This document shows positions 1 through 64,000 of a stretch of DNA of 64,000 nucleotides, piece by piece. The stretch covers positions 13,594,359 through 13,658,358 of the forward strand of contig OZ316893.1 of NCBI GenBank assembly GCA_973895155.1, written 5' to 3'. The notes beneath the pieces were generated by a model that had not been told where the DNA came from, did no database searches, and worked only from the letters and a program-made list of their open reading frames with translations. Positions within the stretch are counted from its first letter, which is position 1. Every line of letters starts with the position of its first letter. A program made the position numbers and the translations under genes. Source of the stretch: Marsupella aquatica. Lineage: Eukaryota > Plantae > Marchantiophyta.

Positions 1-12880: not shown

Positions 12881-13723
12881 ATGGCTGCGGTTTCAGCCAC
12901 AATCGTCGGTGCCGTACTCGGATCCGTTGCTGGGCGGCAGACGGCTACAACCCAGGTATGGATCTCGATCGGAGGCCATAGCTACTGACTGCCCTGTGAA
13001 AGATTTGAGCAGTTTCCTTTGCCATTCCCCCTTTTTTTCCATTGCAGCTGGGTTTCTGTTGTTCATATGCACTGTAGTAGAAGTGGTCATTCAAGAGAAG
13101 CTTTTCTGTTGTCTGCGTGACAGTAATGCTTGATCTAGAAGGTGTGGCGTTGTCATTTGGGTTATCAATTGCTCTACAGGAAGGATCTGATGAACGTATC
13201 AGTTGACTCAGTGAATCGGTTATTTCTGTAACCAGATTGGTGTAAGGGCAGCTGAAGCTAACCCTGGAAAAATCGGAAGTCGCAGGAAAAAAGGAGGCGT
13301 GGTGAGTGTTCTGGCCTTGACTTTAATTGTGTCCATTGATTGTGAGAAATTCTCTGTGGATTAGACTAAGTAGACCTTGCTTTGCGTGTGCCTCTTCAGC
13401 CTCCCGGCCAAAACACCCAATCTCCTGTGGAAGATCGAAGAAGGGTACCTTGTCTGCAGACATATAAGAGACGGTTCAGAGACGAAGGGCAACAAGTGCT
13501 CGATGATGCGGAGGTCTTGCTAGCAAAGGCTTCGAATCCTTATGGTCTCGTGCTTCAAATTGCAGAAGAAGCCAATGAATACTTGCGGAACAACAAGGAG
13601 GAGAGCCTAAGAAGAAGACCTATTTTGAAGGTAATGAGTGATCGAATCAATGAAATCTATGGGGAAGGACTTAGAGATTCCTATATTATTGAAAAGGAAG
13701 ACCTCTCAGAATTCGAGGAATGA
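12881..13723 (+). CDS. PTAC7: PAP12/pTAC7-like plastid-encoded RNA polymerase subunit (omega-like), 3 exons, ~154 aa
   Basis: Exons are 12881-12955, 13236-13301 and 13400-13723 (GT-AG, all phase 0). The N-terminus MAAVSATIVGAVLGSVAGRQ..IGVRAAE looks like a transit peptide. The core RVPCLQTYKRRFRDEGQQVLDDAEVLLAKASNPYGLVLQIAEEANEYLRNNKEE..RPILKVMSDRINE aligns by eye with the recalled angiosperm pTAC7 core (RVPF..IE.LLL.EDNRF.FV..VAAEA.EYV..N.DE..AI.HVLSNRVND). Confidence 0.8.
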
Positions 13724-14499
13724 CTGATAGTGTACACAGAATTGTTCCCGAGTTGGTGATTACTTGTTCGAAATTTGTAATGCCCCTGAAATACCCAAAT
13801 TCATCACATCACTCCCAGCGTTGTTAACTTTTTCTATTTTTCTGATTCTACGATTAGAAGCGCGAAGTGCGAGATTAACTCGTGCTTCGAAGTCATCCAA
13901 TCTCGTGCACTGGCGGAAGTTGAGTGATCGTTACTGACAATTGAATCTTGTGGTCATGGTTTCCCCATGCCCAGAATATTCTTGACTTCGAGAATAGTTG
14001 TGAATTTGCGTAACTCAGCTGTTGGATTGAACGCTTGAGGGACTTCTCTGAGAGTAAGAAATATCACCATCTCAGCCTTCCAATTGTAGAAACTCAGCCT
14101 CAGGGACGAATGCAGCCATTGTTGAATCTAAATGGTGGCCGTATGTTTACCATAGAGCATTTGCTGTCCTCTTCAGAAATTGTCAATTGCTGATCGCTGC
14201 CGAGGTTTTTGACAGTGTGCAAGCCACCCAGGGACAAATCCTCTCTACCTGATTTTCAAGCATGTAGCGACGATTGCAAACGTATACTTCCACACCCCAA
14301 CTAAGTATCTGCTCTTAAAAAAATTCAGGGGAAATGCCATAACCGGTCTGAACTTCTATCCGATGTGTGTCACGGCATTGCTCAAATTTGGCACTCGGAG
14401 CACTACCAATCACGGAGAATAAGCGACAGGGAGAACATCCACCACATCCAGTTCCCTGACACTAGACACGCCCAAATTCTACTGGGACCTACATTTCGT

Positions 14500-16100
14500 G
14501 ATCTCTTGATCTTGCCTAGCCCAGTTCGTTTTGTTTTTCGAAGCAAAATATAAACGCTTGTCTAGCTCCTGTATTGAACACCTTCTTACTGCATTTGCTG
14601 CAGTACTGGTCTCTCGAGTGAGTACTGTAGACGTATACAGCCCAGTTGGGATGTGCATAGTACAAGCAAGTATTTAACAAGGTTTGTGGGTTAGCGTTTG
14701 GTGGATCTGTTTCGTATGGGACAGACAGCTTACAGATGACAGCATGCGAAGCTTTCTCCTTCAACCACCCGAATTTAGTTCATATCTACTCTTTCGCACT
14801 CTTTCCTAAAATTTACGTACCTCGGTGGATGTATTGACCTTGCCGGATGGTGGGAGAAACTTTCATCCCAACCGCAATGGACACGGAGTTTGGAACAGTC
14901 CTCAAGGCAAACCACACGAAGAAGGAATGCCACGCAACTCTTTTTAATTCCGCTCAACTCTCTTTGAACGAAGTGTCGTTGGGATTGAGAGGGCCTCTAT
15001 CCTCAATACCTATATATGAGAAAGACACATGCCTTCGCCTTCGAAATTCTGGAGATACAGGGACAGCTCTTATTCGGATGAGAGAAGTGAGAAGAAAGCG
15101 GGTCGGTTGTACAGTGTTTCCGAATATGAGAAATTTAGGTCATGTCATCCACCTTACAATTGTCATAATAGCGTTACTGATAATCTCTCCTCCAAACGAA
15201 TACAATGCAACAATACTTGATTTGGTCCCACTGTACAGAGACGTTAGATAACGAGTTTAATCAGTTTTCTATGTTGACAGAGAGTTATTTTCTACGCTAG
15301 ACGGTGGAAAATGTTCACCAAACCTGGCTCCATGGTCGACAATGTCGGATCGTTGGTACATCTGCCAAGATCAGGCACACAGCCTTACCCACTGATCATG
15401 TTCCAGCTAATTTTCAAAAGTTTTCAGGTCTTGCTGTTCTGTTTGGAATGCTACAGTACCTGAGAAACTACTTGAGCGAGATTTTGGCAAATACTAGTCC
15501 CCATAAAAGATGGCCCCACCAGTTAGCATCACCAAAGTTCGTGTCAGGCCCTTAGATATTTGGATAATTAAAAACGGTGCGTGAGCCCCTCCTATATTGT
15601 GGGCGGGCATTCAAAAGTAGAGCGTTCAGCGTAGAGCTTGACAATTTGCCGTCCCTAGGATTTGTATTCCCAAGGCCACCGACAAAGACTTCTACAGGAA
15701 GGTAACCAGCATATAAAGTCATGTTTGTGGTCCCCATTGTTATGCCAAAGGGGCCATGATAATTGGCGTGCATACACCTCTCTGCACCGTTATGACCGAC
15801 TCAGCAAGAGATTCAACGAGTCATTGATTGTGGGGACAAGCTCTGAGGGCCACATTGAAAGGGTTATAAGAATATTTCGGTTGCAACCATGAAAACGAAG
15901 ATGGAGCTATCCAGCTGCTATGTCACTGTACTTGAAATAATAAACATGATAAGCATGGACCTTTCGGTTGTGAGGGCAAGGGTGACTATAAACTTGATCA
16001 TCTAAGTGCTGTTTAATCATGCACCTTTCGGTTAAGCAGATGAAAATAAAGTACCTGCATTCAGTGATCGGTTCCAGAACGTATTCCAATTTAAGATCGT
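14500..16100 (-). mobile_element. Probable degenerate Penelope-like retroelement RT remnant(s)
   Basis: ORF 15552-15773 contains YHGPFGITMGTTNMTLYAGYLPVE (cf. PLE G.AMGT..AP.YA.L) then YRRGSRTVF at the spacing of (Y)RYIDDIF. Downstream KISWNMIS..VPDL resembles FLDL, and LLNTCLYYAHP (14516-14764) resembles K..N.YL...S.HP. Confidence 0.4.
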
Positions 16101-17072
16101 ACCATCCAGATTGACTGCAGAAATCCTAGTAACTTGCACGTGCTTTGAAACACAACCAACGGAAAGAACGAAACGAAAGGTTCCCGGAATCCTCTAAAAG
16201 GTCACAGGTCTTAAGGTCGATCAAATTTAGATAGTCTACCTAAAATGCAAGATAGCAACATCAGGACTACATTCACGCCTTGAACACCCTGATGAGACAA
16301 AAGGCCAACACCAACATATATTGCCATACGAACTCTTCAAGAGTTAAAAGAGAACAATCGTGGACTCCTCGAAAACCATTGTTTACATGACCAGATGGAT
16401 CTGAACATATGTCTCTCGTATGATGTCTCAGACCACAGATTTTCAGATCTGACTGACCCCTCCAGAAACCTATTCCACAGCTCAAGTGGACCTAGCAATT
16501 TGTTACGGGTCAAGAATCCACATTTCTCGGGATGCCTCCCGGCTAAATCCTTATCCCACGGCCCAAATTGCGCATGTAGACAGACTAATCCAAAATACCT
16601 GAAGTCCGCAACTTTAAGCTGAAATAAGCTGAAAATAACTTTTACCTGTTCGGCCCCAAAAGGTAACACAAGGTGACAATATACACTGAAGACTTGTACA
16701 ATTTGCACCTGTACTATCCAGTTACCTCCTCATGACGAAGACTTGTCTGTGACCGATAACGATCAACATGGAACGCAAGCACCCGGACCTTTAAAAAAGG
16801 TTGCTTATCCTTCAGAGTAGAGAAGCCATGGATTCTGATCTATCTGACACTTTTTTACAGACACTAATGAATGTAGCAAATTGATATGCACAGCGAAGCA
16901 GCAATGCTCTAAATTCTGTATAGCTACCGCAACGAAACGTCTATGAAACAACTGTACAGTCTAGGGCTTGAGACAGTCGTGATTTGCACAAAGTTCGGCA
17001 AAATATCTTCAGGTGCGACCAGCCCACCTGCAAGAACTAACACTACGAAATCTTTTTGGTCCCTACGAGCAG

Positions 17073-20000
17073 TTAAACTTCCAACCTTTGTAGGACACTG
17101 GCCCTGTCAAACCGAAAATTCCGGAAGCCTGCGCCAGGAGTCTCACGCACAGGATTCGCCGAATGAACTAGGTCAGCCGGAGGTTGTTGCAGTGGAGCCG
17201 ATGATGGAGGCACAGTGGGTCCTGTACTGCTTACAGAACTCGAACTTCCGCTGTGCTTCACTTTCCAGACTGTGGTGGCTGCACAAATTACAAATGAAAT
17301 CAGGGTCTAAAGTGCTTCACATCCCCAGCTTACCGAAGCTTCTGAAGGGAGAGATGAACCACAGTAGCTGAAGATTACACAATCAGCCTAAAAAAGGTGT
17401 CATTAGTACAAGAGGACCACAACCAATCGCCCTGTAGAACCAAAGAAAGATGTTGGACCTTTCTCAAAAACTCCCGGTCCGCTTCTACATTAACAAAACA
17501 AGGTGAAAGGCAAAATATTTTGACCGTGTACATGACAGTGAGGAGTAGTCCAAGAGCTCTGAGAAACATAAGAAAGAAAATAAAGGGAAATAAATCCCCT
17601 TCAAACTATAGAAGGCCTAGTTGCATATAGTCTCTCGTGACCTACTTCCACTGCTTTGACATTCTTAAACAGTTGAACATTATATCAGAACATACATGAA
17701 ATATAATCAATCATATTTTTAACTAAAATGGAGATGTCATAAGTGGAGATGATAAAGCTGTTTCCCAAATACCTTTGCTCGACGAGTCTGTCTTTGGAGC
17801 AGCTGCAGCCCTATTGCCATGAATCCAATTTTTAAGATGCCTGCTTAGAAGACAATCAGGAACTTTAGGGGCAAAGAACAATTTATCAACATAACACCAA
17901 GCTGGATAGGTCATCTGGATTTCAAACCTTCGTCCAAAAGAAAATATCAATCCAATCCAAGGGAAACAAAACACAAATCAAACATCATTTACACGTTGAA
18001 TATGTTAAACTTCGGTTAACATGGGGCATGAAGCAGGTCTTACCCCACAAAGGGCCAAACCATGAAATATTTCATCCCAGTTGGACCACGGTTGTGGGAC
18101 TGTTCGTTGCTTGCCACAGGAAGCTCGTCGACTCTGTGCCAAGCTATTTCCTGAATAGGAAACGATATCTTAGTGGAGTGTTGTCCTAAGTAACATGGCC
18201 AAAGTCAAACCTCATTCTCAACACAGGTGTACTCTTTGCCCTAGTTAGATGCAATTTTATTGCACTCTGGTCTTCACTTCTCGGCAGAGGACTACTTTCC
18301 TAACTTCTGATCTCTGACATGCCCAAGCCCACAAACCCGCACGGCCAGTGAATGCACAAAGAACTATTGTCAACGGAACATACACTTATTTCCTTCTTCG
18401 TCTGGGGAACGAACAACGTGTCTTCGCTGACTCCAGGAATGATATATAGTCGCATCCTCTGCTGGCCTATAACCACCTCCAGATAATGATCCACTTGTAA
18501 CAAACCTGAAATATCAAATCCTGTCTCTTCCCACACCTGCAGGAGACGCAATTGACGCACACAGATCTCTCACTCCAGAGTAAGCAATTCACTTAAACAA
18601 AAGTTGTACCGAGAGCCGCCGCGCCCACCAAACCCGCACCAAATGAAGACAAGACACAGCAAAGCAAAGCCAATTGAGTTTTTCAACTCATGACCTAACT
18701 TTCAGGGCGATCAGGCAAGGCACGAACCTCTCGGGCTGCACAATTGTGGTCCTCTTCATCCTTGTTTTTCTTCCCTCTTGGGAAACTCCAGCTCGCGCCT
18801 GGTTTCCACCCTTTCACGAGCAGACACTGAGCAAAAAAATTGGCTACTCAGTCTGTTCCATATTCGCAACTTGCCTAAGCAGAAAATGAAACAATCTTGG
18901 CAACCCAAATCCTCACTCATATCCCTAACGGAATATCTGCTGCAGGAAATGTCTCACAGCACGAATGTACTACGCGTACTAAAGCACCACATCACGCACC
19001 CTTTCAAAGGACTCGTCCAGGATGATGGCACCAGTAACTGGCACACGAATTTTGTACGTTGTAAAGTCCTTATAAATATCATCGATGTGGGCAATGTAGG
19101 GCCGCAGTGCGGCACAGCTCTGGAACACTTCCTTAGTCAAGACCAACAATACGCAGCAGAGAAGGAAATCATCGGACAAAACTGAGCAGCCTTGTCGTCA
19201 CAATATCATCCGACAAACTTGAAAGCCAGTTCCTCATAAGATAGATCTAGATAGACGCTTCGTGCTTAACAAATGGAACGAAAAGTTAAGACATTCTGAA
19301 AACTCCCAGATAAATCGCCAAAATTGAGGTCCTGCAGATAAACAGAGCACTGGCTTGCTGACCAGGCCTCTACTAACTTCACGCGGCTCTCCGCTTGTGC
19401 CATTAAGGAAAAGCGGACGTTCTATCAGGGTAAGGATACTTAAGGATGTAAAGTCGCGAAGATTAAGACTTTTCAAAGAGGCATTCTGTTCCATCGTATT
19501 GTCCTCATAGAACCAGTGAGCTTGCTCTACTAGAAACAATATCCTCTCGAAGGATTGCAGCTCCTCCTCCGGGGCATTCAATACGAAACGACTGCACAGC
19601 ACATACAAACAAACAGCGGCAAGCAAACAAACAAAAAAACCAGAGTTCTTAGTATCCACACTATCTCCATGAAGTCTAAGAGCATGAATCCGCTTCGACA
19701 ACCTTTCCTCTCAATTTTTCCAAAAATGCAACCGGACGAAGTGGGCGGTCGAATCGACACCTACTCCTTCCACAAATTTGGAACAGCGGTCCGTCCACCG
19801 TCCATAATTCTCTCCTTTATACTCCCCTCACCTCAATAAATCTAAAAAGACGAAAATGCTGCAGGCAGGCAGGAAGGCAAGGCAAGGCAATCTGCCTCCA
19901 GAGCCCTTCGTTGAACACTCGAGAGCCAAAATCAATGACGGCAGAACATACTCCACTCGACTCCACTCAACTCCATGCTCAAGAACAAGCACGAGAGGAC

Positions 20001-20145
20001 ATGACTATCACAAATGTTCAATGCTCAGGCCACCAATGGTCGACACGGAAAATGCTCTTCTATTGCACCTGCACAAGTCGTCGAGGAGCTCCTGCGACGG
20101 TAGCGTCGCTCGTTGCGACCTCTGTGATCGCTCGTTGCCAGACAT
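17073..20145 (-). CDS. DCP2: mRNA decapping enzyme DCP2 (Box A + Nudix), 8 exons, ~329 aa
   Basis: Exons are 20145-20069, 19591-19440, 19127-19000, 18826-18728, 18536-18384, 18150-18044, 17840-17773 and 17278-17073, all GT-AG and 990 nt in frame. Motifs: ELLDDLCSRFVLN..FERILFLVEQAHWFYEDN; Nudix box GKKNKDEEDHNCAAREVWEETG; C-terminal FRNFRFDR. Confidence 0.95.
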
Positions 20146-20184
20146 TGTCGATAGCGCACCTACACCTCCTTCTCAATTGCTCCT

Positions 20185-20332
20185 CCTTTTAAAAACCTCT
20201 CGGTCTCTCTCAGTTTCTTCCAGAATGAACACTAGAGCCACAAAATTGCTCCTCTAAAACACCTCAATGTCTCTATCTCTCTCAGTTTCTTCCAGAATGA
20301 ACTCTGGAGCCACAAAATTGCTCCTCCAAAAA

Positions 20333-20396
<64 letters not shown>

Positions 20397-20765
20397 AGCT
20401 TCTTCCAGATTGAAGACTGGAGCCACAAAATGTTCGCACCGGACGAACACAGTGATTGATTCCGTCGTGGGCAAGGCATGCGCAAGCAAAGGAAAGGGAA
20501 GGAAAGGAAGCGTCAGAGGTGTGAGAGCAGGGATCCCTCTCAGTTTCTTCCAGAATGAAGACTGGAGCCACAAAATTGCTCCTCCAAAAAACCTCAATCT
20601 CTCTCTCACTCGCTCTCTCACTCGCTCTCAGCTTCTTCCAGATTGAAGACTGGAGCCACCAAATGTTCGCACCGGATGGACACAGTGATTCATTCCGTCG
20701 TGGGGGCATGCGCGAGCAAAGGAAAGGACGGGAAAGGAAGCGTCAGAAGTGTGAGAGCAGGTATC
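20185..20765. repeat. Nested duplications and (CT)30 microsatellite immediately upstream of the DCP2 start
   Basis: CTTCCAGA(A/T)TGAAGACTGGAGCCAC-type unit occurs five times. A ~250-bp block is duplicated (~20281-20537 and ~20538-20765). (CT)30 lies at 20335-20394. Confidence 0.85.
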
Positions 20766-20919
20766 GACGTAAAAAAGCAGACAGAGCAGCACGTTGATGT
20801 TCGCACAATTGTTTATAACTTGGGGGAGAGATATACTTGATGGACCCCATGAGACCACATGAGATTTTATGAGATTTTGCGTACGTTGAGTTAAGGTTTA
20901 AGAACAGTCTAGATCATTC

Positions 20920-21151
20920 TTGGGGTCCATCAAGTACCAATTTGCATTTTGGGGGGGGTCCATCACGTGAATTTGCATTTTGGGGGGGGGTCCATCAAGT
21001 GACAATTTGCATTTTGGGGGGGGGTCCATCAAGTACCAATTTGCATTTTGGGGGGGGTCCATCACGTGAATTTGCATTTTGGGGGGGGGTCCATCAAGTG
21101 ACAATTTGCATTTTGGGGGGGGTCCATCAAGTAACAATTTGCATTTTGGGG
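20920..21151. repeat. G-run minisatellite, ~32-bp unit x7, with trimeric higher-order pattern
   Basis: TTTGCATTTTG(8-9)TCCATCA followed by AGTACCAA / CGTGAA / AGTGACAA, in order ABC-ABC-A'. An inverted copy TACTTGATGGACCCCA lies at ~20834-20849. Confidence 0.9.
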
Positions 21152-23457
21152 TTGATTGAGGGCAATAAGGAGTTTTTCAAATTTAACGACCACAAAGTGA
21201 GCAAGAGGAAGGAACTTCCAAGAACCCTGATTTGTTTGTTAGGTTGGGATTTTGAAGCCCTGATTTGCTTGTTGGATTGGTTATTTGAAGTGAAAAAAGG
21301 GTCAAACAAAGTACAATGGAGTAAAGAGCAAAAGTTGTGCTGAGAACAAATACCAAACTTAAATGAAGAGGATATATGAGTACAAATGCAAACCCCAAAG
21401 ACCCTTAGTAGAAAGACAACAAATAAAGATCATCTAGTGCAACAGGGTGATGAGCTAATGGTACATGTAGTGCAATATGATTATGAGCTAAGGGGATCTA
21501 GTGCAATAGTGTGCTGAGCTAATTACACACGGAGTGCAATAGGATGATAAGCTAAGGGGTGCCCTCTGTGGGCAAGCCTCCCCTGTGGAGCAACGGTATA
21601 AGGTTCATCGATTGTGGGACCTTGATCATGCAGAATTAATGATTAATCTAAACAGTTGCTGAGGCAAAAAGTATTGCACTAGAAATAGAAGCCGCCCTCA
21701 TCAGGACATGCATTGAATGCCCAAATTGAAAATCTCGAGGATGATTTCCAGTCACCCACTTGCCACCCCAGACGCCCTCCTTGGCCTTCTCTTGTTTGCC
21801 ACAATGGGGGTGATTGGAAATGAGCACATAAGTTTATTTCAGCTTTTAAGTACTTTGCCCACTAAAGATGTTCTAATTGACAATATTATATGGCTTTTTT
21901 TGTATTTATAAATATGCCACGAATTCGTATATGGATGACAAGTTCATCAATGTAACCAGGAGAATTATTGTCACTTGCCTATCCAACCATTTATACGTAA
22001 GATCGTACTTTCCTTTGCATAAACTGTTGGTATCGTGTTACAGGGTCGTTGAGGGACGCTATTTGGAGGATTCCCACACGTAAGGATGAATATGTTTGAT
22101 TCCGCTCCCGGAAGTGTACTTTTTGATCAAGTCTACCGACTGGCCTCTACGTTTTTGATCAAGTCATGGGGAATGGTCCTACATTCTACAACTAATGGCC
22201 ACCGGGTGAGTGTTGTCACCACTCCCCCTTACATGGTCAATCGTACAAACGTTTTACAATAGGATTTTAACACTAGTGACCAAGGCAACCTCTTTCACAA
22301 CAAAGCCAATCACATGCACTAGGGGAAGGAAAACAGGCAACACAAGAAGTAACAAGTGACACACAAAATTTCTGAACTTCAAACCAAATCCATATTTCTT
22401 AGTGGTGTACGCAACACATGCAAGGACAACCCGGGCTCCTGCCGTCTGCCCAACTCCTCCCTCCTTGGGACAAGCGATACGTCCTCCACCTCACTACTCT
22501 GGCTGAAATCCCTCCTCTTCCGTGTGCTACTCACAAAGATCTTTCCATACTAAACTAAGTTCCCCCCAATTCACTACGGGGCTCCCCCTAAATACTAAAA
22601 AAACACACCAAAGCACCCCTCACGGGGTTACGACGATGGTGGCTACCCTAGCAGCGCCACTAAAACCTTACACGAGAAATCCCTAACCTAAAACATACGG
22701 CACATACATGCTCCTAAAACCCTAATCTAACTATGGGACCGACGGTGCCTTCAACAGTGCCAACTGTAATCCGTAATGCATACAAAAAAGGGCCCTACAC
22801 TAGTCGAAACTCAGAACTACTCCAAATACGCTTCTAATGAACAACCTGTGTGGCCCTCCTCCACCTGAACACGACTCCGTAAACAGACCTCGGACGGTCA
22901 AGTTATGGATGTTTGAATCCGTAATATGCCCGAACTCATAACTTCTTGGTCTTGGCTCCGCTCAGGGAGCGTCGCACCTTGCCAGAATTGGCTCCTCAAG
23001 CTCCTTCCAACAAGCCCTGGAGTTGATCATTCTGAGATGTGTCAGAAACGATAATCCATATGGCTAACATCCGTATGGCCTACTAGTCCTCCTCATTACC
23101 ACCACCGGTCCGCCATAGAAGGAGGGGCCCCAACAATTGTCGAAACTAAAATATTCTCATAATTCACTTCTGACAAAATATCTTAGGAGCCCTCCTCTTC
23201 CTGATCACGGCTCCATAAACGGCGCACAAAACTGAGGTCAAACGGTTGAGAGATATATACGGCTGTTCACATATTTACGATAATCGGGGCACTGCCTCCC
23301 TCCTCTCCATCCGTACAACACACCACCCCGGCTTTGCAAAACATAGATCACCGTTCCCGTAGGGGCTGCTACTTACTCCTCCCCTTGGAAAGTCGGGACC
23401 TCCTACAGTACGGAAGTCTGTACGGCCTCCAAACTCCCGTATTCTCAAAAAACGTGA

Positions 23458-23785
23458 TGTCACACCATTCTAGGTAGTGTTAGAGTGTATCATACTATCT
23501 AGATCCGTATGTTTGGTATGTGTGCTATATGAGCCGATAAGGTTCCGTCAGGTTTGTGTGAGAGGGTACTTCTCACTTGTGAGGCATTGAAAGGTCATCT
23601 TTCAATGTTGAGCCTTGGAGAGAGAGGAGCTTGAGTGGCTATGGTGGCTGTGAGCTCCGCTTGTGTAACGTGGATTCCTTGAGTAGTGCAAGGTGCGTTG
23701 GCTTGATATACGTGTGTGATCGGATCGGTGCGGGATCGATGCGGTATTGTTGACCGGGATCGTTGTGCCGATTGTGTGGAGATTA
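23458..23785 (+). repeat. Terminal repeat A1 (328 bp)
   Basis: Matches 29501-29828 with about 4 substitutions by eye. Confidence 0.95.
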
Positions 23786-23796
23786 CATTGAAAGAT
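23785..23796 (+). promoter_or_regulatory. Putative self-priming primer-binding site
   Basis: ACATTGAAAGAT is the exact reverse complement of ATCTTTCAATGT (23597-23608) inside repeat A. No TGG tRNA-type PBS follows A1. Confidence 0.6.
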
Positions 23797-25142
23797 CAGA
23801 TGCGAACTCTGTTGTGCGGACTGTGCAAACAGAAGTTCGTTTCGGATTGATTGAGTTGGTGATGGTTTGTGGAAATCGTTTCAATCTGTTGCGTGGATCC
23901 GTGGTATCTCGAATCTCATTGAGTAGATCCTTAGTCCTTCAATCTGCTGCAGTTTGTGTTGGCAAATGCTATTTTGAGGATCTCAAATCATTGAAGATCG
24001 CAGATCGCTCATTGTGTCACCGGATCTGGGCACATAACGCTACTGTTGTAGCCGAGTTTGAATATTGGTTTTCGTGGAGGAAAGCATTCCGCGAATGTTG
24101 GCAGATCGTCGGACAGTGGAAGTCATCCACGAGGCTTCAGATCTGATTTTCGACTACTGTGATAAGGCGCAAGTGAAGCGGCGATCTGCCGATGCTCCGC
24201 ACGGTTATGTGGAAGGGCCAATCCGCATTTTTCATGAAGGAAACGATTCACAAAGTTGCTGCAACTCGCGGATCCGATCGACAGGGCGCCGACTGTCCGT
24301 CGCCTGCTTGCAGCTGATCCGACCGCAACTCCCGTTTGACAGGGCGCCGAAGACTGTCCGTCGTTCTGTGAAGGGAAACTGAGAGACGGAAATCTGAATG
24401 TTGCCAAAACTCGATTCGGCGTAGCGGGCGTGAAGGGCTCACTCTTTGGCTCATCTCAGCGTTTTGAGGCTTCGAGGCAACTCGTGGTTACTCGGGACGA
24501 GGGGCGTGAGGGCGGAGCAGGAGCGGGCGGGCCAGCAAGCCACTGGTACGTGAGGAGTAGTTGCAAGTGCTGCCATTTTGGAGTGACAGATTTGGTGCAT
24601 AATGACAAGTGAGAGGTCACCCATCCCAAAGCTATTCCTCCTCTCATGCGCTTAACTAGCAAGTTTCTATGTGGTGCATTGTACATGCTTCCTTCCACAT
24701 TTGATATCCAAGGAATGAGGCCCTAGGGGTTTTATGCACTTTTGAATTCATCTAGATACTCTGTTTTAGCTAGTTTGCGATGGATTCTTGAATATTTGAT
24801 GCGGGATTCTTGAGGCCTATTATGAAGGCCCTACATTGAACTATATGCACATTATTTACATGTATTTCTGATTGATTGGTGTGGAGAGTTGTGGTAAATC
24901 CTCTTCTTGTTGTTGGATCCTCTCCACACATGCTTCCTGTTTATGCACCATGTTAGTTTGGCGTGGGCGCTTGATTCTATAGGAGTGATCCGGGTTTGCA
25001 ACCGGACATTCTAGTTGTGCTATGTATTTCTCTCCTGGTGATGTTGGAGTGATGCCCAACACACCATGGTGAGTGCTTGTGGTGCTGACAAGGATAGATT
25101 GCCCTTAAGGTTAGCACATAGATTAGGTTAGGGTTGGTCACC

Positions 25143-26327
25143 ATGGATTCTTCTGGTGCTGTTGGATTACCCGATGGACGACAGACCGGTTTCACTCGGA
25201 GTGGGGCACAGTTTCGGCCAGCGGCATTGGTAGCAGTCAGCAGTGCAGCTTCAGACAGTGATTCTGATGAGGACTCAGTGACCAGTTCTCCTCATCATCA
25301 GGTGGTTGCACCTTTGTTGTGGGATATGGACGAGATGTACGGGGCTACAAAGGGCCCATGACGATACTCTGGTGCAGTTGGCACAATTGATCTGGATGAC
25401 TTCATCCAGGATTTTGATACGTGGTGCAATATGCAAACATTGCGTAACGCCACATTGTTTACCCCTTTCATGGCATGGAAGGGATTATTTCAGCATTTGG
25501 AGGGGCCACCCATGGATGACTACCATGAGTTTCGGAAGGCTCATTTGGTTGAGATTGAGGCATGGAGGCAGCATTGGTCGCCTAATTATGTGTCCATCAC
25601 CTATGGCACTAGTGCGGCTGCCCAACCCATTGCCATAGCTGTTGCTTCTTCTAGCAGCACTAGCCAGAGTGGCACACCATCCACCAACAGCACTCCAGCA
25701 GCATCCACCGCTACTCCTGCCGGTGTGATTGTGACAGGAACTGGAGTTGCGCCAGCATTTAACCTTGTGGTGGAATTCTTTGAGGTACTGAAACAGAACT
25801 ATCAGGGTGTAAGAACTGATAAGTTGAAGGGTCTTCAGGAGTTCCAGCGCAAGACTGGAGAGAGTCTACGTGAGGCATACACTCGTATGCGCAGATTGAT
25901 CACTGTCACCAAGGGAGTGACAGAGGCTCAGGCAGTCCAGTTTTGGTATGCAATTCTGGACAGAGAATTGCGACGTAGAGTGAGAGATGTCACTCTGCTT
26001 AGGGATGCAGATCCCACATTAGCAGTTGTTTTTACACTTTCTAAGCGCATTGAGCTCAATATGGTGAATGAGAAGGTGGTGACTTCCGGATTTGCCAAGG
26101 AAGCACCAAAGGCTACATCCACATCCACATCCACACCACAGCCTACTGCACGAAAGAGCCAGAGGGAGAAGCCTACTGCACGAGAGTCTACCAGCCAGAG
26201 ACCTATGCCCTCTTATGCTGGACAACAGTCAGGATGTTGGACCTATGGTGGGGATCATGCACAAAGATATTGCCCAGATCATAGAGGATCAGGGGGAGCA
26301 TCAGCGCGTGATCAGGGGGAGCTCTGA
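25143..26327 (+). pseudogene. Gypsy gag with one in-frame stop
   Basis: ORFs 25134-25361 and 25431-26327 are in the same frame, separated by TGA. Retrotrans_gag-like LQEFQRKTGESLREAYTRMRRL is present. The Zn knuckle CWTYGGDHAQRYC is degenerate (second Cys to Tyr). Confidence 0.8.
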
Positions 26328-26347
26328 TTCAAAGCAAAACTCAAGAT

Positions 26348-27697
26348 TTGTTGGAGGCTGGATTGGTGGAGATTTCATATGGGGAGTATGCATCTGCCAC
26401 AATGATGCCAGCCAAGAAGGATGTGCATGGCAATTACACAAATAGGCGCATGTGTGGTGATTACAAACCTATTATTTGCCAGACAAAATCTGATCGATAT
26501 GCCATGCCCACACCTGATGAGATCTTTGATGCTGTGGGGCATGCAAAGGTTTTCAGTTCATTGGATCTGAGGGCAGGGTACCATCAGCTTCCAATTAGGC
26601 ATGCTGACAGGTCCAAGACAACATTCTGGGGGATTGATTCTTATGGCAAAGATCGTTTGTATCAGTGGTTATTCTTACCATTTGGGTTGAAGAATGCACC
26701 AGCTGAGTTCCAGAGAGTCATGGATCGAATCCTTGCAGGTTTGGATTTTGTCAGATGTTATATTGATGATATTTTGGTCTATTCTTCTATTGTGGAAGAA
26801 CATCAACAGCACTTGCAGATTGTGTTGGAGAGATTGAGAGCACATGGGTTGAAGCTCCATCCTGGCAAGTGTAAGTTCTTCCAAGACCAGATTGAGTATT
26901 TGGGCCACACTATATACCCAGGGGGATTGGGTGTACAGCAGACTAAAGTGGAGGCCATTACACAGATTCCTTGTCCTACTGATGTGAGTAGAGTTCGTGC
27001 ATTCTTGGGATTGGCGAGCTACTATAGGAGGTATGTTAAAGGATTTAGCCAGCTTGCTAAACCTTTGACCATAATCACTAAGTTGGATCAAGAATGGATT
27101 TGGGGTGATGACCTGGAGCGTGCCTTTCAGGAGTTGAAGCAAAGGTTGGCATCATCCCCTATTTTGAGAAGACCCATTTCAGGCAGACCATTTCAGCTAC
27201 ACACTGATTGGAGTGGAGTAGGACTTGGAGCAGTGCTGACTCAGAAGGATGATGAGGGGAATGAGTTTGTTGTGGCTTATGCCAGTAGATCAAACAATTC
27301 AGTAGAGGCTAAGTATAGCTCTTATGAGGGAGAGTGTTTGGCAGCAGTGTGGGCTGTTGCACACTTTCGTTGCTACTTGTTTGGTAACCCCTTCACCTTG
27401 ATCACTGATCATCAGCCTCTTAAGTGGTTAATGGAGTCTGACAAGCTTACAGGGAAGCTTGCACGATGGGCATTGTTGTTACAGGAGTATGATTTCCAGG
27501 TGGTGCATAGGCCTGGAAAAGTGAACTTGGATGCAGATGGATTAAACCGCAATCCATGTACCAGTCAGCAAGATGAGACTGAAGCTAGATGGCATGATGA
27601 GTCAGATAAGGAGATGGTGCCAGGATGGCATGCATCTACCTTTCTTTGTTGGGTGCCAACATACAGTGGACTCTACCTCATTGGATGGAGTGGATGA
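26348..27697 (+). pseudogene. Gypsy pol: reverse transcriptase + RNase H
   Basis: RT motifs RMCGDYK, FSSLDLRAGYHQ, LPFGLKNAPAEFQR and YIDDILV. RNase H motifs LHTDWS, EGECLA, TDHQPL and DADGLNR. Frameshift near 27660. Confidence 0.95.
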
Positions 27698-27699
27698 TG

Positions 27700-29186
27700 A
27701 GTCTTCAGATGTGGATGTTAGTGAGGTAACTATTGGACAGCAAGATATTCACAATGATGTGAGTGTGTTGGAATATCTGCGCAGTGGTTCTATTGTTGGT
27801 AGTGTTGATGCCAAGGAACGTGACAGGGTTCTATAGAGAGCCAAGAGGTTTCGATGGGAGGGAAACCATCTTTTGAGAGTACTGCATGATGGTAGCGTGT
27901 TGGTGGTCCCAAAACCATCATAGAGAATACATTTGGTGCGACATGCGCATGAGGAGTTGGGTCACTTTGGTGTAAAGCGCACTTACAGTTTGTTGCAGAC
28001 ACAGTATTGGTGGCGTGGTATGCACACTCATGTCCAGCAGTTGATAGCTAAGTGTGTGGTATGTGATAGAGTGAGAGCATCATTTAATGCTCCCACTCCC
28101 CAGTTACACCCGTTGTCGATCATGGGTTTGGGATATCGTTGGAGTTTGGATTTTGCTGGTCCATTACCTCTTACCCAACGTCATAATCGGTATGTTTTGG
28201 TCATGGTGGAGCACTTCTCCAAGTGGATTGAGCTAGTGGCGTTGCCAGATAAAGCCAATGGAGGAGTTGCTGCTACATTTTTGGATCGTGTACTCAGTCA
28301 TTTTGGAGCACCAGCTGAGGTGTTGACTGATCAGGGAACTGAGTTTCATGGAGAGTTTGAGAGTTTGTGTGAACAAGTTCTGATTGATCATCGTACTACC
28401 TCTCATGATCATCCTGAGGCAGATAGATTAGCTGAGAGAGTTGTGCAAACTGTGAAGAGAGGATTGCGTAAGTATGGCTTGCAGGTTGGTCATCTGGGAG
28501 ATTGGGATCTCCAGCTACCTTGGTTAGCTATGGGCTACCGTTTCAGTCGGCAAACATCACTTGCATCCTTCTCACCTTACTTTTTGCTCTATGGTAGAGA
28601 GCCAGATTTGCCAACAACTATTCGTCGTGATGTTGCATCAGTTGTGAACTTGGATGATCCTGATGTTTGGGTCAAGGTGTGTTCAGAGAGAGCACGGGTA
28701 TTTCAGCAAGTGATGCCCATGGCTTTTGACAACCTTGCCATTGCCCAACATCGTGATACTTTGAGGTATGCCACTATTCGTGGAGGAGGTTACCGTGCAA
28801 GCGTTCGGCAATTTCATCCTGGTGATTATATTTATTTGCAGCAGACAGCACCCACGACACTTGATGTGACCGCAGGTCGGACAATCTTACGTGTGCGTGA
28901 AGTGTTGCCTTCTGGTGTCCTGATGTTGGAGGGACGCGATGGTATGGTTTGGAAGGATCATGTGCGCAACTATGCACCATGTCACCTTCCCAATATTGAT
29001 GGTACTGTAGATCCAAGCTTGGCACATTTTCGTGCTGGCTTGAAATGTATGTTGTGTGGATCTGCTCAGGGGGCAACTACTATGTTGATTTGTGATAAGT
29101 GTTCTAGAGGATGACACATGTCATGTTTGACACCACCATTGCAGGTGATTCCTAGTGGATCATGGTTGTGTCCTCAGTGTCGGTGA
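27700..29186 (+). pseudogene. Gypsy integrase (HHCC + DDE) with C-terminal PHD finger
   Basis: HEELGH..CVVC, then WSLDFAGP, VLTDQGTEF and AERVVQTVK (D,D,E). C-terminus reads CMLC..MLICDKCSRG*HMSCLTPPLQVIPSGSWLCPQCR (C4HC3 PHD, with Trp to TGA at 29112-29114). Stop at 29186. Confidence 0.92.
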
Positions 29187-29350
29187 AGCCGACTAGTTAT
29201 CATTTGTGTTCTCTTGGCAGATATGGATTGCAGGTAGGTGATCGATGAGGCTCACTTGCACCCGGCCTCCTGATCTTCACACCTAAAAAGGTGTATATCA
29301 ACCTTGTAGAACTCATGGCTAGCTAGAGTTAGGGGACCTTACTCCCAGCT

Positions 29351-29362
29351 AAGGGGGGCGAC
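29351..29362 (+). promoter_or_regulatory. Polypurine tract directly before repeat B1
   Basis: AAGGGGGGCGAC is immediately followed by TGTGGG (start of B1). Confidence 0.75.
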
Positions 29363-29965
29363 TGTGGGTTTTGGACATGTGTAGACATGAGTTCCACTTG
29401 TATTCCATTCTCTTGTGTTTGTGATGTGGCAGTGTGACTATGTCTGGATGTATGTGACAAACAATGTATGTTGTGTAGCGATATGTATGCACACGATAGC
29501 TGTCACACCATTCTAGGTAGTGTTAGAGTGTATCATACTATCTAGATCCGTATGTTTGGTATGTGTGCTATATGAGCCGATAAGGTTCCGTCAGGTTTGT
29601 GTGAGAGGGTACTTCTCACTTGTGAGGCATTGAAAGGTCATCTTTCAATGTTGAGCCTTGGAGAGAGAGGAGCTTGAGTGGCTATGGTGGCTGTGAGCTC
29701 CGCTTGTGTAACATGGATTCCTTGAGTAGTGCAAGGTGCGTTGGCTTGACATAGGTGTGTGATCGGATCGGTGCGGGATCAATGCGGTATTGTTGACCGG
29801 GATCGTTGTGCCGATTGTGTGGAGATTATTGTGGGTTTTGGACATGTGTGGACATGAGTTCCACTTGTATTCCATTCTCTTGTGTTTGTGATGTGGCAGT
29901 GTGACTATGTCTGGATGTATGTGACAAGCGATGTATGTTGTGTAGCGATATGTATGCGCACGACA
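29363..29965 (+). repeat. Right terminal block B1(136)-GC-A2(328)-T-B2(136)
   Basis: B1 and B2 differ by about 5 substitutions. The B1|A2 junction is CACGATA-GC-TGTCAC and the A2|B2 junction is GAGATTA-T-TGTGGG. Confidence 0.95.
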
Positions 29966-31276
29966 GTGATCCAGTGTATCTTCTCCATCTTAGCTCCGTT
30001 TTGGCCGTGTGACACGTCGTTGGAATCAGCTCGACGAGTTATTCCTAACAAGCCCATGAACTCCTAATTTTGAGATGGTCGAAAATTTGATGTTCGTACA
30101 ACCAGGATCCGTACACACGTTGAAAGCAAGCACAAGAGGGAAAGGGTTCAGGGTTTAGGTATGGATGGGAACCCCACAAGGGAGAATAGAAAAAAAGGGA
30201 AATAAGAAAGTGTGAGGGCCCCTTCTATGTATGTGTCCTTCTACGGAGTGGTTCTTCTACGGAGTGCCCTTCTACGGAGTGCGAAAGGGAAAGAGAGCAA
30301 AAACCGTATGAGGACCACACAAAGGGTGAAGGGGAACACAAGTGTGGGAACCCCTTCCTTCTAAGGGCCCTCCCACCATCACTACTCCAAGATTGTCTAG
30401 TTTTACCATTTTACAGGCATTGAGGTTTCTCAAGATGTCACTTTTTGATACAGACCTAAACTCAACTAGGAAACCCCAGTTTTGCATGGGGCTCATTGAG
30501 GGCTTCAAAATGAATCCAAACATGACCATGTTTGGAATAGTACTAGCGCAACAACGTCTGTTTCAAGTTTCAATGTTTTCTATATTTTGGTCATTATTCC
30601 CGTTTTACGCCTTATGTGGAGCCTCCGGCTAGTCCCCACCCCTCCGAGATGCCCACACCTTGCCTCCAAGTCCTTGGGATGCCTTGTGGCCTCCTTGTAC
30701 CCCCTCAATGGTTCCTTTGTCGCCCAACACCCCTCTCAACTCCGGCTTCCGGTTGTCGCCTATATATTAGAACTAACAAAAATTAAAAAATTTGAAAATC
30801 AAAACACTTTTGCTACACCTACTTGTCTTTCTACATATATACGCAGTTATAAGTCATCACTAAGTTACTACCGGGTTTGGGGCCTGTCACAATTATATAC
30901 AAAAACAATGGCATATTTGTAAACACACTAAAATAATGTAGTATTGTATATTTAGACATCTTTAGTGGCAATGTACTTAAAATTTTAAATTTATATTTAA
31001 TAACATTTGACAAAACAAAGCTATACTTTGAAGAATGAGGTAAAATAAAGGATGACCATTAGCGATAAGCCAAAAACAATCAGTAAAAGTAAATTCTTGC
31101 ACCACCACAAATTGACTTGTGAAACTCCGGGTGAAACTCAGGTTGAGGTCATGAGACTCAAAGTTGTCTTAATCTGCTTGTCTCATTTTGGGGATGACTT
31201 AGAGCAAAGCACTTCATAAAGCCCTTCTTCAGGCCCTAATCAAATCATGAGTAGTTCAACTGAGAGACAACACATG

Positions 31277-31595
31277 TGTTAAACAAAGATGACATTCACA
31301 AAGGCAAGCCCATGATCATCCAACGCATAAGTAATCAACATAGAGAGATACGTGGTTCACCTTAGCTAAGACTACTTCCACAAGAACATACAAGAGCTTT
31401 ACAACACTCTAGGTATGTCGGCCATGCCGAGTTTCTCAACTGGCTCCGTAACAAAGAACTTGAATTCCTCGTATCCAAGCAAATATTGTCGAGGATATAG
31501 TGTGCAACCTAGTTAACTTAACCTTGTCTGCGACTAAGATTAGTAGTAACTACGATTATAGTCGTAACCCTAGACTAAAGAGTAAATGTCTAACA
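31277..31595 (-). mobile_element. Degenerate Copia-family solo LTR
   Basis: Minus strand starts TGTTAGACATTTACTCTTTAGTCTAG and ends ..GTCATCTTTGTTTAACA. It contains AAAGCTCTTGTATGTTC and GGTGAACCACGTATC, like the 47284 LTR. Confidence 0.65.
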
Positions 31596-33014
31596 TAATT
31601 TCCCCTGGAGCTATGCCTAAATAACAGTCAACTCAATCACCCTGATTTGACCACATTGTGACAACTAATGTTTTGATAGCATTTGACAAAACCAAGTGGA
31701 ATTATATTTGAATAAGCCACTCCTCAAGTAAAAGCTCCTGCACAAATTGAGCCAGTAAATATGGGTGGGTTTGTACGAAGGTTGGGGCATTTGCAACTTT
31801 TTTTCACTAAATAACTTGAAGGACCATTTCTTGTCCTAGGTGGACAGACTCCAAACACAAGTCAATTGAATTAGTCCCTTTATTGGGGTTTACTTCTCTT
31901 GTAAGTACAACATTCCATTCAAGATGTATTCAAGATGTTAAAACAAGGTTTTTTTTTACTTGAACTTCCATATTAAATACAAATTTGTTGAATCAAGGCT
32001 CCTAAGGTTGAAAATGTTTGAAATGCCTATCCAGGCAGTCTACAATTCTAGACAAAATAAGCATTCCACATCAGTAATATGCTTGCCACGGAAAATCAAC
32101 TATAGTTGTTTCCACTCATAAGGTTGCTCCAATTTTCAACCTTCCTCAAATGATATCAAAAACTTTTAGGACTAGGTATCTAGATAAATCAGCAATTGCA
32201 ACAATTTTCTTTAAGCTAAGTACAGTAGCTTGTCTTGTAGAGTTTCCCCCCTAAAAAAGATTCTATTCTTAAGAAGAATTTAATTAATCATTCCTCTTTA
32301 GAGTTTGGATAAATTGTTTTGTGACCCACCTTAATAAAAATAAAGTAGTTTTGGAGGTGATTTATAAGCTGTTAAAAGATTATAAATCTCTTTCAAAAAG
32401 TAGTGGGCCTTTCATCTTTCTCTCACAATGACTAGTTAGTGACACATAAGTCACTCAGAACCATACACTTAGGAACAACACTCTGAGTGTAGTTAGAAGG
32501 GGAGGGAGTGACATTATCTTGAAGTGTTTGTTTCACAAGCCTTGGCTTCTTCACAATCTTGTGAAGAGATAGGTTAGGGTTTAGGTATCATAAGTATGAG
32601 GTGTTAATTTGATATAACTTAAGTATAAGGAATAAAATTATCATATATTCTATGAAGGGTTGGGAACATTGAAAATAAATATAGACACTAAGAGGGGGCA
32701 AAAACAATTTCAAAGGACTTTATAAAAGATTATTGGACTTTATATAAGGACCATATCTTTTTAAGGCAAATTGAAATAAAAATACATATAAAAAACCTCA
32801 ACAAGAGAGTGACATGAGTAGGCGCCAAAACAACGTAACACTAGAAGAAACATTATACGTACAGCCCAGATTTATCTAAGTGTGAATAAACTGATGGCAA
32901 TTGCGTCTGAGGTTTCCTAAAGCCACACTAAGCCATCCATTAGAGATCCCTTGGAGTGAGCACTATTGTATATCACATGGCTGCTAAAACACATGAATGT
33001 ACCATTGCAGATTT

Positions 33015-33598
33015 ACAGCTTTTTAGAAAACTACCCCCAAACTGATCATTATTACATATCTGCCCTCAAAACTAAATTATTTAGAAGACGGCCCCCCAAA
33101 ATGTATTGAGTTACTTAAAACCCAAATACTCAAACACGCTGCATTCCCATTGGCTATCAAGTAACGAGAGTCGAAGACCTAAGGTGAAGCTAAGCCGCAT
33201 CCACTTTCACGCAGTCCATAGCCTTGTTGGGGCCTAAGGTGCAAGACAACCATCAGGGTCTGAAGTGCAGTGTAGCCATCAGGGCCCCACTTGGACCCAA
33301 CTCCCACTGGGGCCCAAGTCACAGCCCTTGTTTTCTTTGGGAAACAGCTCCAAAATGTTGGCTATTTTTTGAGCTGTAAGAGTTCAGGGCCCTACAATGA
33401 ATATGAAGGGCCGGCAATGGGAGAGAGGGATCATGCGACTTTGGTTGCTTGACAGCCCACTGTGGTCAAGTAGTTGAGATAAAACTAAGTAACAGGATAC
33501 AGTTGGGGTGGGGGTGGAGGGCAGTACACTAAATAATTTAGTTTTGAGGGCAGGTTTGTAATCAGGATCAGTTGGGGGGTAGTTTAGCAAAAAGCTGT
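33015..33598. mobile_element. Non-autonomous long-TIR (Mutator-like) MITE
   Basis: Imperfect inverted repeats of ~110 bp. ACAGCTTTTT..AAACTACCCCC.AACTGATC..ATTACA..CTGCCC.TCAAAACTAAATTATTTAG is at the left end and its reverse complement at ~33470-33598. Confidence 0.7.
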
Positions 33599-35409
33599 TT
33601 AGTCTTTACTTGGAACATTGATCTTGCATATCTTAATTTATCATAATCTCTTTTAGGCTCAGTGTAGGTAGGTTTTGGCTCAGTGTAGGTGTACTCGTTT
33701 GAGATTTGTGTTTTGTGCCTAACAGAGTACACCCGAGTAAAAGCAACACAGGTCCAAAGAGGACAAACACAAATCTCAAAAGAAGAGGGCAAATGCACAC
33801 CCCAAACACCTAGGAAGGGGAAAACTCAGAAATAAGATTGAACGTATCACTGCAATAAGTGGGATATATAATTGTCCACATAATTGAGTATTGTAAGTGA
33901 GTTTATAAGTTGAAATTAGAAGTGGGACATGGAAGTCCTCTAAGGGAGCAAGCATATGCTTAGGTACAATAGTACCCACTGTTAGAGATCTACGATGGAT
34001 CACTAGGGCTTCAGCATACTGTAACATTGCCAAAATCTGGTGATGGCGGGATAATGGTCATGTATCATCAAAATGGGTAGTGGTTGTCCTGTGGTGCTCT
34101 ACTCCCCCCCCTTCTTATTCTACTTAGCTGGCAATGTTTCAATAAATTTGTTATTTTTGGTTGCTAGTAAGTCACCTCACGGGATGTCTTGCACAAACTG
34201 CAGATCCCATAGGGTTCATTTTCTGAAACCCTATTTTGTAGACGAACTACCTCATAACCATGGTACTCGCCATGGTATTTGGGATGGGCACATTCAATAC
34301 ATTTTCTCTCATCTTATGTAGTTAGGGGAGTTGTGAGATCAGTTCGGACATAATAGGCTGTCCAGATTGATTCATGTTGTCAAAATAAACTCACCGAGCT
34401 TGAAATAATCTTTATCTCAAAGATTTCCTCACTATTCAAGTAACTCAAGACCAACCTATGAAATTAATAGTATGTGTTGACGAACACAAATTTTCATTTG
34501 AAACCTTACTTATAAATTTGCAACTACAAGCTAGAGTTGGGCCTAGGCTTCTAGAGTGAAGACTCTAGACCATAATTCCATGGCTCATCATGTGGAATGA
34601 TGAGAAAACTGATGTCTATGATGTATGTCATGTCAAATGATAATCATGATTGCTTTTTGTTATGATTTCTATTTATATTAAAAATTGATCTCTATGGCCC
34701 CACCATATTATATGTGCATAAGTGGGATGTAGGATAGAAAAACTAGGGATGTGCATAGAAACGAGTACTATGGTATGTTATGTTTGATTATTAAAATGAT
34801 GATATGTATGATAATTTTTTTATCATTTCATTAACCTTCAAAATATGTGAATAAGGATATATTTTGGTGACATTTTTATTGTTCTCCCCGCTATTCATGT
34901 TCAAAGAATGGGTAGTCGGGGCTAGTAACAACAAATAAACAACTCATTTTAGAAATGGTCCCATGCTTTGGTAACCCTTGCTCGGCTAATTTTAGTGATG
35001 CACCTATGTTCCAGTTAATTTAGATGCAGACTCCACTAAATCTAGCAGCCGATCCATGCCCTGGATAAATTTTAGCAACAGATTGATAGTGATATGTGCA
35101 TCCCAAGGGTTCAATCTGATCCAATTGAACCCAGGCATGGGTCAGTCATTGATTTCCATTGCCAATGGGGCTGGGGAATTTGGATGTCAACAAGTTTAGC
35201 TCTTCATATGTAAATACTAACAGACAATGGGAGTCTCATATCCAGCTTTACAAGACTAACATAAATTAAATTAAATCTAATATCTTGAAAACAATTTTTT
35301 ACTCCCAAATTTAATAGGTTGTCAAGCATCTTCCTTATCTAAATACCTACTATCCTACTCAAAACAATTCCAGAGTGGTCATTTTGTGCCTTCCACTTGC
35401 ATGGGATGG

Positions 35410-35995
35410 CTAACCTCTGTCATGACTTATGATCATGGCACGCAACCAATTTTTATGGCAAAAAACTCTGGGACTATGAATTTGGTAATCCATAATGTGT
35501 TCATTCCTGAACCTGATCGTAGTAGTCAAGGTGTTTCAAAATTTGAGACTTGAGACCCCTAATAAATTCATTGCTAGTTTGAAAGCTGCTCACGGCAACC
35601 TGAACGGAATACAGGGTTATGTAAATCTTTTATTGTTGAATTTTTCTACTAACCTTTGTCATGACTTATGATCATGGCACACAACCATTTTACATGGCAA
35701 AAAATTCTGGGACTATGAATTTGGTAAATCCATAATGTGTTCATTCCTGAACCTGATCTTAGTAGTTAAGGTGTTTCAAAATTTGAGATTTGAGACCCCT
35801 AATAAATTCATTGCTAGTTTGAAAGCTGCTCACGGAAACCTGAACGGCATGTTCGTCGGACTGCTTTCACCGACGGAACCGGAATTCCTGAAAAATTTGT
35901 TCGTCGGAGTGCTTTCACTGACGGAACCGGGAACCTGAACGGAATGTTCGTCGGGCTGCCTTCACTGACGGAACCGGGAACCGGGAACCTGGACG
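35410..35995. repeat. ~200-bp direct duplication (period 239) running into three ~40-bp TGTTCGTCGG..TTCAC.GACGGAACCGG units upstream of eIF(iso)4G
   Basis: 35410-35610 matches 35649-35848. The short units lie at ~35850, 35898 and 35945. Confidence 0.8.
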
Positions 35996-36119
35996 GGATT
36001 GAAACAGGCTGACGACTATTACCCGTCACCCCGGTCGAGGGGTTTCCGATCGAGGTTTGACGGACCCGCCCAAGTGGCCCCCCGGTACCCCCGGTCCCCC
36101 ATCTAGGTCCGTCAGTCAT

Positions 36120-36150
<31 letters not shown>

Positions 36151-37745
36151 GACTGAGTGACTTCCGTCTCTGTTTTCACGTCCTCCATCAGTCTCATTAT
36201 CAGTCACCAATATTCGGCGCAGAGGAGAGGAGAGAGGAGAAGAGAGGAAAAGAGGAGCACAAACGGGAAAAGAGGAGCACAAACGAGAAAAAGCGCTCGC
36301 AGCTCAGGCCAGGATTAAATTTTTCTCGGTAGCTTTGCTGAACGGAATAGATTGATTGGGGAAGGAAGGAAGGAAGGAAGGAAGGAAGGGAGGGAAGGAC
36401 GGGAGGGAGGAAGAGGTGCCATAATCGGTGCGGAGAGGAGGAGCACTTAAAAAAAAGAAAGAGCGCCTCTGGTCTATCTACAGTAGTAGAGTTGTGGGAC
36501 GAGGATTATAATTTTGGTGCGTTTTAGGAGGTTTTGATTCGGTGGTGGGGTGGGGGTTTGGGGGAAGGAAGTGTGGCGGAATCTGTGTCGAGGGAGGCAC
36601 CACTGTTACTTGCCTGCTGCTGCTGCTGCTACTGCTACTGCTACTGCTCCTACACGACGGACAGGGGAGATCAGCGGATAAGCGAAGAAGGTGAGGTCGG
36701 CTCGATCGTCGTCGTTCGCTAGCGCGATTGTCGTCGTCGACGCTTGTTTGGCTGGAGGAGTGGAGCAGCAGATCGAGGCTTGGTGCTGCTGCCGCGGTGG
36801 TGGTGGTGGTTTGACATCATTATTTGTATCGATCATCGGTGCGTTCCGGTCGACTGACTGAGTGACTGAGTGACGAGGATTCATCGTCTTCATTCTTTTC
36901 TCTTCCACTTCTGCGTCGTCTTCGGCTGGCCCGTCCGTGCTGTTGCTGCTGCTGTTGCTGTTTCGGTGGTTCTCCTCCTTCTTCTTCTACTTCTTCTTCT
37001 GTCGGAGACGCGACTGTACAAAATTAGGTCATTGGCCAACTGTCCCTTATTTTCCGTTTCCCTTCTTCCCTTTCCTTCCCCTTTGCCAAGTCCTCACTCT
37101 TCTTCTCTCCTTTTCCTCTTTTCTGTTCGAGGAGCAGCTCCTCACTCGAGGTTGACCTTCTGTGTGGTCCTTCCTTGTCGGAGAAATAGAGACGAGCGAC
37201 GCATTTGAATCGGGGGCGCGTACTGTCAAAATAACCCATTCCTTCAAACCTAGGAACTTGTGCCGTGGTTAAACGCCTAGATTTAGGTCATTTTTAATCG
37301 ACAGCCATTTGCTACTTGTGCTGCTGCTGCTGCCAGTCGTGCCTGCGGAAACGCTTCTTTCGATCGGGGGAGGGTGCGGGGGAGGGGGGCGCACGCCGCC
37401 GACTGCTGAGAGAGGGGACTCGAGCTCTTGATGCTTGATATGACTTATCACTGCACATGTTAGACGGGTATTGTTTCGAGTTGGATGTTGAATGAAAGGC
37501 TGCATGTGAATAGTGGTCTTCGCCGTAGATTGTCGACACAGATTCGAAGGTGTCGAGGTCGTTGTGGAGCTCGGTACGAATTAGGGTTTGTGCCTTCGGA
37601 TGCTGGATGTGGTATGTGGGTTGTTGTTTGTTAAGTGGGTGCCATGATAGGGTTTGTGGAGACTGGGGTAGGGTGGATTGCAAGGCATGGATCGGGTTGT
37701 GTTTGATAAAATCTGTGGACTCCCGTTTTTTTCTCTTTGCAGTGA

Positions 37746-37790
37746 ATGCGCCGCTTTGACTTGGTGCCGAGCGAAGCTGAGCAGCAGTGA
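37746..37790 (+). promoter_or_regulatory. Upstream ORF (MRRFDLVPSEAEQQ*) in the probable last 5'UTR exon of eIF(iso)4G
   Basis: ATG lies just after a polypyrimidine-TTTGCAG acceptor (AG at 37741-42). The stop is 94 nt before the main ATG. Confidence 0.5.
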
Positions 37791-37884
37791 ACTTTGAGGA
37801 CGACGACCCCCCTCTAACCTGGTAAATTAATCTTCAATAGATTGTTTGGAGGAGAGTGTAAAGTGAAAAGACTTTTGCTTTGCA

Positions 37885-40503
37885 ATGGATGCCGCTACAA
37901 CGACCCTGCCAGCGCCAAGCTCCAGTTCCACATCTCAGCCCCACTCAGCAGCAGCACCCACCCAGGTGCCCGTAAGCCTGAGGCCGGGAGGTGGCGGTCG
38001 CTTTTCTTTTAGACAGAATTCTGGAAGCATTGGCGGTGGTGGATCAGCAACTTCGTCCGATTCTTTTTCCGGATCGTCAGCATTGGCAGGAAGGGTTTCT
38101 GGCTTCACACCAGGAGGTGCTCCAAACCCCACTTTTCCATACCGCCAACAAGAGAAGAGATCCACCAAGTCTAAAAGTGAACTAATCCGCTATTCCAAGG
38201 ATGAACTATTGCGATTAAAGGAGCATTGGACCGCATTACCGGAGGAGATTGCTGGATCGGATGTCCAGCGGTCGAGCAGAGCTTTGGACGATTCAGTTGT
38301 CCGCCGGGAGCCGACTTATATTCCAGAGAGGTCTGTAGAGCCCGATAGTAGGGATTGGCGAGCTCGCACGCCAATGTCCGCACCCCCTCCCGAGCAAGAG
38401 AGAGATAGACAGGAGAGACCCCGAGATCAGTACCGGGAGAGGCCCGTACTCAAGGAGAACAGGGGCCCAGGCGATCGCCAGCAGAATCCCCAGTCCCAAA
38501 ATCGTGTCTTAGATCAAACTCCATCTCAAAACAATCAACAGCAGCAGCAGCAGCAGCAGGGAGCTGGCCCTGCCATCGTAAAATCAGCGAATCCGTGGTC
38601 AGCCAGACGAGGAGCACAGTCAGAGAAGGAAAAGATAATCAAGACTGTTAAAGGTATTTTGAATAAGCTCACACCAGAAAAGTATGATACTCTCCTGGAG
38701 CAGCTTACACAAGCAGGGATCACATCTGATGAGATTCTGCAGGGTGTCATCTCGTTGGTTTTTGACAAAGCAGTCCTCGAGCCCACATTTTGCTCCATGT
38801 ACTCCATGCTTTGCGTTGATCTCAGCAAGGCTCTTCCAGAGTTCCCTCCTGCCGAGCCGGGCGACAGGCCCATCACGTTCAGGAGAGTGTTGCTGAACAC
38901 CTGCCAGTCGGAGTTCGAGGGAGCAGATGCGCTCCGGGCCGAAATTCGCCAGCTGACGAAGCCGGAACAGGAGCAGGAACGCGCAGAGAAGGAAAGGAAT
39001 GTGAAGCTGCGGACGTTAGGAAACATCAAATTCATCGGAGAGCTCTTCAAGCAAAAGATGATCCCAGAAAAGATCGTGCACTCCTGCATCCAGGAACTTC
39101 TCGGACCCGAAAAGGATTTCCCGGCTGAGGAGAATGTGGAGGCACTATGCCAGCTATTGTCCACAGTGGGCAAGTCGTTAGACGCCAGCTTAAAATCCCA
39201 TCCTGCCATGGATACCTACTTTGTAAGGCTGCAGGACCTTGGCAACAAGAAAACACTGCCATCCCGAATTCGGTTCATGGTCCGGGATATCCTGGACGTG
39301 CGGAGTAACGCCTGGATTCCAAGGCGGGAGGAAGTGAAGGCAAAAACAATTAGCGAGGTACACGCCGAGGCAGAACAGAAGCTTGGACTTCGGGCTGGAA
39401 GTGTTAGTATGAGGGTTGGCCGGACTGGAGCTGCTGCGGGTTTGATGCCTGGTGGTATGATGCCAGGTGCACCGGGTTCTGTAAGAGCGGGTGGGATGAT
39501 GCCCGGGATGCCTGGAATGCCCGGCTTCGTACCGTCAGTTGGGGGACCCCCTCCATTTAGTCAGGGATTGGATGATGATGGCGGTTGGGAAACTGTTGGC
39601 TCTATCCGCAAGAGCAAGCGGGAGCCTTCAGCAACTGCCACTGCAACTTCTGCATACAATCGGCTGCCATATCCAGGGATGAGAACCTCAAGAATAGGTA
39701 CGCCTAGCGCTTTGCTTGGTAAATCTAGTGCTTTGCTTGGGACTTCCGCCCCCGCTCAACCCCCTGTCGCGGCGTTTGGGAATGGACCTGGTGTTGGTGA
39801 TGCAGGACCTCGTCCTGTGCCCCCCAGTATTCATCCTCCAGCAGCAGTAGAGATTCCTGCCAAGGCCCCGGAAAGGGATAGTCGTCCTGAAATACCTGCA
39901 TCTACTGCCCCACCAAGTGACCAACAAGTGACTCAGCTGAACAGAAAATCAGAATCACTTCTTAACGAGTATTTCTCAATAGTTGACCTTAAGGAGGCCG
40001 CTCTTTGTGTCAAAGAGCTGGGGGGTCCTGACCTTCATCCCCAATTTGTGCAATTCGTCTTGGCGGTGGTGTTTGACAAAAGAGATCGGGAGCAGGAGCT
40101 CGTCTCAAAGTTGTTTGATTATCTTCACTCGGAAAAGATACTCTCAAGTGAAGCCTTCAGGTCGGGTTTTATCCGTTCAGCCGAACAGTTCGAAGATGTT
40201 GCTGTAGATGCACCATTGGCACCCAAACTAATGGGGAAGTTGCTGGCGGGCTTGGTGTTGAGTAAGGCTGCTGATATCGGCCTGTTGGTAGAGGTTTGCA
40301 AGAAGGTTGAAGAGGATGACTACCTTCGCAGGGCTGTGCTTGGATCCACATTCAAGTCATTGCTTTCCAAAAGTAACGAGGGGCAAACTGTGGCACTTTT
40401 CAGGACCTTGTCCCCAGAGGATCTGAGTTTGTTTGGTGAAAAGAGTGACCTTACCAAGACTCTTAAAGGAGAAGGACTCGATGCTTTAGCTCTTTCTCTA
40501 TAA
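37885..40503 (+). CDS. eIFiso4G: Eukaryotic translation initiation factor iso4G, 872 aa, single coding exon
   Basis: N-terminal SLRPGG motif; eIF4E-binding YxxxxLL (YSKDELL); MIF4G domain ([49 protein letters not shown]); C-terminal MA3 domain ([21 protein letters not shown]). Confidence 0.96.
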
Positions 40504-43090
40504 ATTTCGTACCTCATGGAATGTTCTTCTTTACCAAGAAATGTTTATCTTTAAGATTACATAAAAGAATGGTTGCCCTGTAACGAAAAACAAGATGCAA
40601 GTCTTGGACCTTCAGTCTTCAAGGACTTCTACAATTATGAGTCCCTGTTTTGACATCTTTTGTGGAGAGCATTTGATTTGTTTGACCTGGAGGCTTGCGT
40701 GATCTATGAGGGGACCATTTCCGACCAAAATGGTTGGATGGATTCCAGTTACTATCCTGCATGATACAATTTTGAATACGTCAGCAGCGCAACAAGTGCA
40801 CGAACGTCAGTAATTGAGCCGGACATGGCTTTCACTTGTCCCAGAGATGAGGCAAATCAAGAGCCCTCTGAACGCTTGTCTGAGAAGACTTGACCCAATA
40901 TTGCTTATCAATGACCACGAACGTAGAGAACGTTCTAATGGTTCTGGTAAAACCGTTTGCTTGAGTAGGTGGGATAACATAAAGGCCAAGGCCCTTGGAT
41001 GTAGTATTCGTTGGCACGTTTATTTCTTTGAGTGCATGCGGTATCGTCGTAGGTATGGTACCCATTTTCATTTTATATGTTTATGGGACGGAAGGATTCG
41101 AACATTTCATTGTCCCTACCTGACAGGTAGTATGGTGCTCTGATGTTCTCGAGGATAGGATTAGTTTTAAGTAGGGTATGCTGTGAAATGCTTACCGCCA
41201 CTGAGGTGAGACGAGTCGAGTTCGGTCCTTTGTATTTGCAATCTCCTGTTGTGTATAATTCAGGAAAGCAGCCTAACTTGTTAATTATGTGTCGTATAAT
41301 GACTTCTAGAATATGTCTGTTGAATGTTATATACACATATAGTCTTAAGTCATTGGACTAGTGGGTTTACATAGGCGGTTCAGTAAAAGCGCAAAGGGCT
41401 TTACGAACGAACACCAAGAGCCGATAGCCCATATAGCAATGTGTGGTGTTGAAGTCGAGTGAATGTGCTAGGATGGCGTTATATATGGGAGGTTTGGTTT
41501 GGTGAATTTAAAGCATTAGAATCATCTTTTAATATGTACAATCTGGAGCATATAACCTTCATCCAAGAAGGCAAAGTTGTAGTGGCCACGGTTCTCCTTG
41601 GTCAGTCTCCGTGACTCTCCTGCACTTCTTCTGTATTCACCTTGATTGACTGAATTTTTCCATGATGCCGTTACTGGCTCTACAAGTTGACGAAGTCATG
41701 GAACACCTCTATTACGGTACCAGCAGTCTGGAAGCATTGATTTCTTGCTGGAAATTATCTTCAAAATTCAGTGTCGACACTTCATGTCCTGTTTTCTCAG
41801 GCTAACGACTGACTCCACTGCCTGTTGTAAGTATGGCTTTATGATCAGTAATATTTTGGTTCTCTATTAACCTGGCCAGGAACTGTGCGACTTTAATTTG
41901 CAGCTCACGAAGATGCTTGGGTAAGACAATGGATGTTTAATCAGGTGCACGCGGCAGGCAATGACTCAACCAGTTACTTAAGAATTTGGTCACCTGGTTT
42001 CTGAAAGTGATTTTGCTACTGGTGCGCTATGTGGCTTGAATGACTCCGCAAGACTATCTGGAGCTGACTCTGCAAGACTATTCCAAGGCGTCTCTTCAAG
42101 TTTCTTGGATAAATTGTCCTTAGCTGAGTGAGTCAAACGTTTGGTTGCGAACGCAGAACTCTCAATCTGAATTCTGCTGCTTTGCGACTGCATCCATCCA
42201 TTTGTTTGTGGCATGGTTCAACATTCTCGATACTTGGCATCCGAGTGTGACCACATGTACTGCATGCACATCTTCATATCCTCCTAAAGGAATCCCACGT
42301 TGTCTTTGGCAGCCACAACAGCGGCCAGAGGCTGACCTCATCCCCCTCCAAGCCCTCAAGCCTTGTATCCCATCCTCCATCTTTTTCTGTTCAAACCAGG
42401 ACGTGCTGTATGTATACCAAATTGTTTGGTTGCATTTGAACCATTGAAGGGATATAGAATCGTGAACGGCACCAACACCCTTGCCGTCCACATCTCAATC
42501 TGTCTTCACGAGAACACTGGAAGCCTAAGCGGGCTGGAAGCAATCTGCTCTGCTTTTAGGAAGCCATAAAGCAAATTGTGAATCGGAGAGTGGGCAACCG
42601 CATAATCGACGTTTGTGGATGACAACTTCAAAGCGAGAGTGACTCTGAATGTGCAGACTTTTTTCACCGTTTCCCGTCTTAACAGTAAAATTATGGGCGT
42701 GTGACCAGCAGGTCTCATGTTCAGTCCCTGGGCAGACAATTATGCATGTTGGGTTTTTATAGTAACTATAACAAATAAATGACAGCTGTTAAGATAGCCC
42801 AACATTGAACTAAATAAAATACCAGTGGACATCGAGGGGAAATTTTATTTATTTATTTTGGATTTGTTGGAAATGGTTTGAAACAATCTTTCCAAGGAGC
42901 CTAATGTCATCAAAATTCATTGAGAATTGAGAGACTTACTAATTTCCAAAGAGGGCTGTCTTGTTTCTTGCCACATTTATTCATACTGTACATGAACTAT
43001 ACGAGCCAAAAAGAGGGTTTTGCTCCAGTCCCTCCAGGTTGCAAAAGTCTATTGGACCATTTTAGCGAGCAAGGAGGTCCATTTAGGTGT

Positions 43091-43528
43091 TGTCACACCA
43101 TTAGGAGTATATTGTGTTGTCTGAGTTGAGAGCTTTGATGTGTGTGCTATTTTAGCACTTTAGGGTTTCTCTACGTTTGGAGGTATACTTATCCCTTGTG
43201 GTGGCTTGGAGACATCATCTTTTCAATGTTGAGCCTTCAAGCATGAGCTTTGGCGGGCTATGGTGGCCAATCAGACTTGTATGCATGCAACACTAATTCC
43301 TTTAAGTGCAAGGCATGTTTGGCTTGACATTTGTGTGTTATCAGATTGGACAGGACCAATTGGGTATTGTTGGCTTTGATCTTTGCTTGATTCATTGAGA
43401 TCATTGTGGGTTTGTATATGTGGACATGAGTTCCACTTGTATTCCATTCTCCTATGTTTGTTTGTGCCTATGTTTTGACGTGTGTGCCACACAATGTATA
43501 TTGTTTAGCAATGTGTATGGGCACGATA
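43091..43528 (+). mobile_element. Diverged solo A-B terminal repeat of the split-repeat Gypsy family
   Basis: Starts TGTCACACCATT and retains ATCTTTTCAATGTTGAGCCTT and GCTATGGTGGC (A). Junction is GAGATCATTGTGGG, followed by TGTGGACATGAGTTCCACTTGTATTCCATTCTC (B). Ends GCACGATA. Inserted between two ~100-bp repeat units (42991-43085 and 43534-43628). Confidence 0.85.
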
Positions 43529-45356
43529 GAGTGTATGAACTACATGAGCAGAAAAGAGTGTTTTGCTCCTGTCCCTCCAGGTTGCAAAAGTGTATTGGAG
43601 CATTTTGGAAAGTGAGTAGGTCCATTTATGCTTCAATTTCCTTAAAAAAAATTCATGAAATGTTTCCGGGTTCAGAGGTGATGTTTTTCATTCACACAAG
43701 AAATAATCAAGGTTCGCTCATATGGATGCAGACAAACTTAAGCCACCATCAAGTCCCATTGCATCTCCTCATAACTTTTGTTGGTCCTTTTTCAAAAAAA
43801 TTATGAGTTCCTTCAAAAGAGGACTTTTTTCTCTGCTTTTTCCCCTTTATTGGGTATAGCCATTGGGATCCTGTCTCCCAGTTAGGCATCTTTGTTCATT
43901 CTTTTGGTACAGCTTAGCTTCATGGAAAGGTTTAATACTCTGGGACAAGAAATTGCGCCTGTGTTCATAAGGTAGCAAACCTGAAGTTATGATGGACCAC
44001 AACATTTGACAAGATGCTTGGTTAGAACATTACAAACCCCATAGACTAATTTGAAATGGTACTTTTCTCTCAAATAGCACCTGCCTTTGTATTAAACTAA
44101 ACATTTTTGGTGTCAAAATGTGTTGGTCTGGCAGAGTCCTAAGCTCAAATTATGTGGTCCATCAGTATGCTCTTTCAGTCCTTTTTGAACATATGTTAGG
44201 TTCGCTCATGAGGGGATTCTTGTAAATAAAGCCAGAGTGAGGTGCTTCTCACTTTGGGAAATGCCCTTCCCCCACGAGTGTGCAACCTCGGATGGGCACA
44301 AATATTTGACATAGCTTCTCAGATATACACAGGAACTTTACAATGTCACACTACTCCTGGGATTGTCAGGGGGGGGGGGGGTTCACTTAATGAATTGTGT
44401 GGGGGATACCGCATGCAAAACCACATGAGATCCTGGCCTAATTTAAATATCCCTATCTCATAAATAAACATTTATGAATACTACTATATCATTATGTTAA
44501 ACAACCTGGTGAATACTACTATTATCATTATGTTAAGGTGTAGTTTCTAAAAGATATATATAATTGGAAAACACTATCTAGTTTTGCATTTAGAACACCA
44601 TGTCTTAATTCTTAGTACCCGTTATAAAAATTATCAAATCAAACAACATAAAAATATGTAATTTTAATGACACTGTGTTCGTTCCTTTTTGTACTTTACC
44701 CCAAAGTCGCTGTATGGGAGTGTAATAGCTTAGATACACATTACCCATGGTAACCAAGGCAATTCAACTCCTTCACTTGAGTAAGAATGGAAGCCCCGGA
44801 CAGAATACTGGAATCCATTGAAAACCTTATATTACCAGTCAAATACATGTCTATACGTCTCAACACTCTACTTCACTTTGTTGAGTCAAAGGACAGTTCA
44901 AATACAAACGGGAAATAGGGAGGGTTTTCCATTGAGACCTTGTGTTCTTCATGAATCTCCTGCTTGTAGTTAGTAGAGATTTTTCTATGGTTTCATCTAT
45001 GGTGCCGTTTGGCTTCTTTCTCCCCTTCAAGCTGTCTCTAATTAGTGGTGCTTGTCTTCATAACTGCCAATAGTGATAAGATCAATATAGTAGAGTGCCT
45101 CAATGCTTGATGGATATGGGTGATGACTTTTGGCCATAAAGAAATGGCCACAACAATTTGCACAGGGTTGTGTAAAGGTTTTTTAAATTTGTGTTAACTA
45201 GCCTCTTCATTCACTTATAGTTATGGCATATGCTCATCCTTTATGACAAATTTTTTATGAATTATGAATTTTTTCTGTTATAACCCTTAACCTAGTAGGT
45301 AATATCAACTTTTGAGGTTTGTGACCCACTAATTATCGCATAAGCTGCGTCTCCTT

Positions 45357-45430
45357 CTGGCATATGGCCCAGTGGATAAGGCGCTAGTCTTTGGAACTGA
45401 AGATTCTGGGTTCAATTTTGAGTATTGGCA
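45357..45430 (+). pseudogene. tRNA-Arg-derived pseudogene / SINE-like head
   Basis: ATGGCCCAGTGGATAAGGCGCTAGTCT..GAACT.AAGATTCTGGGTTCAA resembles plant tRNA-Arg(ACG). The acceptor stem, anticodon and T-arm are degraded. Confidence 0.65.
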
Positions 45431-47283
45431 ATCACCAGCGCATTTGTGAGTGGTACAAATTTGCCAAAGTCCACCTCATTGAAAAGTCTTTGCCAATTTT
45501 GGTAAACCTGACCATAGCTTTGTCTTTGATTAGCCAGTCTTTCTACCTAGCCACAGACCCCATTAGCCAGAATCTAATGGTTATCCTAAAATCTAGGGAG
45601 ATCTAACGGTCAGAATATAATGTTGTAAGATTACATATATAAGAAACACATTTAGCATCTTTTCTTTCACACATGCACGGTGACATTTGCCACTATGGGA
45701 AAAAGAAAAACTCCTTAACAATTACCATGCTGATCACCCTTTTGCTGCTGATTCTGAAGTAGTAAGGTGTCGGGCGGGTATACTATTGCGGCAAGGTATA
45801 GCATCCAGGTAAAGGTAAGGTATTGCAATTTAACCTTACCCAACATGTATTGAATTTTGCTATACCTTGTGTAATACCTCACCTGGCAGGTATCCGCCCG
45901 TCTTGTACCTTGTCTAATACCTTACCTGGCAGGTATAGATTTTGCTATACTTGTACTAATACCTATTAATACCTCCCATGTATAGAGAGGGGTATAGGCC
46001 AGGTATTTATTTATGAAAAATACTTGTGCAAGGGTACTACATGGGCGGTTGCCGAAGCTGTCACTTCAGTTTTGAGCCCTGTGGTGACTCAGTGCATCTT
46101 GTCGGATGTTTTGCATGCAGCCATAGGATTGAGCATAGATTTGAAGGTTGAGGTTGAAAGGAGAACATAGGTTTTCCCAATCCCTATTGTTGGAGAGTTT
46201 GAGTCTGAGCTGGTGATGCTTCATTCACAGATGGCAAGTGAAGCTTTGGCAGTCCTCCGTCCCTTTCTTTCGTTTTGCCAAAGCTATTGCACTGATGGTG
46301 TACATAACATGGTATGCATGATGCTTGATCCAGGTACAAAGATTTGCAAGACCTTATTAAGTAAGTGGGAATATATAGATAGGGCTAAGGTCCTTGTGAG
46401 TCTTTATGAGGAGCATGACATGGTGCCAATGGTCATGGCTGCTCGTAGATTTATGAGACCGGAGCATGAGACTGTAAGTTCTAGATCCTACCCCTGGGGT
46501 ACATGTGCATGCATCTTTGTTTGGGGAAGGTCCATGTTCACAAGCTGCATTGCACCATGTGTGCAAGGCCAAGTTAGATATGTCTAGGCGAGCTCACATC
46601 CCATTGGGTGTGGCTCCCTTTGCTTGATGGAAGGAGAATGAGAGGACTTACCCTGTAGTTGGATTTTTGGCTAGACAATTTCTTGGCATTCCTGACTCCC
46701 CAATCGGGTCCCAAATTGAATACGAGCGCATATTCTCGATTGCTGGTTTGTTGACAAACATTAGTTGACATAGGCTTGGGTAGTTGGGGTTGGAAAACCT
46801 TGAGATTTTGGTGATGATCTCCAAGAATTGGCCAGATGATTGTAGGGTAGACGTGGTTTTGGAGAGTGCTAACATTGGTGACTTCTTGGCTACGGAAGGT
46901 GATATCATTGATGCTGCTGAGGATGAGTCGGTTGATGCAGGATTGGTGGAGGATGAGCCTTGACTATAACATTTATTAGTTTTGATAGAAGTGGTCCCTA
47001 AAGTCAAAGCATATGTTGCATCGCCTAGTGTTAAATGTAAATTGTGCAAGTTAAAGGTGACTATGATTTTTCTTGATAACATATTGGAGTTTGAGTTCAA
47101 ATTTTGGGTCAAAATTTGCTATAATGAGTCTTAATTTACTATACCTTAATTTACCTATACCCTTATTACCCCAGTATAGCTCGCCCTAAACTCTATACCT
47201 ATACCCGGTCTATAATCTGAGTTTATTTTTTTAATATACCTCTCTATTCGGAATTTTGTTTGGGGGACCTTATATACCAATCC

Positions 47284-50200
47284 TGTTGGGTATTTACTCT
47301 TACGTCTAGGTTAGGTATGACGTGGTTGGTACACCAACGTGGGTTGGTACAACTACGTGGTTAGGTACAACTACGTGATTAGGTACAACTATGTGGTTAG
47401 GTACAACTACGTGATTAGGTACAACTATGTGGTTAGGTACAACTAAGTTGCACACTATATCATAAGAGGCATGTGTGCTTGGAGAGGTAGAACCAAGGCT
47501 CATTGTTATGGAGCCACTTGAGAGATAGGGAGAGCTTACACTGTGGAGACTCGGTATAGCCGACGGGCTTAGAGTTCAGTAAAGCTCTCTTGTGTGTTCC
47601 CGTGGAGGTAGCCTCAAGGAGGTGAACCACATATCTTTTGTGTCGACTATTGTGCGTTGGATGGTTCATGGGCTTGCCGTTGCGATCGTCGTCTATGCTC
47701 AACAATTGGTATCAGAGCATGCTTGGGAGGTGACGTGTGTTCGTGACGGGATTTCATGACGGTTTTTTCCAGCGTTGAGTGTCGGTGGATTTCCCAGAGT
47801 TCCGTCGCATGGAACTTGGAGTTTATGGGCTCAACGGATAGATCAGGGCAAGAGCTTTCTAACGGTGTGAAGAAATCGCTGAACGGAGCTCGTGGTGCAG
47901 AGAGATCTAAGTTTTTCATCGTTCTGGATTTTGTGAAGAAAGTTGGCAATCGACTCGGAGGGAGAAGCGTCAAGTGTTTTTACTCAACGGAGAGATTGAG
48001 GCAAGACGATTGTTTTGAGTCTGGGATTGGCTCTTTGATGCAAAGAGGAAGGCTAAGAAAAATCAATTACCTTGTTGGACTTGGTGACGACACCAAGTGC
48101 AATTGATCAACATTCGTTGTTGACAAGGTACCATTTTTTTCTCTTTGAAAAACTGATTCGAAATTGGCTATGGCAATTGAGAGAAATCTGTCATCTTTAC
48201 CAATTTTTTCTCCCTCATTCTTTCCTCGTTTTGGGTGCTTCTTATATCGATCTTCACCACCTCGGAGTCTAGTTTCCAAATCTGAAATCAGATCTTGATT
48301 TCGTCAAAACCCGAGTGAGATATCTTGCGTTTGGTGTCGAGGGGTACATTCTGCCGTGTGTATTTTCTGCGCGCGCGACCAGATTTCGACGACGAAGGGT
48401 GGTAGGGGGTTTTGGGGGTTCGAGGACACGTGTCAGCCCCTCGATTGTTCTTCCAAAATTCCCACAGGGCCTGTACAAGGGTCATAGAATATTCCAAAAA
48501 ACCAGAGAGCTATTTTTTGACCGTCCGACAAAGATTTCATCCGCCGAACGGTAACTTTTTTGGTTATTTTTCGGCGAGGTCGTAGCCATTGAAGTTGGCA
48601 ACGTGGCGCACCAATCACATCGCAATTCCGACAACGGGTTGTACTTGGTATTTTGGTTATTCCCTGAGGTGGTCAAAACGGGGGAGTTTCCCAAGGTTTT
48701 ACCCACCTCGACCGAAATTTGAATAACTTTTCCGTCAAATTTCGATTTTGATTTCGGTTTTCAGTATTGGACTCCTAGCTTTGTGGGCTACGCGGCGGTG
48801 TTGAGTTTCGAGTTTTTTGAGAAGTTGTGAAAAATAACATTTTTTGTGATTTTCTCATATGAGTGATTCGGAGGAGTTTTTCGAAGACGTGGAACTTGAA
48901 GCACGAGGATCACTGCAGAGGTTTCAGGGGCAGAGAGAGGAGCAGGAGGAAGAGCACGTGACATCGATACCATCACCGGTGCGACGTGTGGTGGAGGAAG
49001 CAGTACTACTACCGGAGCTCACGGTAGTGCCAAAGAAGAAGATGGGGACTTTCAAGCTTGGGGGACCCAAGTATGAAGTGACAAAGTATGATGGGCGCTC
49101 TGACTACTTGCTATGGGAGAAGCAGGTGAAGGGAGTGCTCTATGCGTCAGGGATGGGCCAACTGCTGAGCCCTCGTGAAGACGATGTTGATGAGAAACAA
49201 TGGGACCGCATGCAGGAGCAGGGAGTGTGGTGTGTTACACTCTATCTCATGCCTCCCATCATCAAGCAGTTGGGTGCACATAAGGATTGCATGTCCTTGT
49301 TTGCGGAATTGCAGAGCAAGTATCACCGTATGGAGTTGTCGAACCGGCTCTACACTTCCTACAAACTGATGAGTTTTAGGATGAAGGAATCCGGTACGAA
49401 GTTGCAAGACCATGTGGATGCTTTCAACGACATGGTCGTTGACTTGGAAAACCTTGGGGAGACTTTGAATGATGAGACGAAGGCTCTGCAGCTTCTTAGT
49501 TCATTGCCTCCATCTTACCAGTCCCTATCACGAGTGTTGTTGCATCGTGATAGGGATACCATTTCATACAATGACGTGGTAAGTTCTCTGCTTAGTGATG
49601 ATCTTTAGCAGAAGATGCACATCACGTCACAGCCTTCATCATCTGGTGCTGCCCTCAATGTTAACCATGGGAGGAGTATGCAGCGACCAACTGGGGACCG
49701 TAGAACCCAGTTTAGATCTAAATCCAGATCTAAGTCCAAGGGTAAATCCCCTCAGAGGAGGCAGGTGACATGTTGGAAGTGCAACCAAGTTGGACACTTC
49801 AAGCGAGACTATAAGGGAAAGGCAACGGAAACTTCATCGGCAAATGTGGCTAGGGCTGATGGAGAAGCTGATTTACTCAATGATGAGTATGTTTTATGAA
49901 GCCGGGGATATGCCCTGTGCACGTCATCTAGGAGAGAAGATGATGGGTGGATTCTTGATTGTGTTTGCTCTTTTCATATTTGTTACATTCGTGAGTTTTT
50001 CAGTTCTTACTCTTTTTCAAACGGTTCAGTTCTGATGGGAAATGATCACTCTTGTCAAATTAAGGGAATTGGGTCTGTGAAGATTCAAATGTTTGATGGC
50101 GCTATGCGCACAGTGTCTGGAGTCAGGTATGTACCTAGTATGCGTAAGAATCTGATTTCACTCAATGTGTTGGATTCAAATGGTCATCAATGGAGCGTTA

Positions 50201-53200
50201 TTGATGGTGAACTTCAAGTCAGGTCGGGAGAGATAGTGATTTTGAAGGGGAGTAGACAAAAGAATTTGTATGTGTTACAGGGCAATACTATATGTGGAGA
50301 GGCCAATGTAACCAAGTCTCACGAGGAGATGACTCAACTGTGGCATTCACGGCTAGGCCACATGAGTGAGAAGGGTTTGGCTATCTTACGGAAGAATGGA
50401 CTCATTTCTGATTTGCAATCTTGTAAATTAGAGTTTTGTGAGCATTGCATTCTTGGAAAGCAGCATCGTCGTGCTTTTGGTGTTGGAACTCATCGTTCCA
50501 AAGCGGTTCTTGAGTACATACATAGTGACGTGTGAGGTCCATCCCCGACTCCCTCACACTCTGGAAAGTTGTACTATGTATCATTTATTGATGATTACTT
50601 AAGATTTATGTGGATTTATTTCATGACGCATAAGTCTGATGTCTTGTCCATTTTTAAGAAGTGGAAGGCCCAGGTGGAAAATCAGACTGGAAACACGATC
50701 AAGTGTTTGGATACAAGGGTGAACAGTCTGAGGTCAGACAACGGCGGGGAGTACACTTCAATGGAATTTGAAGAGTACTGTTCAGAACAGGGGATAACTC
50801 GCCATCTCACCACAGTTTATACTCCGCAGCAGAATGGTGTCGTTGAGAGGCTCAATCGGACACTGTTGGAGCGGTCACGGAGTATGTTGAGCCAATTAGG
50901 TTTACCACAAGAATTTTGGGCAGAATCTGTCAATACCGCAGCTTATTTGGTAAATCTTTCTCCTTCTAGTGCTATCAATTTCAAAACGCCGTTTGAGATG
51001 CGCTATAAGCGGCAAATAGACTATCATGGCTTGGTAGTTTTTGGAAATGATGCATATGCTCTCACACCGAAGCAGAATAGGACCAAGTTGGATCCTACCT
51101 CCAAGAAATGTGTTTTTCTTGGGTACCAGAGTGGTGTGAAAGCCTATAGGCTATGGGATCCTATTGCCTGTAAGCTCGTTGTCAGTAGGGATGTTTCCTT
51201 CAATGAATCCAGATTATTGAAGGAGGGGGAGAATACTCAGGTCTCCCGTACTGACAAAGGAAAATCTCCTATCCTGGATCTCGTTGAGGGGGAGATTGGT
51301 TATGAGGTGCATGACCGGAGAGAAGGAGTTGCTCCAATTATGGAGCTGGTTCCTGTGCTAGAGGAACCAGAGGAGTTTGTTGATGCTGGTGAGCAGCAAG
51401 TGGATGCTGTTGAGCTTCAAATTGTACCAGCACACGCAGATCAATCGGAGTCATCGGCTAGAAGAACATCTGGTCGCATTGTTCGCGCTACACCAAGGTA
51501 TGGACAGTGGGTTGATTCATCTCAACTGCAAGAGGATGATTTTACAACTGATGATGAGGGTGATGCGTTAATTTTGGAAGAAGGGGAACCCTCTTCATTT
51601 CATGAGGCAAGTGCTTCAAAGGAGAAGCAGAAGTGGACTGCAGCAATGCAAACGGAGATGCAGTCACTAAAGGACAACAAAACTTGGGAGCTTGTTAAGC
51701 TGCCTAAGGGTCAGCAAGTGGTGGACAACAAGTGGATCTACAAGCTAAAGGATAATTCCATAGGAAATGGATCGAAGGTCTACAAGGCTAGGTTGGTAGC
51801 AAAGGGATTCACACAAGAGAAAGGGTGGATTACAATGAGGTCTTCTCACCAGTTGCTAAGTACTCTACAATACGACTATTGTGTGTACTTGTTGTAATGT
51901 TTGGTCTGCTGCTAGATCAAATGGATGTTGTCACAGCTTTCCTCTATGGCACATTGGAAGAGGTGATCTTCATGAGACAACCGCTAGGTTTTGTGAAGAG
52001 AGGACAGGAGGAATTGGTTTGCAGATTGCTGAAATCCTTGTATGGGTTGAAGCAGTCACCAAGACAGTGGAACAAGTGGTTTGACGATTGGATTCGGTCA
52101 CAAGGTTTTCACAGAAGTGTATTTGACCCTTGTGTGTATTTGAAACCGATAAAGAATGTTGTCTTTGGGTTCATTATTTTAGTATTTTATGTGGATGATA
52201 TGCTAATTGCAACCAAGGATAGGTCTGAGATTGTTAAGCTCAAGGCACTGCTTAGTGCAGAGTTTAAGATGAAGGACTTAGGGCCAGCTAAGAGGATTTT
52301 GGGTATGGAGATCACTAGGGGCTTGGAGGCTGGCAAGCTATGGTTGACGCAGAGCAGTTATGCGAGGAAGGTAATTGCAAGGTTCAACATGGGGAATAGC
52401 AAGCCAGTAAGTACCCCGTTGGCTCCATACTTCAAGTTATCATCAGCGTTCTGTCCTACGGATGACACAGAGAAGGGGTTCATGTCAAAGGTTCCGTATG
52501 ACAAGGCAGTGGGGAGTCTCATGTATTTGATGACTTGCACTAGACCTGATCTTGCCATGGCTATGGGCAAGGTGAGCAGGTACATGTCGAATCCAAGGAA
52601 GGTACACTGGGAAGCAGTGAAGTGGATTATCAGGTACTTGAAGTTTACCGTGGATCATGGTCTTTTATTTGATGCGAATGCAAAGAATGCTAAATCATTG
52701 ATTGGCTATGTTGATTCTGACTATGAACAAGATTTGGACCGAAGGAGATCAATAACAGGATACGTGTTCACACTTGGTGGTGGATGCATAAGTTGGAGGT
52801 CTACTTTGCAGAAGTGTATTGCTCAGTCTACTACAGAAGCGGAGTATGTTGCAGCTGCGGAAGCAGCAAAGGAAGCGATTTGGTTGGATAGACTTATCAC
52901 TGAAATAGGATTGCCACAGGGGAATATGAAGCTCCATTGTGATAGTCAAAGTGCGCTCCACCTTGCTGTGAACCAGGTGATGGAGAGCAGAGTGAAGCAC
53001 ATTGACGTCAGGTACCATTTTATCAGGCAGGTTGTGTTTGATAATTTGTTTGAGCTAGTCAAGATTGATGGTAAACTCAACCCCGTTGACGCATTTACCA
53101 AAGTGATTCCTTTGGAGAGTTTCTCAAGACACCGTGACATATTACAGGTTTTGCAATTGCATCACAAGTAGAGTTTTCTTAACATTCATTGTAATTACTG

Positions 53201-53764
53201 ATATATGCTCTTCCTCATTCCTATGTATTAGGCTACGGCTTAGTTCTGGTTTGCTCTAGTTAGAGAGCGAAACCGGTTTGGTTTTTGTCCAGAACTTCCC
53301 GCTGAGGGATCATATACATTGGCAGTATTACTCTCCCCTAGACCAGAGTCAAGGGGAAGATTGTTGGGTATTTACTCTTACGTCTAGGTTAGGTATGACG
53401 TGGTTGGTACAACAACGTGGGTTGGTACAACTACGTGGTTAGGTACAACTATGTGGTTAGGTACAACTACGTGATTAGGTACAACTATGTGGTTAGGTAC
53501 AACTAAGTTGCACACTATATCATAAGAGGCATGTGTGCTTGGAGAGGTAGAACCAAGGCTCATTGTTATGGAGCCACTTGAGAGATAGGGAGAGCTTACA
53601 CTGTGGAGACTCGGTATAGCCGACGGGCTTAGAGTTCAGTAAAGCTCTCTTGTGTGTTCCCGTGGAGGTAGCCTCAAGGAGGTGAACCACGTATCTTTTG
53701 TGTCGACTATTGTGCGTTGGATGGTTCATGGGCTTGCCGTTGCGATCGTCGTCTATGCTCAACA
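47284..53764 (+). mobile_element. Full-length Ty1/Copia LTR retrotransposon (inactivated)
   Basis: LTRs at 47284-47704 and 53362-53764 (TGTT..AACA). 5-bp TSD AATCC (47279-83, 53765-69). tRNA-iMet PBS TGGTATCAGAGC at 47707. PPT AAGGGGAAGA at 53351. Confidence 0.97.
48859..53171 (+). pseudogene. Copia gag-pol (gag, Zn knuckle, PR, GAG-pre-IN, IN, RT, RNase H) with stops and frameshifts
   Basis: Motifs CWKCNQVGH, WILD(C)VCSFH protease, WHSRLGH..CEHC, LRSDNGGEY, PQQNGVVER, YKARLVAKGF, LYGLKQSPRQW, YVDDMLI, STTEAEY and KHIDVRYHF. Stops at 49608 and 50535; frameshifts near 49890 and 51825. Confidence 0.95.
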
Positions 53765-56415
53765 AATCCAATACCTTACCTTGCCGGCCAGGGAGTGTCC
53801 ATATAGCATGCTCATCCTGGAACATGCTTACATATTTGTCTTGTAGTGATTCTCTTTCAACGAGAGGTAGAATACTTTCTCACTTTGAAAAAGACAATTA
53901 CATTAACTATTGTACAATGTGTTTAACTATTGTACTGTGGGTACAATATTTGTTGAAGAGAAATAAGTGAACTTTTTAACCTTTAATTTTGAGCTGTATT
54001 TTTAGGGACTCTTTATTCAGGTGACACTTATTGATGTATAAACCATAAGTATTGTAAAGTTATCAACCAACGGGGATATAAGCTACAGGACATCCAACTG
54101 TTGAGTTCTAGTTGCCCGGTTGAGTTTGGTGGAGAGTCTCTCCTTCTCAGAAGTAAGGACTACTTGAACAAAGCAAAGTAGAGTAGTAAAAAGATCAACA
54201 TTTACTCTAAAGTACCTGAGTTAAAACTAAGGCATTTAAAAAATTACGGGGGTTAGAAGAAAATACTAAATTTGAAATAATACAAAGCATAAGCCTAGAC
54301 TAGGTCAAATGCATATAAAAATACATGACAAGAAACATGAGTAAGACAAGACAACCAAAAGGTATTCTGCCATATAGCAGCCTCCAATACCTTACCTTGC
54401 CGGCCAGGGATGTCCACTATACCTTTACCTTGGCTGGTATAAGGAAAGCCCTATACCGGCCTGGTTTTGACAGGACAAAATTTGGTCACGGACTATTCTC
54501 ATGGAAAATAAAATACTCCTCAGTATTGGGTCTCCTGCCTTTGGGGATCCTGTGAGTGTTTTAAAAACACTTTGTTCCTTGGCAGTGTGTTATATATAGA
54601 TACTACCATATCCATATCCATATCCAAGGAGCCCAGCCTGTCCTGTACATTGTATGGTGAGCTGCTGTTCTGTGGCTACAAGGAAGTTGACACTAGAGGA
54701 TTTGAGCCAAAAGATTGAACGGTATCACTCGAGCAGGTTGTGTCGGTCGTGTGTGTGGTTATGAGGGACTTACTCTCGGAGCTTTCGAGAGCCAGAAATT
54801 GCAGTGAATCGCTGGAGCAGGTTGTTGGATTCATGCTGAAAGACAACCTCTTGGAAACGGTTCATCGGTGTGGAGTAGAACAACACCACTGATTAGACAT
54901 CACACAGTACAGTACTTGATCTTTTTGGGAGTTGTGCTCTTTCAACAACACTGGAGCAGGTTCTAGCTTTTCACTCTAAAGGAGAACATCTTGGAAGTGA
55001 TCAACGAAGCAGAGTAGAACAGCGGAACCCAACAACTGAGCATAGCACAGCTTCACATTTTGGGGGTTGAGGGATTTATGGAGACGAACAACATCTTGAA
55101 CTGGCTGAACAAGACTCACGAGAACAATGGCTGATCGATCAGAGCAGTAGTTCATACCTTGTTGGGATTAGCCTATTTAGAAATCGAGCATTGGCAAATT
55201 TTCCATTTCACGGAGGCCGGCGGAACGCAAGCAATCAAGCAGTCCGTTTTGTGGATGGATCAATGAGGACCATTCCAGCATTGTGGGAGATGTTTCTAAT
55301 AATACGAGCTTGACGGTTTCGCTTCTTGTCGTGACACAGCCGTGAAGTCCGTGTGCAACCGACTACCGTATGCAACAGGAAGGTAATGTATTATGTTCTG
55401 CTTGTGGGACCTTTCAGCTCAAGCGCAATGCACTCGGGGGGATTTTAAATTGTTACATGTTACTTATGAGCCTTTCAGCTCAATTGGAACTGCGTTGGGT
55501 GAAGTGCTCCATCTTGACGCATTATTCGAGCAGAGTCCAGTCTCCGGCTGTTTGCAATGCACACTTCTCTCTCGCTGCGTACAATTGGTACACGAGAATC
55601 ATTCGATCGTTTTCGTCTTTGAACTTTCCTGCTTTGGGTCGAGGAAACAGGTTCTCATGGTGATGATCGTTTTCATCTTTGATCTTTTCTGCTGTGGGTC
55701 GAGGAAACAGGTAGAGGGACTGTTTCTTCCTCGATGAGGTTACGAATAAGTGATCCTGTGCAGTCATCAAGGAGAATGTTTTCTTGACAAAATACATGAA
55801 ATGTCAAGAAAATAGACATAATTCAATTTAAGTGGAATGACAGTCTCCCAATTTCGACGAGGCTGCAAAACATATTGGGCAGCCTCCGTGGGAAACTTGG
55901 TGTTACATATAAATGGATTCCTGGTCCCAAGTCTAGGCGAGGTTCAAAGAATCACTTTTAATTCCGCAAAGAATGATTTTGTACAAAATTCTTGGGGCAG
56001 CGCTACGGTGCAAACTGAAATACCAAGGGACAGCGTATACAGATCATATACAAGTGCTATCCCCACAATTTGGTCCTCTGCTGAGATGAGATATCGGACT
56101 ATCTTGTCCTCTATATGAGTACAACGTCAATGGAGAGAAATAAGCGTAGTGCTTCAGATCTTGTCCATTCGAATGAGAGAGTCGCACTTTCTCAATCTCA
56201 ACAATAGTAAATCATAGACTGATCTATGTACACTAGTAACCACTGTGTTCAAGGCTGGTCAGTACCTTATCTTTTCAAGACATGACACTAAAATTCGAAC
56301 GTCACAAAGCCTTGCTTCATATGCCACACAACCTTCGGCACATCCCAAAAAGAATGTTCTCGACTGAGAAAGAACTGGTCTGCATAACGTAGCCTTCGTG
56401 CTGCCCTTGTCGAAA

Positions 56416-59125
56416 TCAATAGTCACTGCTTAAAGAAAACTGTGGAATCATTGAAGGTCCCTCCAGATCCAAGCCTGTGGAACCCCATGACGTTGGACTG
56501 CAAGACGCACCTACATTTCGAACCCGTTTCTTCAAGTGGTCCATGCTTCCGACTCGCTGCATGGAAGGGGTGCGGCTCATCTTCACTCCTTGCTGCACAG
56601 TCTCAGAAATAGACTGTTCCACTTGATGCTGGCTATTCATCTGGGCTGGAGCAACAGCGGTCCTAGGTGGAGGCATCATAAAGGAATGGTTGGAACGTCC
56701 ATCCGGCATGTTGCGGGAACCTGATTCCCAGCCAAACCCATGGGACGCAGCAGGCAACTCTTGTGGTCCATGACTGGAAGGCCTATGATGCTGGCCGTGC
56801 GAGCGAGCCATGCTCAACTGCCGGTGGAGTGCTGAGGCAGCCAATAACTGTAGAAACAACCAAAACCAATCCAGTACTTCAGCCCAACATTTCCGTCAAA
56901 GCCATCGAACTGTGAAAAGTCAATGTTTTAGAGTCAATGTTTGTACCTTAGCTTTCAGCATCTCAACGTATGTTTTCAACTGAAGGTTGTCCTTTGACGC
57001 GTCCTTCAATTTCTGGTTGGTAGTATGCAAGCTCTCCGCCAAAGTTGAATTCTGCACCCGTAATTGGGCGACCTAGAAAGGTGACAAAAGATGCTGATCA
57101 GAGGGAATGAAGCCCTCGTCTTACATGCGAACCTAACAAACACCTTCTTCATCATAAATAAAACGATTCTCAGAGACTCAATAGCCATTGTTCAAAGGAG
57201 AGTTTTGAAAACTTGGTAGAGAAGGAACGAAGTGCAACAAACAAGCCGTCCGGATCGTTTCAAAGTAAGTACCTGTGATTCCAATTCATTCAAATGAGCT
57301 TGTTTTCTTCTTCTGGATCGTCTGGCAGATTCCCTATTCGAGAGCATCCTGCATCATCATATACACGGATCTTGTCAGCTTGATTCCTCCCAATAAAATC
57401 TTTCTCGAAGCCGCTCAGCTAAATCAACTACCTGACTCATGACAAAGCCAGAACCAACAAATCAAAGTAGACAGGACAGATACTTTTTTTAAGAAGTATA
57501 GTTCCACCGAAAATCCAGACAACTGACCAGATGATGTTGCCCTTCAAAATCGATCTCTCCTATCACTCTCTATGGAAACGGACTCGAGCTATGCTTTGTA
57601 TCAAGGTGAACGTTGTGATGATCCACTCGAGTTAGATGATGAACTAACCTTTTCACACGCTTCTCATTTCCTGGCTCCAAGTTTTGCTCGTTCTCACCGT
57701 CCTCGTCATCAGACTGGTCCTGCGATGACCCACTGGTGACCGGTTTACTGGGCAGATGGGCCGGTGTCAGGAGTCCTCCAGATGATGCTTCAACACCTGA
57801 AAAAATGTTCAGTCAATAATGGGTGTGCTTCTGTCAGAACATCAATTGCCAAAAGACAGCAAAATCGCGTTCTTCTTGCCTTCGACACAAGAGCACGACA
57901 GCGTCTGCGAATTGCGCTTCCATCGATAGAAGTGAGATTTAAACCTCAAATGCCCGTCTTGCGGACGCAAACGGACAGCGCATATTCCTTTTCGTGGACT
58001 TAAAAACGACAGAACATAATTTACAGCATATAATTTGTTGACTGTCGGCCGCTCTTTCCCGAAGGTGACATTCACAAGCAAGAACTAAAGCAAATAAAAA
58101 ACCATCCACCACAGTTGGATTTAAATTTAATGACTAGGAGGCAAATTAAAACCTTATTCATACCAAATTGTCCTGACGTTGCTCCGTTTCTATGTCGGAG
58201 CCCAGATTGGTCCGTCTCCGATAGACCTAACACACCTTCCTGCACACCCAAAATGGAATCGGTCAATCCAAGTCCACCATAGGGACACTTATTGGATAAA
58301 CACTTCAAATCTGCCAACATACATGCTGACCAGATGACAATAGAACTACTCTTCTGGATGAGTCTCGAACAGGAGCAAATTTGTTTTAATTGGGGGGGAA
58401 GCAAGATCATGGAGCAATAGCATGCGGCCAGGATCAAACGAAGATGAGCACTATCATGAAGAAAGTATTGGCAGCCAACCTGAAACAAAGATAGGGTAAC
58501 ATACCCGAGCCTTCCTAGCACGTAAGCAGGCTTCGGCCAATTTTTCTTGATAGTAGTAGTTGATCTCTTGAGGATCAGAAGTGGGAGTCATCTCACTGTG
58601 CAGCCCTGAAAACAAAGGATTCAAAGCTGCCTTGATCTCCGGCTCCTCAAACGCACTCTCCGCCGTCGTCTCCTTCGATTTAGGAGGGCCGTCCGAGTCT
58701 GGCTGATCGTCCACTTTTGGAGCTGCTCCTGCGGTGCTGCCGGTGGTCGGAGCAGAATCCTCGTGCTTCGGCTCTCTCAGCTTCGCCGGTTCCTCCTCCT
58801 CATCCTGTGTGGGAGCCTCTTCGTTCTCAGCTTCGTCTCGCAACGGCAGCACACGACAGAAGTCCTCATCATTCTCAGCTTCGTCGTCTGAAGAGACATA
58901 CGTTAGAGTGTCATTGCGAGACGGTTCCCGGCAAGTATGTTTGATAAATTCTTGGAAGGCGAACTCCGAAGCGCTCCGATTCAATCCAAACTGTGGATTG
59001 TATTCACTCTCACCGCCTCCATTTCCTGCTCCTGTCTCGCTGCCGCTCTGGACTCCAACAGTCAGATCGCCACCGCTATGCCAAAGCGTGCCTACAATGT
59101 CGTCCACGGAAAATATACGCTCCAT
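56416..59125 (-). CDS. Group-C bZIP transcription factor (bZIP63/Opaque2-like), 6 exons, ~492 aa
   Basis: Exons are 59125-58505, 58239-58164, 57796-57649, 57348-57273, 57072-56947 and 56847-56416 (GT-AG, 1479 nt). Motifs: [63 protein letters not shown], and C-terminal [20 protein letters not shown]. Confidence 0.92.
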
Positions 59126-60139
59126 CGCTTTTCGACCGCTCTACCGCACCAATCAGATGACCGCGCCGGCAGACCATTCAGCACTACACCTCACCTACAG
59201 TGCACCGAACTCACTGAAATGGCGCTCCAGACCAATCTGCAGCAAATCAAATTACAAGTCAGAAAGCCAAGGTCAACCAGTGCACTCTTCTGTGATGTGT
59301 GCGGCGTAAGGGAAGGTGTAATTAGGACATTAGGGGACAGGAAAACATCCCAAGATACACCAACTACATCTCGCCAGACTGTAAATCAATCCTTCTTAAT
59401 CGTTCATCGCGAGCGATCTCCTTTACCCCCACACTGCGGCAAGAATAAGGCAGCATTTTCTCTCAAAGAAAATGCGAATTATGAGATCGTGAGACTAATT
59501 AAGCCACAGAGAGAGTGAGAAATCATGAATGGAAAATCTCCAACCTCCTTTCGTGCTTCACGATTGAAGAAACTACGCGACGAAAAGGCTGGCATAGGCG
59601 ACGTGTGGGGGACTTTCAACGGAGTAGAAGAAGAGGTCGTAATAGATAAGATACTGCTTGAATTACATTTGCAACCTCGAGAAAACGACATCAACTCGCC
59701 AAACGCAGCAGATGAGCTCATGATCTTCATTTTCATCGAATAATCAAATCTCTCTTCCGCCAATGAAATGAAAAGGAACCCGTGGCCTCCTACCCCATCG
59801 AGCACCAAAATCTGGGCACAACACTACCTTAAAACCGTCTTACCTGACAACAAAAGAGAATCTATCCACGCGCGAATGGCCGTAGCGCTGGAGCTCACCG
59901 CCGCCACGAGCCGATACAACAGTACAACACCGATATACTCAACAATCCGTCCGCAAGTTCTGCCGTTGTTTCTCAACTTCTCGCCATTGACGAAGGACTA
60001 GAATGCAGCACCACGTCCGTTGTATCCTTTCAAACTCTCTCCACGTGTCTCTGCAACTGGTCTCTCTCTTCCCTGTATCCTCTGTGACGCAATTCGCGCA
60101 GAACGCAATCCCCGCACGCACACGGCTCCCTCAGCCTCG

Positions 60140-60310
60140 GGCAGGCAGGCAGGCAGGCACGGAGAGGAGAGGAGAGGAGAGGAGGAGAAGCAAGGCCGCA
60201 ATGAGCGAGAGAGAGAGCGAGAGAGAGAGAGAAAGAGAGAGCGGCGAGGAGACGCAAGGCCAGGCAAGAAAGGAAAAAGGAGAAAATGTGCAGCTCGCTC
60301 TCTTATAAAG
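60140..60310 (-). promoter_or_regulatory. Likely TATA box and CT-rich 5' leader of the bZIP gene
   Basis: TTTATAAG on the minus strand at ~60302-60309, followed by CT/CCTCT/GCCT microsatellites typical of plant 5'UTRs. Confidence 0.4.
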
Positions 60311-62747
60311 GCAGCAGACGAGGAGCAGGGCAGCAGCAGAAACGAAATCGAGGCGAGGAGGTCCCCGTTTTCTTTGTCTCAACTCAAAGGCGACGACGCA
60401 CGCGACCGCCCAACTTACGGCTGACTCTCAGAGGCGAGGCGAGGCGAGGCGATCAAGACCAGCGACGCAACAGAACCACGACGACAGCATCGACACCCAA
60501 AGATCCAGCCCGCCAGCCGGACTCTTCTGTCATCGACCGAATCAGGAGCAGCAGCGGCACGAGGACCCGGGACGAGCCCGATTGCGAATGCGTGCACCCA
60601 ACGCTATGCTCCGCGAACGCGAACGAACAAAAAAAACCTCTAGTCGGAGCCGTTCCTCCTTTTGACGCATCTCCGCCTCTCCCTTCTTCTCGAATCTCCT
60701 CATCGCTCGCTCATCATGCAGCACAGTAGCTCACCAGCAGCAGCAGCAGCAGCCAAACGCATTATCCATCGAGTTTATTCCCTCTATCCATTATCCATCG
60801 ACCAGCCTCCCTCGCCCGCTTCTTCCTCCTCCCTTCCTTCCCTGCCTTCCGTTATTCCTTCGTCTTCCTTCCCACGTTTCACCAACTTACTGTGCTGCAA
60901 CGGCTCGGCCTTTTCCGCTGCCGTGGCCCGTGGACGCCTCCCGTCCCCGGTCCCCGGTCCTCGGTCCCCGGTCCCCTCCGCTTTTCCGGCACGCGGTCAT
61001 TCACACTAGCTGCAGTCCTCTCCTTCCCGCCAGCGTCATTTTCGAGGTTCTTTCTTTTTCGCGAGTGCGGCGAATTTCACCTTTTTGAGGTTTCGTTTTT
61101 CCATCGTTTGAAGTGCATTAGAGATATCCGGAAAGTAAACCACAGTAGAGTTTAAACTATGGTATACGTAAACTCTAGGTGAAAATTGCTATTGGAATGT
61201 TTCGATGTACAATGGTGGTGGATTTGTTGTCCATATACAAGATCATGGTATTTTTACATATACAAAAAAAACAATGACGTTATCGTCAATTGGAATATAT
61301 TTAATAGCAAAGTAATTAAAAGTTGTTCTGTTTTTAAGCACATGTGATGAATGTCACTTTGTGCTCTTAAGGGTTTCTTTGTAGCTGGTGTCACGAATGT
61401 CACCTTTGAAGAGATTTCTTTTGCCATCTTTGGGTTTGTCATCTTAATTAAGGTTTTTTTTTCCTTTTTAGCTTTGAAATTGTTCACGATTTAAGGTTTT
61501 TCTTTTAGCCTTTGTAACTAATGTCCCTTTGTCATCTCATTTGTGAATTGAGCTTTCACTATAGAGACAGTCTTCTTTAGTCTGGTCCAATGAATGTATT
61601 GATATGTCTATCCTTGGCTTCATTTCAGTGTACCTCAGTCATCCTTCGTTTTATTCAAACATTGTGCTTCAACTTCATGGATAGGAGATTACAACTTGCA
61701 CATAAGATAGGGTAGCTTGGTGTTGATTCTGATTACGTTTCTTTCAATCTGCATCAAACGGAACTTCATATCTACACACAACACTTGGCTCTCTCTAAGT
61801 GCATACATGCCAGCCCTGATTGTGATCCCTTACCACATAAGTGCAATTTTTACTGTACTTAGAAATGAGATGCATTTACCAGTTAGTGTAAGTCAAAGAA
61901 ATTGTGCGCTCCCCATAATGTTCATAAACACTTATAGAATGTTTGAACTCATATATATGTCTTTCTTTTGCTGTAAGATCGTTTGGAAAAGAAAAGGAGA
62001 ACGAGAAACCTTGCAAATAGCCAGAGTTTGCACTCAAGAGTGCACTTAGCGAGCGCTGACCGTAACAGAGATTCCCAAAGATTCCCGTGCTCACTCGCCA
62101 ACTTTTAGCACGAATCAGATGAGGCAGCATTGCAGCAAGGTCCTGTACTTACCGATTATTTACGGTCGGTACAGTACTTGGGGACTCTTGGCGTTTCGAG
62201 ACGGTGCGACTCCAGAGTGGAGACTCAAGAGGCTACAGTGGAGAAGGCAGTAACGTAAACCCCGTTGCCAACTACAGTAGGATAGTGTAACTACAGTAGA
62301 GAGAGCCGTAAGGTGGAACCGAGTTGTCAACGATTTGCCAGCCGTCATTCTTTTTATACAGTACTTGACCCGACCCAAAACGGGGGAGGGGCGCCGGGCG
62401 ACTCTAACCCAGGTAAGCGAAACCCTAATAGTCTAACCCCGGCCCGCCGCCTGAAGTTGGTGAAAAAGCCCGGGCATAAAAATGCTGTCGCCGATTTGGG
62501 TGACCGCACACTTTGGGGCCGCGTACCATCCCACAAACAAATGGCCTGGACACCCGCATTTTGAATACTTTGAGACGCCCTAGTAGTGTCTTTAAAAAAA
62601 TATTTTTTAAATGTCTAAGAAGGGTTCCTTCACTCTTTCTACGGGTTCACTAGGGTTGAGTCTGCCAAGCCCCATAAAGGGAGACAGGATTCTAATGACA
62701 AGTACCCAAATAAAGGGTTGAAAAGTAAGGAAAACAAAGGAACACTA

Positions 62748-62935
62748 AAGAGCCATAAAGCCCAAGAGCTTGAGAGTCCCTAAAGAATGGCAAAAGAACT
62801 AAAGCTAGGAGCAACAAACTGAAAAGCTGGGTTGAAAAGGAAGGAAGAACAAGGGAAGGCCAAAGAGCCATAAAGCCCAAGAGCTTGAGAGTCACCAAAG
62901 AATGGCAAAAGAACTAAAGCTAGGAGCAACAAAAT
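62748..62935. repeat. ~75-bp direct repeat (period ~114)
   Basis: AAAGAGCCATAAAGCCCAAGAGCTTGAGAGTC..AAAGAATGGCAAAAGAACTAAAGCTAGGAGCAACAAA occurs at ~62748 and ~62862. Confidence 0.85.
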
Positions 62936-64000
62936 GAAAAGCGTGCTAGAGCTCCTGATGACTCTGTTTGGAACTAATTTTTTTCATCAGAGATACAGAA
63001 GCTCATGAACGGACATAACATTGGTTGACTGACAAGCCTGGATTGACCAAATAAACTATTTTGGTACGTAACAGTACTGTTCTTTGTGAAAATATCCACA
63101 TTTTTGGTCAAAAGTGACCTGGTCCATCTGGGCTGCGTGGTTCAAGGGAGGGGTTCATGTGAGCATCTTTTTCTGTTTTTAGTTCTGATTAAGGAGGACT
63201 TTAATACAATAAATGTTTGTTGAGGTCGATGACGTATTACAACATTTGACCTCAGGACTCAGGTGGACTAATAACTATTTGGTGACATAGCAAAGCAGAG
63301 CATCTATACAAAAGAAACATTTGAGTAGAGCAACGAGTACTGTTCAAAGTGATCCATACAAAAGTGAACAGTCCTTCTAAGCAGCTGTCAAATGCTGTAG
63401 TCTATGAGTCTTCCTCCTTCCTCCCCTTTATTAGGTTTTTTTGCAAATCTTGAGCATCATTATTCTCCCATAAGGTCTTTAAAAAATACAAAAACAAAAG
63501 TCACAAAGGGCACTAAGGTCAGAAATAAATTTGCCATTCTGATTAATGATTATTTGTATGTATAGCATGGGATCTAATTGGTTAACTTGGACTTCAAGTA
63601 ATCCAACTTGATAAAATTTCAAACCTGGGGTTGGTCTACTTACTCCAAGGATGAGGCAATTATTTCTTCATGAAGCTGTTTTTTTATTATTATCAAAATT
63701 CTTAACTCTTAAGGAACCTCGGACCTCTTGCACAAGCATGGGCCTCGGACCTGGTGATTTGAGGTTAAGTCCTCAAATCTGCTGGTAACTCTAATGCCTG
63801 ATAAGGTTAGCTGGAGTGTATCCTAACCATGGTTAAGAATTTCCTCAGGTTAGACTAGTGTAGAGGCCCTATATCAATGCACTAGTGAAGAAGCCAAAAG
63901 TCAGAAAAAACGTTAGGCAAGCCTGATGACAGTGAGGCCCCACGTCGTAGCATGAAGGCTGGAACCTTGGACCTGGTGTGCTGCAGCAAAGTCCTCCACC

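What the first reader, a model, noticed from the sequence alone, without database searches (positions are those of the whole stretch)
23454..29969. Ty3/Gypsy element with a DDE integrase but split direct repeats (A-internal-B-A-B): possible circle-mediated integration
Seen: the ends are not a normal LTR pair. The order is A1(328 bp)-gag/RT/RH/IN-PPT-B1(136)-GC-A2-T-B2, flanked by a GTGA duplication, with TGTC..GACA termini. The PPT abuts B1 and a candidate PBS abuts A1, so reverse transcription should yield BA-internal-BA. The integrated ends instead fall at the B|A junction (CA-GC-TG, here TA-GC-TG), inside that LTR. Known: the A1..B1A2B2 layout characterises tyrosine-recombinase retrotransposons (Ngaro, PAT, TOC1 types) that integrate via circles, while DDE-integrase LTR elements normally integrate linear cDNA by its ends. 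No tyrosine recombinase ORF is visible here. Inference: a 2-LTR circle (end-joined at A|B) was opened at an internal att site and inserted by the DDE integrase, separating att sites from cDNA ends. Alternative: a 1-LTR circle recombined into a pre-existing solo A-B, which still requires A-B to be an integrated unit. I do not know whether this layout has already been described for Gypsy elements.
Basis: partly seen in the sequence, partly recalled or inferred. Interest (0 to 1): 0.92.

Follow-up and report, generated by a model that had tools for sequence, protein, structure and literature searches.

The report
Gypsy retrotransposon inserting via internal ends
This is a decayed copy of a plant jumping-gene lineage whose insertions begin and end in the middle of the end repeat instead of at its tips, likely because its integrase cuts an internal site in a DNA copy whose true ends have been joined, an unusual route for this kind of element.

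Summary
The layout is real and belongs to a lineage, not to one copy. Of 31 distinct related loci with end repeats, 17 show B-A-B or A…B-A, 11 a single B, none an LTR pair; 10 of 11 complete units have a 4-bp TSD. It is a Ty3/Gypsy element (RT-RNase H-DDE integrase-PHD; no tyrosine recombinase) in one RT clade with Klebsormidium and Marchantia proteins, some carrying a cytosine methyltransferase. A Tf1-like self-primer and a PPT predict a BA-internal-BA cDNA, yet insertions end at the internal palindrome GACA-GC-TGTC (2-nt spacer in 20 of 20), while the A2|B2 joint varies (6 of 11), like end-joined cDNA tips. A symmetric circle would also give an A-B-A-internal-B isomer; 0 of 10 show it, so one att copy is preferred. 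The layout was noted in one figure legend for KnitGypsy-Dnmt3 (PMC5890265); I found no mechanism in ten searches. This scan found the same layout earlier on other DNA. Circle versus repair after insertion is unresolved.

The parts
23454..23457 (+). left target-site duplication GTGA
   Evidence: empty-site joints
23458..23785 (+). repeat A1, starts TGTC (left att end)
   Evidence: 324 of 328 identical to A2
23597..23608 (+). predicted self-primer (likely RNA 5' end), complementary to the PBS
   Evidence: 12 of 12 pairs; 0 of 100 control 12-mers score as high
23785..23796 (+). primer-binding site, Tf1-like self-priming type (inferred)
25362..26327 (+). gag remnant (stop-to-stop frame)
   Evidence: Retrotrans_gag E 0.02; tblastn to L075, L090, L115 at 50-68%
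26312..27697 (+). RT and RNase H; internal deletion just upstream (about 26319), where relatives carry protease and C5 methyltransferase
27690..29186 (+). integrase (H2C2; D76, D136, E171 of ORF 27924-29114) with C-terminal PHD finger; 3 in-frame stops
29351..29360 (+). polypurine tract
   Evidence: sequence; G-run abuts B1 in relatives
29363..29498 (+). repeat B1 (RT-defined start probably 29361)
   Evidence: loose ends behind 29357
29495..29504 (+). internal att palindrome, here GATA-GC-TGTC (GACA-GC-TGTC in L075, L081, L082)
29501..29828 (+). repeat A2
29826..29832 (+). A2|B2 joint: PBS-side end of A fused to PPT-side start of B
29830..29965 (+). repeat B2, ends GACA (right att end)
   Evidence: 21 contigs with unlike flanks behind 29965
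29966..29969 (+). right target-site duplication GTGA
43091..43528 (+). older solo A-B unit of the same lineage (71% to A2-B2), TGTC..GATA, flanks GTGT/GAGT

Best explanation
This is a dead copy of a Ty3/Gypsy lineage whose insertions end at a palindrome inside the end repeat, and which likely makes an ordinary BA-internal-BA cDNA, has its two tips joined into a two-LTR circle, and is then opened and inserted by its DDE integrase at that palindrome. Shown: the layout across the lineage, the 4-bp TSD, the GACA-GC-TGTC site with a fixed 2-nt spacer, the DDE integrase without a tyrosine recombinase, the primer complementarity and the PPT position. Inferred: self-primed reverse transcription; host end-joining of the tips (the A2|B2 joint); a cut after CA on both strands, which leaves the 2-nt 5' overhangs of a processed retroviral end; and preference for the att in the 5' LTR, possibly because it becomes double-stranded first. 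A-internal-B copies would be dead-end products (one-LTR circles, or B1-B2 recombination). Solo A-B units would come from A1-A2 recombination or a double cut.
For: Lineage-wide layout: of 31 distinct loci with A or B hits, 7 are complete A..B-A-B, 2 are A..B-A cut by the contig end and 8 are 3' B-A-B; 0 of 15 with A1's start visible (window included) have B before A1. 4-bp TSD with at least 3 of 4 matches in 10 of 11 complete units. Self-primer pairing is kept in four sequence families with different primer sequences, 9.5-12 of 12 in 15 of 15 A1 ends, with 0-10 of 100 controls as high. The B|A spacer is 2 nt in 20 of 20. The A2|B2 joint departs from the modal form in 6 of 11 loci of one family, against about 0.4 indels per 100 bases in the repeats (Fisher p 0.0006). 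A1/A2 and B1/B2 divergences match within a copy (L080 9.6/7.4%, L089 13.3/12.1, L103 14.2/11.6, L115 12.1/13.3), as expected if all four are reset at insertion. No YR in 87 ORFs. Retroviral integrases are reported to cut palindromic LTR-LTR junctions (abstracts of PMC1180852 and PMC4372172).
Against: No circle or cDNA was observed. The isomer predicted from a symmetric circle is absent (0 of 10), and the timing argument that rescues the model is untested. Two of the six altered A2|B2 joints (L103, L111) share the same 2-nt loss and group in the tree, which could mean an inherited joint; the window copy, its 71%-diverged solo unit, L069 and L082 all show one precise joint. I read the joints by eye in decayed copies, and L083 and L091 are ambiguous in size. 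L088 has B-A followed by unrelated DNA, and L091 has only 2 of 4 TSD matches. Most loci come from a few metagenomes and one family.
Confidence: 0.45

Rival explanations
1. Same core, other order: integrase cuts the att in the 5' LTR of the linear cDNA, holds the short B piece and the long piece, and inserts both att ends. The host then repairs the break between A2 and B2 in the chromosome. End-joining gives A-internal-B-A-B; annealing of B1 with B2 gives A-internal-B. No free circle is needed.
For: Explains the missing isomer (0 of 10), the variable joint (6 of 11), the high share of single-B ends (11 of 31 loci, scattered among the two-LTR forms in the tree) and possibly L088 as a failed repair.
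Against: Needs a chromosome break at every insertion and a small fragment held by the intasome alone; I know no precedent (recalled, not searched). Single-B forms also follow from one-LTR circles or later recombination.
Confidence: 0.3
2. Templated route as proposed for PAT/Ngaro elements (model recalled): the RNA runs through B2, the A|B joint is copied from the parent, and the internal B1-A2 joint rebuilds the ends of a circle that the DDE integrase then opens.
For: Gives only the A-B-A-B order, so no isomer is expected. The same joint form in L103 and L111, and in the window copy and its old solo unit.
Against: A conserved self-primer/PBS pair and a PPT sit exactly at the A1 end and B1 start in four families, which is the ordinary LTR programme, and that programme does not copy B2. 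The joint matches those two RT-defined ends to within a few bases.
Confidence: 0.18
3. A one-off rearrangement, a misassembly, or insertion by a tyrosine recombinase supplied in cis or in trans.
For: Split direct repeats are a hallmark of YR elements (PMC4157794 passages). This copy is internally deleted.
Against: The layout recurs across families whose best RT segments are 38-80% identical to the window's. 21 contigs end at 29965 and empty sites exist. TSDs are regular at 4 bp. No YR in 87 ORFs, and no PF00589 among the 120 listed homologs.
Confidence: 0.05

Closest known systems
KnitGypsy-Dnmt3 of Klebsormidium nitens (PMC5890265; passages and Fig. 4 legend read; supplement search)
   Same: The legend says its repeats are arranged as in a DIRS element (A-coding-B-A-B) with Gypsy domains. 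Klebsormidium proteins, one with PF00145, fall in the same 55-row RT clade. Split-repeat relatives L075 and L080 carry a C5 methyltransferase before RT.
   Different: In the passages I saw the paper gives no att site, TSD, priming or integration mechanism. I could not fetch the Klebsormidium DNA to check its ends. The window copy lacks the methyltransferase stretch.
PAT / TOC / Kangaroo / Ngaro / VIPER tyrosine-recombinase retrotransposons (PMC4157794 passages)
   Same: A1-ORFs-B1-A2-B2 split direct repeats; insertion ends mirror an internal B|A joint.
   Different: DDE integrase and no YR; Ty3-type RT; regular 4-bp TSD; PBS and PPT present.
Tf1/Sushi and plant Tcn1 self-priming chromoviruses (PMC7175516 passages; PMC6317226 passages)
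   Same: An 11-12-nt stretch inside the LTR is complementary to the PBS; Ty3/Gypsy domain order.
   Different: PHD finger rather than chromodomain; no LTR pair. REXdb was built with LTR-FINDER requiring paired LTRs, so this layout could not have been collected there (inference).
Foamy virus and HIV-1 two-LTR circle junction cleavage by integrase (PMC1180852, PMC4372172; abstracts only)
   Same: A DDE integrase cutting a palindromic CA..TG junction inside continuous DNA.
   Different: There the cut junction is the joined cDNA tips and restores normal ends. Here the cut site is a separate templated site inside the LTR, and the joined tips stay inside the element.
IS3-family insertion sequences such as IS911 (recalled; not tested)
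   Same: A related DDE enzyme inserts from a junction of abutted ends with a short spacer.
   Different: DNA transposons; their junction is made by the transposase, not copied by RT.

Membership tests
Ty3/Gypsy superfamily | RT-RNase H-integrase order with Ty3-type RT | tested here: met
   (best PDB match Ty3, E 4e-70)
Ty3/Gypsy superfamily | HHCC and DDE integrase | tested here: met
   D76, D136, E171 align with Ty3 and foamy virus integrases; 34 residues between D and E
Ty3/Gypsy superfamily | PBS after the 5' repeat, PPT before the 3' repeat, TSD of 4-6 bp | tested here: met
Ty3/Gypsy superfamily | two complete LTRs at the ends of the integrated element | tested here: not met
   split repeats; 0 of 15 have B before A1. 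A Gypsy by its proteins, not a canonical LTR element by structure
KnitGypsy-Dnmt3 lineage | Gypsy domains with A-B-A-B repeats | tested here: met
KnitGypsy-Dnmt3 lineage | C5 methyltransferase in pol | tested here: inconclusive
   absent from this deleted copy; PF00145 in relatives L075, L080, P0003, P0006; Dnmt3 subtype not tested
KnitGypsy-Dnmt3 lineage | RT groups with Klebsormidium elements | tested here: met
   55-row clade, SH-aLRT 100, quick tree only; that P0075 is KnitGypsy-Dnmt3 itself is assumed from its PF00145
DIRS/PAT/Ngaro YR retrotransposons | tyrosine recombinase | tested here: not met
   none in 87 ORFs from the window element and five relatives; decayed ORFs under 90 aa were not scanned
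DIRS/PAT/Ngaro YR retrotransposons | split direct repeats | tested here: met
Tcn1 / Tf1-Sushi chromoviruses | self-priming PBS | tested here: met
   (sequence complementarity only)
Tcn1 / Tf1-Sushi chromoviruses | chromodomain on integrase | tested here: not met
   PHD instead
REXdb clades (Tcn1, Chlamyvir, Phygy, Selgy) | placement among reference RT sequences | not testable with these tools
   no REXdb or GyDB reference set was available

The most novel reading that the evidence does not exclude
An old green-plant lineage of Gypsy elements has uncoupled the ends made by reverse transcriptase from the ends used by integrase: it depends on host end-joining of its cDNA and inserts from an internal, templated att palindrome, reaching the DIRS/Ngaro layout with a retroviral-type integrase. 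It would be a natural case of a two-LTR circle as the obligatory integration substrate, and a large family that LTR-pair finders miss.
Probability: 0.45. Interest if true: 0.88.

Novelty: new variant of a known kind. Interest (0 to 1): 0.72.

Why it matters
Two-LTR circles are usually treated as dead ends, and whether they can serve integration is debated for retroviruses (abstracts). This lineage makes the question testable with natural sequences, because the joined tips stay inside every full insertion as a record and the att site is a separate 10-bp palindrome. It also shows that split direct repeats do not imply a tyrosine recombinase, and that annotation needing paired LTRs would miss or mislabel an abundant family (thousands of contigs laid in each of four runs) that often carries a cytosine methyltransferase and a PHD finger.

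Tried and rejected
No whole genome is held for this window, so no genome-wide census was possible. Viral contigs gave nothing with the integrase; with the alignment it gave 66 loci at 26-42% best-segment identity, of which L001 and L003 were checked and showed no split repeats. No RNA holder listed; this says nothing on expression. A closer read-level view of the 3' joints was not obtained, so the joint statistics rest on metagenome loci, not on the window's own family. The careful tree did not finish in two runs; only the quick tree is cited. Of the 80 metagenome loci, 45 were self-compared and all 80 were searched with A and B queries. 35 had hits, and 4 of these were duplicate sites and were dropped. 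The 45 without a hit are short, end early or lie outside the clade; three of them have ordinary LTR pairs (L125, L127, L142) and fall outside the clade. L070's B-A-B lies about 7 kb from the RT used for the tree, so that link is uncertain. In L085 and L088 no A1 was found within 10 kb upstream. A degenerate att motif is not specific alone: 6 matches in the window. Rejected: tRNA priming (no TGG start; self-complement found instead); A or B as independent LTRs (neither pair has its own TSD); a 5-bp TSD. Literature: 10 searches found no description of the mechanism; 'KnitGypsy/Gypsy-Dnmt3' occurs in 2 papers, and the second (bioRxiv 10.64898/2026.05.21.726589, passages) mentions it once without structure. 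Subscription journals, Repbase reports, theses and bioRxiv supplements were not searchable and may describe it; figures were not visible.
Full report
Observation. The element spans 23458-29965 as A1 (328 bp), internal region, B1 (136), GC, A2, T, B2, with GTGA on both sides and TGTC..GACA termini. A1/A2 differ at 4 of 328 bases and B1/B2 at 5 of 136. It encodes a gag remnant, RT, RNase H and an HHCC/DDE integrase ending in a PHD finger. The copy is dead: RT and IN are in different frames and the IN-PHD stretch holds 3 stops. It is also shorter than its relatives: family contigs continue with other sequence before 26319, and split-repeat relatives carry a protease (L089, L103) or a C5 methyltransferase (L075, L080) upstream of RT. 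A second, 71%-diverged solo A-T-B unit with the same ends lies at 43091-43528.

Not an artefact. In run X2, 21 contigs leave the element directly behind 29965 into unlike flanks. Contigs of the flanking repeat cross the empty site in X1 and X2, and the joint 23453-29977 holds 11 letters, which fits one copy of the 4-mer. That table was cut to its best rows and showed no row for the left end.

A lineage, not a copy. An alignment of 16 pol homologs brought 80 metagenome loci. 35 had A or B hits and 4 were duplicate sites. The 31 distinct loci sort into 7 complete A..B-A-B (one with B2 cut short), 2 A..B-A at a contig end, 8 with 3' B-A-B, 4 A..B, 7 with a single 3' B and no A1 seen, 2 with only a 5' A, and 1 (L088) with B-A followed by unrelated DNA. 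None has an LTR pair. In 0 of 15 cases where A1's start is visible, the window included, does B precede it. 4-bp TSDs match at 3 or 4 positions in 10 of 11 complete units, counting the window copy and the solo unit; L091 matches at 2 and L097's is poly-T. In a quick RT-RNase H tree of 77 rows all 26 split-repeat rows fall in one 55-row clade (SH-aLRT 100) with Marchantia, Klebsormidium, Closterium, Haematococcus and Tetraselmis proteins; three loci with ordinary LTR pairs and four angiosperm proteins lie outside. The end repeats of the named organisms' elements were not seen. The host of the window is probably a bryophyte-grade land plant; this is inferred from the nearest named RTs only.

What RT should make. 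The 12 bases at the end of A1 pair with a stretch inside A: 12 of 12 in the window, 9.5-12 of 12 in all 15 A1 ends tested, in four families with different primer sequences; 0-10 of 100 controls per locus score as high. [quoted passage not shown] A G-rich PPT abuts B1. By the standard LTR scheme (established knowledge) the product is B-GC-A-internal-B-GC-A. B2 lies beyond the strand-transfer site and would not be copied.

What integrase uses. All insertions end at TGTC and GACA, the two halves of the B|A joint. That joint has a 2-nt spacer in 20 of 20 cases, and its variants are mostly C>T and G>A changes. A cut after CA on both strands would leave 2-nt 5' overhangs, the shape of a processed retroviral end (inference). 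By contrast the A2|B2 joint fuses the PBS-side end of A to the PPT-side start of B, and in the largest family it departs from the modal form in 6 of 11 loci, against 16 indels in 4261 aligned repeat bases. That is what end-joined cDNA tips would look like. Caveats: read by eye in decayed copies; L103 and L111 share one change and are kin, so it may be one event (5 of 10); the window's own family shows a precise joint in the four cases seen.

A result against the simple circle. A two-LTR circle has two att copies. Opening the other one gives A-B-A-internal-B, which was seen in 0 of 10 two-LTR forms with a visible 5' end (0.5^10 = 0.001). Some asymmetry is needed. The 5' LTR becomes double-stranded first during reverse transcription, so integrase may bind there first (inference). 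That allows either order: join and then insert (0.45), or insert and let the host repair the A|B break (0.30). The shared core, internal att plus freshly joined tips, gets about 0.75. A templated PAT/Ngaro-like route gets 0.18.

What is known. PMC5890265 (passages and legend; supplement text search) states in the Fig. 4c legend that KnitGypsy-Dnmt3 has DIRS-type repeats with Gypsy domains, without a mechanism in the passages seen. Split repeats are otherwise described for YR elements (PMC4157794, passages). REXdb required paired LTRs (PMC6317226, passages). Gypsy-7a_cRei has a PHD finger but two LTRs (PMC9940879, passages). PMC2836005 and PMC6338049 (passages) added nothing on this layout. Integrase cleavage of LTR-LTR junctions is reported for foamy virus and HIV-1 (abstracts). 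Ten searches found no account of the mechanism; much literature is outside the library.

Earlier notes of this scan. I had formed this reading and found the 2018 legend. That call showed two earlier reports of the same layout on other DNA (e1-7364823, e1-7364216) and a similar one in a bivalve (e1-9077005, untested here). I reused the word 'permuted' from them for one paper search. They are not independent support. Look-ups by sequence and by place returned nothing.

Verdict. Real, lineage-wide and mechanistically odd. The layout was noted once; the att anatomy, self-priming, variable joint and missing isomer are what this analysis adds. New variant of a known kind, interest 0.72.

Noticed in passing
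window 21860-30967: The element sits inside a likely non-autonomous CACTA-type DNA element: inverted ends starting CACTAAAGATGT, flanks GCC/GCA, about 2.6 kb without the insert. The flanks are repetitive in four runs.
   Followed up: partly
window 43091-43528: The solo A-B unit lies between two roughly 94-bp direct repeats (42992-43085, 43535-43628; 85%), apparently a tandem unit that it split.
   Followed up: partly
window 47284-53765: Copia-like element with 422-bp LTRs at 94.5% identity and broken ORFs; a conventional LTR pair in the same window. Family name from motifs, recalled.
   Followed up: no
window 37867-40503: 878-aa stop-free frame that looks like eIF4G (recalled from motifs, no call); a long uninterrupted frame could be a large exon or a retrocopy.
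   Followed up: no
window 8266-8874 (-), 19234-19710 (-), 58454-59140 (-): A pogo/Tigger-like transposase remnant, a DCP2-like exon and a bZIP-like N-terminus (all recalled from motifs).
   Followed up: no
L080 2858-3345 (-), L070 14294-14773: B-A-B ends of the L115-type family; in L080 it lies about 200 bp from A1 of a different family of the same clade, on the other strand.
   Followed up: partly
L075 8615-9961, L080 8865-9518; P0003, P0006: C5 methyltransferase domains in members of this clade, including Marchantia proteins. PMC6338049 (passage) says such transposons are absent from land plants 'such as tracheophytes'.
   Followed up: partly
L088 13457 onward: B-A followed by unrelated DNA with no B2 within the 2.9 kb held: a later insertion at the joint, a failed join, or a rare insertion by the RT end.
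   Followed up: partly
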